Source of the DNA: a virus | Direction: 5' to 3' (one strand) | IMG/VR virus record: IMGVR_UViG_3300012204_000008 | Coordinates: 32,001 to 96,000 of that record | DNA length: 64,000 nt | Shown here: positions 1-64,000 of the stretch, piece after piece | Numbering within the stretch: the first letter of the stretch is position 1 | Layout: each line of letters starts with the position of its first letter | Notes under the pieces: generated by a model | Told to the model about the DNA's origin: nothing | The model's database searches: none | The model's input: only the letters and a program-made list of their open reading frames with translations | Made by a program: the position numbers and the translations under genes

Positions 1-2
1 AT

Positions 3-434
3 GCTTTCAATCGTCTACCGATTAACGTTCTCTACACCTTCCAAGACATGCGGGTAACAATTGAAGACCAGGACACAGAGGAAGAGAAGCAGTTGATTAT
101 GCCGCTGGTTGGTAGTCCCAACAATGGCATAATTTCCACGAAAATATGCGGTAAGACCACTCTAAATGGGTGGCTAACTGTCCGTAGAGTCAAAATTGAT
201 AGTGAAGGAGAGGGAGTAGAAACTAAGGACGTTAGGCGGCTTTACACTTCGGCAGGAAAGAGGTTTATAGCCAAAGACAGACATGACACATTTGGTCGTT
301 TCGTTGACAACCCCAATATAACAGAGATGGCAGAAGCTGTTCAAAAAAAGATAGATAAAGCCAAGACAACTGAAGAGAAAATGAAAGCAGCAGGACTATC
401 ATCAAGCGTTTCTTCTATGACAGGAGCTAAGTAA
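3..434 (+). CDS. Sak4-like/AAA_24 phage ATPase recombinase, C-terminal part (5' truncated by window)
   Basis: Frame is open from base 3 (AFNRLPINVLYTFQD...); C-terminal RRLYT...FIAKDR...DNPNI pattern; sits directly upstream of an SSB-like gene. Confidence 0.6.
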   Translation, partial: AFNRLPINVLYTFQDMRVTIEDQDTEEEKQLIMPLVGSPNNGIISTKICGKTTLNGWLTVRRVKIDSEGEGVETKDVRRLYTSAGKRFIAKDRHDTFGRFVDNPNITEMAEAVQKKIDKAKTTEEKMKAAGLSSSVSSMTGAK

Positions 435-925
435 TGGGTAGTGGCAAACTTTCTAGAAACTATGAGGGTGTAGACCGTTTTGACACTGGCAGAATCTACA
501 CTGGCGAACTACCGAAGCCTGGTGTGTGGTATGAGGCCAAGCTAGTTAGTGCAGAAGACCACCCGACCAAGGCTAACCCTGACAATGTGCAGTGGCTATT
601 CCTTATTACAGAACCGCCATATGAAGGTTGCCCCATATATAAGCACACTAACGGGACTACCACTGCCTCAAATGAGATCCAAATTCTTGAGGCGATTGGT
701 GTGCTAGGCAAAGGGAAGAATTCTATTGATATGACCTTTCCTTCCATTCTCAAGAAGGCCAAGCCTGTTCTGCTTAGCGTTACGCATGAAGAGTATCAAG
801 GTGTGACTCGGGCTAAGTTCAGGACGGTTCTGCCCGGGCGTGGAGGTTCTTCCGTTTCCTCTCCCTCTTCTGATGAAGACGAAGTATTTAGTAGTGATGC
901 CGGAGACGACGAAGAGCCCTTCTAG
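434..925 (+). CDS. Phage single-stranded DNA-binding protein (DUF669-like)
   Basis: TAATG coupling; PG-x-Y-x-A N-terminal pattern, beta-rich core, acidic tail ending DDEEPF. Confidence 0.6.
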   Translation: MGSGKLSRNYEGVDRFDTGRIYTGELPKPGVWYEAKLVSAEDHPTKANPDNVQWLFLITEPPYEGCPIYKHTNGTTTASNEIQILEAIGVLGKGKNSIDMTFPSILKKAKPVLLSVTHEEYQGVTRAKFRTVLPGRGGSSVSSPSSDEDEVFSSDAGDDEEPF

Positions 926-935
926 AAAGTGAGCC

Positions 936-978
936 ACCCACGGGCAGTTTGGGGTCTCTGCCCGTGGGTTCTTTCTTC
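936..978 (+). terminator. Intrinsic terminator
   Basis: Perfect 12-bp stem ACCCACGGGCAG (936-947) / CTGCCCGTGGGT (958-969), 10-nt loop, followed by TCTTTCTT, just after the SSB stop. Confidence 0.75.
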
Positions 979-1033
979 ACTATAGTTCAAATCTCTCTCT
1001 CTTAATCTGTTTTAGTTTGTTCCCTGGTGGAGA

Positions 1034-1063
1034 TTGCACGAAAAGTAGTAAACATGGTATCTT
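1034..1063 (+). promoter_or_regulatory. Sigma70/SigA-like promoter
   Basis: TTGCAC (1034-1039), 18-nt spacer, TATCTT (1058-1063) with extended TGn; intergenic and downstream of the terminator. Confidence 0.5.
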
Positions 1064-1086
1064 TAACCTCTACTTAGGTGGTTGGC

Positions 1087-1305
1087 ATGGCGCGTAAGTC
1101 TGAAGAGATTATTTTATCTGAAATGAAAGCAAGGGGTAGATTAGTTGCGGCTATTACACATGGGAGGGGTGAGAAAGAGGCTCGTATAGCGTATTACAGA
1201 TTGAAGGCCCAAAACCTAGAGATCCGGGCGCGGGAATTGTATATCGAAGCGGATAGACTTGAAAGTCTTTCCGAAGAAATTTATGAAATTGCTAAAGCGT
1301 TTTAA
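1087..1305 (+). CDS. Hypothetical helical protein
   Basis: ORF track (GTG 1078); ATG 1087 follows an AGGTGG SD-like motif. Confidence 0.55.
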   Translation: MARKSEEIILSEMKARGRLVAAITHGRGEKEARIAYYRLKAQNLEIRARELYIEADRLESLSEEIYEIAKAF

Positions 1306-1320
1306 GACAAGAGGCGCCTT

Positions 1321-3531
1321 GTGTCTGGGGAACTTATTGCAACAAACGACCCTCAGGTTATTAACCTGAATGGTCTTTCTGAGTATCATTTTGAAATCCT
1401 GAAAGAAAGTGCAATTAATCCAGAAGTCATTCTGGAAAGGCATTATAGAACAGTTTACATGGATGATAATGGCCCTAAGCTTCTCCGATCTCTTGCCATT
1501 CCTAGTTGGGCTAGAGATAATCCCGACTGCTATCCAGGTCTTCTCATTCCACTTTACCGTGCAAGTGGTGAATTAATCTCTTATCAATATCGACCAGATG
1601 TCTTACAAGAAATAGAAGGTAAGAAAAGAAAATATGCGAACCCAAGTGGGAAAGCAAACGTAATTGATGTTCATCCAAGAAATATAGAACGTGTTAGAGA
1701 TCCAACAACTAGATTGTGGATTACAGAGGGTACAAAAAAGGGAGATGCACTTACCTCTTACGGTGAATGCGCTGTCAGTTGCTCTGGTGTTTTCAATTGG
1801 CGTAATCGCATTGGCACATTGGGAGACTGGGAGGATATCCCCCTTAGAGACAGAGAAGTTATCATCTGTTTTGATTCCGATACATATGGTAATGACAAAG
1901 TCTCAAGAGCTATGGCACGCCTAGGTCGTTGGGTAAAATCGAAACTTGCAAAAAGAGTATTGTATATCGTTGTTCCTTATAACGTAAATGGAAATGGAAC
2001 AAAAGGAGTTGATGATTACTTAGCTGCCGGTGGCAGTATACTAGAGCTAGTAGAAATTGGCGAAGACAAGCCTCCAGAAATAAATAAACTCAATCTAGAA
2101 TTTGCAGACACTCAATTATCTGCAACAATTGCAGGGGAAGTTCTCGAGGATAAGTTTTGTTGGGCTAGTGGATTAGGTTGGCTAAAATGGGAGGGGAAAA
2201 AGTGGAAGGGTTGCCAACTTAGCTCAATAAAGGAAGCAATTAGGGATTATGTACTAGATTGGTATAATAAAGAAGTCAAAGTTGGTTGTGATAGTGAGCG
2301 TAGAAAAGAACTTTTCGCCCTTCAATCAGCAAAGAGGGTTGGTGCTCTCACTAGTCTAATGGAGGGATTGCTAGAGGAAGATCCAGAAATCTTTGATGCG
2401 CATCCAGAACTAATGAATACACCTAGTGGTGTTATCCAACTACCAACAATGGAACTTCTTCCTCATGATCCAAATCTTTATATGACAAATATAACGAAGG
2501 TGGCGTATGTTCCTGGTGCCAGTCATCCAGATTGGGAAGCAACACAAAAGGCAATCTCAGAAGAAGCAAGACAATGGGTTCTAGAGCGACTTGGGCAAGC
2601 AATTACTGGTGATACCCCACCGGATGACGTTCTCACTGTTTTCCAAGGAACAGGTGCTAATGGAAAAAGTTCTCTTCTCGCAGGCGTAACGGGGGCTTTA
2701 GGGGATTACGCGGTTAAAGTTAGTGATAAACTCTTACTACCAGATCAAGGTCAGCACCCCACAGAAAAGATGAATCTCCGAGGGGCACGATTCGCTTATA
2801 TTGAGGAAACAGCAGAAGCTCGTTATCTTGATGTGCAGCGCCTCAAAGAGATCGCAGGAACTCCATCGATAACCGCTAGACTCATGCGTCAAAATAATGT
2901 AACGTTTTCAGCTACCCATACCTTCTTCCTAGCCACTAACCACATGCCCATTATTTCTGAAAACACCCATGCTGTTTGGCGTCGTCTTAAACTAGTAAAA
3001 TTTCCGTATACATTCAGGAAAAACAATGAAATACTTAGAGATGAATGGGATAAATACGGAGATTCTGGCCTTAGAGATCGAATGAAGACAGGAGCGAAAC
3101 AACAGGAAGCTGTTTTAGCCACACTAGTTGAATATGCATCTCGTTACTATCAAAACAACAAAATGATGTGCGCAGACAGTGCAAGAGTTGACAAATACAC
3201 AAGAAGGTGGAGGGGGGAAACAGATATCATTATGAGATATATAGATGAAAGACTAATTATGGACAAACAGTCTCATATACTAGTTAATGAATTATATGTG
3301 GATTTTAGTATCTGGCTTGAAAATCATGGCCATCATAGATGGAACGAACAAACAACAACTGGTCGTTTCAAAGATCATGAAGACTTTACTAACTCGCGTG
3401 TTAGAAAAACCCGAACGGATGACTACAACCCACTTTCCCGTAGAACTTTTATTGAATCAGAGAATAGGGCAGTTACAGGAAAACAAAACATCTGGCAAGG
3501 TGTAAGATTTAGAATAATAGAAGACGAGTGA
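1321..3531 (+). CDS. DNA primase-helicase (DUF3854/TOPRIM-like N-terminus plus P4/D5-type SF3 helicase)
   Basis: WITEGTKKGDA, CFDSD and KGVDD TOPRIM motifs; Walker A GTGANGKS, Walker B AYIEE, motif C LATNH, AVWRRL. Confidence 0.9.
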   Translation: MSGELIATNDPQVINLNGLSEYHFEILKESAINPEVILERHYRTVYMDDNGPKLLRSLAIPSWARDNPDCYPGLLIPLYRASGELISYQYRPDVLQEIEGKKRKYANPSGKANVIDVHPRNIERVRDPTTRLWITEGTKKGDALTSYGECAVSCSGVFNWRNRIGTLGDWEDIPLRDREVIICFDSDTYGNDKVSRAMARLGRWVKSKLAKRVLYIVVPYNVNGNGTKGVDDYLAAGGSILELVEIGEDKPPEINKLNLEFADTQLSATIAGEVLEDKFCWASGLGWLKWEGKKWKGCQLSSIKEAIRDYVLDWYNKEVKVGCDSERRKELFALQSAKRVGALTSLMEGLLEEDPEIFDAHPELMNTPSGVIQLPTMELLPHDPNLYMTNITKVAYVPGASHPDWEATQKAISEEARQWVLERLGQAITGDTPPDDVLTVFQGTGANGKSSLLAGVTGALGDYAVKVSDKLLLPDQGQHPTEKMNLRGARFAYIEETAEARYLDVQRLKEIAGTPSITARLMRQNNVTFSATHTFFLATNHMPIISENTHAVWRRLKLVKFPYTFRKNNEILRDEWDKYGDSGLRDRMKTGAKQQEAVLATLVEYASRYYQNNKMMCADSARVDKYTRRWRGETDIIMRYIDERLIMDKQSHILVNELYVDFSIWLENHGHHRWNEQTTTGRFKDHEDFTNSRVRKTRTDDYNPLSRRTFIESENRAVTGKQNIWQGVRFRIIEDE

Positions 3532-3569
3532 GATGAGGAAAAATTGAGTCCAATCCCTGGAGATACATA

Positions 3570-4112
3570 ATGAACGTATTCACTAATAACGATGAAACAG
3601 CGACTCCGCTATTATGCCTCGATCTGGATGGCACGGTGCGGCAAGGCAAGGACGACGCCCTCGGACGGTTTGTAAATGGCCCCGAAGATGTGCGGGTGTT
3701 TCCCGAAGCCGTTGAGAGGATGCGACGCTGGAAGGCAGGTGGTGGCCGAATCATCGGCGTCAGCAATCAGGGCGGCATCGCATTGGGAATAGTCACACCA
3801 CAGGCTGTCGCGGCGGCGATGATGGAAACGCATCGGCAGACTGAGGAACTATTCGACAAGATTGCATGGTGTAGTCACCATCCGCGTGCATCTGATCCTG
3901 AGTGGGCGCGTTGCTGGTGCAGAAAGCCTTCGCCAGGACTGCTTATTGAGTCGGCTCTCATCCTCGCCTCAAAGTACAATGAGTTCTACCCACCGTATAT
4001 GGGACTCATGGTCGGCGATAGGTCCGAGGATCAGGAATGCGCTCGATTATCTGGATTTGATTTCCAGCACGCTGTTTTGTGGCGCACTCAAGCACATCAG
4101 GAATTATCGTGA
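3570..4112 (+). CDS. HAD phosphatase, GmhB/HisB (class IIIA) family
   Basis: DLDGT, VSNQGG, CSHH...CWCRKPSPG, VGDR..D motifs; GGAG SD. Confidence 0.85.
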   Translation: MNVFTNNDETATPLLCLDLDGTVRQGKDDALGRFVNGPEDVRVFPEAVERMRRWKAGGGRIIGVSNQGGIALGIVTPQAVAAAMMETHRQTEELFDKIAWCSHHPRASDPEWARCWCRKPSPGLLIESALILASKYNEFYPPYMGLMVGDRSEDQECARLSGFDFQHAVLWRTQAHQELS

Positions 4113-4261
4113 ATGTTTTATATGGAGAAGGTTACCTACGCGATTGTACTATCAACAAACAACGCCACTTATGTGGATGTGTAACTACTTTTGATATATG
4201 CCGTTGGAAATCCATCATCTTGTTATGTTGTGATGCCCATTCTGAGAATGGCTCCGTATGA
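4109..4261 (+). CDS. Small Cys-rich hypothetical protein
   Basis: GTGA overlap upstream and ATGA overlap downstream; 50 aa. Confidence 0.45.
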   Translation: MNVLYGEGYLRDCTINKQRHLCGCVTTFDICRWKSIILLCCDAHSENGSV

Positions 4262-5052
4262 GAGTTTTAATTTTAGGTTCTGGTCCAGCCGGGCTTATAG
4301 CTGCACAAGCGGCTAGTCAGCTTGGTATAGAAGACATAGTGATCCTAAGTAAGAAAAGGAAAAGTGAATTATTCGGCGCCCAGTATCTCCACGTCCCAAT
4401 TCCAGAAGCAACACAAACTGCTCCTGTTCAAATACGATACCGCCTCATTGGCTCACCAGAGCAATATCGCAAAAAGGTTTATGGTAATAACTGGAACGGT
4501 TTCGTTTCGCCAGAGGAATTGAATGGTAACCATTTAGCCTGGGACATACGCGAGACATACGACTTCTTGTGGAAGAAATTTGAAGGCGCAATTGAAGACG
4601 TCATTATTGACCCAATAGAAATTAATCATTCTCTATTGAGACTTAGGCCAGCTTTCACCTTTTCAACTATTCCTCTACCTTCTATCTGTATTAGATCATA
4701 TCATAAATTTCAGGCAGAATATATTTGGGCGATGGGTGATGCACCAGCTAGGGATCAAATTGTTCCAGTAAAGATGTTCTCAAATAGTGTTTTATGCAAT
4801 AGCCTTCCATCTCCTTCGTGGTATAGAGTCAGTAGAATTTTTGACCATTCAACTATAGAGTGGCCTTGGGGAGCGAAAGAAATAGGAGATTTACTTGACA
4901 AGGCTAGTCCTGTAACTAAGCCTCTTAAAACAGATTGTCATTGTTGGCCTAGTATCGTTAAAATTGGCAGATACGGTAAGTGGGAAAAAGGAGAATTAAG
5001 TCATACTGCATTTCGCATCGTAACAGAAAAGATAACGAATGGAAACGGATGA
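4258..5052 (+). CDS. FAD-dependent oxidoreductase (distantly UDP-galactopyranose mutase/protoporphyrinogen oxidase-like)
   Basis: N-terminal VLILGSGPAGL dinucleotide-binding motif, GAQYLH, STIP, C-terminal IGRYGKW. Confidence 0.75.
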   Translation: MRVLILGSGPAGLIAAQAASQLGIEDIVILSKKRKSELFGAQYLHVPIPEATQTAPVQIRYRLIGSPEQYRKKVYGNNWNGFVSPEELNGNHLAWDIRETYDFLWKKFEGAIEDVIIDPIEINHSLLRLRPAFTFSTIPLPSICIRSYHKFQAEYIWAMGDAPARDQIVPVKMFSNSVLCNSLPSPSWYRVSRIFDHSTIEWPWGAKEIGDLLDKASPVTKPLKTDCHCWPSIVKIGRYGKWEKGELSHTAFRIVTEKITNGNG

Positions 5053-5726
5053 ACAGAACTTATCCTCCCCGTAGCTCTACCTCTCATAACGGAATAAGAG
5101 AGATACTGCGGCCAGTATTTGGAATAGATCTAGACGGAACCCTAGGTGATTTTCACTCTCACTTTTTCAATTTTGCAGAGGGTTGGCTTGGCAAGAAGAT
5201 CGAGAGGAGATATCGTGGTGACGTCCCTATGACAAAGCATATAGGAATCAGTAAGGAACGTTATCGTAAGGTTAAGTTAGCTTATCGCCGTGGTGGCCTT
5301 AAACGTTCCATGCCAGTATATCCAGGCGCATGCGAACTTACATGCTCATTGCGAGAGAGGGGTGCCATTGTCATCATTTGTACCACTCGTCCTTATCTTC
5401 AAATTGATAATGTAGAGCCAGATACTATAGAATGGTTGCGTAGAAATCAAATACAATACGACGGCATAATATATGGCGAAAGGAAGTTTAAGGATCTAAA
5501 GAAGAGTTGGAATGGACAAATTGTAGCTGCCGTAGACGATTTACCGGAAATGATACTACAGGCTTATGACTGCGGGTTTCCAGGAATCATGATAGTTCGT
5601 AATCACAATATTCAATTTCACACAAAATGGAGAGAGAACAGCTTATACGAAGTTTCCAAACTATTGCATGAATTGTTAGACGAATGGGAGAAGGAAAATG
5701 AAGCTAATATTAGCACCAAGCGTTGA
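5049..5726 (+). CDS. HAD-superfamily 5'(3')-deoxyribonucleotidase-like protein
   Basis: GIDLDGT, ICTTRP, TIEWL, K, AVDDLP, HN motifs; ATG 5049 in ATGA overlap. Confidence 0.75.
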   Translation: MNRTYPPRSSTSHNGIREILRPVFGIDLDGTLGDFHSHFFNFAEGWLGKKIERRYRGDVPMTKHIGISKERYRKVKLAYRRGGLKRSMPVYPGACELTCSLRERGAIVIICTTRPYLQIDNVEPDTIEWLRRNQIQYDGIIYGERKFKDLKKSWNGQIVAAVDDLPEMILQAYDCGFPGIMIVRNHNIQFHTKWRENSLYEVSKLLHELLDEWEKENEANISTKR

Positions 5727-6021
5727 AGAACAGACAACCGACAGGCATAAACTTGCGATGCAAATGTTTCCTATCTTAGAAGAAGCTCTTAATCTTGCAA
5801 TGGAGAGACACAAGACGTATGGGAGTTCTTGGAAAAAACGAGGGTATATGGGCTCGATTTCTTGGATGGGAGCGAAAGTTGATAGGCTTCTAGGTATGCT
5901 TTGGACTGGAACTCCAAATCCCGATGAAAAGGTTATGAAAGATTGCGCATTAGATGAGATAAATTATTGCGTCTTTTTCGAGCTAAATCGTAGGGCTGGA
6001 AATAAATGGGGTCCGCAATGA
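5698..6021 (+). CDS. DUF1599 / nucleotide-modification-associated domain 1 (all-alpha NTP pyrophosphatase-like fold)
   Basis: ERHKTYGSSW...KVDRL...DCALDEINY pattern. Confidence 0.7.
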   Translation: MKLILAPSVEEQTTDRHKLAMQMFPILEEALNLAMERHKTYGSSWKKRGYMGSISWMGAKVDRLLGMLWTGTPNPDEKVMKDCALDEINYCVFFELNRRAGNKWGPQ

Positions 6022-6596
6022 TAGAGATAGACAGCCTAGAGAAAATTTGGGAGGACTATCAAGCCGACATCAACTTCACTCATCTAAGCGCTATTAGTAA
6101 TTTCGTTCCGGGAGAAGGGAATAAGAATGCCTCTCTCTTCTTTATTGGTGAGGCTCCAGGTGTATTGGAAAACGAACTTAAGCGTCCGTTCGTTGGTAAA
6201 AGCGGTAAACTTCTAACATCTTGCCTCCTTAGGATTGGCCTTGCAAGATCAGATGTCTGGATCACAAACGTTGTCAAATATAGGCCGCCAGGTAATAGAG
6301 ATCCTCATCCATTTGAGATTGAGGCTTCAACTCCTTTTCTTCGTAGAGAAATTAAGATAATCAAACCCAAAATTCTAGTGCCTCTTGGAAGAATAGCATT
6401 AGACCTTATAGTTCCAGGAGCAAGAATTGGTACTTCTCAAGGTCAATTGACATATACTGCCAACAACTTTCCTGTATTTCCTCTTTTTCATCCGTCATAT
6501 GTACTTCGTGGTGGGGAAAGGACCAAGGAGATGTATTTACAAAGTTTTGAAAGACTGCTACACTTGTTACAAGAGAAGGAAGTAAATGCAAACTAA
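6018..6596 (+). CDS. udg: Uracil-DNA glycosylase, family 4-like, lacking Fe-S cysteines
   Basis: GEAPG, RPFVGKSG, ITNVVKYRPPGNRDP, LGRIA, FHPSY; ATG 6018 in ATGA overlap. Confidence 0.85.
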   Translation: MIEIDSLEKIWEDYQADINFTHLSAISNFVPGEGNKNASLFFIGEAPGVLENELKRPFVGKSGKLLTSCLLRIGLARSDVWITNVVKYRPPGNRDPHPFEIEASTPFLRREIKIIKPKILVPLGRIALDLIVPGARIGTSQGQLTYTANNFPVFPLFHPSYVLRGGERTKEMYLQSFERLLHLLQEKEVNAN

Positions 6597-7185
6597 TGGG
6601 AAGCATCGTAAGCAGAAGTTCCTAGGTAGACAACTAGATAGAAGCCTTTGGAAAATAATTCTAGACGTTTTTATCCTTCTCGTATTTTTAACATTCGTTG
6701 TAATGACGATCGTAATGATCTCTCGTGATGGCTCTACAAAAAATAAGAACCAAACTCAGAAAGAGGAGAAAACATGGCGGGATTACTCCCCGAACATATC
6801 TACGACGCCGCCCTCAAGTCCGCCTATCGTCTTGGACCAACAAGACTTGCAAGAAGTCAAATGGAAGAGGGAATTGACGCAGCCTACCCATACATCGCAG
6901 AGTTCCTCAAAAAGAAAATTATTGAAAGAATCTACGCAGAAGAATATAACAAAAGAGTCAGTTACTCTAACCAAACCCCTGACAGAATTGAAGCGTATCG
7001 AGCAGGGCTTAGACGTGCCATCCACGTCGTTTCAGACTCCCTCGAGTGTGATTGTATCAGATCAATTGAAGCCACAGGAGGAATTAAATACTCCGGATAT
7101 TGTGGGCTCCATAACTGAAGAGCCAATCGAAGAGTCAAGTTGTCACGATCGCGGCAAGCATCTAGGAAAGGAAAAGAATGGCTAA
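6586..7185 (+). CDS. Single-pass membrane protein with Ser/Thr/Pro-rich extracellular tail
   Basis: Basic N-terminus GKHRK, one ~22-aa hydrophobic helix, low-complexity tail; overlaps both neighbours. Confidence 0.55.
   Translation: MQTNGKHRKQKFLGRQLDRSLWKIILDVFILLVFLTFVVMTIVMISRDGSTKNKNQTQKEEKTWRDYSPNISTTPPSSPPIVLDQQDLQEVKWKRELTQPTHTSQSSSKRKLLKESTQKNITKESVTLTKPLTELKRIEQGLDVPSTSFQTPSSVIVSDQLKPQEELNTPDIVGSITEEPIEESSCHDRGKHLGKEKNG
6774..7118 (+). CDS. Hypothetical protein nested in another frame of 6586..7185
   Basis: Strong SD GAGGAG shortly before ATG; 114 aa of normal globular composition, C-terminal CDC...CGLH. Confidence 0.5.
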   Translation: MAGLLPEHIYDAALKSAYRLGPTRLARSQMEEGIDAAYPYIAEFLKKKIIERIYAEEYNKRVSYSNQTPDRIEAYRAGLRRAIHVVSDSLECDCIRSIEATGGIKYSGYCGLHN

Positions 7186-7330
7186 AAGTAGACGATCATG
7201 TGATTGGTGTCAAAACAATAGAGCTACATTGACCGTAGTAAGAAAGGAAAGATCGGAGTTCAGGGTTTGCCCGTCTTGCGTTGAAATGGGACTTAAGATT
7301 AAATATCAAATAGTTGGAGAGGAAAGATAA
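7178..7330 (+). CDS. Small zinc-ribbon protein (50 aa, not in ORF track)
   Basis: MAKSRRSCDWC...VCPSC...; AAGGA SD; fills the gap exactly up to the next ATG at 7331. Confidence 0.6.
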   Translation: MAKSRRSCDWCQNNRATLTVVRKERSEFRVCPSCVEMGLKIKYQIVGEER

Positions 7331-7702
7331 ATGAAGAAAGATACACTTGTATTTAAAGTTCTTCAAGCGTTCAAGAGCTCAGAAACTGGTGTAGTTGACA
7401 AGTTAGAGCTAATGGCTGAGTTGGGTCTGAGTTCAACTCAAGTTGAAAATGCAATATATCATCTCAAAAGAAAATGTGTAGAACCAATAACCTATAATAA
7501 AGAAAAAAGAGCTTGGGAATATCATGGAATTGAAAAGTTAGTTCCTACTGCCTCGCCTATCGTAAGTGGTACTGGCGACATGTATGATAAGAAACCTTCT
7601 CGCCAAAAGGTTTTCTTTGTAGGGGAAACTTCACTTGGAGTACCAATTTTTGAGTATCATGGAAATCTATACTTGGGTCACCGCGTTTACGAAGACGATT
7701 AA
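7331..7702 (+). CDS. Winged helix-turn-helix DNA-binding protein
   Basis: ELMAELGLSSTQVENAIYHLK helix-turn-helix followed by a beta wing; GAGG SD. Confidence 0.55.
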   Translation: MKKDTLVFKVLQAFKSSETGVVDKLELMAELGLSSTQVENAIYHLKRKCVEPITYNKEKRAWEYHGIEKLVPTASPIVSGTGDMYDKKPSRQKVFFVGETSLGVPIFEYHGNLYLGHRVYEDD

Positions 7703-7711
7703 GCTGGTAAA

Positions 7712-10700
7712 ATGGGAGACTTTGTAAGTCTACATCATCACAGCACATATAGCTACTTAGACGGATATGCGACTCCAGAAGAGCACATCATAGCAGCCGC
7801 CAATTTAGAAATGCCGGCTATGGCCCTTACCGAGCATGGAAATATATCGAGCCATGTCAAATTAGAGCAGGCGGCAAATAAGCACGGTATCAAGCCTCTT
7901 TTTGGAATTGAGGCTTATACAGGAAAGGTGGATGAAGATCGATCAAGATGGAAATGGCATCTAACCATACTTGCAATGAACCAGGAAGGATATCGTAATT
8001 TACTAAGAATAACCTCAAAGGGTTGGGCAGAAGGGTTTTTCTATGAACCTACGATATCAGGGGAAATGCTGGCTGAGCACAACGAAGGGCTCATTGTCCT
8101 TTCGGGTTGCAGCGGGTCCAAAATGGCCTGCGATCTCCTTGGAGGTAAGGGAGTACCTCCCCACGAAGTTGATTATGGATCTGCCATTGCCACGGCCAAT
8201 AAATTCCGCGATTTATTTGGAGATCGATATTACCTTGAGACGCAGGCTTTTCCTGAGTTAGAGAGAACTAGAAGTATTAATCAAGCATGGGAGAGAGTTT
8301 CTGAAGAGACTGGTATTCCGATTGTTGCAACCGGAGATGTTCATTATCCGCGCCCTAAAGATGGGGAAATGCAAGTCATCCTCCATGCAATTGATCGGGG
8401 CGGCCGCAATAACACAGTAGAAAAACAGTTGCAGTCGTGGGGATATGACATAAAGTTAACGAACTTCCGCGACGAAATTGTACTTCAGAAATTAATAGCT
8501 ACTGGTCTTAGTTCTCTTGCGGCAGAACAGGCAATTGCCAATACCGGGCTCATCGCAGACCGCTGTAATGTTACCCTGCCGAAGCTAAAAGAGCTACAGT
8601 TTCCTAGTAAAACACCAAACGAAGAACTTTTTAGGCAGTGGTTACGAAAAGGATGGAATTATCGTGGATTTGATAATCTGATTGGTGAAGAAAGAGGGCG
8701 ATACCTGCGTAGACTTAAGCATGAAATTTCTCTAATTGTAGAAAAGGGATTCATTGATTACTTCCTCGTTATTAGTGACGTCGTACGTTTTGCCAAACGC
8801 GAGGGTATCCCTGTCGGTCCAGCTCGAGGAAGCGCGGCCGGTAGTTTAGCCTGTTTTCTCCTCCGTATCACAGAAGTAAATCCAATGCTATTTTCGAACC
8901 TTTTGTTTGAAAGATTCATTGATAAAAACAGGCACGATATTCCAGATATTGATCTTGATTTCGATGATGAGCAACGTTGGAAGATTCGCCAATATCTCTG
9001 CGATCAGTATGGGGAAGATAGAGTAGGAAACATTGGAACCTTTGTAAAATACAAAGGTCGTAATTCTCTAATTGATGTAGCTCGCGTTCATAAAGTTCCA
9101 GTATGGGCTTTAGAGGGAGTAAAAGAAAAACTAATTGAGAGATCTTCGGGAGATTTGCGGGCTAATGCCACAATTGAAGACACAATTGAGATGTTCCCAG
9201 ACGTAAAAAAGATCTTTGAGCAGTTTCCAGAACTTTATCTCGCTAAACGCCTTGAAGGAAATCTTAGGGGATTCAGTGTTCATGCCGCCGGGCTGGTTGT
9301 AGCCAATGAACCACTTACCAATTCGGTAGCTGTCTATACTCGCATTGATAGTAAAACTGGTAATCGCGGTGAAGTTCTAAGTATTGACAAGTATGATGCC
9401 GAGTATCTTAACGCCCTGAAGATCGACTTTCTTGGTCTCAAAACAATGGGTGTAATTAGAAGATGCCTTGAATTAACTGGTATGAGCCTTGAGGAATTGT
9501 ATAAACTCCCATTAGACGACCCAGAAGTTTACGCAGGTTTCAAACGCAACGAAGTAATCGGTATCTTCCAGTTTGATGGTCGGGCAATGCGTTCAGTTAA
9601 TCGTGAAGTTAAGCCAGATAACTTTTCTGAATTAGCTGACATCAATGCTCTATCTCGTCCCGGTCCCCTCCATTCAGGTGCCGCAGCCGAGTATATAATG
9701 GTCAAACATAGAAAGAAAGAGCAAGAAGATCTCGGCGAAGTAGTAGCTCGTATTACTGAAGACAGCAACGGACAAATTGTTTATCAAGAATCTATATTAC
9801 AAGTAGTTAGGGAATTGGGCGGCTTCAGTTGGGAAGAGGCTGCCAGGATTCGTAAGCTGATTTCTAAGAAGCAAGGTGAACAAGCCTTCCAACAAATGAG
9901 AATGAAATTTATTAAGGGCGCAATAGGAAATGATTTAGAGGAAAGAATTGCAGATAAAGTATGGAAGCAACTTGTTACTGCGGGCGCGTATGCGTTCAAC
10001 AGAGCACATTCGATAAGCTATAGTATCATTGCTTACTGGACAATGTGGATCAAACAACACTTTCCGCTACAATTCTACTGTGCTTCGTTACAAAAGTACG
10101 ACCCAAAGACGAAAGGATTTGACCTCTTAAAGGAAGCTAAGAAGAAGGAAATTCCTGTCCTACCACCCCATCCTATCAGGAGTGAAATCACCTGGTCAAT
10201 TAACAAGGAACTTGGAGGACTTCAAGCTGGTATTACACAAATTCCAGGAATTGGTGAAAAAATCGCAACTGCGATGATAGACTACAGAGAGGCTGGAATT
10301 TCTGAGATAAAAGAATGGAAGGATTATTTACCAGTTCGTGGTATTGGGCCAAAAACAATTGAGTCCTTAGAAGAATTTTCAACAACTGAAGACCCGTTTG
10401 GCCTAGACCTCCTTACCAAAACCCTAGAAAAAGTTCGCGCATGGCTATGGGAAAATGGTGACGCAGAAGGGCTTCCTTTCCCAACTTCTACAGCAGAAGA
10501 TATTCCATATAGTGATATTGCAGGTCAACATGTTTGGCTCGGAACTGTCCGAGAAATTAACCTTAAGGATGTGATAGAATTACATAGATCGCGAACAGGA
10601 GAGGAATTAAATCCAGCCACTATCAAACAACCAGAATATCTCAATTATGCAGTATTAACCTGCGAGGATCAAACTGGTCCATTAGTAATAACTGTCCATA

Positions 10701-10852
10701 GATGGAACGGTCTTTATGAGAAATATAAGAAAGAGATATGGAATATCAAAAAAGATAGAGATTTGATATTGGTAAATGGATATAAGAGAAAGGAATTTCG
10801 CAGAGCCATTTATGCAAATAACATATGGATAATAAATACGGGGGAAATATGA
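7712..10852 (+). CDS. dnaE: DNA polymerase III alpha subunit (family C)
   Basis: PHP motifs LHHHSTYSYLDG, ALTEHGN, TGDVHY; GPARGSAAGS; catalytic PDIDLDF and KIDFLGL; YAFNRAHS; HhH and OB domains. Confidence 0.97.
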   Translation: MGDFVSLHHHSTYSYLDGYATPEEHIIAAANLEMPAMALTEHGNISSHVKLEQAANKHGIKPLFGIEAYTGKVDEDRSRWKWHLTILAMNQEGYRNLLRITSKGWAEGFFYEPTISGEMLAEHNEGLIVLSGCSGSKMACDLLGGKGVPPHEVDYGSAIATANKFRDLFGDRYYLETQAFPELERTRSINQAWERVSEETGIPIVATGDVHYPRPKDGEMQVILHAIDRGGRNNTVEKQLQSWGYDIKLTNFRDEIVLQKLIATGLSSLAAEQAIANTGLIADRCNVTLPKLKELQFPSKTPNEELFRQWLRKGWNYRGFDNLIGEERGRYLRRLKHEISLIVEKGFIDYFLVISDVVRFAKREGIPVGPARGSAAGSLACFLLRITEVNPMLFSNLLFERFIDKNRHDIPDIDLDFDDEQRWKIRQYLCDQYGEDRVGNIGTFVKYKGRNSLIDVARVHKVPVWALEGVKEKLIERSSGDLRANATIEDTIEMFPDVKKIFEQFPELYLAKRLEGNLRGFSVHAAGLVVANEPLTNSVAVYTRIDSKTGNRGEVLSIDKYDAEYLNALKIDFLGLKTMGVIRRCLELTGMSLEELYKLPLDDPEVYAGFKRNEVIGIFQFDGRAMRSVNREVKPDNFSELADINALSRPGPLHSGAAAEYIMVKHRKKEQEDLGEVVARITEDSNGQIVYQESILQVVRELGGFSWEEAARIRKLISKKQGEQAFQQMRMKFIKGAIGNDLEERIADKVWKQLVTAGAYAFNRAHSISYSIIAYWTMWIKQHFPLQFYCASLQKYDPKTKGFDLLKEAKKKEIPVLPPHPIRSEITWSINKELGGLQAGITQIPGIGEKIATAMIDYREAGISEIKEWKDYLPVRGIGPKTIESLEEFSTTEDPFGLDLLTKTLEKVRAWLWENGDAEGLPFPTSTAEDIPYSDIAGQHVWLGTVREINLKDVIELHRSRTGEELNPATIKQPEYLNYAVLTCEDQTGPLVITVHRWNGLYEKYKKEIWNIKKDRDLILVNGYKRKEFRRAIYANNIWIINTGEI

Positions 10853-11511
10853 AAGTTTGCACTATTTGCAAAGAATTAAAAGAAGATGTGGAATTCTATC
10901 ACACCCCAAGAAATAAAAATGGATTAACAAGTCGATGCAAAAAATGTCACAGTGAGATGGTGAAACAGTGTTCCAAAAATCTTAAGGCCTTTATGGTGAA
11001 CGGATACGGCGGTAAATGTAATTGCTGCTTTGAAGAGAATATTAAATTTCTAACTATAGATCATGTAGACGGTGGAGGAAGGTCTCATAGAAAAGAGTTG
11101 GGAAGAAAAAGAGTTTACTCTATAGCAATTCAAAATAATTTTCCTGAGGAATATCAGATATTGTGTTACAATTGCAACATTGCAAGATCTTACCATGGGC
11201 ATGGAATATGTCCGCATAAGAAAATTCCAGAAACTAGATATAAAAACCACAATTTAATAAAGATATGGGAAAAAGTTTTAGAGGCGTATGGAGGAAAATG
11301 TGAGTGTTGTTCCGAGATAAATGAATTTTTTCTTTCGATTGATCATATTGATCCATCCGATAAAAATAGAAAATTGAAGGGTGGTATACATCTATATAGG
11401 AGACTTATTAGAGAAAATTTTCCTAACGATGTTAGATTGTTATGCTATAACTGTAATTGTGCGAGGTCCAAAAATTATGGAATATGCCCTCATAAATACA
11501 TAGAAGGATAG
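10849..11511 (+). CDS. Free-standing HNH endonuclease with two tandem HNH domains
   Basis: N-terminal CxxC...CxxC, then two copies of YGGKCxCC...LxIDH...LCYNCN...GICPHK; AT-rich. Confidence 0.85.
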   Translation: MKVCTICKELKEDVEFYHTPRNKNGLTSRCKKCHSEMVKQCSKNLKAFMVNGYGGKCNCCFEENIKFLTIDHVDGGGRSHRKELGRKRVYSIAIQNNFPEEYQILCYNCNIARSYHGHGICPHKKIPETRYKNHNLIKIWEKVLEAYGGKCECCSEINEFFLSIDHIDPSDKNRKLKGGIHLYRRLIRENFPNDVRLLCYNCNCARSKNYGICPHKYIEG

Positions 11512-11519
11512 GAGATTCT

Positions 11520-12089
11520 ATGAAGCTAGAGCTCATTGAAAAAATGGACAATGTATACATGAAGTACAATCGCGCTCTAAGAGGAATTGAGATCAAGGAA
11601 GAGATAGATGAGATAGCGATCCTTTTTGAGAATAGAGAATTACTTGGACAATTTGTTGCTAACGCTGGGGAAGATTGGAACCATTTCGGCTCAGCTAGAG
11701 ATCTAGTATATACACGGCCAATGGATACTTCTTACCGTGTAATGTATGAGTTTTTTAATGTTGGAGGCAGACCATATAGGGTAGAAGCAATGGCGCTTAT
11801 TGATGGGCATTCGCCAGTCCATGCCTCTGCTACAGCCTTATTTCCTTATATGCCAAGTCCAGAATTGAAAATGGAATCACCACTTATCATTCATGCAAGT
11901 TGGAAATCCAAGAGTCGTTCATTGTACGGAGAAACCCTATGGCTTTTAGGGGTCAATCATTTTGAATTAGCGCAACAGTGCAAATCAGATTATGGAGAGT
12001 TCTGTTATTATAACCATCCACATTTAGGTTTCTCACCACCAATATACTTCAAGCCAAGACTAAACATGAGGGATGAAATTTATGGATAA
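11520..12089 (+). CDS. Putative VOC/glyoxalase-fold protein
   Basis: IDEIAILF / RVEAM...GHSP / IIHASWK / YGEFCYY parallel the strands of methylmalonyl-CoA-epimerase-like VOC proteins; AGGAG SD. Confidence 0.45.
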   Translation: MKLELIEKMDNVYMKYNRALRGIEIKEEIDEIAILFENRELLGQFVANAGEDWNHFGSARDLVYTRPMDTSYRVMYEFFNVGGRPYRVEAMALIDGHSPVHASATALFPYMPSPELKMESPLIIHASWKSKSRSLYGETLWLLGVNHFELAQQCKSDYGEFCYYNHPHLGFSPPIYFKPRLNMRDEIYG

Positions 12090-12786
12090 AGAAAAAGTTC
12101 TAGTTGTAGGTGCAAGACAAAATTCTCTAGGAGAAGCTGTTGCAAAACTCCTAAAAGAAGGAGACAATTTTTTTGAAGTTGTTACAGCGGGCCTAAATTA
12201 TGGAGGTCTTCAACCTCATGAGGATTATTCGCTAGATATTACCTCTTCTAATTCTTCATTGGCTCTAATTCTGAAAGAAATTCAGCCGAGGATCATCGTT
12301 TGTACGACCGGAATCAACGAACCATTTTCAATCTTAAAAGATGGTTTTATCGGTAACATTTGGAATCAAATGGAAATTAATTATTGTGGTGTCATGAATT
12401 TACTAAGCTGCTGCCTCAAGATAGACCTAGATCTTTCTCAGTTCGTAGCTGTCAGTAGTAATAGCGCCCATATTCCACGTAGTGAAAGTCTCGGATACTG
12501 TGCAAGTAAGGCTGCATTGAGCATGGGAATAAGAGTTGCAGCCAGAGAGGTGGCAAAAAATCTTAATTCACCTCCCTCGATCTATTGTTATGAGTTTGGT
12601 TTGCTTGAGGGTACGCCCATGACCAAAAAATTAGAAGAGAACTACGGATCTAATCTCACGAGAATGGTTGAATTACCAAGAGGGATTCCATTGGAGTTCG
12701 CGGCCATACATATTTACAACAATATTAGATATGGTGCAGAAGAACTTAACGGGGTCTGTCTCAGAATCGACAATGGAGAGATATAA
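12073..12786 (+). CDS. Short-chain dehydrogenase/reductase (SDR)
   Basis: VLVVGA..SLG Rossmann strand, AVSSNSA catalytic Ser, YCASK (YxxxK). Confidence 0.85.
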   Translation: MKFMDKEKVLVVGARQNSLGEAVAKLLKEGDNFFEVVTAGLNYGGLQPHEDYSLDITSSNSSLALILKEIQPRIIVCTTGINEPFSILKDGFIGNIWNQMEINYCGVMNLLSCCLKIDLDLSQFVAVSSNSAHIPRSESLGYCASKAALSMGIRVAAREVAKNLNSPPSIYCYEFGLLEGTPMTKKLEENYGSNLTRMVELPRGIPLEFAAIHIYNNIRYGAEELNGVCLRIDNGEI

Positions 12787-14796
12787 ATGAAACAAGAAAT
12801 TAGTAAGTTTGCTGATATCGCAATGTACCAGTCAGAAGAGATGCCAGATAATACAAAAAGTGCCCCAAAAGTTTACCTTCTCAACATGACAAGGGATCCC
12901 CTAGGATCAATTGCCGCAGCTTGCCAAATGTATGAGGGGAAGGTTATCAGAGATCTCTCACAAGTAACAGACGAACAAAGAAAGCGATATTTTGAACAAG
13001 TTCAAAAGACACATCTGCAAGCACCATTTGAATTTGTGGACTTCCATTTCATGATCGAGGGAGTAACTCGCGCCTTTACACACCAAATCGTCCGTCAACG
13101 TACGGCCTGTCTCTCTGGAGATACAGAAATTTATACAGAAAGAAAAGATAGACGTAGAACTATTGCTCAATTATATGATCAATGGAACAAAGGGGGGAAT
13201 CTTCGAGGTCCTTTAAGCAGAATAAAAATTAGAACTGTTACAGATGAAGGGATGATTGTTTATAGGACCATAGGGGCAGTATATCAAAATGGAATAAAGG
13301 ATGTTTGGGAAGTTAAAACTCATGATGGGAAAACTATAAAAACAACCGAAGATCATTTGTTATGGAGACCGAATAAAGAGTGGTCTGAGTTGCAAGATCT
13401 AAAAGTGGGAGATGAAATAGTAGCCAATGGCGTAGAGTTAGTCAAAGATGAGAAATGGCTTCACGATAAAATTGAGCAAGGTCTAAATTACGCACAAATC
13501 GCAAGGCTATCAAATTGTTCCAAACCCACCATCAAGAAATACTGCATAAGATATAATTTGTTTCCAAAGTCAAATGTAGATCTCGCAGCAGATGAGACAT
13601 GGTTAAAACAAAAAGTTAGCGAAGGATTTTCAACTAAACAAATAGCTGAGTTAGCTGATTGCTCAACTTCTCATGTGAAAAAATATCGTAGAGTCTACGA
13701 TATCCATGGACAAGGTGGTGTTCCAGTAGGTTTCAAACATTCTGAAGAATCCAAGATGAATATGAGAGGACCTAAGCCGAAATGGTCAGAGGAAGCTAAA
13801 CAAAAATTCAGCAAATGGTGTTTAGAAAATAGGGGAGGGAAAAACCCAGAAAATTATTCTGGAATGGATCCAGGACATAGAGTAGCCCAGGTCTTGTTCA
13901 ATCACCTTAAAGAAAAAGGCTGTGCTTGGTGCGGTGAAAACCATGGAAGAATGCAATTGGCACATTTAGACGGAAATCCAATGAATAATAAGCCAGGAAA
14001 TGTACAAGCTATGTGCAATCCATGCCATCATGCGATGGATACAGGATCTCTGCCAAGAAAAACATATCCGACAAAGATAGTTTCAATCTCTTATATCGGA
14101 AAGGAGATGACTTATGATATAGAAATGAATGGTGAATATCATAGATTTGTTGCTAATGGCTTAGTTGTTCATAATTGCTATGCCCAAGAGAGTCTAAGGT
14201 TTGCCGTTAAGAATAATTTACGTGAAGAGGTTAGGTTGCCACCTTCTCTTGCTAACACCACTTACGATGCAGAAGAACTAGACGAAGACAGCTATACCCT
14301 GGCCAGCAATGAACAGAGAATGAGAATGGATTGGGAACACGCTATTGACCAGATGGAGCAGATGTACCACAAGCTCATTGACAAAGGAATGCCAGCAGAG
14401 GACGCACGTGGCCTGCTGCCACATTCTGTGACCACACGGCTGCACTACAAGACCAACCTACGTGGGCTTCTAGAGCACCTTGGTAATCGTTTATGCACGC
14501 AAGCACAATTCGAATGGCGTTCAGTGGCCTCTGGAATCGTGCAAGCTATTAGAGAGTTTCCTTGCGAGAAAGAGTTTCGTTGGCAGCAAGAAACACTGTC
14601 GGAGATTTTTCGACCAGTCTGTTATCAATTAGGGCATTGTGCCTTCATGGCTGACTTTGATAGATACTGCTCTATTCGAGACCGTGTAGAAGAGCATCAC
14701 AAGAAGGGAGAACCCTCTACTATTTGGCTCGATATCCACCCGTCAGAATGGTTGAATAACCCAACAGGAGCTAGGGAGAAAAGAAATGATCTGTAA
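12787..14796 (+). CDS. thyX: Flavin-dependent thymidylate synthase (ThyX) homolog, intein-containing (313 aa after splicing)
   Basis: APFEF, EGVTRAFTHQIVRQRTA|CYAQESLRF, PAEDARGLLP, NLRGL, RLCTQAQFEWR. Confidence 0.9.
   Translation: MKQEISKFADIAMYQSEEMPDNTKSAPKVYLLNMTRDPLGSIAAACQMYEGKVIRDLSQVTDEQRKRYFEQVQKTHLQAPFEFVDFHFMIEGVTRAFTHQIVRQRTACLSGDTEIYTERKDRRRTIAQLYDQWNKGGNLRGPLSRIKIRTVTDEGMIVYRTIGAVYQNGIKDVWEVKTHDGKTIKTTEDHLLWRPNKEWSELQDLKVGDEIVANGVELVKDEKWLHDKIEQGLNYAQIARLSNCSKPTIKKYCIRYNLFPKSNVDLAADETWLKQKVSEGFSTKQIAELADCSTSHVKKYRRVYDIHGQGGVPVGFKHSEESKMNMRGPKPKWSEEAKQKFSKWCLENRGGKNPENYSGMDPGHRVAQVLFNHLKEKGCAWCGENHGRMQLAHLDGNPMNNKPGNVQAMCNPCHHAMDTGSLPRKTYPTKIVSISYIGKEMTYDIEMNGEYHRFVANGLVVHNCYAQESLRFAVKNNLREEVRLPPSLANTTYDAEELDEDSYTLASNEQRMRMDWEHAIDQMEQMYHKLIDKGMPAEDARGLLPHSVTTRLHYKTNLRGLLEHLGNRLCTQAQFEWRSVASGIVQAIREFPCEKEFRWQQETLSEIFRPVCYQLGHCAFMADFDRYCSIRDRVEEHHKKGEPSTIWLDIHPSEWLNNPTGAREKRNDL
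13108..14175 (+). mobile_element. Intein (356 aa) with HTH x2, NUMOD3 and HNH endonuclease
   Basis: Starts CLSGDTEI, block B TTEDH, block F TYDIEM, ends VVHN with +1 Cys; internal GFKHSEESK and CAWC...AHLDGNPMNN...CNPCH; AT-rich. Confidence 0.93.
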
Positions 14797-14887
14797 AGTT
14801 TGCGGCAAAGAAATACTAATGATGACGTACAAATATACTCCATACTGCTGTGGAGTTTGTTCTAAGAAAGATGGAAATAGTTCGTAG
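14786..14887 (+). CDS. 33-aa zinc-finger microprotein (not in ORF track)
   Basis: MICKVCGK...YCCGVC; GGGAG SD upstream. Confidence 0.55.
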   Translation: MICKVCGKEILMMTYKYTPYCCGVCSKKDGNSS

Positions 14888-14898
14888 GAGAAGGAGTT

Positions 14899-15483
14899 AT
14901 GTTTAAGTCATGGGAAATTAGAGGGAGCGATCCGTGCTTAGTAATTAACTCATTCGATCCAGGTGTAACTACTGGATGGTCTATACATAGGATACCGATA
15001 AAGGAGTTAGTGTCTGAAGGTTTCAAAGCAAGCATACATTGCGAGTCCTTCTGTTGGAATTCAGGGGAGATATACAAATTCCGCAAAGAGAATCAAACGA
15101 TAGCAGATATGCTAAAGGTGTCTAGATTCGCTTGGTCACTGGCAGAGGAAGAAAATGGAGACGTTTTCGTTATAATACTAGAAGACTTTATACTAGACAC
15201 ATTAGATTCCTCCCGTGACCTACTTTCCCCCGTTAGAATAAATGCTAAGTTTGACTACGCCATGAAAGATTCCGGTATCTGTATCGTTATGCAACTAGCT
15301 AGCGAAGCTATGTGGACAGTGACAGATGCCCGTCTTAAATCGTGGGGACTGTATAAGGCCGGTTTACAACATGCGAGAGACGCCCAACGCCACGCCATCC
15401 TATTTGCACGAAAATACGCCTCAAAAGTTGATCTCAGAAATAAGATAGATGCTTATAATCACAATGGTCATGGTGCTCATTAA
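14899..15483 (+). CDS. RuvC-like Holliday junction resolvase
   Basis: SFDPGVTTGW, ILEDF, HARDAQRH RNase H-fold acidic motifs; AAGGAG SD. Confidence 0.75.
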   Translation: MFKSWEIRGSDPCLVINSFDPGVTTGWSIHRIPIKELVSEGFKASIHCESFCWNSGEIYKFRKENQTIADMLKVSRFAWSLAEEENGDVFVIILEDFILDTLDSSRDLLSPVRINAKFDYAMKDSGICIVMQLASEAMWTVTDARLKSWGLYKAGLQHARDAQRHAILFARKYASKVDLRNKIDAYNHNGHGAH

Positions 15484-15492
15484 AATTGTCCT

Positions 15493-16188
15493 GTGTTTTG
15501 CTACACTGAAAAAGTGGCAGAACGTAATTACTTTATAGATAAGTATGGAAATGATTCTTGGAAACAAAATGGGCACGGAGAATGGTATTGGGACAACGGT
15601 TATTGGGATAGAGACTACAACAATCCCTTCACCCGTTGTAGGGCTTTCAAAAAAAAGGGTCAAAGTAAAAATAGATGCAAGAAGCTAGCTGGTGCGGGCA
15701 CTGGTCATGACGGATATGGAGTATGCCGTATTCATGGTGGCTCCGATGAGATAGTAGAAAGAGTGTGGAAGATGGCATTTGATATCTCTAAGGAGTTAGA
15801 TATTACTCCTTGGGAGGCACTTCTCCTTGTTGTTAGAAAAACTGCCGGTCGGGCAAACTGGATAGATCATAAGCTAGAAGAGGTTTTACGAGAAACAGAC
15901 GGTAATAATGGTTCTGTAACATTATTCAATTGGATGAAAGAGAGTCGTTATGAAAGAAAGTTAATGATGAGTGCTGCTGTAGCAGCAATACAATCAGGTG
16001 TTGAGGAAAGAATGGTAAGACAAATAGAGATGGAGGGGGAATTAGTTACTGCTGCCGCTATTGCAGCGATAGATGCTCTTGGTCTTACGCCAGATCAAAG
16101 ACTGATTGCATTAGCGGCTGGACTCAATAAATTGAAGTCGATTGAGAGTACGAAACAAGAAAAAACAATCATGGGAGAGCTGGAATAA
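15493..16188 (+). CDS. terS: Terminase small subunit-like protein (HGGxSTG-type zinc domain)
   Basis: RC...RC...GTGHDGYGVCRIHGG followed by a helical region; upstream of TerL. Confidence 0.6.
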   Translation: MFCYTEKVAERNYFIDKYGNDSWKQNGHGEWYWDNGYWDRDYNNPFTRCRAFKKKGQSKNRCKKLAGAGTGHDGYGVCRIHGGSDEIVERVWKMAFDISKELDITPWEALLLVVRKTAGRANWIDHKLEEVLRETDGNNGSVTLFNWMKESRYERKLMMSAAVAAIQSGVEERMVRQIEMEGELVTAAAIAAIDALGLTPDQRLIALAAGLNKLKSIESTKQEKTIMGELE

Positions 16189-16665
16189 ATGACTGTCTAT
16201 GAAGTGGAAAATACTATAAAGACGTTGTTGCCTCCTGTAGAGGAGATTAATCAGACTGGAACATGGAGGCTCCCTGTCAAAAACGGTAAAGAGACAGTAG
16301 AATTTTTCGGTAAGTTTCTTGGTATGGCAACAACCCACCAGGAAGAGCATAATGAAAGAGCCCATGAGGATGCTAGTTTCAAATGCTCTGCCTGCAGATG
16401 GTTTGAGCCAAGGATCTTTCTAGACACTGAGGCTGAGCCTAATATGTATATTGTTCATCTTGCCTATATGACTACTGTTCCAGGTGAGATAGAGAAAAGC
16501 AAAATTGAGAAAACTCCTTCGGCGAATGAAGTGATGGAGATTCTAACCTCTAGAAATAGAACAGGGCAGATTTTCCTATCTCAGCCAGCTAGAAGAGTCC
16601 TATCTCAAGCTACTAAGTTTGATCAAGAGATTCTCGATGCCTGGATAAATCGAGCGCTGGCATAA
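16189..16665 (+). CDS. Hypothetical phage protein (CSACRW motif)
   Basis: ORF track; abuts upstream stop. Confidence 0.7.
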   Translation: MTVYEVENTIKTLLPPVEEINQTGTWRLPVKNGKETVEFFGKFLGMATTHQEEHNERAHEDASFKCSACRWFEPRIFLDTEAEPNMYIVHLAYMTTVPGEIEKSKIEKTPSANEVMEILTSRNRTGQIFLSQPARRVLSQATKFDQEILDAWINRALA

Positions 16666-16672
16666 AGAAGCA

Positions 16673-16864
16673 ATGCAGAGAACCTTAAGAGAAGACTTGT
16701 ATTGTTGGAAGCATCATTTATGGTGGGACCAACATACGCTTAGATGGGAGTGTGATGTAGATATCGCATTTAGATTAGTATTTCAAATGGATGGAGAGAA
16801 TTTTCTGCCAAGGAGATTTTCTGGGCGGCAAATAGTTGACGTGGAAACAGGGGATTATCTATGA
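16673..16864 (+). CDS. Hypothetical protein
   Basis: ORF track; ATGA overlap with terL. Confidence 0.5.
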   Translation: MQRTLREDLYCWKHHLWWDQHTLRWECDVDIAFRLVFQMDGENFLPRRFSGRQIVDVETGDYL

Positions 16865-18408
16865 ATTCTCTAGGCGATATGGAAAAAGAAATCGCTGGTA
16901 AAGCGTCGGCTAGACTGTTGGAAGAATTAACGAAAGCAAGCGGTCAAAGTACAGCACATGCTGGTTCAATTGAGAAAGAAACTTCCTTCTTGATCTCCCT
17001 CATCAAGAAAACTAGCTCAGAAAAAATTGACGAAGAGGAAATCAGTAATGCTATAATTCAAGCAGTCCAAAATAGACCAATCAGTATGCTACCTCATCAG
17101 ATACCACCTAAAGGTGACTGGCTAGGTTGGCTCATGTGCGGTGGGCGCGGCGCGGGCAAAACCCAGGCTCTTTCGCAATATGTTATTGATCATATCAATG
17201 GTCCCGCGTGTCTAACTGGCCCGTCCCCTCACTGGGTAGCAATCATAGCGCCAACATTGGGTGACGCAGCAACTTCAATGTTTTACGGGCCCAGCGGTAT
17301 AAGATCAATGGATCCAACGGCGAAGCTAACCAACGCCGCTGGTGGATTAGTGGTGAAATGGCCTAATGAGAGCCAGGCAAAACTCTTTGGCGCTAGAGAT
17401 CCCGAGGATCAAGAACGTTTACGTTCTGGTGGCAACAGATGTCTTTCGATTCTAGAAGAGCTAGCTGCGTGGAGATACCTTGAGGATTGTTTCAACCACA
17501 TGCGTTTCGGACTGCGTGTCGGTCCCAGACCTCGTTGGATCGGTGCAACAACTCCCAAACCTAGAGACTTAATTAAAAAAATTGTAAAAGGAGAAATGAA
17601 AAATGTCGTAGTCACTAAAGCTACGATGTGGGACAATCCTTATCTACCAGAACACATTATAGAGTCATTTGAAGAAGAGTACGGCAAGGGACAATTAGGT
17701 CGTCAAGAACTTTATGCTGAACTTATTGAGCAAGATGAAAACGCCTTATGGACCCGCTCCGAGATTGATGCCAATCGTGTAGATGAGGCTCCACAACTAC
17801 AACGTATAACAGTTGGAGTCGACCCTTCTGGTGGCCGTGGTGAACAAGGAATTATAGTAGCTGGAAAGAGCATCTCGAGAATTATGGTGAAAGATAGGCC
17901 AAAGATAATAGAAGAAGGTTTCGTATTAGATGATAGAACCTGCCGCCTATCACCGAATGGTTGGGGACGTCGTGCCGTACAAGCTGCTATAGACTGGGAA
18001 GCAGACGATATAGTAGTAGAAACTAACTTCGGTGGGGATATGGCAATGGCTACTATCTCAGGTGCTGCCGAAGATATGGGAATTTTAATACCAGTGCGAA
18101 AAGTAATTGCCTCTAGAGGAAAGCGCCCAAGGGCTGAACCAGTTTCTGCTCTCACCTCTCGCGGCCATTGGCATCATGTCGGCAGATTTGAAACTCTAGA
18201 AGAGCAGATGTGTATTTGGTATCCAGAATTAGATTGGTCACCTGACCGCATGGATGCGATGGTTTGGGACGCATGGCATCTAAAACTAGTTAGACTCACT
18301 GCTCGAGGTAAGGGCCGCTTCCCTGGAAAGGAAATGGGAGAGAAAGTAGATGGGCGAAGCCGAATGGATAATGTAATTGATCTTAATTCTCGTAGGTCGG
18401 TAGGTTAG
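16861..18408 (+). CDS. terL: Terminase large subunit
   Basis: LPHQ, Walker A GGRGAGKT, Walker B ILEELAAW, ATTPKP, DNPYL, nuclease VGVDPS, VETNFGG, SPDRMDA. Confidence 0.95.
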   Translation: MNSLGDMEKEIAGKASARLLEELTKASGQSTAHAGSIEKETSFLISLIKKTSSEKIDEEEISNAIIQAVQNRPISMLPHQIPPKGDWLGWLMCGGRGAGKTQALSQYVIDHINGPACLTGPSPHWVAIIAPTLGDAATSMFYGPSGIRSMDPTAKLTNAAGGLVVKWPNESQAKLFGARDPEDQERLRSGGNRCLSILEELAAWRYLEDCFNHMRFGLRVGPRPRWIGATTPKPRDLIKKIVKGEMKNVVVTKATMWDNPYLPEHIIESFEEEYGKGQLGRQELYAELIEQDENALWTRSEIDANRVDEAPQLQRITVGVDPSGGRGEQGIIVAGKSISRIMVKDRPKIIEEGFVLDDRTCRLSPNGWGRRAVQAAIDWEADDIVVETNFGGDMAMATISGAAEDMGILIPVRKVIASRGKRPRAEPVSALTSRGHWHHVGRFETLEEQMCIWYPELDWSPDRMDAMVWDAWHLKLVRLTARGKGRFPGKEMGEKVDGRSRMDNVIDLNSRRSVG

Positions 18409-18412
18409 AGAA

Positions 18413-18739
18413 ATGAGTGACTGGTTTATACTTCTTCTTATGGTCGGATTTGTCTATAGGGTTACTAGACTTATTACTGTAGATAAATTTCCACCCATTA
18501 AATTCCTACGAGAAAAAATAGCCGGGAAAGAGAACTTACAAGAGTGGGAGAAAGATCCTAAGCTCTCGTGGAGTCCAGAATGGTTAGGAGATTTGGTTTC
18601 CTGCTATTGGTGCGCAAGCGGCTGGGTTTCAATAGGAACAGTTCTGATCACTGATCACTATGGAAATGTTCCAATGCCAGGATTATCACTGTTTGCGATC
18701 TGGGCGGCTGGGGCACTGATGGTAGACAAATTAGGGTAA
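18413..18739 (+). CDS. DUF1360-like membrane protein
   Basis: YRVTRLITVDKFPP and LVSCYWCASGW with hydrophobic helices; between terL and portal. Confidence 0.75.
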   Translation: MSDWFILLLMVGFVYRVTRLITVDKFPPIKFLREKIAGKENLQEWEKDPKLSWSPEWLGDLVSCYWCASGWVSIGTVLITDHYGNVPMPGLSLFAIWAAGALMVDKLG

Positions 18740-18746
18740 TAGGAGG

Positions 18747-18971
18747 ATGAAAATGATAGACGAACTAACAGCGGAGGACGTCAATAAAATCTTTGCCATG
18801 ATGGCAGATCTCGAAGAGAAAATAACCTTAGTGCAAGTTGATGAAATGCTAGCTTTCTTTAGCCGAATGCCAAAATTACAAGAGGCTCAACAGGTAGTTG
18901 ATTGTCTTTTGGATTATAGAAAACTTTTAATTGAAGCATCTCGTTTGTGCGAAGATATTAATGACACCTAA
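18747..18971 (+). CDS. Hypothetical protein
   Basis: ORF with AGGAGG SD. Confidence 0.6.
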   Translation: MKMIDELTAEDVNKIFAMMADLEEKITLVQVDEMLAFFSRMPKLQEAQQVVDCLLDYRKLLIEASRLCEDINDT

Positions 18972-18996
18972 CATGGCGTTTGACAACTTCGTCCCT

Positions 18997-19008
18997 TAGT
19001 ATTACGGC
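18997..19008 (+). promoter_or_regulatory. Candidate -10 box for a leaderless portal mRNA
   Basis: TAGTAT exactly 6 nt before the portal ATG; no SD present. Confidence 0.4.
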
Positions 19009-20850
19009 ATGGGCCGACTGTGGATGTCTAGAAAGCAGCAGCAGGCTGAAGCTGCGAAACTAGCGTCCAAGATTAAAACTCTTCCCACTCCACGCTCCTC
19101 CCCCTTCTCGCATAATCTTCCGCCTCAGGCGATCTCTGCTGCTGCAACAGCAATGAAAATAAGTAAAGAGAGACTTGTTTTCAACAATGAGAACTGGCAA
19201 GAGCAAGCGTGGCAATATCATCGAACCCTAGGAGAATTTCGCTACGGCGTTGAGTGGTTGTCTGACTCAATCTCTCGCGTTAGGCTTCGGGCTGCAAAAA
19301 TTCATCCGGGGCAGGACGAGCCAGAAATTGTTGACAGCGGTTTAGCCGCCGAGTTAGTCTCTGAACTACGCCACGATGTTGGTGGACGTAGCTCTCTTCT
19401 CAAGAGAATGACTGAACTATGGTCTGTTGTTGGAGAAGGATATCTGATAGGGGAAGAAAAACTCGGCGAGCAAGTTTGGGAGATGCGTTCCAAGGATGAG
19501 ATCAGGCAGCGTTCAGGTCATATAGAAATAATTGATGATGATCACTCCACAGCGGGAAATATTGAGTGGCGTCCGTTATCACCAGAGTCAATGTTTGGGC
19601 GAATTTGGAGCCCAAATGCTCGCTATAAGTATCTAGCTGATTCTCCTGCCCACGCTGCACTACCCGTAATGTACGAGCTAGAGCTGGTCAATCGTAAGAT
19701 TCAGGCCCAGTATCTCAGTCGGTTAGCTTCAGCAGGAATCGTTATCTTCCCAGAGGGCTTAACCTTTCCGGTGCGCGAAGAATTTCAAGACGCACCGGAC
19801 CCTTTTATTAGAGAATGGATTGAAGCGGCTAAGGAAGCAATCAAAGAACCTGGAACAGCAGCTTCTGTTATACCAATCCCAATTAGAGTTCCAGATGAAT
19901 TCGTTGGGAAGATACAGTTCATTGACTTCACATTAATGCTAGACGATAAGATAATTGAGAAGCGCGACTCTATCATTAAAAGGTTAGCGACTGTCTTGGA
20001 CATGCCAGCAGAGGTTCTATTGGGGCTAGGTGGTGTTACCCACTGGAACGCATGGCAGATAGACGAAGGAGGTATTAAACTTCATATTGCTCCTGTGATC
20101 GAGGCTCTTTGCCACGGCCTTACTTCTATCTATCTCGCACCTAGGTTAAAAGCAGCCGGTGAAGACTCACAAAAATGGGTCATGTGGTATGATGCTAGCG
20201 AACTCGTTCTTAGGCCAGACAAAACAACTAATGCCACCAACGCTTATGATAGATTAGAAATCTCTGGTCGGGCTTTACGCCGGGAGACAGGATTTGGGGA
20301 AGATGACAAACCAAACAATGAAGAGCTTCTTGACCAAGTCCTTAAGTTTGTTGCCCGTAACCCTAGAACTGGTGATGCGGTTATTCCGGTCATTCTTAAT
20401 GAGCTTGTTGGAACAAATCTGCCTACGGTACCAGACAGCACAGATCAAAAGGGTGGCGGAGAGCCTGGAGAATTAGAGAAACCAAAGGAAGGAGACTCTG
20501 GTAAAGAATTGCCCCCGTCCAAGGAAAAAACTCCAGAACGTAAAACTACGCCACCTGAGAAAAAAGCGAGGGTAGAGAAAAGAGAGTATTTTCCCGTTCC
20601 GCCAATGACAATGGAAATGGTTAAAGAGCATCTAGTTTCTATAGATCTTGGTAATAAGTGGAGCGTCTTGCATCCTAGCACTTGTGAGAATAAATTCCTT
20701 TGCCCAATTACATGGAGAGTTTATCTCCTCAGAAACATCGCACCTGGAACACATGGAAAATACAAGCTAGATCTTTCTCCAAATAAGGAACTGATCTTTG
20801 GAGAGAGAGTTTTATCAGAAACTTCTCTAACCGCAACTCAAGTTAAGTAG
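19009..20850 (+). CDS. Portal protein
   Basis: WQEQAW...GEFRY, SRLASAG, RLA..LDMPAEVLLG...HWNAWQI actinophage portal motifs; position after terL. Confidence 0.9.
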   Translation: MGRLWMSRKQQQAEAAKLASKIKTLPTPRSSPFSHNLPPQAISAAATAMKISKERLVFNNENWQEQAWQYHRTLGEFRYGVEWLSDSISRVRLRAAKIHPGQDEPEIVDSGLAAELVSELRHDVGGRSSLLKRMTELWSVVGEGYLIGEEKLGEQVWEMRSKDEIRQRSGHIEIIDDDHSTAGNIEWRPLSPESMFGRIWSPNARYKYLADSPAHAALPVMYELELVNRKIQAQYLSRLASAGIVIFPEGLTFPVREEFQDAPDPFIREWIEAAKEAIKEPGTAASVIPIPIRVPDEFVGKIQFIDFTLMLDDKIIEKRDSIIKRLATVLDMPAEVLLGLGGVTHWNAWQIDEGGIKLHIAPVIEALCHGLTSIYLAPRLKAAGEDSQKWVMWYDASELVLRPDKTTNATNAYDRLEISGRALRRETGFGEDDKPNNEELLDQVLKFVARNPRTGDAVIPVILNELVGTNLPTVPDSTDQKGGGEPGELEKPKEGDSGKELPPSKEKTPERKTTPPEKKARVEKREYFPVPPMTMEMVKEHLVSIDLGNKWSVLHPSTCENKFLCPITWRVYLLRNIAPGTHGKYKLDLSPNKELIFGERVLSETSLTATQVK

Positions 20851-20857
20851 GATCAAC

Positions 20858-23644
20858 GTGCCTCATGATGGTGCAATGATAGCGTTAATTCCAACTGAGG
20901 GAGATCTAGAAAACCTCGTCTTAGAAAATTGGGAATCAAAGTCAAAGATTCACTTGACGCTTATTTTTCTTGGGGAAGCAGTTAATTGGAATTCAGAGTC
21001 AAAAGAACAAGTTCTCTCTATAGCGAGACTAGTAGCGCATGGTCATCCCACATTTGAAGGCCGAGGATTCGGAGCAAATTTCTGGAATCCTGATAGCGAG
21101 GAACCATGTTGGGTACTTGGTGTCGGTGGGTATGAGTTAGACTATCTCCGTTCTCATATTTACGGTAGAATGCTTGAACTAGATGAAAACGAAGAAAGAA
21201 TTCCAAATAATCATAGACCTTGGGTTCCACATATTTGTCTTGCCTACACTTCTGAGAATCTTCTTGACCAATTAGTTTCTAAAGTTGGTCCTATAACTTT
21301 TGATCGAATTAGAGTTGCATTCGGCGAAGAAGTCACAGATATTGCCTTGAGCGGCCCTGACAGTGTTACTGTTGCCTCGGCGGACAGACCAGTGGATGGC
21401 CAAGGAGGCACTGTGCCTTGGAAAGTTGAGAAAACCAGCGAGTGCCCAGATTCCAAACCTTGGGGCGTTGTTAATACCGAGACAGGCGATGTCGGTGGCC
21501 GATGCCATGAGTCTAAAGAGTCTGCCAGGCAGCAGCAGAAAGCACTATATGTTCACGCCGATGAAAAAGATTCTGGCGAGACTGTGGGCTTAGAGATAGA
21601 GAACGAAGAGTCCCACTTTGAGAATGCGCCGCAAGCTCTTTCCCCTGTAGAACTTCAGAAGGTTATGCTTGGCTGGAACGGTCCTGCCGCTATGTCTAAG
21701 TGTGCCAACTCTGATAGTCCAGCCTCATGCTATCGCTCAATTTGCGCTGGCCGCCGCGCTGGAGATCCAAGTAAGCAATCTACTTGGGCACTTCCTCATC
21801 ACGCTACTTCAGGCGGCCCGCCAGACGAAGGCGGAGTTAGAAACGCACTAAGCCGTCTACCGCAGACGCAAGGGCTAAGTAATGCCTCGGCTGCCAAAAG
21901 TCACTTGGAGAAGCACATGCGATCCATTAACCCAGACTATGAGGCAGAGGCAGAAGTGGTTTCTCTTCAGAAAGAAGATCAAGGTTGCCCTCCCGGCCAA
22001 CACGAAATGGACGGCAAGTGCATGCCAGATGAAGAAATGGCGATCTCTCAGTCTGGAGCATGGAAGGGACCGCTAGTAGTAGAAGGTATTACTACGGGAG
22101 ACGGTCGAGAATTCGCTCCAGGCGCACTTGACTGGCCAGACCCGTCTGAGACCCTTATTCCTTTAAGGTGGAATAAGGAGGACTCTCATGGTGGAGAAGT
22201 CAGAACAGTAGCAGTAAACGTTGGGCGCATTGATAAAATCTGGCGCGAAGACGACCGGATTATGGGTCAGGGTGTATTCGACCTTGGTCAGCCAGACGGT
22301 GCAGAAGCATTTCGCAGAGTACAAGAGAGATTCCTCCGTGGTATTTCTGTTGATGCAGATGACATCTCTAATGCAGATGTAGAATACGTCTGGCCTGAAA
22401 ATAACAGCGAGGGGGAGGAAGAAGACTCAGACCTTGACATCATGTCCCTTCTTTTCGGGCAGCCAGAGAAGATCGTCTTCCACAAAGGCAGAATTCGCGG
22501 TGCCACACTTTGCGACATACCAGCTTTTGTGGACGCATACATTGAAATCGCAGATGAGGTTGAAGAGCTCATCGCCTCAATTAATGCAGAAGAGGCCGAG
22601 CACTGGAATGTAGACACCAGGAATCTGGCATGGGACCTCAACTTAAACGAGAAGAGGCTTCCTACAAAATTAGAAATTCGCGCTGCTCGGCATATGTATG
22701 CCTATGTTGATCAGAGCGCTGTTGAAGATGGCAAGATTCCGCGTTCTTCCTGTCGTCTACCGCATCACAACGTAGAAAAAGACGGAACAATTAGTGGCGC
22801 AAATATTGATGGAAGCAAGCTTGCTATTGAATCTATAAACAGGCTTCGCGGTGGAGCCAATATGAGCAATAGCGACCGTAGAAAGGCTTATGATCACCTT
22901 GCTAAGCACATGCGAGTTGGCGGTAAGGAACCGCCAGAGTTTGAAATCGACAAGAGCCTTGTTGCTTCAGTCGGAAACGAATGGAAACCATCTAGGGAAT
23001 GGTTTGAGGATCCTAGGCTCAACGTTTTGGTTCCAATCATGGTTACCGATGCCGGTAGGGTCTACGGACACGCCGCACAGTGGGGCCAGTGTCATTTAAG
23101 TTATCAAGACACTTGTATCATCGCCCCAAGAGAAGATGGGTTCCCGTACTTCCTAACAGGTGAACTTACATGTTCAGATGGCAGCTTGGTTGCGGTAGGG
23201 CAGATCACCGTAGACACCGGCCATCCACCGCTCTATGTAGGACCGCACGTCGCAATGGAGCATTACGACAATACTGGAGCAGTTGTAGCCGATGTAGTTG
23301 TGGGAAATGATAGACATGGAATTTGGGTGGCTGGTGCAATTAGACCAGACGCAGAGGTTAGTCGAGTTCATAAACTACGTGCCTCTGGTCAAGTTTCTCC
23401 AGACTGGCGGCGCATAGGTGGGCAATTGCGTATGATAGCGTTACTAACAGTAAATGGTTCTGGCTACCAAGTGCCAAAGATGAGGGCTAGAGTAGCTAGC
23501 GGCCATGTGCAGTCGTTGGTAGCTGCTGGTAGGGTTACTAGTGTTTCACGTGGCCTAAGCGAGGACGAACTTTCGCAGAAAGCACTGAGAGTCTTGGCTA
23601 ATAGAATCGCTAAGCGTGTAGGACTTGACAAGGAGAAATCATGA
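20858..23644 (+). CDS. Capsid maturation protease fused to an N-terminal 2H phosphoesterase and repeated LPHH modules
   Basis: HLTL...PHICL 2H motifs; TGDGR...HGG...VGRID...GISVD...GATLCDIPAF protease-like domain; second domain GRVYGH...GIWVAG...SPDWR. Confidence 0.8.
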   Translation: MPHDGAMIALIPTEGDLENLVLENWESKSKIHLTLIFLGEAVNWNSESKEQVLSIARLVAHGHPTFEGRGFGANFWNPDSEEPCWVLGVGGYELDYLRSHIYGRMLELDENEERIPNNHRPWVPHICLAYTSENLLDQLVSKVGPITFDRIRVAFGEEVTDIALSGPDSVTVASADRPVDGQGGTVPWKVEKTSECPDSKPWGVVNTETGDVGGRCHESKESARQQQKALYVHADEKDSGETVGLEIENEESHFENAPQALSPVELQKVMLGWNGPAAMSKCANSDSPASCYRSICAGRRAGDPSKQSTWALPHHATSGGPPDEGGVRNALSRLPQTQGLSNASAAKSHLEKHMRSINPDYEAEAEVVSLQKEDQGCPPGQHEMDGKCMPDEEMAISQSGAWKGPLVVEGITTGDGREFAPGALDWPDPSETLIPLRWNKEDSHGGEVRTVAVNVGRIDKIWREDDRIMGQGVFDLGQPDGAEAFRRVQERFLRGISVDADDISNADVEYVWPENNSEGEEEDSDLDIMSLLFGQPEKIVFHKGRIRGATLCDIPAFVDAYIEIADEVEELIASINAEEAEHWNVDTRNLAWDLNLNEKRLPTKLEIRAARHMYAYVDQSAVEDGKIPRSSCRLPHHNVEKDGTISGANIDGSKLAIESINRLRGGANMSNSDRRKAYDHLAKHMRVGGKEPPEFEIDKSLVASVGNEWKPSREWFEDPRLNVLVPIMVTDAGRVYGHAAQWGQCHLSYQDTCIIAPREDGFPYFLTGELTCSDGSLVAVGQITVDTGHPPLYVGPHVAMEHYDNTGAVVADVVVGNDRHGIWVAGAIRPDAEVSRVHKLRASGQVSPDWRRIGGQLRMIALLTVNGSGYQVPKMRARVASGHVQSLVAAGRVTSVSRGLSEDELSQKALRVLANRIAKRVGLDKEKS

Positions 23645-23751
23645 TTCGTGACAGAAATTATTTTGTCGCCGGATGCGGATGTCGAGGTAGCGGTAGTAGC
23701 GCTCCGCCGCCTCCGCCTCCACCTCCCGTTGGTGGAAGTGGTGGAACGTAA
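23641..23751 (+). CDS. 36-aa GCGC/poly-Pro microprotein (not in ORF track)
   Basis: AAGGAG SD, ATGA overlap; MIRDRNYFVAGCGCRGSGSSAPPPPPPPPVGGSGGT. Confidence 0.6.
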   Translation: MIRDRNYFVAGCGCRGSGSSAPPPPPPPPVGGSGGT

Positions 23752-23815
23752 ATAGCGGATAAACAAACTCCGCGTTAGTTCTTTGCAGAGTTAGCTTTTG
23801 TTGTATAGTACAAAC

Positions 23816-23904
23816 TGAAGGCATCGGTCTAAGCCTTCAAATGCCGTGATGGCAGGTCTACTCTAAGAGTAGCAATCAATTTGCCGTGCGGTATTTGGGA
23901 GGAG
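23816..23904 (+). promoter_or_regulatory. Structured 5' leader of the major capsid gene
   Basis: Hairpin 23816-23839; nested stems 23838-23847/23888-23897, 23849-23856/23880-23887 and 23858-23863/23867-23872, ending at the GGGAGGAG SD. Confidence 0.5.
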
Positions 23905-23910
23905 ACCAAC

Positions 23911-25665
23911 ATGCCTGATGAGCTGGTCACAGTTCCGCAGGATCTTACGCTGGTCAGTGACGAAGATCTCGCCCAGCTCGAGGCTAAGGTCACTGCCGAG
24001 TTTACAAGGATTAACGAAGGGGACGTTTCCCCTGAGAGCTTGGAGTATATGCTCCAGCTCGCAGAAGACCTAGACCGCATTCGCTCTGAGAATTCGGCTA
24101 GAGACCAGCGGCGTACTGAGGCCGCTAAGCTCGCCGATCTCAAGATGCACGAGCAGAAAAAGGCTCTTGAGGCTAGGGTCAAAGGCGTCTCTGCTGATCC
24201 GGTTACTAGGGACGAATCTGAAGTCTCTAAGGAATACGCCGGAGCTATCGCCAAGGCCGCCGCTGAGGGTGCTACCGCTGCGCTTGTGGCTGCGCTTGGT
24301 GACGACAAACGCGGTGGCCGTGACTTCTCTGCCATTAGTGAAAAAGCAACGAAGTCTCTTTCCGCGGCTCGCCGGCACGCGCCTTCTGTCAATCTTCCGA
24401 AGGCCAAGCTTCAGGTTCAGGCCGGAGTTGACATTCCCGGTATTGCTCGCGGTGGCGAGCTCAGTACTCTTGAGTCCGTTACGGACGCCTTTCACCGTCG
24501 GGCAAAGGGTATGCCGGACAGCCGTGGACAGCTTCGTGAGGAACTGGTTTGTACGATCAAGAACCAGTTTGAGCACACAGTAGATGACCGCACTTCGCCT
24601 GCTCAGGTTGAAGAGCTTTTCAGTTTCTTGCGTTCACGTGACAAGCAGGAAGCTCTCGTCGCTGGTGGTGGTTGGTGTGCGCCTTCAGAAATTCGTTATG
24701 ACTTCTTTAATGTCGCTTGTGAGTCTGGTCTTATTGACCTTCCCACCTTCGGTGTGAGCCGTGGTGGTATTCGTTATCCGGTTAGCCCTAGCATTGCAGA
24801 TGCCTTCGGCTCCAACGCTCTCGCTCCATTCAACGTTTCATTTACCAACACTTCAGTTCCGTGGCTTTGGACAGAAGCTGATGACATTCTGACTATCACC
24901 GGTACTACCAACAAGCCAACGATGCGAGTGCCGTGCCCGACGTTCTCTGAGAACCGGTTGGAATGCTACGGCGTCACGCTCACTGCCGGTAACCTCACGG
25001 ACGACGCCTATCCTGAGGCTACTCAGAACACGCTGCGTTTGCTGATGTCAGCCCACGCACACGCCATGAATGCCCGTATCATTTCTTTGATGGTCACTAA
25101 TAGCACGGCAGCAATCACTGGTATCTCCGGTACGAACCCTGTCTACCAGCAGGTTCTTGACGGTGTGGACATGGCCGCTACTGACTACCGCGCTCGTTAT
25201 GCCATGTGTGACGATGATGTTCTTGAGCTCGTCGTTCCTTATTGGCTCAAGGCCGTTATCCGTGCGGACCTTGCCTGGCGTGCTGGCACTGCAGACCTTC
25301 TCTCTGTCAGTGACGCTCAGATTGTTGGATACTTCGCTGACAGAAACGTTCGTCCGCAGTTTATCAATGACTGGCAGGTTAGAGGTTCTGGCCAGTTCGG
25401 TGGTACTACTGCGGTGGTTGCGTGGCCTACGAGCGTTAACGTCATGCTCTATGCCGCTGGTACCTTCCTGCTTGGTAATGGCCTCAGCCTTGACCTTGGT
25501 GTTATCCGTGACTCAGTGCTAAACGCAGAGAACGACTTTACAGCCGCCTGGTCTGAGGAATGCCATCTCCTCGCGAGGGTTGGTCACGAGTCTCGTCTCT
25601 ACACCATTGGCTTCAACGTTAAGGGTGCGACTTCTGCCACTCTTACTGACAACGCAAAGGTCTAA
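23911..25665 (+). CDS. Major capsid (hexamer) protein with N-terminal coiled-coil scaffold region
   Basis: GGAGGAG SD before ATG 23911; coiled-coil N-terminus; LVAGGGWCAPSEIRYD, LDLGVIRDS.LN..ND motifs; high-expression codon bias. Confidence 0.9.
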   Translation: MPDELVTVPQDLTLVSDEDLAQLEAKVTAEFTRINEGDVSPESLEYMLQLAEDLDRIRSENSARDQRRTEAAKLADLKMHEQKKALEARVKGVSADPVTRDESEVSKEYAGAIAKAAAEGATAALVAALGDDKRGGRDFSAISEKATKSLSAARRHAPSVNLPKAKLQVQAGVDIPGIARGGELSTLESVTDAFHRRAKGMPDSRGQLREELVCTIKNQFEHTVDDRTSPAQVEELFSFLRSRDKQEALVAGGGWCAPSEIRYDFFNVACESGLIDLPTFGVSRGGIRYPVSPSIADAFGSNALAPFNVSFTNTSVPWLWTEADDILTITGTTNKPTMRVPCPTFSENRLECYGVTLTAGNLTDDAYPEATQNTLRLLMSAHAHAMNARIISLMVTNSTAAITGISGTNPVYQQVLDGVDMAATDYRARYAMCDDDVLELVVPYWLKAVIRADLAWRAGTADLLSVSDAQIVGYFADRNVRPQFINDWQVRGSGQFGGTTAVVAWPTSVNVMLYAAGTFLLGNGLSLDLGVIRDSVLNAENDFTAAWSEECHLLARVGHESRLYTIGFNVKGATSATLTDNAKV

Positions 25666-25718
25666 TTAGTCTCAATCGGGGTGGTAACTGTAATAGTCGG
25701 AAGGGAGTGTGAAGGTCG

Positions 25719-26594
25719 ATGGCCGGTGCGCGGCAGATAGTGGATGGCCCGACCTTCACCCCCTCCAGACTTGGACTACTTGATGTAGTACAGTTTCCAA
25801 CTCCCGCCGGACCGCATTGGCAAAATGGAATTACGTGGGCTTCCACTTGTGTAACTGGCGGTACAACTTACGACGAGTGCATCACCGTTACTGGAACTGG
25901 CAGCCCACCCGCTCCCGCCGCATTTGCGGATAACGTAGATTGGAACAATAGAGGAGCTACCCCGTTCACTATTTACACAGAATTTGACTGCTCCCCGGTT
26001 GGTTTCTTTGAAGATGCACAAAAACTAGCCGAGGAGATGCTAGCTAAGAGCGAAAGCTGGCAAGTAGAGCAAGCGGTATGGACAGGGACGGCAGGGGGTA
26101 CGGCAAACGCCGTCTGGCCGCATCTTGCAGCTTTCACGGCAGCAGTAGATTCTCAGAGCATAACACTACAATCTCCTGCCGTAACAGGTGGGCTCCTCAA
26201 GCCATCTAGGGCACTTGGGGCAGTGGAAGCCATACTAGCTGATTGTTACCACGGACAAGGCGTTATCCACATACCACTGGACATTCTGAATACTTTTATT
26301 CAGAACGGAATGATGTTCCGACAGTCCGATGGATCTTATTTAACTCCCTCGGGAAATCTCGTAGTGGCTGGCTCTGGTTATCCAGGAACTAGTCCTCAGG
26401 GTGCCGCGCCTGCCGCCAATACGATGTGGATTTATGCTACTGGCGCTATTTTTGCTTATCGTAGTGCCGTTAGAATTCATTCTCCACGCGAGTCACTTGA
26501 CCGTGCAGAGAATACAGTAAAAATGATCGCTCAGCGTACATACGTCCTTGGTTGGGACTGCTGTCACGCTGGTGTTTTGGTAGACCTGGCTTAG
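25719..26594 (+). CDS. Second capsid protein (pentamer-type HK97-fold protein)
   Basis: HWQNG...C, PFTIY..FDCS, VEQAVW, TPSGN.VV.G.GY, WIYATG motifs; directly follows the capsid gene. Confidence 0.65.
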   Translation: MAGARQIVDGPTFTPSRLGLLDVVQFPTPAGPHWQNGITWASTCVTGGTTYDECITVTGTGSPPAPAAFADNVDWNNRGATPFTIYTEFDCSPVGFFEDAQKLAEEMLAKSESWQVEQAVWTGTAGGTANAVWPHLAAFTAAVDSQSITLQSPAVTGGLLKPSRALGAVEAILADCYHGQGVIHIPLDILNTFIQNGMMFRQSDGSYLTPSGNLVVAGSGYPGTSPQGAAPAANTMWIYATGAIFAYRSAVRIHSPRESLDRAENTVKMIAQRTYVLGWDCCHAGVLVDLA

Positions 26595-26612
26595 TAACGG
26601 AAAGGTAGAGCT

Positions 26613-27290
26613 ATGGCATCGATATGTGGAGCACCGATCAAAGGCTCGATGCTTCGTGTCACTAAGCTGGACGTTTGTGGAGTGCCAGTTACGGGAGCCT
26701 CTGGTCTCGTCTATACCACTAAGGGTTTTGTCCAGGTGCAGATGGCACCGCAGTATGAGGACGGCGAAGAGTTCTTCGAGCGTACTGCCGACGGTACCCT
26801 CTGCGTGAACCAGAAAGACGACCCGATTCTTAAGCGTTTCCAGCTTACGATCGACATGTGTGAAATTGACCCCGATGGTATTTCATACGTGCTGTCGGCT
26901 CGAGAACTTGCCACTACTGGTCCTGTCAGCGGTTATGGTTTCGCCATGAGCGAAGGAAAACCAACAAACCGCTTTGGATTGGAAGTATGGCAGGAAGTGG
27001 CTGGCTCCGGTGCCTGCGACGCTTCTGGTGTTCAGCGTTACATCTATAACGTCTGGCCGAATGTTGGCGCATCTCGTATTGGTAACTACACGATTGAGAA
27101 CGGTAGATCAACACTTCAGTTCATAGCCGAGACTAAGGCAGCTAGCTCCTTGTGGGGTAATGGCCCAGGAGCGGCTAGCTGGCTACCGGCTACAGGTACG
27201 ACGACTCTCTTGTCCACTGAACACTGGGCTTGGAATATCACGACTGTCGCGCCGCCGACTGCCCAGTGTGGCGCTGGAATAGTTGCGTAA
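26613..27290 (+). CDS. Major tail protein
   Basis: RVTKLD.CG.P, EDGEEF...ADG.LC, FGLEVW; high-expression codon bias; position. Confidence 0.8.
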   Translation: MASICGAPIKGSMLRVTKLDVCGVPVTGASGLVYTTKGFVQVQMAPQYEDGEEFFERTADGTLCVNQKDDPILKRFQLTIDMCEIDPDGISYVLSARELATTGPVSGYGFAMSEGKPTNRFGLEVWQEVAGSGACDASGVQRYIYNVWPNVGASRIGNYTIENGRSTLQFIAETKAASSLWGNGPGAASWLPATGTTTLLSTEHWAWNITTVAPPTAQCGAGIVA

Positions 27291-27309
27291 GGAATGGAGT
27301 TATGGGTAA

Positions 27310-27627
27310 ATGATCCCCATATTGCAAGCCACTAAACATTGGTGGTGTCCAAACTGTAACTTGACCGATGTGACGCATGAAGTTCGACCGCATACTCGTA
27401 TGCACTCTTGCAATGGACTTTATGGATTAACATCGCCAATGGTTCCAGTTGGACAAAAAGCTAAATCCATAATGCATGAGCCGGATGATTACGTGAAACA
27501 TGAAAACGTAACTTACGCAGAAGTGGACAATAAGTCACGTCCTGTTATGAATATCGTCACGACTCGTGACAACGGCGAAGATTGCACGGTGTTTGCACCA
27601 TGCGCAACGATCAGGTCGGAGGGCTGA
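27310..27627 (+). CDS. Hypothetical Cys/His phage protein
   Basis: WWCPNC...PHTRMHSC; TGATG coupling to next gene. Confidence 0.7.
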   Translation: MIPILQATKHWWCPNCNLTDVTHEVRPHTRMHSCNGLYGLTSPMVPVGQKAKSIMHEPDDYVKHENVTYAEVDNKSRPVMNIVTTRDNGEDCTVFAPCATIRSEG

Positions 27628-28115
27628 TGCCAGGCCAAGATGAAATTAATCAGCTTGTCGCAGAGGTACGCTCTGATCTGCGCACAAGAGCCACTAAGAC
27701 AGCACAGAACGCTGCCTTAGTTTCATTTTTTGAGGAACACAGTAGACCACCTACTATTGAAGAGCTCTCTACTGAGATTTCAATTGTAGAACCAACCGAT
27801 ACGCAAGTAGTATCATTTTTAGATGCTGCCGCTGCACATAGCGTTGGTAGACTTAGAGCTGCTGAGCAACACGTCGTCAATGCAGAACGCAAAGTTGCCA
27901 AAGCCGAAACGCATCTTGTGGCAGCACAGACTGCACTGTCAGAAGCACAAGAAGAGCTTGAGCGCATCCGTGTTGAGTCGGAAACGTGGGAAGCGGCAGC
28001 GGTACAGGCAGCTAGTTCATTTACTAATTCTTCTTCTACAGAGCTTAACGGTAATTTGTCTTCGGGTGGTGGAGTAGCACTTAGCGCGACAGTGCGCACA
28101 GAGGACGGTGTCTGA
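27627..28115 (+). CDS. Coiled-coil hypothetical protein
   Basis: ATG 27627 after GGAGG; TGATG couplings at both ends; heptad-rich. Confidence 0.65.
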   Translation: MPGQDEINQLVAEVRSDLRTRATKTAQNAALVSFFEEHSRPPTIEELSTEISIVEPTDTQVVSFLDAAAAHSVGRLRAAEQHVVNAERKVAKAETHLVAAQTALSEAQEELERIRVESETWEAAAVQAASSFTNSSSTELNGNLSSGGGVALSATVRTEDGV

Positions 28116-28594
28116 TGGCATGGGCGGGCAGTTCTATCTTCCGCGCACTGATTTCGGACGTGCTAGAAAACGCGTCAGCATTGGATTTTGGCGCCGACAC
28201 GTTCACATGTGCGCTATATAACAATACACCGACGCCCGACAATGACGTAACCTCTGCAAACACTGCCTATAACGTTGGACAGTGGGCGACAGCACAAGAG
28301 GTTTATCAGGCTGGTCAATGGGCACAAGCTGGAGTGAACATCGCAACAACTGCGATCACAAATCCAGCGGCTGACATCACCATGTTTGATGGTGCCGATA
28401 CCGCGTCTGGTGCAGCAGCGACACTAGCGAGCGTATATGGATGTTTGGTATATGACAACACCATCGCCACCCCTGTTGCAGATCAAGGTGCATCGTTCCA
28501 TTACTTCGGCGGTACTCAGTCAGTAACAAACGGTACATTCACCGTTGTGTGGCACGCAAATGGAATTAACCGCTGGACAACGGCACAGGCATAA
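28115..28594 (+). CDS. Putative virion structural/decoration protein
   Basis: Beta-rich with DTF.CALY and GTFTVVW.ANGI; within the structural operon. Confidence 0.6.
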   Translation: MAWAGSSIFRALISDVLENASALDFGADTFTCALYNNTPTPDNDVTSANTAYNVGQWATAQEVYQAGQWAQAGVNIATTAITNPAADITMFDGADTASGAAATLASVYGCLVYDNTIATPVADQGASFHYFGGTQSVTNGTFTVVWHANGINRWTTAQA

Positions 28595-28608
28595 TCAATA
28601 GGAGTTTC

Positions 28609-31275
<2,667 letters not shown>

Positions 31276-31292
31276 TGCAACGGTGGTAGCCA

Positions 31293-32612
31293 ATGGCGAT
31301 CACCGCTGTCAATAAACTCTCCGAGCACTCGGCCACGTCTGGAACGTCTTTCACGACCTCTGGCTCGGTGACACCCGCGGCCAACAAACTCTACCTCATC
31401 ACCGCGAACGCGCGGGTCAGCACCGGTTCGGTAAATCCACCCGAGCCGACCATTACGGCGTTCGGCTTGACGTGGGTTCTCGTCAATAAGACGGACTACG
31501 ACGCGTCTGGCGCCGACCGCCAGTCTGCACACGTGTTTCGTTCCATGGGTGGGTCGCCTAGCTCGGGAACAATTCAAGCCAACTACGGTTCGTTTACTTG
31601 CAACGTCTTCGAGATCGTATGCGACGAAGTCAGCGGTGTAGATACGTCAGGTACGAACGGTTCAGGCGCGATCGTCCAGTCGAACTTTGTAGTGACGGCT
31701 TCCGGCGTGTTCAGTGCAGATGTGACGCTGAACGCCTTCGCCGACGCGACGAACAACGCGGCGTACGGAATGATCACCCACGCCTCCACCAACTCGGAAG
31801 CACATACCGTTGATGCGAGCGGCGGCTACTCCGCGCTCGCAAACACAGCCGTGACCCTTACCGCGACGCTAACGGAGTACAAGGTCGGCCAGGACCTGAC
31901 GGTGTCCGGATCGTGGGTTACCGGGTCACGTGGTGGCGGCGTAGCAATTGAGCTGAAGGCAGCTTCTACCGGTACATCAGCACCGGCTGGTGCTACCGCT
32001 GGTTCTGGCGTAGCACCACAACCAACCCCCTCAGATGCGCCGAATGCTGGTACTACTGCTGGAACAGGTGTAGCCCAAACTCCTACGGCCAAGGACTCAG
32101 TAAATACAAATGCCGTAGCTAGTTCGGGTGTTGCACCACAACCAACAGACGTCATTTCTAGTAATGCAAACCTAGCCAGCGGATCAGGAGTCTCCCAGCA
32201 ACCAACTGAGATCATTGCCGCATCGGCAGACTCAACTAGCGGAACAGGAGTTGCACCACAACCGACAGTTGTTACTGGTGGCTCAACAAACGCACCGGCT
32301 GGACTCGCAATCGGTAATGGTGATACGGCTACAGCTAGTAGTTTAATTCAAGCGAAAGCAGGAGTCGCAAACGGTGATAGTGCAGCGCTTAGTGTTTTAT
32401 TCAGTACACCAACTGGACTGCAAGCTGTAGCGGTCTCTGTTTCAGAGATTGACGTCTCGTGGAACCCAGTAGCATGGGCGGCTGGATATGATGTCGAGCG
32501 TGACAGCGAGGCTAGCCCAGTATTCGTAGCTGCACCAGCTACGTCGTATCAACACACTGGTCTCTCACCTGGCACCGAGCACTTTTATCGTGTTAGAGCA
32601 GTGCATCCATAA
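31293..32612 (+). CDS. Putative virion fibre/decoration protein: beta domain, G-S/T-G-V-A-x-Q-P repeats, C-terminal FN3
   Basis: ~20-aa repeats; PTGLQAVAVS.SEIDVSW...YQHTGLSPGT.H.YRVRA FN3 signature. Confidence 0.75.
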   Translation: MAITAVNKLSEHSATSGTSFTTSGSVTPAANKLYLITANARVSTGSVNPPEPTITAFGLTWVLVNKTDYDASGADRQSAHVFRSMGGSPSSGTIQANYGSFTCNVFEIVCDEVSGVDTSGTNGSGAIVQSNFVVTASGVFSADVTLNAFADATNNAAYGMITHASTNSEAHTVDASGGYSALANTAVTLTATLTEYKVGQDLTVSGSWVTGSRGGGVAIELKAASTGTSAPAGATAGSGVAPQPTPSDAPNAGTTAGTGVAQTPTAKDSVNTNAVASSGVAPQPTDVISSNANLASGSGVSQQPTEIIAASADSTSGTGVAPQPTVVTGGSTNAPAGLAIGNGDTATASSLIQAKAGVANGDSAALSVLFSTPTGLQAVAVSVSEIDVSWNPVAWAAGYDVERDSEASPVFVAAPATSYQHTGLSPGTEHFYRVRAVHP

Positions 32613-35161
32613 TGGCTATCACTCACGATAATGTAAGCCGGAACACCGGCGATATTGATACTACGATTCATAACGCAAGTTGGTCCTGGACTCACACCGC
32701 CATAGGAACCGTTTCTGGTGTCGTGGTAGTTGTAGTTCAGGAGGGAAACGCCGACGCGATAACCGATGTGACGTACGGCGGCGTCGCTCTAGCTCGGCAA
32801 GTATACATTCAGCGTACCGCGACGGAAGCTGGCGCCGTCTACATCTACTTCCTCGGTACGGGCATACCGCAAGGCAACCAGACGATCGCCATTACAATGA
32901 CAGGAACACTGGACACCCAGGGTTACTGCTACACGATGACTGCTGCATCTGGGCAGGACACCGCCGTTGACACCGTTGGCTCTCAAGATCTAGGTGTCAT
33001 CGCTAATCCGTCTATCACGATAAATTACTCCGGTACCTTATCAGGTTGGGCGGGGTACGCGGGTCACTTCTACGGCGCGGCTGCGCCGGTTAGCACCGGA
33101 CTACAGACCGGGGAAACGTACGCATTCGGAGTAGACCTAGGCGCCGCTGCCGGCATGTCTTATCGGAGGCACGGCGGCGCAAACGCTGCGGCGTCCACGT
33201 ACGGATACACTACACTATCCTCTGACGACCAAGTTATCGCTGCCATTATAGTAAAAGAAATAGCTGCTAGCACTAATGCACCGGCAGGACTTTCCTCCGG
33301 AACAGGTGTTTCACAACAACCAAACTCTTCAATAAAAGCAACCTCTATTGCTGATGATGGTTCAGGCGTCTCTCAAGCTCCAATCAGCAAAGTTAATCCA
33401 CCAGTTATAGAAACAACTGGTTCCGGTGTCGCTCAAACTCCAACAACTACAGCAAGTGGAAATGCACTCCCACCTGAAACTAACGGTAGTGGTGCTGTTT
33501 CACAATCAAGTGTTCGCATAGAAGCTAATGCTGGAGCGGCTAGTGGTACAGGCGTCGCACCACAGCCGTTTGCAGATCTCGGTGGTACGCAGGCACCAGC
33601 AGGACTTTCTTCTGGAACTGGTGTATCCAACGCAGCAACAATGAGATGGACATCTGACTGGACAGGGCCGGTAAGTGCCACCACACAAAGCGGTACGCAA
33701 GCACCAGCAGGACTTTCTTCTGGATCGGGGGCAGCTCCGTCTTCTAGTGTTTCAATCTCTGTAAACGCCGGTATAGCGAGTTCCAACGTAGTTGCGCATG
33801 AACCTTCTAAATCAATAGCAGCAAACGCAGACGTAGCAAGCGGCACCGGCGTCGCACCACAGCCTACAGTTCAAACAACAGGCGCGACGAATGCACCCGC
33901 TGGACTAGCGAGTGGAATTGGTAACGCATTCGGGCCAACAAGCACTTCAAGTGGCAATGCACCTCCAGCAGTCGCATCTGGTTCAGGTAGCGCCGCTCAA
34001 TCCTCAATCTCTGAGCTAATAAATGCTGGCGCAAGCTCTGGTAATGGAACTGCATCACCACCGTCTACGACTGCAAGCGGTAACGCGAATGCTGGTTCTA
34101 GCTCAGGGACTGGAGTATCACCACAACCAACGATAGTTACTGGAAGTATTGCGCATCCATCAGCGGCAGAAGGAAGTGGCGATTCACTACAACCCGGACC
34201 CGCTGTTAGAGCACCTGTCGGACTCTCTTCAGGAAATGGAGTTGCACAGCAACCAACAAGTACCTCCAGCGGAAATGCTGCACCGCCTACCGCGACAGGT
34301 TCTGTGGTTTCTCACCAACCTACTCTTCAACTTTCGTCAAATGCCAACGCCGATGTCGGGAATGGAAACGGAGTCGCATTACAACCAACAAGTACTTCTA
34401 GCGGGAATGCCTTGCCCCCTTCTGCTACTGGACAAGGAATCTCCCTTCAACCGACCATCGTAGTCGGGAGTATAGCCAATGCAGGACTTTCCTCTGGAAA
34501 TGGAGAGGCTTCAACTCCAAACTCTAAAGTTACTTTCTACGCTGGGCTAACTTCTGGTTCAGGAAACTCTAACCCTTCTATTGCTAATATAGGTCCTTCC
34601 TCAGGTCTATCTCAAGGAAATGGAGTTGCGCAACAACCAACAGAATCTTTGAAAACGAACGCAGATGTTTCTTCCGGTTCAGGAAACGCTCCACTAACAA
34701 CGGCAACAACATTCAAATACATAAACGCGGCATTAGCTTCTGGTTCAGGAGCTGCGAACGCCATTAAATCAATTCTAGGACCAACTGGAGTTATTGCTTA
34801 TGGAGACGGAGCCGCTCCTCAACCGTCTACACTTATCAATATGGCCGGAACCGGTCCTGCCGGTTTAGCTAGTGGTAGTGGTATTTCCTATTCTTCTAGT
34901 GAAAAGATAGAGCCTATTAGTGCAGTCGCCAATGGTAGTGGCGTCGCCCTATTCACTGGCTGGAGCGTCAGTGCTAATGTAGGAGTAGCAACTGGTATAG
35001 GTGAGGCATTCTCGGTTATATCAGTTGGAGTGGCAACTACATTGAGGATACGAGTCTCTGGAGCAGAAAGCGCGTTGTCTTTTAGCGGTAGAGAAAATCC
35101 ACAACCGTTCTCAGGATTGGAAAGTCCTTTAGCTGTTAGTGGCATAGAACCAGGGACGTGA
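32612..35161 (+). CDS. Putative virion fibre protein with many Ser/Thr/Gly/Pro-rich repeats
   Basis: Repeated AGLSSGxGVAxQPT units over ~600 aa; near-identical 33-nt DNA duplication at about 33584 and 33692. Confidence 0.75.
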
Positions 35162-35505
35162 TCATGAGCATCAGAATAGATACATCTGGCCCATTCGTTG
35201 TCGGAGAAAAACCTCCTCCAATTGTTTATCAATTTAAAGATTCAAATGGACTACCGATTGACCTTAGTGCAGCGTATACAGCTAGATTTGTATATAGAGA
35301 AAAAAACGGCGTGGCTATAACAGTAAATGCGACAATAACAGATGTAACAAATGGAAAAGTAACATATACATGGACCGGCTCTGAATTTCCAACTTCGGGA
35401 GACTATTTTGCTGAATTTTGGGTCGGAAACGGTTCAAACAGATTTGCATCTCAATTGTTAGAATGGACAACTAGAACACCGGTTGGAGTAGTTCCTACCA
35501 TTTAG
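35158..35505 (+). CDS. Ig-like/BppU-like virion protein
   Basis: [24 protein letters not shown] pattern. Confidence 0.55.
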
Positions 35506-35515
35506 GAAAATAAAT

Positions 35516-36313
35516 ATGGCGACTAACTTTGGACCTTGTTCAAACTGGCCGGTTAAATGGACTTGCGACGTAATGACAATTAGTCCAACCGTTACCGGGC
35601 AAGCAGTAGCGGCTGCAACAGAAGTTCTATGGGGGCTCAGTGGCCGCCGTTTCGGTACCTGCTCAGTTACACTACGCCCATGCCGTAGAGAATGTTACAA
35701 CGGTTCCTTTCCGCGTGGCTGGTATGAATGGGGAGGAGCAGGAGGGAGTTTCGTATCACCACAACTGATTGGAGGTCAATGGTTCAACATCGTATGCGGA
35801 GAATGCGGCGACAACTGCTCGTGCAGCGCGCTATCAGAAGTCGTATTACCGGTACCAGTAAATACCATCACAACCGTTACAGTAGATGGCTCGCCACTCG
35901 TAACAGGAGCGTACAGAGTTGATGATAATAGAACGTTGGTTAGAATTGACGGTCTCAATTGGCCTAGATGTAATAACCTGGAATTAGCAGATACAAAAGT
36001 AGGAACGTGGTCTATAACTGCAAAATATGGTGAAGAAATTCCTTCTTTAGCAGAACTCGCAATGGGAGAATTGGCCTGCGAATTTATCCGCGCCATTAAT
36101 GGAGAAGACTGTAGACTGCCGAAGGGAGTGCAGAGTTTAGCAAGGCAAGGCGTAACTATCAACTTTGAAAGTGCTGCTGACCTCTCGGAGTCTGGGAGGT
36201 TAGGTCTATATTTCTGTGATTTATTCATCAATACTTACAATCCAAAACATTTGAAGCGTCGTGCGCAAGTTTATAAGATAGACGAAAACTCTCCACGTAG
36301 AGTTGGTACATAG
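35516..36313 (+). CDS. Head-to-tail adaptor
   Basis: LWGLSGRRFGTC...RPC, ELACE, CRLP, LARQGVT actinophage adaptor motifs. Confidence 0.75.
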   Translation: MATNFGPCSNWPVKWTCDVMTISPTVTGQAVAAATEVLWGLSGRRFGTCSVTLRPCRRECYNGSFPRGWYEWGGAGGSFVSPQLIGGQWFNIVCGECGDNCSCSALSEVVLPVPVNTITTVTVDGSPLVTGAYRVDDNRTLVRIDGLNWPRCNNLELADTKVGTWSITAKYGEEIPSLAELAMGELACEFIRAINGEDCRLPKGVQSLARQGVTINFESAADLSESGRLGLYFCDLFINTYNPKHLKRRAQVYKIDENSPRRVGT

Positions 36314-36832
36314 ATGGCTCACATCGGGGTTCATGCGCTGTATGAAATCGCATCTGACGTTTTGGATGAGATCAAACAACGCATGCTTGACGGTGGTTTA
36401 GTTGAGCTTCCAGAAAGAATCGGCCTCTATCCAGGTGCAATCGCATGGGACGCTTGTGACTGTGGAATGCTCCTCATCGCCCCTACTAGGCAATACTTCT
36501 CTGAAAACTTTCCATTTGAAGAGGTAACCCTTACTGCTACACCATGCAACTTTCCATGGCTCGTGATAGAGTACATAGTACAAGCCATTAGATGCGCACC
36601 ATTACCGCAGGAAGGCCAACTTTTCCCGAGTCTTGTAGAGTTAGAGAGTTCTGCGAAAACTGTAATCCATGACTCCTACTATCTCCTAGAGGGCACAGCT
36701 AAGATCCTATGCTCCCTTAAAGAAAATAGAGAGATCGTTGACTATAGGATAACGGAGCTAATAGTGCAAGGACCTGAAGGTGGCTGTGTGGGAAGTGAAC
36801 TACGATTCTCTACGGCTATTAGGAGGGGCTAG
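36314..36832 (+). CDS. Neck/tail-terminator-like protein
   Basis: WDACDCG, IRCAP, QGPEGGCVG; position. Confidence 0.55.
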   Translation: MAHIGVHALYEIASDVLDEIKQRMLDGGLVELPERIGLYPGAIAWDACDCGMLLIAPTRQYFSENFPFEEVTLTATPCNFPWLVIEYIVQAIRCAPLPQEGQLFPSLVELESSAKTVIHDSYYLLEGTAKILCSLKENREIVDYRITELIVQGPEGGCVGSELRFSTAIRRG

Positions 36833-37227
36833 TGCCTATATTTCACTCTATAAACTATCCAGAAGTTACTAGATTACTAACTAGCCCTGGGGGTGGAGTC
36901 TCCAGAGATATACACAGAAGAGGGAGAAATGTAGAAAGGATGGCACAAAGAGTAGTGAGAAAGGATACTGGAACTTTAGCTGCTAGTATTCATACTGAAA
37001 GAATGATTCCAGTTGGGGTAAAGGTTGGCACGAACTTGAGATACGCTAGGTATGTTCACTATGGCACTGGCATCTACGGCCCTTACCATCGCCCCATTAC
37101 ATCAAAGCGTGGAAAATACTTGGTCTTCTGGTCTAAGAAATACAATCGAATAATATATACCAAAAAAGTCCGTGGCCAGACGCCAAACCCGTTCTTGCAG
37201 CGGGCACTTGTAGCGGCCTACAGATGA
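36832..37227 (+). CDS. HK97 gp10-like tail completion protein
   Basis: DTGTLAASI, VGTNLRYARYVHYGTG, NPFLQRAL. Confidence 0.8.
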   Translation: MPIFHSINYPEVTRLLTSPGGGVSRDIHRRGRNVERMAQRVVRKDTGTLAASIHTERMIPVGVKVGTNLRYARYVHYGTGIYGPYHRPITSKRGKYLVFWSKKYNRIIYTKKVRGQTPNPFLQRALVAAYR

Positions 37228-37286
37228 CGGTAGGCTGTCGTCCAGGTTAGTGACTAGCCGTTATTTTCTATCTAGGCGAGAAGCCT
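37223..37286 (+). terminator. Intergenic hairpin cluster, possible terminator
   Basis: Hairpins 37223-37242, 37245-37259 (followed by GTTATTTTCT) and 37274-37286. Confidence 0.35.
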
Positions 37287-37296
37287 CGGAGCGGTC

Positions 37297-37530
37297 GTGC
37301 CAAAAGAACGTTTATGGCTACGGGAGCAAAAGGCAGTAATCGTTGGATGGGAGAGAGACGGAGGCTTCGTACAGATTGGAGTAGATATAGACGTACCGTT
37401 CAAAATCCAGGGAGAAGTTGGAGAAGAACTCCACTCCTCCCTTTCTGTCGATTTAAACAGAGCAGATGTAAACAAACTTATCCGTACCCTTAGACGAGCT
37501 AGAGACCTAAGCATGGGCCGTGACGCATAA
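37297..37530 (+). CDS. Hypothetical protein
   Basis: GGAG SD plus GTG; VGW...VQIG...NKLIRTLRRARD. Confidence 0.65.
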   Translation: MPKERLWLREQKAVIVGWERDGGFVQIGVDIDVPFKIQGEVGEELHSSLSVDLNRADVNKLIRTLRRARDLSMGRDA

Positions 37531-37554
37531 TCGAAATGAGAGGCGTGATGCCTG

Positions 37555-37926
37555 ATGTCTGAAGACATCAAAGATTTCACAGTATCAACGGAAACAATTA
37601 AATTCAAGATCAACCAGGATATCTTCGAGGCTATACCAGATATTCCGGCCGGTAAATTACTTGACTTTTCAGAGAGTCAAAGTGATCTTACTAAAGTTTC
37701 TCCAGAAGATAGAACAAAAGTCTTTGAAACGATGTTCACTCTCATATTGACTCCTGAGTCTGCTGAAAGATTTCTAAATAGACTATATGATCCAAAGAAT
37801 CCAATTGGTATTAGAGTTATCAACAACTTGATCCCATGGATCTTTGAGCAGTATGGAATGCGCCCTACCGAAGCGTTGCCGGGCTCATTGGATGGATCCG
37901 GCAACCCGGCGTCTGGCACGAAATAG
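37555..37926 (+). CDS. Tail assembly chaperone (gpG-like)
   Basis: Position before the tape measure; ends in RPT plus a low-complexity tail. Confidence 0.8.
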   Translation: MSEDIKDFTVSTETIKFKINQDIFEAIPDIPAGKLLDFSESQSDLTKVSPEDRTKVFETMFTLILTPESAERFLNRLYDPKNPIGIRVINNLIPWIFEQYGMRPTEALPGSLDGSGNPASGTK

Positions 37927-38210
37927 ACGGCGAATTTCCAACTACTGATCTTATGGAGCTGCCATTTCCAAAGTTTCTAAATGTTCTCTACTCTCAAATG
38001 ATTAAACGTCTACCGCCATGGGAGGAAGGGAAACCTGACCCGAGAAAGGAGCTAGACTCTAAGCTAGGAATTATCAACTGGCAGAACCCTTGGGAGGTTA
38101 AGTCTAAAGTTACTAAAAAGGCCCTTCCTTCTAACGCTCCATCTTGGTGGGGAGGGGATCTCGAAGCTAGCCAGAGCTTCATAGCAGCTATGGGTGTCAG
38201 GTTAGACTAG
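37863..38210 (+). CDS. Tail assembly chaperone -1 frame extension (gpT-like; fusion about 218 aa from 37555)
   Basis: -1 frame reads PYRSVAGLIGW...DLMELPFPKFLNVLY from CCCTAC at 37863; hairpin begins 6 nt downstream. Confidence 0.75.
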   Translation, partial: PYRSVAGLIGWIRQPGVWHEIDGEFPTTDLMELPFPKFLNVLYSQMIKRLPPWEEGKPDPRKELDSKLGIINWQNPWEVKSKVTKKALPSNAPSWWGGDLEASQSFIAAMGVRLD

Positions 38211-38234
38211 AAAAAGAAAGCGGGGTGGTTTGGC

Positions 38235-41200
38235 GTGGCGATTGTAGACCGCGCATATTGACGTCGAAATCCTCCCCATATTTAATAACTTTACCAGGCA
38301 ACTGAAAGAAGGAATAGACAATAGCTTAAGAGATGCCGATCGCTCTATCCAGCGTTCTTCTAAGGATATAGAGCGTACCTTAGGAGATGCCGGGAAAAGA
38401 GCCGGTGACAACTTTAGAAATAACTTTGCATCTTCCAGCAGAGACGCAACAGAGTCTATGGGGCAGATGAAAGTTCACATCGTAAAATTCATGGGAGATA
38501 TTGAGCAAGCCAAAGAAAGAGCGACAAAAAATATTAGAGACGGTTTTGATAGATCGTCACATGACGCTAGTAATTCGATTAGTGGATTTCGTGACCGTGC
38601 TCACGGTTCATTTAATGATGTAGATAACGACAATAAAAGAGTCCATAACTCTATTCGTAATGAATCTAATAGATCTGTAAGAGATATAGATAGAAATTTT
38701 GGAAGTCTAAAGCAAACTTTAATTGGAACGAATGACACAGCCCGCGACTTCTTCCGAATCATGAGATTTCCTATTCTAGCTTCTGGGCTCTCGTTAGTAA
38801 CAGGATCCGTTGCAAGACTTGGCTCTAGTTTAATCTCACTAGCCAGCTACGCCGGTGTAGCTGCCGGTGCGTTAGCTGCAATTCCATTAGCTGCTGGAGC
38901 AATAGGCCAGGGAGTTGGAGTCGTTGCAGCAGCTTTTACTGGAATTAAAGAAGCAGTTAAAGCAATGGATGCAGCACAACTTCAAGGAGTTCGTACTGCA
39001 CAGACAACTGCAAATGCTCGTAGAACGGCGATGGAAGGAGTTAGAGAAGCAACTCTCTCTCTTAAAAATGCTCAACTTTCCGCAGCACGTAGCGTACAAG
39101 ACGCAGAGATCTCCCTCTCAGATGCTCAACGTTCAGCGACAAGAGCACAAGACGATCTAAATCTAGCAAGAAAGGAGGCAAAGGAGAGATTAGAAGATCT
39201 CTCTATCTCCATAAAGGGCGCAGCATTAGATGAAGAAGACGCGATACTAGCCGTTGAAAGAGCTAGACAGCGACTTGCAGAAGTTAAGGCACCAAGAGCC
39301 AGCTTAGAATTCCGCGAAGCTGACTTAGCTTTACGCCAAGCCATACAACGCCTAGCTGAAATCAGAGAAAAGAACGCAGACCTTCGACGAGAAGCTGCTG
39401 CTGCCGCTAAAGCTGGAATAGAGGGTGACACTGGAGTTGTAGCTGCCAAGGAAAAAGTTTTAGATGCTAGTCGTAGAGTGGCAACAGAAGAAAGACAGCT
39501 AAGACAAGTAAGAGTAGACGCTGCTGCTAGGATAGCAGAGGCTCAGAAAGAACTTTCACTTGCACAAGAAAAAGTTGCACGAACTGGGCAAGACGCCTCT
39601 GCTGCGCAAATCAAACTGACCCAAGCAATGCAGAAACTCAGTCCAGCCGGTAAAGAATTCGCAACTTTCTTACATAGCAATTTTATACCCGCTCTTATTT
39701 CTATGAGAAATAAGGCACAGGAAGGCTTTTTACCTGGATTTCAAGAAGCCTTGGTAAAACTCTTAGACTTGACACCATTAGTCAACAAGACCTTTTTGGA
39801 AACTGGAAAGATAGTAGCTGATCTTACTATTCGTGGGGCTGAGATGGTTACAAGCGGCCCGTGGAAACGAGATTTTGCATTGGTAGCGGAGGCAAATGAA
39901 AGAGCAATTCGAAGATTCGGAGACGCGACCTTAATCCTAGCTCCTGCATTCCGCGATTTAGCGATGGCGGCCCTACCTTTGCTAGATAGATTCTCTAAAT
40001 GGACGGTAGTCGCAGCAGAAGCAATAACTAAGTTTATAGAGGCAAGAAAAGAGAGCGGGGCACTAGCCAAATTCTTTGACATGGCTGGTGATGCAGCGGC
40101 TCGGCTTGGCCGTATTGCTTTCAATCTCATAGTTACTTTATGGAATGTAGCCAATGCCGCCTTCGGGGCTGGAAACGTTCTTTCTGGATCCATAGAAGGA
40201 GCAACAAAGAAATGGGCGGATTGGACAAGTAGTCTAGAGGGACAAAACAAATTAAAGAAATGGTTTGACGACGCTATAGCCCCAACTAAAGCGGCAGGGG
40301 AACTCTTAAACGCCGTAGCAGGAAGCCTATTCAGAATAGCCGAAGACATAGATCTAACTCCAATCATCAATCAGATTAGAGATCAACTACTCCCGGCAGT
40401 TGAAAGACTTGTAAGAAATGTTTCCGGAGACTTCTTAACAAGCCTTATTTCAACAATCTCTAGTCTAGCCAATGTACTTGGAACTTTAGCAGCAGAAGGT
40501 GGTCCACTAAATCTATTCTTCAAAACGCTTACATTAGTTTTAGACACATTTGATAAACTCATTGAGCTTCCAATAGTAGGAACATTCGTTAGTTGGGTAC
40601 TAGCGGCTGCCGCAGTGGGTGGCGCAATCAAGGTCATAGCATTCGTTGCAGACGGTGTAGTCAGATCTCTCGGAGTACTAACAGGAGCTATAAGACTTGT
40701 CTTCCTAATATGGAATGCTTCTTTGATCATTGCCGCTCGTACAGCAGTGACTACAGCAGCTACAACGGCGGGCGCATGGCTAGTAGCTCTCGGTCCTATT
40801 GGTTTGGCGATAGCAGGAATCATCGCAACAATTGGATTGCTTGTAGCAGCCTTCATATTTGCTTATAAAAAGAGTGAAACATTTAGAGACATAGTTAATG
40901 GAGCGTTTAAGGCTGTTAGCGATAAAGCAAAAGAATTATGGGATAAAAGCGTCAAGCCTAGTTTTGATAAGATAATAGAGATCTTGAGAAAGACTGGGGA
41001 AGAAATAGAGAAACTATGGAACGACTATTTCGAGCCATATTTTAGAGATGAAATAGAGATAGTTAAAGAGCTTGGAGAAACTTTCCTATGGTGGTGGCAT
41101 AACGTAACCGAACCAACATTCAAAGGCGTAACACTCATAATCCAAACCTGGTATGAAACTACATATAAGATTTTTATGGTGTTAACATGGTACATGCGAA

Positions 41201-43032
41201 ATGTTCTCGGGCCAGTTATTTTCTGGATATGGAAAACTGTTTTCGCCGTCGCATTCGCAGGTATAACGATCATCATAAAAGTTTGGTGGTTTTATGTAAG
41301 CACCGTTTTCAAAGAATTCGTTTGGTATGTCAAAAATATATTAGCACCAATTGTATTATGGTTATGGAAAAATGTAATTGAACGTTACTTTGGAGCAATG
41401 GGGAGAGGTATAGTAGTAGTTTGGGAACGTGTTATTAGACCGATCTTTGAAAAAGTTAAAGTTGGAGTTAAAGCTGTAGGAGATGCTTTTAGAATCGCTA
41501 AAGATTTTATTAAGAGACAATGGGACACTCTCTCGGCAATTCTCAAGAAACCAATTGACATAGCTATTAACTTCATCAACAAACAAGTTATTGATAGAGT
41601 TAACAAATTCACCTCGCCATTCCATCTTACGATTCCCAAAATCGCCGGAGGCGGTGAAGTCCGAGGTCCGTGGCAGGGTCCGGCCGCAGATAATGTACTA
41701 GCAAGAGTTAATCCAAAGGAATACGTACATCAGGTAGCAGCAACGAAGTACTACGGCATTCCGTTCATGAACGCCATTAACCAAAGAATGATCCCAAAGG
41801 ATCTGCTCCAATCAGCAATACCGGGACTAGCTGGTGGTGGCCGTGTATTCCCACTTCCAGCTGGTTCATGGCGATACGTGCAAGGAACCGCAGGACACGG
41901 TTATCCAGCCGTTGACTATGCAGCCGCCGCTGGAACTCCAATTCGTGCAGCTTTGCAAGGATATGCTAGTGTTGTTCGGTTCCTGACAACTTCTTATGGT
42001 CGCCATGTTGCTCTTACCCACGCTGGAAATTGGAGCACGTGGTACGCCCATATGAAGAACATTGGAGTCACTGAAGGTCAACAAGTCCATGCGGGTGACC
42101 CCATTGGTTCAGTTGACAGCACTGGTAACTCAACTGGCAACCACCTGCACTTTGAAGTTCGCCGGCCAGACGGGCTGCGTGTAGACCCCCAGGCTTGGCT
42201 AGAAGGCGCAGCTATGACCGGTGGTGGCAACGTCTTCTCTAGTGCTATCGGCCTTGTACGGCAACTCGCTTCAAAACTCGCAGCAGCAGCGTTCAGACCG
42301 ATCAAAGCACTAGCTAATAGAATCATTGGTGGCAAGGACGGTAACTTCCGCGGCGTTCTGCAGAACATCGTCGGCCAGGGACTTGATAAAGTAGTTGAAT
42401 GGATAAGAGGAAAGGAAGACGAAGTAGCGGCTACCGGCGCCGTCGGCGGTAACCTTGGCGCATGGATTCAGCAGGCTATCAAACTTACTGGAGTTCCTGG
42501 TAGTTGGGCAGGCGCACTTGCACGCCGTGCGATGTTTGAATCAGGCGGGAATCCAAAGGCCATCAACCTAACTGACTCGAATGCACGCGCTGGACATCCT
42601 TCAAAAGGTCTTATGCAAACTATCGATTCTACTTTCAATGCTTACAAGTTACCCGGAATGAATGACATCTGGAATCCAGTACACAACCTAGCCGCAGCAA
42701 TTCGCTATATCCTCGCCCGTTACGGCTCCATCTCTGCCATTGACCCGCCAGTAAGAGGATATGCAGACGGACTATGGCAAGCACTTAGTGATCAAGTTGC
42801 CATGATCCATCGTAATGAAATGATCATACCTGCTGGGCCAGCAGGACAAATTAGACAATCACTTACGCAAGGCGGAGATGGTGCAGGAATTTATGTGGCA
42901 CCCGGGGCCTTCAATGTCAATATTACTATAGCTGGGAACGTAGAAGATAGACACATTAATGAGATAAAAGAAGTTGTCCACGATGAGCTTTACGACCTTC
43001 TAAGAGAACTTAGAACTGGAGGCCGTAGATGA
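38235..43032 (+). CDS. Tape measure protein with C-terminal M23 peptidase and lytic transglycosylase; apparent 5' end frame-broken at 38259-38262
   Basis: Long Ala-rich coiled coil and hydrophobic/Trp-periodic repeats; H...VDY, YAHM, STGNHLHFE (M23); FESGGNP...GLMQ (SLT); main frame open from 38248, first ATG 38458. Confidence 0.9.
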
Positions 43033-44468
43033 CAATCACAACACTACGCCCAACCGGCGCTGAAACAAAGCGCGGACAAATCACTTACTCTTCTGGCACA
43101 ACAATCGTACCGTTGATTGACGACGAGCCAGCAGTAGATACGTCGTACGTTTCATGTGCTAACGGCTCACAGTGGCCTGAAACAGCGTTTTGGGTAAACC
43201 TTCCAGATAACACCCCTGCTCTTTCTGCCAACCAACGTATCAAGCAAGTACGTATCAGAGCTAGAGTTCGCCTTAGTACCGCCGATGGTGGGCGCGCTGC
43301 TTCCATTACTGTAGACACTCGCGATGACAGAGATGGTACCGGAACACTAGGCGAAAAGTTTACAACTTCTAACGCCTCAACATTCACTGAGAAGGTAGGA
43401 GTCTGGCGCACAAAACCGACGAAGCCTTCCCTGACTGAGCTCAATCAATCAGACCTAAATCATTATCAAATATACTGCAACTTCTTATATACGTGTTGCG
43501 CAGGTATCAGGTCTAATCTCCGCGTCTCTGAACTTTACTTAGACATAGATGTTCGCTCACTTGGTACGGTCACCGGCGTCGGCGTTACAGGTAACGACAC
43601 AAGTAGCCGTCCAACTGTTTCGTGGACATTTAATCCAAACGCAGACAACGACATACAAGCATGGTACTTCGTTAAGATCTTCTCCTCAACCCAGTACACC
43701 GCGGCGGGCTTCACCCCCTTCCAAAGCGGAGCTATCTGGGAGTCTCTGTGGCGCGCTGGCAATGCGGACAATATCGTAGTAGAGACAGATTTAGTTGCAG
43801 CCGTAACATATCGCGCTTACGTGATAGCAGGGCAGGATTTCAACGGCCAACGGTGGCAAACAGCGTATGCCAACTCGGTCGCGTTCACTATGGGTGGAGC
43901 AGTTGTTCCAACTCCACTACTCACTGTAACGCCAGACCCTTCTCTTCCATGGCTACGAAATAAACTTTCCATACGTGGCAACTTCAACATGCTTTCGGCG
44001 CAAAATGCTAGTTTCGATGACTCGACGCTCTCAGTGGGCTTATGGACCGCAACCACCAACTGCACGATTGCGCGAAGTACGACGCAAACGGCCTACGGTG
44101 CCGGTTCTATGGCCATGACGGCTACTGGCACATCGGACATGACAGCAGATACGCCAAGAGGAATTAGCGGTATCCCTGTTCGCGCTGGCCTGACTTATAC
44201 ATTCATGGCTGAGTTTCGAGCGAATACAACAGCTAGAACTGTACTGGTCAATATCGCGTGGTATAATATTCAAGGTGTAATGCTAAATGGCGGTGCTTAC
44301 GTAACTGGAGCGACAAAAACAGATAGCAATACTGGCTGGGTACAGTCAACTGGAACCGCCGTTGCACCAACCGGAACCGCTTTTGCTTCGATAATGGTAC
44401 AGATAGTTTCACCAGTTGTGGTGGGAGAAATCCATTATGTAGATAAAGTCGGACTCTTCCCGGCGTAG
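43029..44468 (+). CDS. Minor tail protein (beta-rich, carbohydrate-binding-like module)
   Basis: ATGA overlap with the tape measure; NASF...GxTYTF...APTG.AFA...YVD module. Confidence 0.75.
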   Translation: MTITTLRPTGAETKRGQITYSSGTTIVPLIDDEPAVDTSYVSCANGSQWPETAFWVNLPDNTPALSANQRIKQVRIRARVRLSTADGGRAASITVDTRDDRDGTGTLGEKFTTSNASTFTEKVGVWRTKPTKPSLTELNQSDLNHYQIYCNFLYTCCAGIRSNLRVSELYLDIDVRSLGTVTGVGVTGNDTSSRPTVSWTFNPNADNDIQAWYFVKIFSSTQYTAAGFTPFQSGAIWESLWRAGNADNIVVETDLVAAVTYRAYVIAGQDFNGQRWQTAYANSVAFTMGGAVVPTPLLTVTPDPSLPWLRNKLSIRGNFNMLSAQNASFDDSTLSVGLWTATTNCTIARSTTQTAYGAGSMAMTATGTSDMTADTPRGISGIPVRAGLTYTFMAEFRANTTARTVLVNIAWYNIQGVMLNGGAYVTGATKTDSNTGWVQSTGTAVAPTGTAFASIMVQIVSPVVVGEIHYVDKVGLFPA

Positions 44469-44476
44469 GAGTTGAA

Positions 44477-46372
44477 GTGGGAACACCTGTCATCGCCAAC
44501 GTGGGCTTCACGACGACGTGGGACCCGCCAAGCAAAGACTTGTTGATGCCAGGCGTTCCAGCCGGAGCGTTACTGGTAGTTTCTGCTGCTTCGGATGAAG
44601 GCCACACAGACGCCTACACTGTTACTTCTTCCCCCTCGCTTACATGGACAAAACGTCAAGAGCAGCTTCTTTCAACCTCTGGCTCAGCACTTATAGCCAC
44701 CGCTTACGCCGCCTCAGCAGGTGACTACACGATAACGGTATCGCGTGTAACAGGTACTAGAAATAGATACGTCACCTACGTCATTACAGGACACGATGAA
44801 CAGACTTTTGGTGGCGCGTCCGCAAAGGGTGGCTCCGCCTCGGCTAGCGCTCCTAGTGTCAACCTAACGACAACACGGGATAACTCACTTGTAATCGGTG
44901 TAGTAGGTGACGACGCAGAGGTTGACGGTTCTGGTCGAGTGTACCGCAACGCACCAGTTGCAGAAGATCTCTACGGCAGCTCTGGTACAGATGGCTACTG
45001 GTGGCATCGCGTTCGCGCTACCAGCGGTTCAGCGGTAGCAGAAGGTCTTACCGCGCCCAGCAACATGCGCTGGGGCGAATGTGTCATTGAGATTCGCGGA
45101 CCTCTTGACAGCCCAAGTGGTACCTCAGTTGGCTGGTCACCGGGTGGATTAATGGGCATCGGCCAAACTATTCTAGAACGCTCATGGTCTACAACTGGTA
45201 AACGAAATCTCGTCTCGCCGCAATTGTACGGTGGTGGAGACGTAGAGAAGAGCGCCGCAGGATTTTATCTACAGCCTGGTGCGGTTTCTACCATCTCGTA
45301 TGATAGGGGTGAGCTCTGGCACGGAGAAGGTTCTATTAGATGGGACGTAAATGAACTTGGCACAAAACTCTATATGGGATGGCCCTCTGCGGCATATAAT
45401 GATCCAGCTCCACTTTATGCATTAGCGGCAGTTCCAGGGCTCCAGTATACATTCGGAATCTACGCTAAAGCTGATGCCTCATTTAGCACGCAACTCAACT
45501 TGCAAACAATTGACAAGGACGGCAATAATGTCGGCTCCTCAACTAATAGTGGAGCTAAGACATTAACTACCTCATGGCAACTCGTAACAGCCACAATAAC
45601 AGTTCCAGTTACAGGAGTCTATGTTAGACCGCATCTAGACAATACTGCCAGCGTTATAGATCGTCGAGTATGGGTGGATGCTGCGCAATGGGTGCAAGAT
45701 TCCGTGGCAGATACGACACCATATCGCCCGTCAGGAGCACCGGTAATTTGGACTCAGATTCGTGGCGCCTCGGAAATTGATGACCCAATTATTTCCGCTA
45801 ATTCGCCAGATGAATTAGCTACTGTCTGGGATGAAGAGGTCCCACCTGGATATACGATAACATATCGCGCAAGAAATGTTCAACCCGAAACAACTACGAG
45901 TCCAAAATTGGGTTCTGCCTCAACTCCTTATATACAGACTATGCTAAGTCCACCGGGGCAAGGAATCTGGGTTTTGAAGGATTTGCATAGTGTTATTGAT
46001 TATATGCAAGTTTACATAATCGAAATCAGTGAGGAACAGCACACAGAGGCTACTACCTATTTCCCTATTAGACCGATCTCCTCTACCCTAATAGGGCAAA
46101 GACCAGTAGTAATTTCAGATTTCATCGGAGGACATGACGGGTCATTGACTATAGTGGCTAGAGGGTTTGAGGAATGGGACAGACTACAGAGGCTTCTCGC
46201 TGCCACACAAACTCTATGGATAGTTTTTCCAGACTTCGGTGCGCGTTATATCTCTATCACTAGTCGTACTTGGGGGCGGAGGCATTTCTTCCCTGGAGAA
46301 TGTGAAGGTTTGGACGGATGGTTGCGAACAGTAACGCTTAGCTTCCTAGAAGTTGATAGGCCGTCGGTATGA
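44477..46372 (+). CDS. Minor tail protein (distal-tail-like C-terminus); possibly fused to the upstream ORF by a -1 shift
   Basis: AGGAG plus GTG; CBM-like module; C-terminal WVLKD...RPVVISD...F.EVDRP. Confidence 0.75.
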   Translation: MGTPVIANVGFTTTWDPPSKDLLMPGVPAGALLVVSAASDEGHTDAYTVTSSPSLTWTKRQEQLLSTSGSALIATAYAASAGDYTITVSRVTGTRNRYVTYVITGHDEQTFGGASAKGGSASASAPSVNLTTTRDNSLVIGVVGDDAEVDGSGRVYRNAPVAEDLYGSSGTDGYWWHRVRATSGSAVAEGLTAPSNMRWGECVIEIRGPLDSPSGTSVGWSPGGLMGIGQTILERSWSTTGKRNLVSPQLYGGGDVEKSAAGFYLQPGAVSTISYDRGELWHGEGSIRWDVNELGTKLYMGWPSAAYNDPAPLYALAAVPGLQYTFGIYAKADASFSTQLNLQTIDKDGNNVGSSTNSGAKTLTTSWQLVTATITVPVTGVYVRPHLDNTASVIDRRVWVDAAQWVQDSVADTTPYRPSGAPVIWTQIRGASEIDDPIISANSPDELATVWDEEVPPGYTITYRARNVQPETTTSPKLGSASTPYIQTMLSPPGQGIWVLKDLHSVIDYMQVYIIEISEEQHTEATTYFPIRPISSTLIGQRPVVISDFIGGHDGSLTIVARGFEEWDRLQRLLAATQTLWIVFPDFGARYISITSRTWGRRHFFPGECEGLDGWLRTVTLSFLEVDRPSV

Positions 46373-46384
46373 TAAGAGCGAGAT

Positions 46385-47545
46385 ATGTGGCCTACTTCTG
46401 AGAGATTCAAAAGCGCTATTAAAGGAAATCATAACGTAGCAATCAAAGCAGAAGTTCTGCAAGACGGCGTTGTGATATATGATTTAACCGAAGCCGGCGT
46501 GGTGATAGACGGAAGCGTTTCCGCTTCACACTCCGCAACAGAACGCACAGGTGGAATTTCTTTAATAGATCGCGATAGAAGTTTGACGCCCACTGATATA
46601 GATGATCTACTTGTACCAGGTGGAAATGAAATAAGACTATGGAGAGGAGTTTACTTCTCTGATGCCACAGAACAAGATAGGAGGGATGAAACAGATAAAG
46701 AGTTAATTCCCCTTGGAACCTTTCGTTTTACAAATGTAGCAGCTTCACCACCTAGTATTACGATCCATGAAATGTATGATAGATCCTGGGTCGTTTCTGG
46801 TGAGAAATTTGAAAATGTTACAACTATTGCGGCAGGAACCTTACTTACTGAAGCAATAGAGTCTCTTCTTAAGAAGGCTATGCCATCTGTTGAAACTAAC
46901 TTTCCAGATACAGATGAAACAACACTCGCAATGATATTTGAAGCAGAATCTGACCCATGGGAAATTTGCCAACTTCTTGCGGCTAACTTAGGTATGCGCC
47001 TATTCTTTAATCAAATGGGCGTATGTGTAATGACCCAAGAAGCTGAACCAGATATTGATCCAGTTGTATGGAGTTTTGATAACACGAGTATAGAAGATCC
47101 AAGTATAGCAATAGGACACCCAGAATTTGATTGGCAAGGAACCAGTTTCAACAAAATAATAGTGATCGCAGAAAATTCCAATCTTGCTACACCATTACGC
47201 GCTGTAGCAACAGACTCAGATCCAAAGAGTATCACTAAGTATGGTGGAAAATATGGCCGCCGCCTCGCTCCAATTATTCGCGACGAGAAAATCGCAACTC
47301 AAGCGCAGGCTAACGCTAGGGCCAAGAAGGAACTCCAACAACAACTAGGTTTAGTACAGCAACTTTCAATTAACTCCCTAGTAAACCCAGCATTTGAGAT
47401 TGATGACTTGGTAGAGATCGTTTATGAAGACGGAGATATCTCTATTTCCCAAGTTCATATAATAGATAACTTCCAAGTACCTATCAGAGCTTCAAGTTCC
47501 ATGAAACTTCAAACTAGAATAAGACAGGTGGTGACACTAGAATGA
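46385..47545 (+). CDS. Minor tail/baseplate hub protein (DUF5047-like)
   Basis: MWPTSERF..AI, GSVS, ELIPLGTF, DRSW, DPW, NPAFEIDD. Confidence 0.75.
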   Translation: MWPTSERFKSAIKGNHNVAIKAEVLQDGVVIYDLTEAGVVIDGSVSASHSATERTGGISLIDRDRSLTPTDIDDLLVPGGNEIRLWRGVYFSDATEQDRRDETDKELIPLGTFRFTNVAASPPSITIHEMYDRSWVVSGEKFENVTTIAAGTLLTEAIESLLKKAMPSVETNFPDTDETTLAMIFEAESDPWEICQLLAANLGMRLFFNQMGVCVMTQEAEPDIDPVVWSFDNTSIEDPSIAIGHPEFDWQGTSFNKIIVIAENSNLATPLRAVATDSDPKSITKYGGKYGRRLAPIIRDEKIATQAQANARAKKELQQQLGLVQQLSINSLVNPAFEIDDLVEIVYEDGDISISQVHIIDNFQVPIRASSSMKLQTRIRQVVTLE

Positions 47546-48270
47546 CCAATCCCCAGCTCCATGACCCGCGCCATATAGAATCTAGTATTAGAGAATGTAA
47601 TAGACAACTTACCAATGAAATAATGTTTGAGAAGCAATGGCCTACCCTGCGCGGCGTGCAACTTAGGCAAGGAATCGTGCAAGCCGTTGACAGCACGTTG
47701 CGTCAATGCTCAATCTACCTGGGTGGAGATACGGACGTTCAGATCAACGGCGTGCCTGTACTGACATCATATGTTCCAGTTATAGGTGACAACGTGTGGC
47801 TGCTACAGAACGGTTCGGACCTCATCGCGATCGGTACGGTTAGTATTGCCGGACCAAATTTCTATGCCGAGCGAAAGACGTACGCGACTGGCCCGGAAAC
47901 AACTACCTCTGCCTCATTCGTTCAAATAACGTCTGGTTCGCCTAGCATTTCTTTTACCAAGAGATGGGACGACACTGAGCTGAGACTTTCTCTCCTAACA
48001 ACGTGCTACGTCTCTATCGCCGCCGCCACTGAAGTAGAGCTAGGTATTAATGTCGGAGGAACAGACAAAGCCATCACCTCATTCTACTTCAACAACGTTG
48101 GTGAGCACTTGACTATGGGCGGTGAGATCAGACACACGGTCGGCGGTGGCCCGATCGCTGGAACATATACCTGCGTTCCAGTCTGGCGACGAAAAAGCGG
48201 TACTGGAACAATAACCAGAAACGAAGGAGACGCGATGTTCTTTGCGGTAGAGGAGATGATGCAGACATGA
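47542..48270 (+). CDS. Minor tail protein (N-terminal OB-like spike domain)
   Basis: RQGIV...SYVPVIGDNVW...LIAIG. Confidence 0.65.
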   Translation: MTNPQLHDPRHIESSIRECNRQLTNEIMFEKQWPTLRGVQLRQGIVQAVDSTLRQCSIYLGGDTDVQINGVPVLTSYVPVIGDNVWLLQNGSDLIAIGTVSIAGPNFYAERKTYATGPETTTSASFVQITSGSPSISFTKRWDDTELRLSLLTTCYVSIAAATEVELGINVGGTDKAITSFYFNNVGEHLTMGGEIRHTVGGGPIAGTYTCVPVWRRKSGTGTITRNEGDAMFFAVEEMMQT

Positions 48271-48608
48271 CAATTTCGCTTCAAGAACAGAGTTACCTAG
48301 CTAACAAAGACGAAGTCTTTCGCAGTCGTATCGCTTCAGCACTTACTGATCAGGCAGTGACTAAATATCAAGCAACACCGCTACCTGACGCGAACGATCA
48401 GGCCAAACGTATGGCTTTCATTATTGATATCATCCAAGATATCAATAGAGTTCTTACGCCATATGCGCGAGTATTAGTAACTCGTGCGGCGATCGAAAAT
48501 GCTGCAAATATCGATGCAATTACAGACGCCAATATTGAAGCTGCAATGGGCGGCATCTTTGATGACTTCGCCAAGATCATTAAAACACCACCGCCAACGG
48601 TGACTTAA
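48267..48608 (+). CDS. Hypothetical tail-associated helical protein
   Basis: FRSRI...ITDANI pattern; GGAG SD, ATGA overlap. Confidence 0.6.
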   Translation: MTISLQEQSYLANKDEVFRSRIASALTDQAVTKYQATPLPDANDQAKRMAFIIDIIQDINRVLTPYARVLVTRAAIENAANIDAITDANIEAAMGGIFDDFAKIIKTPPPTVT

Positions 48609-48609
48609 A

Positions 48610-49728
48610 ATGCAAGACGACTTTAGTTTCCTACCCGTTAATGAATCTATTTTCACTGACATTTCACAAGCACTAGCCTTTGCGCGAGCAGAGCATCTTT
48701 CTCGATCACGTGACTGGACAGGAATGTGTTTAGCCTTCTCTCGTTCTTGCTGGCAAGTTCCACCTCTGTATGGAAACGCTACGGAAGGGTGGATGGCAAC
48801 TAAGAATCGTGGGACCGGTACTTCCCCACCTGGAGCATTAGAATGGTGGACGGGAGGATCAAGAGGATATGGGCATGTTGCCTTATCCGCTGGATCAGAA
48901 GAAATATGGACTTCGGATTTAATTCGCCAAGGGCAAATAGACTTAGCTCAGAGAAGTATTGTTTCCCAAAAATGGGGACTAAGTTATGCTGGCTGGTCTA
49001 GAGACATCAATGAAGTAAAGGTTTTAGATTCACTTTCTCAGGAGACCACCATGATTGAAGGATGCGATTATTCTTATGCACGCCCTAATCTTTCATGCTT
49101 ATTTTCTCCTCCATACAACATGCGTTTTGTCGTTAGATACGTACAGAATAGACCGATAGAAAAAAATATGACGGCCGCTGAGACCAAGAGCCTCGCTGCT
49201 GCCGGTTTCTCAATTGTAACGGTTTGCCAACAAGGAACTTCCCCAATGCTGGACGGCCGTAATCGTGGAATTGAACTAGCAACTGGAGCATTAAAAGAAG
49301 CAACCACATGTGGGATGCCAGCAGGACGCCCGATCTACTTTGCACTAGATATCGACCCAAATGCTTTTACCACTACACAATGGACTGCCTGTAAAGAATT
49401 TCTAGGCGGCGCTGCAACCGTTATCGGTCTTCGTAACGTTGGAGTTTACGGAGCAAGAAAAGCGATTGACATACTTTGTCCAGGCTGGGCACCGTGGGGA
49501 TGGCAAACATACGCTTGGTCGGGTAACGTTTGGTCTGTAAAGGCACAACTTCAACAATATAAGAATAATGTAACTATATGTAATGAAAACATAGATCATG
49601 ACAGAGCAACTGTTACTGATTATGGGCAATGGAAACCAGGGCAGGCAGTCCCAGATACTATCCGCCAATTAAATGAACAAGACAAAACTTTTCTTCTAGG
49701 TCCATTCGCTCAGGCGGTGAGATTTTAG
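48610..49728 (+). CDS. Endolysin: CHAP/NlpC-like cysteine peptidase plus DUF1906 (GH25-like) muramidase
   Basis: GMCLAF...GYGHVALS; DYS, FVVRY, PIYFALD, GVYG, WQTYAWS, LQQY, IDHD. Confidence 0.85.
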   Translation: MQDDFSFLPVNESIFTDISQALAFARAEHLSRSRDWTGMCLAFSRSCWQVPPLYGNATEGWMATKNRGTGTSPPGALEWWTGGSRGYGHVALSAGSEEIWTSDLIRQGQIDLAQRSIVSQKWGLSYAGWSRDINEVKVLDSLSQETTMIEGCDYSYARPNLSCLFSPPYNMRFVVRYVQNRPIEKNMTAAETKSLAAAGFSIVTVCQQGTSPMLDGRNRGIELATGALKEATTCGMPAGRPIYFALDIDPNAFTTTQWTACKEFLGGAATVIGLRNVGVYGARKAIDILCPGWAPWGWQTYAWSGNVWSVKAQLQQYKNNVTICNENIDHDRATVTDYGQWKPGQAVPDTIRQLNEQDKTFLLGPFAQAVRF

Positions 49729-50498
49729 TGGAGGAAATAACAGAAATCTCTGGACCGGCAGCTTGTTGGGCTGGTGAGCAAGACACTAGTGGACAAAGGC
49801 CAATCGGTCTAGAAGCAGTCACCACCGGAATCGCCTATCCCAAAGCGAACAGAACAGCCCAATGGTACGCAGGTTCTTACCCTGGTATCTACATGGGCGG
49901 TATAGAGAAGGTCCTCTTACATACTACCGAAACCGGAACTTGGCCCGGTTACGGTGGTGGCGCTTCCATGCCAAACCTTACTTTCTTTCCTAAGACATTG
50001 GAATGGAGGCAACATCAATGGTGTGACTGGAGCGCCAGAGCATTGCGCGACCCAACCAGTACAGTTGTTCAAGAAAATCGTGATAAAGTTTGTCAAATAG
50101 AAATTATAGCCTGTTCAGATCTAGCATGGGCAGACAAATACGGATATCTCAGAGTTACAAGAATCTCAGACGCAGCGATAAAGGAGTTAGGAACTTTCAT
50201 CCGTTGGACGAATATCACTTTTGGAGTGCCACTAGTGAAAGCTCCGATATGGCTTTCGTATCCTTCCTCTGCTGGTGACAGCGCAGCTCGTATGAGTGGT
50301 CCAACCTTTGACGCATTTCGTGGCGTCTGCGGCCATATGCACGCTAGTGGAAATACTCATGGCGACCCAGACTCTATTCCAATTGATAAAATAATGGCAG
50401 CGGCTGGAGCGACTCCAATTCCTCCCTCCACTTTTACACTAACCACAGCCGATCAAATATGGTTAACGACAAACTTTGCTCGATCAGTTAATGGATAG
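49728..50498 (+). CDS. Endolysin: zinc N-acetylmuramoyl-L-alanine amidase (amidase_2-like)
   Basis: LLHTTE, QIEI, GVCGHMH, NTHGDP. Confidence 0.85.
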   Translation: MEEITEISGPAACWAGEQDTSGQRPIGLEAVTTGIAYPKANRTAQWYAGSYPGIYMGGIEKVLLHTTETGTWPGYGGGASMPNLTFFPKTLEWRQHQWCDWSARALRDPTSTVVQENRDKVCQIEIIACSDLAWADKYGYLRVTRISDAAIKELGTFIRWTNITFGVPLVKAPIWLSYPSSAGDSAARMSGPTFDAFRGVCGHMHASGNTHGDPDSIPIDKIMAAAGATPIPPSTFTLTTADQIWLTTNFARSVNG

Positions 50499-50507
50499 GA
50501 GAGAAAG

Positions 50508-51191
50508 ATGACAACCCCCGGTACTCTTACTGAAACTGACAAGAATTGGATGCTAACAGTTCTTGTCCAAGCAATAAGGAGAGAAATGACTAGAATAGTA
50601 AGCGTGAATGTCGCTGGTTCTGCCAGTCAATATGTGGTTGGTCCTGGACTTTTCTGGCACATACCAAGCGGTGCCTCATTGGCCGTATTACGCAAAGTAG
50701 GAATTCTTCCGTCAACAACAATTGCACTAACACAGGCAGAATTTGACCTATTGAAAAGCATGGCAGAAGGTACCAATCCTCTATCCCCTACTACTCCATT
50801 CCAATCAGCAGCCGTTAGAACCTATGCTCAAGCGCTTTTCCAAAATCCCACCCTTACTGGTCTTTCTAGCCGATATCTACTAGAGCTTCTATGGAGTCGT
50901 GTTCTTGGAGAAATCGGTGTTGACTTTGCAGAGGACTCTGCTAAGGCGATGACCGCCATTACAGAACTGCAGGCAAGGCCTTTGGCTGATATAGATGAAA
51001 CTGCACTTGCAACAGCCCTCATATCGGCTGGTCTTGGTGAATTAGATGAAGTAGAGCTTGCCCGTATCGCGAATGCAGCGGCAAATGAGCTAGACCGTAG
51101 AGAGCGGGAACGTCTCGGCCCATCGCCCACTCCTCCAGCCGCCCCAACTCAAACAATAGAGACAGAGACTGGAGCAGGAGCTGCCGAATGA
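50508..51191 (+). CDS. Non-catalytic lysin-associated protein
   Basis: AGGAG SD; helical C-terminus IDETALA...IANAAANELDRR resembling actinophage endolysin C-termini. Confidence 0.55.
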   Translation: MTTPGTLTETDKNWMLTVLVQAIRREMTRIVSVNVAGSASQYVVGPGLFWHIPSGASLAVLRKVGILPSTTIALTQAEFDLLKSMAEGTNPLSPTTPFQSAAVRTYAQALFQNPTLTGLSSRYLLELLWSRVLGEIGVDFAEDSAKAMTAITELQARPLADIDETALATALISAGLGELDEVELARIANAAANELDRRERERLGPSPTPPAAPTQTIETETGAGAAE

Positions 51192-52201
51192 GAGTACTTA
51201 TAACAGGCGGGGCCGGTTTCGCAGGTCACCACCTAGTTGAGCATCTCCTTACTACAACTGACTGGGAAATTGTTGTCCTTGATTCACTAACATACGCCGG
51301 TAAGATTGATAGGTTAGTTGACTGTGAGGGATACGATCCAACACGAGTTTCTGTGATATGGCATGATCTTCGCGCACCATTAGACGTCGGTCTTGACAGA
51401 TCACTTGGTGAAATAACCGCTGTACTACATCTCGCTTCGGCTAGCCATGTAGATAGATCGATAACAGAACCAGTTTATTTCATTCAAAATAACGTTTTCG
51501 CAACTTTGAACCTGCTAGAATGGGCAAGGACCAGACCAGAACTCACTCACTTCATTCAGGTTAGTACCGATGAGATATACGGACCGTCACCGGAAGGAGA
51601 AGCCCATAGCGAATGGGACCCTCATCTACCATCAAATCCGTACTCAGCTAGTAAAGCGTGTCAAGAGGATATAACGATTGCATGGTGGCGTACATTCGGT
51701 GTTCCTGTCGTTATAACTAATACGATGAACATGTTTGGGCAACGCCAATTCCCTGAAAAATTCGTCCCAATGGCTATCAAGAAAATTCTTAACGATGAAC
51801 CAGTTCCTATCCATGCTAAGTTTGATCGTCGAGCTGATACTTGGATTTCAAGTTCACGACACTGGCTGCATGCAAGAAATCACGCGGACGCTTTGAAGTG
51901 GATCTTAGAGAATGAAAGAGCAGCCATGTTTCCTTATTGCGAACAACCAGATCGCTGGAATATTGTTGGAGAAGAACATACTGCGGGCGAAATAGCTCAA
52001 TTAATTGCAACAGTACTTGGGCGAGAAGGTGTAGGTGAGTTTGTCGACTACCACACATTACGTCCCGGCCACGACCACAGGTACGCTTTAGACGGCTCAA
52101 AACTCCGTGACGCCGGTTGGGAACCCCCAGTTGATTTCCATAAGTCATTGGAGCAAACTGTTCAATGGACAGCAAGATTTCCACAATGGTTAGAGTCTTG
52201 A
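51188..52201 (+). CDS. rmlB: dTDP-glucose 4,6-dehydratase
   Basis: ITGGAGFAG, LDSLTYAG, SHVDRSI, QVSTDEIYG, NPYSASK, RPGHD.RY. Confidence 0.9.
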   Translation: MRVLITGGAGFAGHHLVEHLLTTTDWEIVVLDSLTYAGKIDRLVDCEGYDPTRVSVIWHDLRAPLDVGLDRSLGEITAVLHLASASHVDRSITEPVYFIQNNVFATLNLLEWARTRPELTHFIQVSTDEIYGPSPEGEAHSEWDPHLPSNPYSASKACQEDITIAWWRTFGVPVVITNTMNMFGQRQFPEKFVPMAIKKILNDEPVPIHAKFDRRADTWISSSRHWLHARNHADALKWILENERAAMFPYCEQPDRWNIVGEEHTAGEIAQLIATVLGREGVGEFVDYHTLRPGHDHRYALDGSKLRDAGWEPPVDFHKSLEQTVQWTARFPQWLES

Positions 52202-52213
52202 TTGGAGTAGCAA

Positions 52214-52855
52214 ATGAAACGTTTCTTTGCGGTAGCTATAATAGTTACGACCGCATTGATAATTGGAAGCATGACACCCGCTCAAGCAACACACGCTTGG
52301 GGGAATTATCATTGGGCAAGATCCTCCAATCCATTCGTTGTGTCATTGGTAGATCAGACCACATATAATGCAGAGTTAATTCAGGCATCAAGTAATTGGT
52401 CGCAATCTGCCATACTCGACACGGCAATCGTCTCTTCGTGTAGTAAGCGCTGTGTGTCTGTTCAGAACGGTTCATATGGACTTACTGGCTGGATAGGACT
52501 TGCCACGATTTTTATTGATCCACAAACGAGCCATATCTATAGCGGAACCGTCAAGTTGAATGACACCTATCTGGTTACCCGCTCTGCTTCAGAACAATGG
52601 CCTATATATGTTATGTGCCAAGAGATAGGGCATACACTTGGATTAGACCACCAGGACACGGGTTTCAGAAATTCTAATCTTGGTACCTGCATGGACTATA
52701 CGAATAATCCGGCACGCGATGACGGAGTTGGTAATAATCTGCGACCTAACGCACATGACTATGAAGAGCTTGGTATAATTTATCAGCATCTTGATCGTCG
52801 TGGCCGAGGGCATGGCCAGCCGGCGAGCATCACATATATTATCCCTGCTCCATAG
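52214..52855 (+). CDS. Secreted metzincin/matrixin-like zinc protease (QExxH variant)
   Basis: Signal peptide ending AQA; MCQEIGHTLGLDH, Met-turn TCMDY. Confidence 0.75.
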   Translation: MKRFFAVAIIVTTALIIGSMTPAQATHAWGNYHWARSSNPFVVSLVDQTTYNAELIQASSNWSQSAILDTAIVSSCSKRCVSVQNGSYGLTGWIGLATIFIDPQTSHIYSGTVKLNDTYLVTRSASEQWPIYVMCQEIGHTLGLDHQDTGFRNSNLGTCMDYTNNPARDDGVGNNLRPNAHDYEELGIIYQHLDRRGRGHGQPASITYIIPAP

Positions 52856-52864
52856 AGTCATAGT

Positions 52865-53509
52865 ATGAAAAATTATGCGATAATCCTAACCCACAATAGA
52901 CCAACCCTGCTCTATCAGTGCGTACAATCAATCATTGATCAAGTTGACATGGTCATCATAGTAGACAACGCAAGCAATCCATCCGTGAATATTCTTCAAA
53001 GCGGTATAGAAGTTATTCGCGATCCTGAGCAACCTCCCAATATCGCAAAGATGTGGAATCAGCAAATTAATAGAATAGCAGAGCAAAACTCGCTCGAAGA
53101 AATGTGGAACATAGCTTTACTGTGTGATGATACAATAATTCCACCGTATTGGTATATCAAGGTCTCTACAGCAATGAGAGACGTTGGAGTTTCAGCGGCC
53201 TCAACGCACAGTTATGCACCAATTAGTTCTTCATATCGACTAACTTCCTTAACCAATGGCGCAGATAGAATGTGTCCTTGGGCATTTATGATAGCCGGTG
53301 AAAGCAGACTGCGTGCTGATGAATCATTGCATTGGTGGTATTGTGATACAGACTTGGACTGGCAAGCCCGCGTTAATGGAGGAACATTAATCGTTGACGG
53401 ACCAATTGTTCCGAATGAGAGAATTGGTGAATACACGCAAAGGCCAGAGCTTAGCCTCCAGGCTAAAGAAGATGAAAGAACCTTCTACGCAAAGTGGTTC
53501 GGAAAGTGA
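52865..53509 (+). CDS. Glycosyltransferase family 2
   Basis: IILTHNRP, IVDNAS, LLCDD, WWYCDTDL. Confidence 0.8.
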   Translation: MKNYAIILTHNRPTLLYQCVQSIIDQVDMVIIVDNASNPSVNILQSGIEVIRDPEQPPNIAKMWNQQINRIAEQNSLEEMWNIALLCDDTIIPPYWYIKVSTAMRDVGVSAASTHSYAPISSSYRLTSLTNGADRMCPWAFMIAGESRLRADESLHWWYCDTDLDWQARVNGGTLIVDGPIVPNERIGEYTQRPELSLQAKEDERTFYAKWFGK

Positions 53510-54135
53510 GAAGCGACATCAATGTTGTCTACGGCTGCTGCACTGGTGATTGGGAAAAATTCCAGCGCAATGTAATTTCGCGAGTTCAAAACCGTCGGAT
53601 AATCGCCACAAGTGGACACACTGGAATTGTTGCACCTTACAACATGATTCTTGATGCAGTAGTTGATTGGAATCTAGACGCACTGATTTTACTCCACGAT
53701 GATTTAGAACTAACTGATCCTGACGGTGAAGAAAAACTCATAAATGCACTAGCTGATCCCCAAGTTGCACTTGCTGGTGTAGCAGGAGGAGGGGGAGGAT
53801 CCCTATACTGGTGGGATCACTCACCAATCGGGCACCAATTAACAGACGTTACAAATATCGATTTTGGTACACGGGAGGGAGAAGTAACCCTCGTTGAAGG
53901 TAGTATTATGGCCTTATCTCCGTGGTTAATTCGCAATCTCCGGTTTGACAGTATCTTTACTGGCTTTCATGGATATGATGAAATAGGTATGCAAATTCGT
54001 TCCCATGGCAAGAAATCCGTGGTAGTAGACGTTGATACACATCATCATAATCCAACGGGTTACTCCTCACCAGAGAGTGCAGAAATGTGCCGTCTAGCCA
54101 ATCAACTCTATAAGGAAAAATGGGGATTACCGTGA
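53506..54135 (+). CDS. GT-A glycosyltransferase-like protein (StrF-like)
   Basis: PYN, LLHDD, AGVAG, RFD...GFHGYD; GTGA overlap. Confidence 0.7.
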   Translation: MRSDINVVYGCCTGDWEKFQRNVISRVQNRRIIATSGHTGIVAPYNMILDAVVDWNLDALILLHDDLELTDPDGEEKLINALADPQVALAGVAGGGGGSLYWWDHSPIGHQLTDVTNIDFGTREGEVTLVEGSIMALSPWLIRNLRFDSIFTGFHGYDEIGMQIRSHGKKSVVVDVDTHHHNPTGYSSPESAEMCRLANQLYKEKWGLP

Positions 54136-54767
54136 CAGATGTGCCATGGACGAAATTCACTTATTCCCTTTCAGACTTCCCATTTCCTGATATGGTTGCC
54201 ACTTCTATCTATACAGAAGACTTGACTGCACTTTCTTTAAAAAAGACTAAAAACACATGGCAAACAGATCAGCAGAGCCCTTGGCATGATTTGTTTTATC
54301 AAAAGTTTAATTCATGGCAAGAAACATACATTCAATTCATACGAGAGGAGATAAGTCCATTAATAGGTGAGCCATACTACTATCAAAAAGTACCAACATT
54401 TCGTATCCATTTACCAGATAATATTGCAGTAGGTGAATTTCATACGGATGCGATGTATCACCATCCATTAGGAGAAGAGTCATTCTGGCTACCATTGACA
54501 GAAGCTTATGACACATGTAGTTTATGGATTGAGGACGACGAGAAAAATTTTCGCTCTGTAAAGGCTTCTCCTGGAGAAGTGATTCGATTTTCAGCAGTAA
54601 CACGATTGCACGGTAATAAAATCAATATTGAAGGACGTTCTCGTGTCAGCTTTGATTTTAGATGTTTGCCAGTGAGACTTCTTCCGAAAGAAAAGGGAAA
54701 AACCACCATGCATACAAAGTTGAAATTTTCTCCAGGCGGTTATTATTCATCAGAGGTTATAGGATGA
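54132..54767 (+). CDS. 2OG-Fe(II) dioxygenase-fold protein (StrG-like)
   Basis: QKVPTFRIH, FHTD..YHHP, WLPLT, LHGN, RVSFDFR (HxD...H...RxS). Confidence 0.75.
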   Translation: MTDVPWTKFTYSLSDFPFPDMVATSIYTEDLTALSLKKTKNTWQTDQQSPWHDLFYQKFNSWQETYIQFIREEISPLIGEPYYYQKVPTFRIHLPDNIAVGEFHTDAMYHHPLGEESFWLPLTEAYDTCSLWIEDDEKNFRSVKASPGEVIRFSAVTRLHGNKINIEGRSRVSFDFRCLPVRLLPKEKGKTTMHTKLKFSPGGYYSSEVIG

Positions 54768-55297
54768 AACTTAATCTTGGAAGCGGTGATAGGTATGAAG
54801 ATGGCTGGATTAACGTAGATCATGGATATATAGGAAAGAAAGATCAACGAGTTAATTTAGCAGGGCCATTACCATGGGAAAAAGAAAGCGTGTCGTACGT
54901 ATATGCCGGTCACTTACTAGAGCACTTAACGAAAAAGGAATGTCTAGAGCTCCTGACCAACTTATTACCACTGATGATAAACGGTGGAAAATTAATGATC
55001 GTGGGACCAGACATAGAAAAAGCAAGAGAGATGATGGAAGCTGGGACATTTGACTATACCTATCATTCTCTAAATTCGTTACTCTATGGCGGACATAGAT
55101 GGGAGGGAGACGATCATAAGTGGGAGACGAATGAGAAAGAGATAACTGAGCTCTTGACTATAGCTGGATGGAGTGAGATTCAAAGTATAGGAATAAGTAA
55201 TGTGGGTGTAGAATGGCCTGTAGCAGATAGAGCTCCGCAATGGCAGTATGCCATTCTAGCTAGAAAGGGAAAGGAGAAAGAATTAGATGAAACGTGA
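54764..55297 (+). CDS. Class I SAM-dependent methyltransferase
   Basis: KLNLGSG...GWINVD, HLLEHL, GGKL; ATG 54764 in ATGA overlap. Confidence 0.8.
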   Translation: MKLNLGSGDRYEDGWINVDHGYIGKKDQRVNLAGPLPWEKESVSYVYAGHLLEHLTKKECLELLTNLLPLMINGGKLMIVGPDIEKAREMMEAGTFDYTYHSLNSLLYGGHRWEGDDHKWETNEKEITELLTIAGWSEIQSIGISNVGVEWPVADRAPQWQYAILARKGKEKELDET

Positions 55298-56510
55298 AAA
55301 CTGTGGCGCTTGCGGCTCTGATAAGCTAGATATCTTCTTAGATCTTGGCAATTCTCCGCTTGCTGACGCTTATACTGCAACAGCCTATGAAGAAAGTGAA
55401 CTATTTCCTTTACAGCTAGCAGTTTGTACTGATTGTCTATTAGTACAACTAGTGGAAGTTGTAGCCCCAGAGATCCTGTTTGGCAGAGGATACTCTTTTT
55501 ACTCCTCTGCCTCCCCTCCACTTTCTGCCTATAATGCTCTTTACGCATGGAAAATATTGAGCACATACAAAATCCAAGCCAAACAACTCACCGTAGAGAT
55601 TGGCTGCAATGATGGAGATCTATTAAGTCACTTCGCGAAAAGTAACTGCAAGACACTCGGAATTGATCCTGCAGAAGGACCGGCTAAGGTGGCTAGAGAG
55701 AGGGGGCTTGAAGTCCTTGTTAGTTCTTTTGATGTTAATATGGCAAGAGAGATCAAGGCGGAGCGGGGTCCAGTCGGTGTTATCATTGCAAATCATGTAC
55801 TAGCTCACGTTGAAAACGTTTCGGAAGTACTAGAGGGAATTAAGCTCCTGCTCGCAAGGAATGGAGTAGCTTATATAGAGGTCCAGTATCTACCCGATTT
55901 ATTGGTCAATAACTCCTTTGATATGGTTTATCACGAGCATCGTAACTTTTTCACCCTGCATAGTTTAGAAAATGCAGCAAAGCAATGGGGATTACGAATC
56001 CTTTCTGCTAAGTTAACCAATCGTCAAGCTGGTTCACTTAGAGTAGTGTTGACGCATACTAATAATTTCTTAGCTTCCTCCCCCCTTTATAAAAAAGAGG
56101 ATCTCCTCCGATCTGAAGAATGGCTACAATCCCCAAATGCCTACATCGGCCTTCAAGGCCGAGCCGATCGAATCAGAGAAAGACTTCTCGACTTGGTCTA
56201 TAATGCAGACAGGCCAATGATTGGATACGGTGCTCCAGCCAAAGCTACTACATTATTGAATTTCTGTGGAATTAATTTCAGCAGCTTCGAGAGAGTCATA
56301 GATGCCACTCCGGCAAAACAAGGGCGCTTTATCCCAGGCACGGGAATACAAATCGTTTCACCTGAAAATGGAAAAAGAGAAATGGAAAAAGCGAGGACGA
56401 TACTATTACTTTCATGGAATTATGCGTCCCAAATCATGCAAAATCATATCACACATGCAGTAAGTGGAGGAAAATGGATACTACCTTTCCCGGCCCCAAT
56501 GGTTTTCTAA
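55287..56510 (+). CDS. NDP-hexose C3-methyltransferase (TylC3/TcaB9/NovU family)
   Basis: Zinc site CGAC...CTDC, LDLG.SPLA, EIGCNDG, NHVLAH, YHEH, GYGAPAKA, KQGRF.PG. Confidence 0.9.
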   Translation: MKRENCGACGSDKLDIFLDLGNSPLADAYTATAYEESELFPLQLAVCTDCLLVQLVEVVAPEILFGRGYSFYSSASPPLSAYNALYAWKILSTYKIQAKQLTVEIGCNDGDLLSHFAKSNCKTLGIDPAEGPAKVARERGLEVLVSSFDVNMAREIKAERGPVGVIIANHVLAHVENVSEVLEGIKLLLARNGVAYIEVQYLPDLLVNNSFDMVYHEHRNFFTLHSLENAAKQWGLRILSAKLTNRQAGSLRVVLTHTNNFLASSPLYKKEDLLRSEEWLQSPNAYIGLQGRADRIRERLLDLVYNADRPMIGYGAPAKATTLLNFCGINFSSFERVIDATPAKQGRFIPGTGIQIVSPENGKREMEKARTILLLSWNYASQIMQNHITHAVSGGKWILPFPAPMVF

Positions 56511-56519
56511 TGGTATAAT
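56511..56519 (+). promoter_or_regulatory. Extended -10 promoter
   Basis: TGGTATAAT, a perfect TGn-TATAAT, immediately after the upstream stop. Confidence 0.65.
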
Positions 56520-56545
56520 AGTTTCATGGCGCAGGAGGCACAGTA

Positions 56546-56767
56546 ATGTCTATTTTACCCTATCTCAAAGCATTTGCCGGTGGAACTTTAGCAGGACTAA
56601 CAACGCTCGGCACAACAATGGTAGAAAGCAGCGCCGGGGGAAGTAGTATTGTCGGCTCAGAATGGGTGGGTATAGCCGTTGCTGCATTAGGTACTTTTCT
56701 CGGCGTTCTAGCGATTCCAAATATAACAAATAAAGAGGAGACGAGTTCATTTGAGGGCAAAGAGTAG
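56546..56767 (+). CDS. Holin-like protein (two hydrophobic helices)
   Basis: AGGAGG SD; YLKAF..., EW..., .IPN actinophage holin pattern; charged C-terminus. Confidence 0.7.
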   Translation: MSILPYLKAFAGGTLAGLTTLGTTMVESSAGGSSIVGSEWVGIAVAALGTFLGVLAIPNITNKEETSSFEGKE

Positions 56768-56768
56768 C

Positions 56769-56963
56769 GTGCATCTTGCAATGTGTGTCATAGGTCAAGA
56801 GTGGTCATCGTACTGTCAATGCGATGGACCTTGTTGTGAAAAGCAATGGAAACCAAGACTAGAAGGGCACACATTAGGAATCTGCGTTTGCAGGCATTGC
56901 CCATGCGAATCAGCGGCTAGGGCAAATAGAATGGGAGTTTATGGCCTAAGAGGAAAATTTTGA
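56769..56963 (+). CDS. Small Cys-rich protein
   Basis: CQCDGPCC...CVCRHCPC; fills the gap. Confidence 0.45.
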   Translation: MHLAMCVIGQEWSSYCQCDGPCCEKQWKPRLEGHTLGICVCRHCPCESAARANRMGVYGLRGKF

Positions 56964-57673
56964 TGACTGGCATCGGAGAACACGGAGCTTTAGGGCGGCG
57001 TGAACCAACCGATTGGCGTCACGTAGAGCGATTTCCTTTATTTCAACTCTCTCTTGCAGAACGCCCTAAGGGCGTACCTAGCGCAATTGGTATCAATTGG
57101 TATACAGAATTTGATAGACCCACTGAGGGAAATGACGGTAGATGGAGAATAGCCCAAGACGCTAGACTTACTTCCATACGTGGCGGGCATTGCATCTGCG
57201 TCTTACCGAATAGGTTTCGAGAGTATCCTACATGGTGGAAATTCTATAATCAGGGACACGAAGGAAGTTGTGTGGGTTTCGGAGTGAGCCGCATGATGAC
57301 CAATATTAATCGGTCTCTATACAACGCCCGTTGGCTTTATCAACAAGCCCAGTTAGTGGACGAATGGGCAGACACGCCGCCAGCAGAAGGAACTTCTGTA
57401 AGAGCAGGGCTTGATGTCTTGCGTTCAGTTGGAAATAGACGATTTAATCGCGGTAAACTATACGAGGCAGACATTTCTGAAGGAATTTCAGCTAATAGAT
57501 GGGCAACTTCACTGCAAGATTGGCTCAACGTTCTTGATCGCCCTAGCGCATACGAGGTACCATTTGTGAATTCTTGGGGGATTAGGTTTCCTCACATAAC
57601 ATGGGTCCCGGTTGAGGTAATTGAGCGCCTAATGAATGAAGGCGGAGAATTCAGTGTCGTCACGGATAGATAA
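56960..57673 (+). CDS. Papain-like (C1) cysteine protease with rearranged motif order
   Basis: GGHC precedes NQG.EGSCVGF; GTSVRAG; NSWG. Confidence 0.75.
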   Translation: MMTGIGEHGALGRREPTDWRHVERFPLFQLSLAERPKGVPSAIGINWYTEFDRPTEGNDGRWRIAQDARLTSIRGGHCICVLPNRFREYPTWWKFYNQGHEGSCVGFGVSRMMTNINRSLYNARWLYQQAQLVDEWADTPPAEGTSVRAGLDVLRSVGNRRFNRGKLYEADISEGISANRWATSLQDWLNVLDRPSAYEVPFVNSWGIRFPHITWVPVEVIERLMNEGGEFSVVTDR

Positions 57674-57688
57674 GAGGGAGGAGGAATT

Positions 57689-58066
57689 ATGAGACGCTCT
57701 ATTTTCCTGACCTTTTCAATCTCACTAATAGCGGTGATCACATTCTTAGCCGCACCAAGAACGTCAACTCCTACGAGTTGGGCTGTGGTAAACCTTGACG
57801 GTTCATTGGCCCGAGGGAGAGACGCTGTTTCAAGTGCTCAACTCGGAGTCGACGGTCAATACGAAGTAGTGTTCAATCGGGACGTTTCCCAATGCGCGTA
57901 TGTCGCTAACGGTGGGGAGGCTACTACTATCGGTCCCGACGACGCGATCGTGCTCACAGTAGCACCCCGAGAGGGGAATCCTTCCGCTGTCTTTATTCAG
58001 GAGTGGGACGGGGTACTTGCCCGCGACTCGTACTCCTCCGGTTTTCACTTAGTCGTTACCTGCTAA
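57689..58066 (+). CDS. Secreted small beta-rich protein
   Basis: GGAGGAGG SD; signal peptide; WAVV..DG...RG, G.YEVVF..DVS.CAY, FHLVVTC. Confidence 0.7.
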   Translation: MRRSIFLTFSISLIAVITFLAAPRTSTPTSWAVVNLDGSLARGRDAVSSAQLGVDGQYEVVFNRDVSQCAYVANGGEATTIGPDDAIVLTVAPREGNPSAVFIQEWDGVLARDSYSSGFHLVVTC

Positions 58067-58084
58067 AAATTAAGAGTCGTTATA

Positions 58085-59065
58085 ATGACGAAGCGAATAC
58101 GTTTTGTAATGGCCATTATGGTTGTACTGACTGCCTTCTTCGCGTTCACCATTAATAAAGCGAATAGTGAGACTCCCCCTCCAAAACTCGGCATTTGGCA
58201 GAACCCACCTTATCTCAGTGGCACTTGGTTACAGAAACAAACAGCAGCGGAATCACAATTTGGCGCGTTCGCTGGGCATTGGCGACAGTTCAAACCGCCC
58301 TCATCGAATGGGCAGTTGTCATCTGACGAAGAGTGGGCACTCAATAATGGGAAGAGACTGTTTAGCAACTGGAAGGTCGCTGGAAGTCTAACCTGGGCAC
58401 AAACAGCGGCAGGTGCCAGGGATTCGGCTATCGTGGCTGCCGCACAAGATTGGGCCGCGACGTGTGAAGACAACGGCGAGTGTTGGATCACATTCCATCA
58501 CGAGCCGGAAAATGACATTGGAAGCTCTGGCTCAGGTATGACAGCCGTAGACTATCGTAATATGCTTCAACACGTTGTGCCTCTGTGGCGTACGTACGCA
58601 TCAGAAGTGAAGGTTGTATGGACAATGATGGGATACGAGGGGCACCGGCCCTTATATCCCATCTTATACCCTGGCGACGGCTATGTAGACTACATCGGCC
58701 ACGATCCATATATCAACGCAACAGAGAATCCGTTGAACCTAGCCAATAAGATGATAACTAGATCGCAGTGGTTCACTACCAATATTTCTTCCACCAAGCC
58801 TTATGTGATCGCCGAGTGGGGTACTGATCTCAAGTATGGCCGCGGAACAGTTCAACACCGCACAGATGCAATCAACGAAGTAACTCGCCTTCTACCAGAG
58901 CTCTCTTCTGTTGGAATTATTGAGCTAGATCATTTCAATGCACGGGATCATTACCTCTCGACCCCCGATCTCTCGGGCGCGGACTCCGCGGCGTTCAAGG
59001 CACTCAAGAACGCTACTGAAATTGTTGCTCCTACTCCCACAGTTACGGCTACCCCATGCCCTTAG
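58085..59065 (+). CDS. Secreted glycoside hydrolase, GH26-like (clan GH-A)
   Basis: Signal peptide; HHEPE acid/base, YPGDGYVDYIG.DPY, KPYVIAEWG nucleophile. Confidence 0.8.
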   Translation: MTKRIRFVMAIMVVLTAFFAFTINKANSETPPPKLGIWQNPPYLSGTWLQKQTAAESQFGAFAGHWRQFKPPSSNGQLSSDEEWALNNGKRLFSNWKVAGSLTWAQTAAGARDSAIVAAAQDWAATCEDNGECWITFHHEPENDIGSSGSGMTAVDYRNMLQHVVPLWRTYASEVKVVWTMMGYEGHRPLYPILYPGDGYVDYIGHDPYINATENPLNLANKMITRSQWFTTNISSTKPYVIAEWGTDLKYGRGTVQHRTDAINEVTRLLPELSSVGIIELDHFNARDHYLSTPDLSGADSAAFKALKNATEIVAPTPTVTATPCP

Positions 59066-59230
59066 AACCTGTAGAATTTTGCTGGACACATTGGGAATGG
59101 CTCGATAATGATATGCACGAGAAGACAACCTTATGTGACATCGACCTTATTTCACGTTCAACTGCTTCTGTCTCCATGTTAAGAAAAATTAATGACGTTC
59201 CAATAAGAGACGAACTACTTTAGGAGTGAA

Positions 59231-59734
59231 ATGAAGAAAATAATCGCAATAGTAACTTCCATTGTTCTTGCTCTCATTGCTATATTCACATTTGCTACAC
59301 CTGCGAGCGCATCAACAACCTATACTCACAAATACAAGATCTACGGAACATACTATGGAGACAATAACGTTGAACTTTACATATGGGTACAATACAAGAT
59401 AAGCAATGATCGGACTGTTGACTGGTATGGATTAACTCAAGCATGCTCGAATTACGCAGGAAACATTATGGGTTGGCTACATAACAATAGCGGCGACGTT
59501 AGTGGAACAGGTTACGGTCTTCAAGGTCCTCCACCATGCAGCAACCCGCAAGTATTAGATACAGATAATCGCAATTTTACAGCAAGCTCAAATCCTGGTT
59601 GGTCTCAATATTGGCGTCCAGCAGGAACTCCTGAATCCCAGCCATCATGCAACTACTTTGTGAGATTTAATGATGGATGGATCATAAGATGGGATCCTAC
59701 CCCATCATGGTGTCACGTCCAACAGATCTATTAA
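59231..59734 (+). CDS. Secreted hypothetical protein
   Basis: AGGAG SD; MKK signal peptide ending PASA; four Cys. Confidence 0.7.
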   Translation: MKKIIAIVTSIVLALIAIFTFATPASASTTYTHKYKIYGTYYGDNNVELYIWVQYKISNDRTVDWYGLTQACSNYAGNIMGWLHNNSGDVSGTGYGLQGPPPCSNPQVLDTDNRNFTASSNPGWSQYWRPAGTPESQPSCNYFVRFNDGWIIRWDPTPSWCHVQQIY

Positions 59735-59761
59735 TCTAGAGAGGGAAATAAGATCAAAGGT

Positions 59762-60205
59762 ATGTTGCGGCGGGCTGAGAGGACTAGAAGAAGGCTCTTC
59801 TCAGTTCCGTTCGCGACTGCAATTGCATGCATCGGGATAAATAACGGACTTACTGTTTTCATTTCAAAACGTTCAGTGGTTTCTGCAGCCCTCCCAACCT
59901 TTTTCCAATCTCTGTGGGCCATTTTCTATATAATTGCTGGTATAATGATCCTAATTGGAATCGGAATGGGGGCAAGAAACATTGAAGCTGCTGGCTGTAT
60001 TGCCTTTTGCGGCGGATCTCTCATCAATGCACTGGCTGTTGCGGATGTCTTAGGTTGGACCAGTTGGAACTCAATTTGTGTATTGCTTCTATTTTCTATT
60101 TTCTCGTTCATACGCGCAATGAACATAATGCAAGGGAAGGTTCTCGTATTGCTGAAGGTGGTAAACGGAGATGGAGATGATTTCTCTTCTACTCCTCGCC
60201 ACTAG
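59762..60205 (+). CDS. Four-helix membrane protein (holin-like candidate)
   Basis: Four hydrophobic segments. Confidence 0.6.
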   Translation: MLRRAERTRRRLFSVPFATAIACIGINNGLTVFISKRSVVSAALPTFFQSLWAIFYIIAGIMILIGIGMGARNIEAAGCIAFCGGSLINALAVADVLGWTSWNSICVLLLFSIFSFIRAMNIMQGKVLVLLKVVNGDGDDFSSTPRH

Positions 60206-60542
60206 CTCGGGAAATGGTCTAAACACAACCGTTCTCAGTATTTTGGTTTCCTTAATTATCGGTCTATTTGGTGGCGGGTCATTGGTTGCATTACTAAAAG
60301 TCAAAGTTGACAAGAATCAAATAGTGATTTCAGCAGCACAGGGGGCCGTCATCATACAGTCAGGGGTTATCGACGACTTACAAGAAGAACTTTCTCGCAT
60401 CAAAGTTAACCTAACAGAATGTCTTAATGAATTACACAAAGCAGAAAAAGAGATCAACCTCTTAAACAATAGTCTATACAAGGCAGAGCATGAGATTCAG
60501 GTTCTTCAACACCAGGTTACAGTTCTAGGTGGCGGACGATGA
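60171..60542 (+). CDS. Membrane-anchored coiled-coil protein (lysis-associated candidate)
   Basis: TM helix with GGG followed by heptad repeats. Confidence 0.6.
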   Translation: MEMISLLLLATSSGNGLNTTVLSILVSLIIGLFGGGSLVALLKVKVDKNQIVISAAQGAVIIQSGVIDDLQEELSRIKVNLTECLNELHKAEKEINLLNNSLYKAEHEIQVLQHQVTVLGGGR

Positions 60543-60805
60543 AACTCATTGACTCTTTCTTCCGACTCTTTAGAGGTAGATTTCTTCCCCTACCTATTAT
60601 TTCTAAGACGTTCTGGTACTATGAGGTCGGGGACGTAATCGTAGTCAAGACCAATGGAAAAGAGATAAAGTGCCGCATTGTTCACATGGCCCATGCTCCC
60701 GAAGCTGAAGAAATTGGGCCATTGCTCGTTATACCACCAGGAAGATGGTTTCTAATTTTAGAGTCAATAGAGAAAGAGAAAGAGAAAGAGGAAAAGAATA
60801 GCTAA
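60539..60805 (+). CDS. Hypothetical protein
   Basis: ATGA and TAATG couplings. Confidence 0.5.
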   Translation: MKLIDSFFRLFRGRFLPLPIISKTFWYYEVGDVIVVKTNGKEIKCRIVHMAHAPEAEEIGPLLVIPPGRWFLILESIEKEKEKEEKNS

Positions 60806-61188
60806 TGTGGGAATATAGGGCCTCGGTGCTTTCTGTCGTTGACGGCGACACACTTCGTACGTTATGGGATCAGGGCCGCCATACTTACGGGCAAGAAGAT
60901 GTTAGACTTTTGGATGTATGGGCACCAGAGCTACGCGAACCGGGAGGGCCAGAGACTAAGGAATTTGTTTCTTCTTGGTGTGCAGAGGCAGCTCGTGCAA
61001 ACTTTCCATTAACCCTACGATGGCCTATTCTTATACACACAGAAATTAATTCTCTCGTAGAGCCAGAGGAGAAACGAACTTTTACTAGATACGTTGCAGA
61101 TGTTTGGTTTATTGACAAGTCACGACATCTAAATGCAGATGTTCGTACCTTTTTACTTTCACACCCAGAATGGGGAAAAGGGGCATGA
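60805..61188 (+). CDS. Staphylococcal-nuclease (thermonuclease)-like protein
   Basis: VVDGDT, VRLLDVWAPE, TFTRYVADV. Confidence 0.8.
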   Translation: MWEYRASVLSVVDGDTLRTLWDQGRHTYGQEDVRLLDVWAPELREPGGPETKEFVSSWCAEAARANFPLTLRWPILIHTEINSLVEPEEKRTFTRYVADVWFIDKSRHLNADVRTFLLSHPEWGKGA

Positions 61189-61472
61189 CAGAAGAAAATA
61201 GACAAAGATATCTCAAAGCCGTACACGCTATGCAGTCTGGCGTAGCAATGAAAAAGGGACTCATGCATGGGGAGACGGATACGAAACATCTTCGTGTTGG
61301 CGTCAACTCAGCAATGTGTGACCATGCGGCGCTAGTACGGCTTCTCATGGAAAAAGGAATACTTACAAAAGAAGAATATACTAAAGCTGTAGCGGATGAA
61401 ATGGAGAGAGAAGTGGAAAGATATAAGAAAGAGTTGAAAGAACTACTAGGAGCAGAGGTAAATCTCGCATGA
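61185..61472 (+). CDS. Hypothetical phage protein (HAMQSGV...KHLRVG.N)
   Basis: ATGA couplings at both ends. Confidence 0.7.
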   Translation: MTEENRQRYLKAVHAMQSGVAMKKGLMHGETDTKHLRVGVNSAMCDHAALVRLLMEKGILTKEEYTKAVADEMEREVERYKKELKELLGAEVNLA

Positions 61473-61783
61473 ACGGTAGAACTACGGCAGATGTGTTGAT
61501 AACAGAAATTGAGAAACTACAAATTCTTTTGGCCAACGAAAAGGAAGAGAGGGAGAGAGTAGAGGCTCTTCTACAAGAGGCGGAAGAAGAGAGGGAGGGG
61601 GTAATTGACCGCACAAACGCTATTTATCTAAGGATTCATAATAGATACCATGAGAACGTTGCGATTGCAAAGCGGCTAACAGAGACCCTACCGCGTACTA
61701 GCCATAAACTAATTGCCTCTGAGACCCGTGTAGCCGTATTAGCCGATGTTTTAGGTGATCTTAAGGAGTTTTATGAGGGGTAA
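61469..61783 (+). CDS. Coiled-coil hypothetical protein
   Basis: GAGG SD, ATGA overlap. Confidence 0.6.
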   Translation: MNGRTTADVLITEIEKLQILLANEKEERERVEALLQEAEEEREGVIDRTNAIYLRIHNRYHENVAIAKRLTETLPRTSHKLIASETRVAVLADVLGDLKEFYEG

Positions 61784-62000
61784 AATTCCAGATAAGGGCG
61801 ATATTCTCACTGCTAGCTTTCCAACTGGCCTACAACTCCATTTCATTATCTACAATGTAATTGACCGAGGAGACAGTTGGACAATGGGAATTATCAGTGA
61901 CCCGGAGAATGACGAAAATTTTAATAGCAAGAACGACCTCAAATTAGGTGCATTAAAACATATCGAGAATGGATTATGGTCTGCAGAGATTTGTGAATGA
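61773..62000 (+). CDS. Hypothetical protein
   Basis: AAGGAG SD before ATG 61773; ATGA overlap downstream. Confidence 0.55.
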   Translation: MRGKIPDKGDILTASFPTGLQLHFIIYNVIDRGDSWTMGIISDPENDENFNSKNDLKLGALKHIENGLWSAEICE

Positions 62001-62215
62001 GAGAAAAGAGAGAAAAACTAATGGAGATTATGGGGAAGGTAGGAGATGAAGAGATGAAGGCTATTTCCTCTGCGAGAAAAGCTGTTATGGAAGCCTGGGT
62101 CTGTCCGTTATGTGATCACGAACATTTTGCTTTTCGCTGCGAAGAATACATTGACGGATACGGGGCGCCAGAGCAGTACTGCCACTGTCCGCCTAGATTT
62201 GTTGAGGGCTCATGA
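61997..62215 (+). CDS. Small Cys/His hypothetical protein
   Basis: CPLCDHEH...C...CHC; ATGA couplings. Confidence 0.55.
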   Translation: MREKREKLMEIMGKVGDEEMKAISSARKAVMEAWVCPLCDHEHFAFRCEEYIDGYGAPEQYCHCPPRFVEGS

Positions 62216-62871
62216 AGCTAAGGGCGAAAGACTTTAGCGTAACTGTAGTGATCCCTACGATTCCTGGCCGGGAAGAGAGACTTAAAGAGGCCCTAGAGTC
62301 TGTCTACGCCCAAACTCTTTCGCCTAATGATGTTGTCGTCTATAACGACGTACAGCGGCGAGGAGCTTGGTACGCGAGAAATTCTGCCTTACTCTCTGTA
62401 AAGACTTCATTTGTGGCGTATTTAGATGATGATGATAAATTCCTACCTGACCATTTAGAAACTTTAATTGGTACAGCCAAACTTCGCACCGATGCTGACA
62501 TGGTCTATTCCTACATGGAGATTATGGGATACTCACGGGATCCGCTAGCTTGTCCCGTTAATGGAAAACTCGTTCTTCCTCTCGGCGTTCCTTTTGGGAA
62601 AGAGCAAGAATTCCATCTGCGCTTCGTCGGTAACTTCATACCGGTCACATATCTCGTAAAAACGAATTACTGCCGTCTCGTTGGCGGTATGCCAGAGCCT
62701 TACTCTGCTGAATGGCCTAGATGCTGTGAAGATTGGGGCTTCCTAATTAGACTCTTAGACGCCGGTGCTAAATTCGTTCATATTCCGCGTCGTACGTGGA
62801 TTTACAACGTTCACTCGGACAATACTGGTGGTGGCTTCGCAGGACCAGACACCTTAATTTCGGATATGTAA
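62212..62871 (+). CDS. Glycosyltransferase family 2
   Basis: VVIPTIPGR, ARN, YLDDDD, CEDW. Confidence 0.85.
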   Translation: MKLRAKDFSVTVVIPTIPGREERLKEALESVYAQTLSPNDVVVYNDVQRRGAWYARNSALLSVKTSFVAYLDDDDKFLPDHLETLIGTAKLRTDADMVYSYMEIMGYSRDPLACPVNGKLVLPLGVPFGKEQEFHLRFVGNFIPVTYLVKTNYCRLVGGMPEPYSAEWPRCCEDWGFLIRLLDAGAKFVHIPRRTWIYNVHSDNTGGGFAGPDTLISDM

Positions 62872-62887
62872 GAAGAGAGGAAATGAG

Positions 62888-63358
62888 TTGAAAGAAGAGA
62901 ACTCTTCTAAGACTAAAAAGTGCAATATATGTGAAGCAATAAAAAATCTTGACGAGTATTACTTAATCAGTGGTACTCAAAAAACTAGAAGTGAGTGCAA
63001 AAAATGTAGTATTTCTCATGATAGAGAATACAGTAAAAAAGTTCGAAAAAAATATCCACTTCTTGAAGCCGAAAGAAGATTATTAAATAGAAAAAATACT
63101 GCAGATAAGGTTTTCTCACACTACGGAGAATTCTGCATTTGCTGCAATGAGAATAATAGGATTTTTCTTACTATAGATCATATGGAAAACAACGGCCACG
63201 AGCACAGGAAAGAAATACGAGGAAATGGTTTGGGGCATAATTTTTATTTATGGTTAATAAGGAATAACTTCCCAAATGAGTTTCAGACATTGTGTAGAAA
63301 TTGTAATTGGGGAAAGTTTAGAAACTATGGAGTTTGCCCCCATGAGGAAACGCTATGA
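62888..63358 (+). CDS. Free-standing HNH endonuclease
   Basis: CNIC...CKKC, CICC...LTIDH...LCRNCN...GVCPH; AT-rich; same family as 10849..11511. Confidence 0.85.
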   Translation: MKEENSSKTKKCNICEAIKNLDEYYLISGTQKTRSECKKCSISHDREYSKKVRKKYPLLEAERRLLNRKNTADKVFSHYGEFCICCNENNRIFLTIDHMENNGHEHRKEIRGNGLGHNFYLWLIRNNFPNEFQTLCRNCNWGKFRNYGVCPHEETL

Positions 63359-63939
63359 AAGATACTGTAACAGTTGTAATACCTACCATCCCTCCAAGGA
63401 CTAGACTTTTAGGTAGGGCCTTACTATCAGTTCTCAAACAGACTCATCCCTCTGATGCAATTTCTATCTCTATTGATAATGAACGGATTGGAGCTGCTGC
63501 GAATCGTAACAAAGCTTTAATGACAGTCAAAACAAAATGGACTTGTTTTTTAGACGATGATGATGAACTTTATAATTTTCATATAGAGAACTTATTGCAT
63601 GCAGTTATTGATGGTAATTTCGATTTATGTTACCCTTGGTTCGACATCAATGGGCCGGAGTCTGGGATTCGGGATCCTTGGGGCGCAGAAGGGAAACTTT
63701 TTGATCCTATTCGTATTCGCACTGAAACTTATATCCCAATTACAGTACTAGTACGGACCTCCTTGATCCAAGACGTCGGCGGTTTTGTGCCTCTGGGGCC
63801 TCCCTCTAATCCCTGCGAAGATCGAGGAGGCTGGATACGGCTACTAGATGCAGGGGCTAAGTTCGTGCACTTACCTCTGCGTACCTGGAATTGGAATTGG
63901 TGGGAAGGCAATACTTCAGGGCGCGCCGACGTGTGGTAA
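63355..63939 (+). CDS. Glycosyltransferase family 2 (paralog of 62212..62871)
   Basis: VVIPTIPPR, NRN, FLDDDD, CED, RLLDAGAKFVH shared with the upstream paralog. Confidence 0.85.
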   Translation: MKDTVTVVIPTIPPRTRLLGRALLSVLKQTHPSDAISISIDNERIGAAANRNKALMTVKTKWTCFLDDDDELYNFHIENLLHAVIDGNFDLCYPWFDINGPESGIRDPWGAEGKLFDPIRIRTETYIPITVLVRTSLIQDVGGFVPLGPPSNPCEDRGGWIRLLDAGAKFVHLPLRTWNWNWWEGNTSGRADVW

Positions 63940-63970
63940 GGTTCTTTTACTTTGTCTCTTGGAGGTTGAT

Positions 63971-64000
63971 ATGCTCTACGCACCTTATACGGTAGCCGTA
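63971..64000 (+). CDS. Possible start of the next gene (3' truncated)
   Basis: GGAGG 5 nt before ATG; only 10 codons visible. Confidence 0.3.
   Translation, partial: MLYAPYTVAV

Follow-up and report, generated by a model that had tools for sequence, protein, structure and literature searches.

The window, a 64,000-nucleotide stretch of DNA from an uncultured phage, carries between positions 3570 and 14796 a block of ORFs that all lie on the + strand. The block opens with a HAD-IIIA phosphatase gene (3570–4112), whose stop is followed by a gap of 145 nt before the start of a flavoprotein gene at 4258. From there to 14796, neighbouring genes abut, overlap or lie no more than 10 nt apart (start/stop junctions 5049/5052, 5698/5726, 6006/6021, 6586/6596, 10825/10852, 12073/12089 and 12786/12787), which bears out the coupled run around dnaE described in the initial annotation. 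All of its gene calls were reproduced: the HAD-IIIA protein, FAD protein, NT5C-like HAD, DUF1599 protein, family-4 UDG, DnaE, VOC-fold protein, SDR and intein-split ThyX. A scan of about 55 window ORFs (a set that left out the structural ORFs at about 19–35 kb and a 1524-aa ORF at 38458–43032) turned up no dNMP kinase, no dUTPase and no dCMP deaminase, in agreement with the kinase's earlier reported absence.

The HAD-IIIA protein (GmhB, histidinol-phosphatase or PNK-3'-phosphatase-like) matches the NCBIfam model NF006506 (E = 6e-19) and TIGR01656 (E = 3e-17), both under the curated cut-offs, and the DxDGT, SNQ, RKP and GD motifs can be read from its sequence. Homologues were found neither in 39 and 80 related loci nor in the 33 viral contigs that were selected by their ThyX gene and reach 9 kb or more to either side; the gene is an accessory, known among the loci compared from this phage only. 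The NT5C-like HAD phosphatase (5'(3')-deoxyribonucleotidase family, 5049–5726) matches PF06941 (E = 6e-9), phrog_415 and phrog_420 and has a DLDGT motif; its start was placed at 5049 because of an ATGA overlap. Homologues and a structure match identify the next protein (5698–6021) as a divergent DUF1599/Nmad1 helical protein. It has no Pfam match alone, 5 of 12 homologues match PF07659 (best 1.2e-5), and DUF1599 clusters in the Atlas resemble it in features (0.92) and structure (TM 0.72). Roles for the HAD and DUF1599 proteins in depleting dTMP or dTTP are guesses. The family-4 UDG (6006–6596) scores 153 bits against TIGR00758 (cut-off 125.3) and matches PF03167 (E = 2e-32); it has GEAPG and HPS motifs and lacks the Fe-S cysteines, its sequence containing a single Cys. 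The VOC-fold protein (11520–12089; glyoxalase- or methylmalonyl-CoA-epimerase-like) was recognized from a model (pLDDT 90) that Foldseek matched to 3gm5, a methylmalonyl-CoA epimerase (E = 1.9e-6, TM 0.52/0.63), and it has invariant E89, H101 and H125. The SDR (12073–12786; PF00106, E = 1e-7; phrog_3142) is FabG-like with a YCASK motif, and its stop directly abuts the ThyX-like start.

DnaE-type DNA polymerase III alpha (7712–10852) was identified by Pfam matches (E from 7e-66 down) to PHP, NTPase, finger and HhH domains, and is 42–62% identical to its counterparts on 39 IMG/VR contigs. Several ORFs around it extend the earlier gene list. Two or three at 6586–7702 (a low-complexity membrane protein at 6586–7185, a 50-aa ORF and a 123-aa protein at 7331–7702) have no family matches and no homologues in the related loci compared; they are probably outside the pathway. 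A free-standing HNH or endonuclease VII-like nuclease with two repeats (10825–11511; phrog_1035, phrog_2633) was likewise not found in the related loci compared and is likely a mobile element rather than a pathway enzyme. Beyond the block, a phrog_1981 protein (14899–15483, + strand; E = 1.9e-38), with a 33% tblastn match within Wollypog gp75 (annotated as a RuvC-like resolvase), is syntenic in relatives and occurs in 18 of the 33 ThyX-selected loci.

The ThyX-like gene (12787–14796) contains an intein of 356 aa (residues 108–463; 13108–14175) with HTH and HNH-type homing-endonuclease parts, which matches PF14890 (E = 1.5e-11) and the NCBIfam models TIGR01445 and TIGR01443. Its boundaries are Cys1 at the start and His-Asn at the end, followed by Cys+1. 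The N-extein (residues 1–107, 12787–13107) ends in the variant motif ...THQIVRQRTA, and the 206-aa C-extein (14176–14796) carries CYAQESLRF, RLCTQAQ and the C-terminal Cys motif PVCYQLGHCAFMADFDRYCSIR. The protein matches PF02511 (E = 3e-32) and shares the Thy1 fold family with canonical ThyX (T. maritima TM0449; PDB 1kq4, 4gt9). Its TIGR02170 score is 81.3, under the equivalog cut-off of 87.9, a value that the intein split may depress. Positions Q75, R78, R80, S88, R90, R147, R165 and R174 are retained, among them the FAD- and dUMP-binding arginines of the canonical enzyme. Four T. maritima residues are substituted in every one of the 139 clade members that have the motif: His53 by Leu or Ile, His79 by Gln (or N, G or T), Tyr91 by Phe (or Ala) and His178 by Gln (Asp in one). 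Unlike canonical ThyX, the window protein has a C-terminal extension of about 90 residues with conserved cysteines. The four-cysteine motif is an addition in the clade, with Cys176 in 135 of 139 members and a C-terminal three-Cys motif in 129. Published work on canonical ThyX shows His53 stacked against the folate pterin and paired with Tyr91; it calls Tyr91 and Ser88 "strictly conserved" and reports flavin oxidation about 1000-fold slower on mutation of Tyr91; mutating the residues altered in the ThyX-like clade cripples canonical catalysis (PMC11940539). The altered motifs first noticed in this one protein are clade-wide and lie at catalysis-critical residues. The protein belongs to a large, phage-only clade of at least 1686 proteins, every one on a contig of about 82 kb or less, with at least 541 contigs in IMG/VR.

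The 264-aa FAD-binding flavoprotein (4258–5052; phrog_8720, E = 1.6e-81) matches Pfam FAD_binding_3 at its N-terminus, and UDP-galactopyranose mutase (UGM) is its closest fold. Together with the ThyX-like gene it forms the core, being found at 32 of the 33 ThyX-selected loci, and DnaE is present at all 33. Such an obligatory neighbour sets the clade apart from canonical ThyX. These loci show at least four different gene orders. NT5C (26/33), DUF1599 (22/33) and SDR (17/33) are frequent companions; VOC (5/33) and UDG (2/33) are rare, yet VOC is present at 9 of the 9 DnaE-nearest loci whose sequence extends that far. The proposed co-occurrence of this ThyX subclade with FAD, DUF1599, SDR and VOC genes holds for the core, flavoprotein and DnaE; VOC, SDR, UDG and the GmhB-like HAD, which the initial annotation had listed in the run, are accessory rather than core. 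In cultured phages, the counts of the two genes agree genus by genus: those for the ThyX-like protein and the actinophage-type flavoprotein were 46/46 in Gordonia, 36/36 in Microbacterium and 28/32 in Mycobacterium phages, and those with the Pbunavirus-type flavoprotein were 289/292 in Pseudomonas, 27/27 in Escherichia and 6/6 in Xanthomonas phages. Co-occurrence in related phages can reflect common descent of a replication module.

Cultured actinobacteriophages carry an oxidoreductase, nucleotide phosphohydrolase, DnaE and ThyX-like block with the families and order of the window. Carriers include Mycobacterium cluster D (PLot, PBI1), Arthrobacter phage Wollypog, Gordonia cluster DV, Streptomyces phages Yara and Gibson, and Microbacterium phage Krampus. 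Identity to the window is 42–45% for the flavoprotein, 48% for DnaE and 35–54% for the ThyX-like exteins. By tblastn, this block lacks DUF1599, UDG, VOC, HAD-IIIA and the intein, and only PLot, among the actinobacteriophages compared, has the SDR. Although mycobacteriophages of cluster D and other cultured carriers among the actinophages have been worked with for a long time, no DNA modification is known to have been reported from them, as far as a non-exhaustive search goes; this counts against the hypermodification reading.

PB1-like Pseudomonas phages (Pbunavirus) also combine, in one block, a ThyX, a distantly related FAD protein, a HAD phosphatase and a DnaE polymerase. Their ThyX is of the same variant type, without His53, His79 and Tyr91 and with the RLC..Q and C..G.C.F cysteines, at about 29–31% identity to the window protein. 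In Pbunavirus SN, ORF59 has the features of the ThyX-like clade (hhalign probability 99.9) and ORF65 is distantly related to the window flavoprotein (probability 85–92); this match is weak, and the Pbunavirus flavoprotein is longer (333 versus 264 aa). Unlike the window HADs, the Pbunavirus HAD is PNKP-type and has an additional domain, and SN has MazG in place of DUF1599. No counterparts of NT5C, DUF1599, SDR, VOC or UDG were detectable among the SN ORFs scanned. Yee et al. (2025 preprint, PMC12191111) found that in virion DNA of F8 and 14-1 about a quarter of T is replaced by a polyol-type thymidine derivative (362 and 390 Da) with a sugar-alcohol-like group; they did not assign genes to it. 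The mark is partial and TG-specific (PMC12191111), an argument for one or more steps on DNA itself in Pbunavirus, not just in the nucleotide pool. The 5-(hydroxyalkyl)uracil guessed at initially comes close to this derivative; for the present phage we infer the product.

Bacillus phage SP-15 offers a resemblance of gene classes and chemistry, not of orthology. Its 5-(4',5'-dihydroxypentyl)uracil has a hydroxyalkyl chain on uracil C5, like the proposed product, is ribose-labelled and is made at the nucleotide level, and a divergent Thy1-family gene (gp130) directly follows an SDR gene, gp129 (PMC5977210). SP-15 also encodes a UDG and its own polymerase, of family A rather than DnaE. gp130 falls outside the ThyX-like clade (hhalign probability 2%), and the two SDRs show no detectable relationship beyond family level. 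The ThyA-based pathways of T4 (hmC), SPO1 (hmU) and RB69 and DLP3 (5-hydroxycytosine) follow the same logic, in which a thymidylate-synthase homologue alters C5 of a deoxypyrimidine monophosphate alongside nucleotide-pool enzymes (PMC13326640, PMC8989533). Their synthase homologues have the ThyA fold, which is unrelated, and a dNMP kinase and dNTPases are encoded alongside, whereas the window has a ThyX fold and a flavoprotein partner, and no kinase in the ORFs scanned.

The hypermodification pathway proposed in the initial annotation is partly supported by the clade-wide ThyX changes, the co-occurrence of flavoprotein and DnaE, and the polyol-modified T of Pbunaviruses; the non-core status of VOC, SDR, UDG and the GmhB-like HAD weakens it, and the kinase, dUTPase and deaminase not found, the distant ThyX-like and weak flavoprotein matches to Pbunavirus and the unremarkable dinucleotide statistics of the window count against it. 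An ordinary nucleotide supply and replication module is a less probable alternative. The ThyX-like protein would then be a functional thymidylate synthase whose motif has drifted, its FAD re-reduced by the flavoprotein, and the HADs, UDG, SDR, VOC and DUF1599 proteins would be unrelated housekeeping or moron genes linked by descent. The PF02511 match, the retained arginines, the missing kinase, the sporadic VOC, UDG and HAD-IIIA, and the deposition of homologues as "ThyX-like thymidylate synthase" all fit this account, and the four added cysteines could hold a redox centre fed by a partner reductase. Against it stand the sub-threshold TIGR02170 score, with its intein caveat, and the clade-wide loss of the His53/Tyr91 pair. 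Furthermore, canonical ThyX works without a partner, the flavoprotein is retained across changes of gene order in actinobacterial and proteobacterial phages, and modified T occurs in Pbunaviruses with the ThyX–flavoprotein pair (PMC12191111).

It is unlikely that the ThyX-like protein instead makes a small reactive handle on the pyrimidine (5-hydroxy- or 5-hydroxymethyl-dUMP), by flavin and O2 chemistry or by leaving the methylene unreduced, which transferases decorate after replication. A ThyA homologue turned to flavin/O2 chemistry does make 5-hydroxy-dCMP that is then glycosylated (PMC13326640), a reaction without folate would be consistent with the loss of the folate-stacking His, the Pbunavirus derivative replaces only part of the T and does so in TG context, and by our own arithmetic the 362 Da nucleoside has the formula of 5-hmdU ether-linked to tetritol. 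Candidate decorators in the window are glycosyltransferases and NDP-sugar enzymes at 51–56 kb and 62–64 kb (an RmlB-like dehydratase, four GT2-like proteins and an NDP-hexose C-methyltransferase), but these lie 36 kb away beside lysis genes and may therefore serve the cell envelope. The SN ORFs scanned near its cassette gave no sugar or glycosyltransferase Pfam match and none to the window's cassette profiles, and no 5-hmdU DNA kinase or aGPT-Pplase-type match appeared among the scanned ORFs.

ThyX homologues act in nucleoside-antibiotic pathways (PolB), and by analogy with the ThyX-like UMP methylase of polyoxin biosynthesis the cassette could make a free modified nucleoside or nucleotide outside DNA (an inhibitor, host-defence decoy or cofactor), its HAD nucleotidases releasing the nucleoside; the missing dNMP kinase fits this too. 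This is very improbable given the replicase linkage at 33 of 33 loci, the confinement of the clade to phage-sized contigs and the modified T of Pbunavirus virion DNA (PMC12191111).

Under the hypermodification reading, the intein would splice out and the ThyX-like protein would still bind FAD and dUMP while dropping the canonical use of methylene-tetrahydrofolate. As an aldehyde substrate, ThyX can accept free formaldehyde, by way of a flavin N5 carbinolamine that the authors of that work likened to the flavin-sugar adduct of UGM (PMC8316439). In the window protein another carbonyl compound, for which an aldose or its phosphate is plausible, may be captured by the reduced flavin N5 and passed to C5 of dUMP. 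Tailoring or supply of the side chain would fall to the SDR, VOC protein and flavoprotein, removal of phosphate to a HAD phosphatase and incorporation of the product to DnaE, and the UDG would keep plain uracil out of DNA. The block is the phage's own version of a cassette that is widespread in phages and flanks the DnaE replicase, with a core of the remodelled ThyX-like protein and a small flavoprotein of UGM-like fold. Its usual companions are a HAD phosphatase, DUF1599 and an SDR, to which this phage adds the VOC-fold protein, family-4 UDG and GmhB-like HAD. The most likely function of the cassette, which we put at about even odds, is to produce a 5-substituted deoxyuridine nucleotide of non-canonical kind, a thymidine hypermodification that would reach virion DNA.

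The window is a segment of a tailed-phage genome (GC ~0.43) with terminase, structural, and lysis genes; every gene lies on the + strand. From 4258 to 14796, neighboring genes abut, overlap, or are separated by ≤10 nt. This run begins with a gene for a 264-residue FAD protein (4258–5052; phrog_8720, E 1.6e-81), which is followed by genes for an NT5C-like HAD protein (5049–5726), a 107-residue DUF1599 candidate identified through homologue and structure matches (5698–6021), a family-4 uracil-DNA glycosylase (UDG; 6006–6596), DnaE (7712–10852), a 189-residue VOC-fold protein (11520–12089), an SDR (12073–12786), and ThyX (12787–14796). The last is interrupted after residue 107 by a 356-residue intein, in which Cys1, His-Asn, and Cys+1 are intact. 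The gene 145 nt upstream of the run encodes a HAD-IIIA phosphatase of the GmhB/histidinol-phosphatase type (3570–4112; NCBIfam E 6e-19, under the curated cut-offs). All of these genes had been named in the initial annotation, and every call was reproduced. The inventory had lacked two orphan ORFs (6586–7702) and a gene for a free-standing HNH/endonuclease VII-like nuclease with two repeats (10825–11511), which overlaps the DnaE stop and separates DnaE from the VOC gene. The HNH gene is absent from all related loci and therefore is probably a homing endonuclease. In three of the related loci, intein-like insertions were seen in DnaE (L009:12752, L019:5310, and L022:12317), the window having its insertion in ThyX instead, and DnaE of phage Wollypog is split by an HNH gene; judged from these sequences, the replication block seems to be a repeated target of mobile elements. 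The 11-kb stretch had no Megablast match among 50,697 phage records. Elsewhere in the window, a DUF1360 membrane protein is encoded directly 3′ of the large terminase gene (18413–18739).

The accessory proteins were examined individually. The UDG scores 153 bits against TIGR00758 (cut-off 125.3) and contains both motif A (GEAPG) and motif B (HPS). A 4Fe-4S cluster is a trait of family-4 UDGs; the window protein lacks the four cysteines, having only one in 196 residues. The DUF1599 candidate itself gave no PF07659 match at E up to 10, and a PDB sequence search with its profile gave no match. Five of its 12 aligned homologues match PF07659 (best E 1.2e-5), and its Atlas structure has a TM score of 0.72 to clusters with 74%–100% DUF1599 members. 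No sequence family matched the VOC-fold protein in family-model searches. Its predicted structure (pLDDT 90) has the paired β-α-β-β-β modules of the VOC superfamily, which includes glyoxalases, methylmalonyl-CoA epimerases, and extradiol dioxygenases, and Foldseek matched the model to methylmalonyl-CoA epimerase (3gm5, the best structural match, E 1.9e-6), 6bu2, 1jc4, and 2qh0, with TM scores by target of 0.45–0.67. E89, H101, and H125, candidate ligands of a His/Glu metal site of the VOC kind, are invariant among 10 homologues.

Synteny was already visible in a set of 39 IMG/VR contigs selected by DnaE. So as not to select on DnaE, a second set of 80 loci was gathered with the ThyX alignment and scored with HMMs built from our own alignments; a related-locus search with the single flavoprotein sequence gave no relatives, and DnaE and the ThyX alignment served as queries instead. 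Counts were taken over the 33 ThyX-selected loci whose sequence extends 9 kb or more to both sides of ThyX. DnaE was present in 33/33 and the flavoprotein in 32/33, the expected gene position in the sole exception lying just past the sequence edge. The NT5C-like HAD protein (26/33), DUF1599 (22/33), a RuvC-like protein (18/33), and the SDR (17/33) were less regular, VOC (5/33) and UDG (2/33) were scarce, and HAD-IIIA was found in 0/33. Cultured phages gave matching counts of ThyX-like protein and flavoprotein by host genus, both among those with the actinophage type of flavoprotein (Gordonia, 46 and 46; Microbacterium, 36 and 36; Mycobacterium, 28 and 32) and among those with the Pbunavirus (PB1-like) type (Pseudomonas, 289 and 292; Escherichia, 27 and 27; Xanthomonas, 6 and 6). 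On these locus and genus counts, the core of the cassette is the ThyX-like protein, the flavoprotein, and DnaE. The co-occurrence that the initial annotation had proposed to check thus holds for ThyX and the FAD protein; DUF1599, SDR, and VOC, which it had listed alongside, are accessories, and so, some frequent and some rare, are the other genes it had named outside the core.

Shared descent among related phages means that these are not counts of independent events. A functional link is better supported by the changes of gene order and by the wide occurrence, in actinobacterial as well as proteobacterial phages. There are at least four gene orders; the flavoprotein gene is directly upstream of ThyX in some, and DnaE lies between the two in others. 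Carriers include actinophage clusters, Pbunavirus, Wifcevirus, and IMG/VR contigs, at least 541 of which encode a ThyX relative. The window belongs with them, having a ThyX-like protein with the clade features, a phrog_8720-type flavoprotein on the same strand a few kb away, and DnaE in the block. What it adds is a low-GC member of the cassette with an intein-split ThyX and VOC, UDG, and GmhB-like HAD accessories. No description of the cassette as a pathway was found in the literature searched. The window's lysin (48610–49728) contains an Rv2525c-like glycoside-hydrolase domain, as endolysins of actinobacteriophages typically do. Taken with the resemblance of the replication genes to those of actinophages, this domain hints, the 43% GC notwithstanding, at an actinobacterial host of low GC.

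The window ThyX matches PF02511 (E 3.3e-32; 112 bits against a cut-off of 24.8). Against the equivalog TIGR02170 it scored 81.3 bits, under the cut-off of 87.9, with the intein left in place in the scored precursor. A profile of 23 intein-free homologues aligned with residues 36–204 of T. maritima ThyX (E 2e-19), whose numbering is used here. The ThyX motif RHRxxSxxxxSxRY is altered; the spliced window protein reads RQRTACYAQESLRF, i.e., H79Q, S83C, and Y91F. Further motifs are RLCTQAQ and, at the C terminus, PVCYQLGHCAFMADFDRYCSIR. The dUMP- and FAD-binding residues Q75, R78, R80, S88, R90, R147, R165, and R174 are retained and, when aligned to T. maritima, correspond to invariant or nearly invariant columns of the ThyX-like alignment (A1). 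Conservation was then scored in 139 sequences, comprising 120 database proteins, the motif-bearing sequences of A1, and the spliced window protein. Position 53 is Leu or Ile in 121 of the 122 sequences scored there, Thr in one, and His in none; consistent with this, profile alignment to 1kq4/4gtf places Leu where T. maritima has the folate-stacking His53. Position 79 is Gln in 131/139 and never His, position 91 is Phe in 137/139 and never Tyr, and position 178 is Gln in 136/139 and never His. Cys occupies position 176 in 135/139, and three more conserved cysteines of a C-terminal extension are present in 129. The window protein carries the full set (L53, Q79, F91, Q178, C176, and the C-terminal Cys motif). 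His53 of canonical ThyX stacks against the folate pterin and forms a hydrogen bond with Tyr91; both Tyr91 and Ser88 were termed strictly conserved, and mutation of Tyr91 slowed flavin oxidation ∼1000-fold (PMC11940539). Given which residues are kept and which replaced, the nucleotide and flavin sites look intact and the carbon-donor site looks rebuilt. The clade comprises at least 1686 proteins at E ≤ 1e-3, the longest contig among the best 120 of these being ∼82 kb, and on sequence grounds it is a distinct, phage-only clade. One of the clade cysteines is two residues past the dUMP-activating Arg174 and three are in the C-terminal extension (window 14176–14796, A1), an arrangement suggestive of a metal or Fe-S site near the flavin.

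The nearest fold of the flavoprotein is UDP-galactopyranose mutase (UGM). The model (pLDDT 96) is a two-domain protein of the GR2 type, with an FAD Rossmann domain and a β-sheet domain. It does not have the full three-domain UGM architecture. UGMs are about 365–510 residues long and possess a helical domain with a mobile loop and uridine-binding residues; the window protein (264 residues; homologues, 252–285) is without the helical domain. Given this absence and a modest margin, we describe the modeled protein as UGM-like in fold and do not call it a mutase. Four residues do not vary among 30 homologues in the flavoprotein alignment (A3), namely C144, H149, C227, and C229, and C144, H149, and the C227-x-C229 pair are a possible metal site.

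There are chemical precedents for an altered carbon donor. T. maritima ThyX methylates dUMP with free formaldehyde via a flavin N5 carbinolamine, which the authors likened to the flavin-galactose adduct of UGM (PMC8316439). In Bacillus phage SP-15, 5-(4′,5′-dihydroxypentyl)uracil is reported to be labeled from ribose and made as the nucleotide, and a very divergent Thy1-family gene, gp130, directly follows the SDR gene gp129 (PMC5977210). Neither gp130 (hhalign probability 2%) nor gp9 (42% over 74 columns) belongs to the window ThyX clade, and gp129 resembles the window SDR at the family level only. Since gp130 is outside the clade, the SP-15 parallel concerns gene classes and is an analogy rather than orthology. 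With the formaldehyde chemistry and the SP-15 precedent, it is a reasonable but unproven idea, by analogy, that the rebuilt pocket accepts an aldose-type carbonyl as donor. In the scheme we propose, the ThyX-like protein, with the flavoprotein, would attach an aldose (or aldose phosphate) through its carbonyl carbon to C5 of dUMP via a flavin N5 carbinolamine. Reduction of the adduct would give a 5-(polyhydroxyalkyl)-deoxyuridylate, the side chain would be trimmed by the SDR, VOC, and HAD enzymes, and DnaE would put the product into DNA. Taken as a whole, this scheme is speculative and rather unlikely to be correct in full. We are evenly divided on the broader reading, drawn from sequence comparison, that the cassette yields a non-canonical thymidine in DNA. 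The initial annotation had proposed a hypermodification pathway around ThyX and DnaE; what it observed is confirmed, and its interpretation is supported in part.

Pbunavirus offers a comparison. According to a 2025 preprint on PB1-like Pseudomonas phages, virion DNA contains a new nucleoside, with a mass of 362 Da in F8 and 390 Da in 14-1. It takes the place of about a quarter of the thymidine and was assigned to a TG context by restriction mapping; the authors describe the family as having no known modification genes (PMC12191111). Among cassette carriers, a non-canonical thymidine is reported for F8 and 14-1 only and is not tied to cassette genes (PMC12191111). In Pbunavirus SN, ORF59 is a ThyX with the clade features (hhalign probability 99.9, 31% identity; motifs RTR, ETSRA, RLCVRTQ, and HCVATGSCAF), ORF65 is an FAD protein related to the window flavoprotein over its first 140 residues (probability 85–92), and ORF57 is a HAD protein of the PNKP type; all three adjoin DnaE. 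ORF66 of SN is not related to the flavoprotein. No SN counterpart of NT5C, DUF1599, SDR, VOC, HAD-IIIA, or the 123-residue protein p123 exceeded 50% hhalign probability. The link between the window and Pbunavirus runs through two distant homologues, which counts against the hypermodification reading. Between F8 and 14-1, replication proteins are 93%–99% identical, ORF57 (the HAD beside ThyX) is 80% identical, ORF70 is 57% identical, and ORF66, beside the flavoprotein, has its N-terminal half replaced. With only two phages compared, this hints weakly that the Pbunavirus side chain may be set by genes neighboring the core. By our own arithmetic, 362 Da fits C14H22N2O9, a formula common to 5-(tetrahydroxypentyl)-deoxyuridine and a tetritol ether of 5-hydroxymethyl-dU, so the mass alone leaves the linkage undecided. 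A mark that is partial and TG-specific implies that some step takes place on DNA, which the cassette model leaves unexplained and which also counts against it.

The strongest alternative is ordinary dTMP supply, in which a drifted thymidylate synthase would be re-reduced by its flavoprotein partner, possibly by way of a metal centre held by cysteines. We consider this doubtful. The ordinary dinucleotide statistics of the window (odds of 1.04 for TG/CA and 1.06 for GA/TC, with no abnormal GA/TC- or TG/CA-free run) count against a modified thymidine, and literature searches found no paper tying ThyX-like genes to DNA modification. As to base composition more generally, the structural region at 24000–34000 has a GC content of 0.50–0.58, as against 0.37–0.45 in the replication block; the structural region also holds all of the longest runs free of AT, TA, or AA/TT, with long AT-poor runs in the GC-rich 28–32 kb. 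Lower in probability, and in our view distinctly improbable, is that the ThyX-like protein installs a small handle, either 5-hydroxy or 5-hydroxymethyl, for later decoration. ThyA-fold 5-hydroxy-dCMP synthases lend this some support (PMC13326640), as do the sugar genes of the window at 51188–56510 and 62212–63939. These encode an RmlB-like NDP-sugar 4,6-dehydratase, four small GT2-like glycosyltransferases, and an NDP-hexose C-methyltransferase whose N-domain is of a zinc-binding kind. The sugar genes adjoin the lysis genes, and their products could decorate either the host envelope or a DNA base that bears a hydroxyl group. The enzymes of 5-hmdU-derived thymidine hypermodification (Lee et al. 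2018, 2022), a ThyA-type dUMP hydroxymethylase, a 5-hmdU DNA kinase, and an aGPT-Pplase, had no Pfam match among the ∼55 ORFs scanned, which are those of the window apart from the structural ORFs at ∼19–35 kb and the ORF at 38458–43032. The same ORFs contain no dUTPase or dCMP deaminase and, as the initial annotation had remarked, no dNMP kinase, a result that likewise counts against a modified thymidine. Other uses of the cassette take up the remaining probability.

Hypermodifications of phage DNA determine its cutting by restriction enzymes, CRISPR, and other nucleases, and they complicate sequencing. To our knowledge, the pyrimidine pathways worked out so far all begin with a ThyA-fold enzyme. 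If our proposal is true, a pathway built on a ThyX-fold enzyme and a flavoprotein would be a new chemical route, and the first carbon-carbon glycation by a flavoenzyme of thymidylate-synthase fold. Hundreds of viral contigs carry the core genes, and so do phages of Mycobacterium smegmatis, Gordonia, Microbacterium, E. coli, and Pseudomonas that are easy to culture; direct tests of the idea by mass spectrometry and gene deletion are therefore feasible. Such a pathway would also provide candidate genes for the recently reported sugar-alcohol thymidines of the PB1-like phages, which are therapeutic phages of Pseudomonas, and for the fifty-year-old question of how SP-15 synthesizes dihydroxypentyluracil. 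If the proposal holds, it would supply the missing biosynthetic route to the 362 and 390 Da thymidines of Pbunavirus and, by analogy, would explain hydroxypentyluracil of the SP-15 type.

Follow-up and report, generated by a model that had tools for sequence, protein, structure and literature searches.

The window analysed here, 64,000 nucleotides of the viral record IMGVR_UViG_3300012204_000008 (positions 32,001 to 96,000), contains on its plus strand an ORF at 12787-14796 with a product of 669 aa. Judged from its sequence, this ORF is a Thy1/ThyX-family gene that is interrupted by a 356-aa HNH intein. The features of the gene and of its surroundings are:

4258..5052, plus strand: 264-aa FAD/NAD(P)-binding flavoprotein (phrog_8720; GxGxxG Rossmann match; 'oxidoreductase' in actinophage records)
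4980..5726, plus strand: HAD/NT5C-type 5'-(deoxy)nucleotidase (Pfam NT5C, 6.3e-09)
7712..10852, plus strand: DnaE-type DNA polymerase III alpha, the module core (Pfam PHP, DNA_pol3_alpha and finger domains; phrog_405)
12073..12786, plus strand: short-chain dehydrogenase/reductase (SDR), FabG-like (Pfam adh_short, 1e-07; phrog_3142)
12787..13107, plus strand: N-extein of the ThyX-like protein, residues 1-107, ending in HQIVRQRTA (first stretch of the Pfam Thy1 match)
13108..14175, plus strand: 356-aa intein, residues 108-463, with two HTH domains and an HNH homing-endonuclease region
14176..14796, plus strand: C-extein, residues 464-669 plus stop, starting with CYAQESLRF
14620..14670, plus strand: C-x5-C-x9-C (C256, C262 and C272 of the spliced protein), within a C-terminal extension of about 80 aa

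Pfam Thy1 (PF02511) matched the ORF in two stretches that flank the intein (E 3.3e-32, 112.3 bits versus a gathering threshold of 24.8), and relatives scored 90-127 bits. The N-extein aligned with the N-terminal halves at 80/80 related loci, and the C-extein had 1686 relatives and matched the T. maritima ThyX chains at 5e-06 (phmmer). The intervening segment matched Pfam Intein_splicing (1.5e-11), HTH_23, TIGR01445 (2e-11), TIGR01443 (0.0025) and HNH phrogs. Its hallmarks can be read directly: Cys1 (start CLSGD), block B TTEDH, the end VVHN and then Cys+1, so that the first Cys, the TxxH of block B, the C-terminal HN, the +1 nucleophile and an endonuclease insert are all present. The insertion point is the ThyX motif at the position of T. 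maritima S83 (RQRTA/C, the slash marking the junction). Other members of the same ThyX-like clade (P0146, P0147 and P0205) carry their split at this position of the profile too, likewise with Cys+1. Inteins usually sit in essential sites, within the most conserved motifs. Removal of residues 108-463 confirmed the predicted spliced length of 313 aa. With the ThyX equivalog TIGR02170 (cut-off 87.9 bits) the intein-split query reached 81.3 bits and intein-free relatives 84.9, 89.3 and 91.5 bits, i.e. the clade straddles the cut-off. The ThyX fold was assigned on a modelled relative, P0008; the AF2 model of this relative (pLDDT 88) matched 1o26, 2af6 and 3gwc with a Foldseek E of 3e-10 and a TM of 0.65-0.78 on the target. 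Identity of the ThyX-like protein to solved ThyX is about 20%. The database name 'thymidylate synthase' for proteins of the clade derives from similarity alone.

According to the original prediction the dUMP residues of ThyX were retained and the folate-stacking histidine was lost. Both parts were borne out. Equivalents of Q75, R78, R80, S88, R90, R147 and R174 (T. maritima numbering) are all present in the query, and they were found in nearly every member of the clade: Q75 in 234/236, R78 in 233/237, R80 in 234/237, S88 in 236/238, R90 in 238/239, and R147 and R174 each in 238/238. The equivalents of E58, R165 and E144 are conserved across the clade as well, and the majority of the flavin-site residues is kept. 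The ThyX-like protein most likely binds both dUMP and FAD in the manner of canonical ThyX, with dUMP as its presumed substrate.

In T. maritima ThyX, H53 stacks on folate, and mutation of Y91, proposed to act as general acid and to be H-bonded to H53, makes the methylene-transfer/flavin-oxidation step 100-1000-fold slower (PMC8316439; PMC11940539). H53 lines the common folate/NADPH site (PMC3498832; PMC11940539) and belongs, as M. tuberculosis H69, to an extended ThyX motif (Ulmer et al., 2008, as cited in PMC9931769). The motif KTHLQAPFEF lies at 13006-13035 (plus strand), as predicted, and in a profile of 43 relatives aligned to the solved ThyX chains its Leu (L77, codon 13015-13017) occupies the T. 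maritima H53/M. tuberculosis H69 position, ungapped and three residues ahead of the P/V-F/L-E anchor. Across the clade this site is Leu in 220 members, Ile in 7, Ser in 7 and Thr in 1; His was found in 0/235. The predicted changes from RHR to RQR and from RY to RF (S.RY to S.RF) are present in the sequence HQIVRQRTA/CYAQESLRF that spans the splice junction, and the HAQ motif has become QAQ (RLCTQAQ at 14488-14508, plus strand). The Y91 site is Phe in 234/238 members (F116 in the query), the H178 site is Gln in 236/239 (Q216), the D176 site is Cys in 232/237 (C214) and the N85 site carries Ala, Val or Ser in place of Asn. At the S83 site, where the query has the Cys+1 of the intein, Val (132), Ala (28), Ser (26) and Thr (24) occur, and H59 of canonical ThyX is not kept. 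The change from RHR to RQR was dropped as a functional signal: the H79 site varies in the clade (Gln 186, Thr 24, Asn 8, Tyr 8, His 5). A sister group has RHR yet shares all the other changes. The pattern of substitutions recurs in 242 relatives at 40-60% identity or less, which is far beyond chance. In this alignment the loss of H53 is a systematic trait of the clade and not the quirk of a single gene. It goes with the loss of Y91 and N85, which keep H53 in place in the reduced T. maritima enzyme (PMC11940539).

Four cysteines are newly conserved, C214 and the three of the C-x5-C-x9-C motif. All four are present in 220/232 full-length members and all four have been lost together in P0186 and P0198. 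The C-terminal extension was confidently modelled (pLDDT 86-96). The four-cysteine site, which probably binds a metal, would tie this extension to the active-site helix. The query carries the full signature of the clade, namely L53/F91/C176/Q178, C-x5-C-x9-C and a flavoprotein gene in the module. Many representatives carry N-terminal extensions without a Pfam domain, which may be over-called starts.

The clade comprises well over a thousand sequence clusters. It was not found outside phage-like contigs in 185,579 species genomes, and on these searches phages are essentially its only carriers. The ThyX-like gene is the sole Thy1 gene of five related phages with complete genomes, none of which has ThyA. 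An assay of any clade member was not found in the literature searched. For the phage of the window, G+C is 37-58%; no isolate is close to it, and the best match to its DnaE stands at 48%.

The ThyX-like gene always lies within the replication module, with the DnaE gene in 68/80 related loci. The flavoprotein gene was found in 63/80 loci; the other 17 are cut short upstream, hence it is present in 63/63 loci that are adequately flanked. It also occurs in 126 records of isolates that belong to these same groups of phages. Its AF2 model (pLDDT 96) has a fold like UGM, PHBH and DAAO (VIA Z 14.8 to UGM 4dsg, Z 11-13 to the others). A sequence search against the PDB gave no more than the Rossmann motif for the flavoprotein and no match for the SDR. 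The nucleotidase directly follows the flavoprotein in 45/80 loci and is annotated in isolates as '5' nucleotidase', 'phosphatase' or 'nucleotide pyrophosphohydrolase'. In the window the stop codon of the SDR gene abuts the start codon of the ThyX-like gene; an SDR homologue lies within 10 kb at 16/80 loci and is annotated 'FabG-like reductase' in phage Prager. The module of Streptomyces phage Rooney additionally encodes a dCMP deaminase, a source of dUMP. A complex of the ThyX-like protein and the flavoprotein predicted with alignments for one phage (the L002 pair) scored 0.01, a value that counts neither way.

The reading that we favour, and to which we give about an even chance of being correct, is that the clade enzyme continues to synthesize dTMP and does so with a rebuilt pocket. 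Protein splicing would yield a flavin-dependent enzyme of the ThyX fold that would supply thymidylate, the presumed product, to DnaE-based phage replication. The pocket would have been rebuilt on the folate/NADPH face of the flavin, with the H-bonded triad H53-Y91-N85 replaced by Leu-Phe-Ala and H178 by Gln, and the co-inherited flavoprotein may take a share in the reductive half-reaction or else have the product as its own substrate. The Thy1 match, the ThyX fold and the kept dUMP contacts argue for this reading, as do the occurrence as sole Thy1 gene without ThyA in the five genomes, the location in the replication module and the intein in the most conserved motif. Against it stand the absence of H53 and Y91 in every member, the scores at only about the TIGR02170 cut-off, the dedicated flavoprotein (ThyX catalysis needs no partner protein) with a nucleotidase or pyrophosphatase as common neighbour, and the virus-only range, which is odd for a plain housekeeping activity given that canonical thyX genes spread freely. 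The crystal of T. maritima H53A still contains folate, according to the title of PDB 4gtf; together with the conserved E144 equivalent this means that loss of the His alone does not exclude CH2-THF, and the different carbon donor suggested with the original prediction stays hypothetical.

It is possible, though rather doubtful, that the clade represents a flavin-dependent dUMP C5-alkylase with another aldehyde (for example an aldose or sugar phosphate that is activated on flavin N5) as donor instead of folate-borne formaldehyde. Its partners in producing a 5-(polyhydroxyalkyl)-dUMP-type precursor of hypermodified thymidine would be the UGM-fold flavoprotein, the SDR and the HAD phosphatase. 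UGM attacks the anomeric carbon of sugars with its flavin N5, and the strictly linked flavoprotein has UGM as its top structural match. The virus-only distribution of the clade is consistent with such a role. The entire polar triad around the folate/NADPH site (PMC11940539) is now hydrophobic, and ThyX accepts free formaldehyde by way of a flavin carbinolamine (PMC8316439). Furthermore, the H53/Y91 loss and the Cys pattern are also seen in distant relatives from Pbunavirus (NH-4), XcP1 and Vibrio PVA7, with a weak flavoprotein homologue nearby, and the DNA of Pbunavirus F8 and 14-1 has an unassigned thymidine derivative of 362/390 Da that is reported to be a sugar-alcohol or aldopentose derivative (PMC12191111); by our arithmetic 362.3 corresponds to dU + aldopentose - H2O + 2H. 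Bacillus phage SP-15 builds dihydroxypentyl-uracil from ribose at the nucleotide level, and its second, orphan Thy1 gene overlaps an SDR gene, like the pair in the window (PMC5977210). However, the actinophages that carry the clade are without any reported modified base and none can be inferred for the window, an enzyme that works on the pool of free nucleotides leaves unexplained why the Pbunavirus mark occurs at TG only, and the SDR occurs in just 16 of the 80 loci. Moreover, co-inheritance of the module may simply reflect the replication block, the SP-15 protein (gp130) did not detectably belong to the clade when tested, and some palindromes that contain TG show mild avoidance in the window (CAGCTG 2 versus 14 expected, GTGCAC 1 versus 10). 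The palindrome avoidance is weak; it hints at DNA that can be restricted and does not settle the question of modification. We consider it unlikely that the clade and its UGM-fold flavoprotein together constitute a new flavin-dependent nucleotide alkylase that joins a non-folate aldehyde (e.g. an aldose) to C5 of dUMP and so catalyses the first step, missing so far, of pathways to sugar-derived thymidine hypermodifications like that of Pbunavirus, which has no assigned genes.

Lower still we place a thymidylate synthase with an altered electron supply and an unchanged carbon donor, which seems improbable to us. Here the cysteines would bind Fe-S or zinc and the flavoprotein would be a reductase that replaces direct NADPH binding at the H53 site. 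Such a scheme is suggested by the place of H53 in the common folate/NADPH site, by the 'one distant plus three clustered' pattern of the four cysteines, which two lineages lost all together, and by the obligate partner flavoprotein with a dinucleotide-binding fold. It is weakened by the fact that metal binding is only inferred, that nothing indicates contact between the ThyX-like protein and the flavoprotein, and that flavin reductases are not typically of the PHBH/UGM fold. Finally, the idea raised with the original prediction that the neighbouring His (H76, codon 13012-13014), one residue before L77, takes over the role of H53 in a throughout ordinary ThyX is scarcely credible, since a His at that position in the query and P0008 recurs in only 68 of 233 members, with Lys (79) and Arg (26) as common, stands one residue off the helix register relative to the PFE anchor and cannot repair the losses of Y91, N85 and H178.

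ThyX, a drug target, serves as a textbook example of methylene transfer by a flavin, and present models of its mechanism give H53 and Y91 a central role; the clade dispenses with both. If the rebuilt enzyme still makes dTMP, ThyX catalysis can do without the two residues and the clade is an example of how their loss is made good in nature; if it does not, it offers a new route to modified DNA bases. Members of the clade occur in phages of teaching collections, and the clade lies close to therapeutic Pbunavirus phages.

With canonical ThyX (T. maritima TM0449, M. tuberculosis Rv2754c, C. glutamicum and PBCV-1 A674R) the clade has the Thy1 family, the ThyX fold and the equivalents of Q75, R78, R80, S88, R90, R147, R174, E58, R165 and E144 in common; it differs in L53, F91, Ala/Val85, Q178, the Cys at D176, the C-terminal extension of about 80 aa, the virus-only range and the obligate flavoprotein neighbour. 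Phage ThyA homologues with changed chemistry, i.e. the dUMP/dCMP hydroxymethylases and the RB69/DLP3 5-hydroxy-dCMP synthase (PMC13326640; PMC8989533), are a precedent for virus-only relatives of thymidylate synthase that make other C5-substituted pyrimidine nucleotides; the ThyA fold is unrelated to that of ThyX and the precedent is an analogy of evolutionary logic only. In SP-15, whose DNA has a 5-carbon side chain on uracil C5, the stop codon of gp129 (SDR) overlaps the start of gp130 (divergent orphan Thy1), for which a role was hypothesized by Kropinski et al. (2018; PMC5977210), and a separate canonical-like ThyX, gp9, has H53 and Y91. The ThyX proteins of Pbunavirus (NH-4 I7A_061c), Xanthomonas phage XcP1 and Vibrio phage PVA7 likewise are without His53 and Tyr91 and have the Cys at the D176 site, C-terminal cysteines and an adjacent DnaE gene, in Pbunavirus F8 and 14-1 against a background of hypermodified DNA, whereas they differ in identity (about 29-31%), in R-T-R or R-N-R, in Ala/Ile at Y91 and in Arg at H178. 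The actinophage 'ThyX-like' proteins (PBI1 gp65 and Prager gp69 of Mycobacterium phage cluster D, and those of Gordonia, Microbacterium and Arthrobacter phages) belong to the same clade with the same signature and are 30-43% identical to the protein of the window across the whole C-extein. Their module of oxidoreductase, 5'-nucleotidase, FabG-like reductase, DnaE, ThyX-like protein and RuvC matches that of the window, where the ThyX-like gene in contrast carries an intein and is directly abutted by the SDR gene.

The window is a segment of a phage genome, with all long ORFs on the + strand and genes for a D5-type primase/helicase, a DnaE-type polymerase, a terminase and structural proteins. 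No close isolate of this phage was found, the best match of its DnaE being of 48% identity (Streptomyces, Arthrobacter and Microbacterium phages). This one genome is a marked compositional mosaic (G+C 50-58% at 22000-34000 versus 37-45% in the replication module), and two family-2 glycosyltransferase-like ORFs (62212-62871 and 63355-63939; Pfam Glycos_transf_2, E about 1e-08) lie at the right end. The ThyX-like gene is interrupted by an intein:

12787-14796, + strand: ThyX-like ORF of 669 aa; split Pfam Thy1 match (E 3.3e-32) with the intein between its two parts
13108-14175, + strand: intein (residues 108-463) with Cys1, TxxH, terminal HN and Cys+1

The intein matched Intein_splicing, TIGR01445/TIGR01443, two HTH domains and HNH phrogs. 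When residues 108-463 are removed, the 313-aa spliced protein of the original prediction is obtained, and the three motifs quoted there were all found where it had placed them.

It had further been suggested that this protein keeps the dUMP and FAD residues of ThyX, lacks the folate-stacking histidine and uses a different carbon donor. A profile of 43 aligned relatives was searched against PDB sequences. The clade, i.e. the virus-only relatives without His at the H53 site (T. maritima numbering), has K-T-x-L-x-A-P-L/F-E, which matched V-G-H-F-S-V-L-E-H of M. tuberculosis and K-H-G-H-E-T-P-F-E-H of T. maritima without gaps. Therefore, Leu occupies the H69 (M. tuberculosis) or H53 position, and the His of the window protein lies one residue earlier. 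In the same alignment RHR is changed to RQR, S.RY to S.RF and R-A-D-S-H-A-Q to R-L-C-T-Q-A-Q. At the S83 position the window protein has Cys, which is the intein's +1 nucleophile; in relatives this residue is Val.

A word-indexed search yielded 1686 relatives of 113-361 aa. Among 1.84 billion representatives, searched exhaustively, the profile matched 163 clusters at E<=1e-30 and 2531 at E<=1e-10. Residues were counted in 242 aligned clade sequences, where the H53 site holds L (220), I (7), S (7) or T (1) and never His.

Clade residues at four further ThyX sites
Y91 site: F in 234/238
N85 site: A/V/S/I
H178 site: Q in 236/239
D176 site: C in 232/237

Judged from these alignments, the loss of H53 predicted for the window protein is a trait of the whole clade, not of one gene. 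Equivalents of Q75, R78, R80, S88, R90, R147 and R174 are invariant or almost so, which bears out the claim of a retained dUMP site. The change from RHR to RQR, also remarked upon, is real; it is the least informative of the three signals, because the H79 position is variable (Q, T, N, Y or H) and a shorter sister group with every other clade change retains RHR.

Y91 and N85 of reduced T. maritima ThyX hold the H53 imidazole by hydrogen bonds while it stacks on the flavin; once dUMP is bound, the imidazole swings out and stacks on the pterin later (PMC11940539; PMC8316439). Y91F reorganizes the site, and Y91 variants perform the methylation step 100-1000-fold more slowly (PMC11940539; PMC8316439). 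In the clade the H53/Y91/N85 triad is Leu/Phe/Ala. Exactly this triad is replaced: the folate/NADPH face has been remodelled coherently rather than by drift. On the other hand, an H53A mutant still crystallizes with folate (title of PDB 4gtf), and equivalents of E144, E58 and R165 persist in the 43-relative alignment.

Three more conserved cysteines (C-x5-C-x9-C) are found in a C-terminal extension of ~80 aa. All four are kept in 220/232 members and are lost jointly in two lineages: the relatives P0186 and P0198 have all of them swapped at once (S, D, R, S), which suggests that the four act as one unit. The AF2 model of the relative P0008 (65% identical to the window protein in the N-extein, 54% in the C-extein) has a pLDDT of 88, with the C-terminal extension modelled confidently. 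Many 50%-identity cluster representatives (P0122-P0187) also carry N-terminal extensions of 100-250 aa without Pfam match; in these high-G+C phages the start codons may have been called too far upstream, or the extensions may form a genuine extra domain.

The gene neighbourhood was sampled in 80 IMG/VR loci. In 63 of them a homologue of the window's FAD/NAD(P)-binding flavoprotein (4258-5052) is encoded upstream and in the same orientation; the remaining 17 are all truncated upstream. Other neighbours are DnaE (68), an NT5C/HAD nucleotidase (45) and an SDR (16). The SDR gene of the window (12073-12786) has a stop codon that abuts the start codon of the ThyX-like gene. Annotated as 'oxidoreductase', the flavoprotein occurs in 126 isolate records from the same phage groups as the clade; in Prager the order is oxidoreductase, 5'-nucleotidase, methyltransferase, unnamed gene, FabG-like reductase, DnaE, unnamed gene, ThyX-like, RuvC. 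Its model (pLDDT 96) has a minimal two-domain FAD fold, best matched by UDP-galactopyranose mutase (VIA Z 14.8) and next, at Z 11-13, by PHBH-type monooxygenases, protoporphyrinogen oxidase and DAAO. The window module also holds a UDG-superfamily gene (6006-6596; Pfam UDG 1.9e-32), present in only 4/80 related loci. The Cys-rich ORF between dnaE and the next gene (10825-11511) contains two endonuclease VII/HNH-like repeats; no counterpart was found in the 80 loci, so a free-standing homing endonuclease is its probable product.

Isolates with the clade are phages of Mycobacterium (cluster D), Gordonia, Microbacterium and Arthrobacter and more divergent Streptomyces phages, their proteins being annotated 'ThyX-like thymidylate synthase'. 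When 185,579 species genomes were scanned by pattern, four clade-like matches were obtained; the only two long enough for a gene-content check (L088 and L089) contain phage genes. Five complete related phage genomes have one Thy1 gene each and no ThyA. Cellular Thy1 genes of Solirubrobacterales (L092:9782-10561), Mycobacterium sp. (L093:9638-10573) and Verrucomicrobia (L094:3296-4171) keep H53 and RHR, but R90 (T. maritima numbering) is Gln in their SQLSQQY, and E-R-G-A..G-D-E-E replaces R..S-H-A; by these motifs they are another atypical ThyX type.

The original interpretation is supported in part: this virus-only clade, whose obligate companion is a flavoprotein, has a rebuilt pocket for folate and NADPH. 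The chances that the enzyme would still be a dTMP synthase are about even. Use of another aldehyde donor, or synthesis of a hypermodification precursor, is possible but would be the less expected outcome; that the normal ThyX reaction runs in a variant form, reduced by a partner or assisted by a metal, seems unlikely. Rescue by the neighbouring His, the alternative originally offered, is very improbable: only 29% of members have His at this position, against 34% with K and 11% with R, so it provides no general substitute for H53.

The ThyX proteins of NH-4 (PB1-like), XcP1 and Vibrio PVA7 resemble the clade in lacking H53 and Y91 and keeping the cysteines, and their genes adjoin DnaE; the flavoprotein profile weakly matched NH-4 I7A_067c and XcP1_050. 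In DNA of the Pbunavirus phages F8 and 14-1, Yee, Lee et al. (PMC12191111) report that ~1/4 of T is replaced, in TG context, by a 362/390-Da thymidine derivative. By our arithmetic 362.3 equals dU + aldopentose - H2O + 2H, which would be the expected product if a ThyX-type enzyme reductively attached an aldopentose. The TG specificity of the mark counts against an enzyme working on free nucleotides. Bacillus phage SP-15 is a looser parallel: besides a canonical-like Thy1 (gp9) with H53 and Y91 it has an orphan Thy1, gp130, which was rejected as a clade member and belongs to a different lineage. SP-15 DNA contains dihydroxypentyl-uracil, the C5 side chain of which derives from ribose and is built at the nucleotide level (PMC5977210). 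In SP-15 genes 129-130 (L104:7026-8911) the SDR stop overlaps the orphan Thy1 start, the same coupling as that of the SDR and ThyX-like genes in the window.
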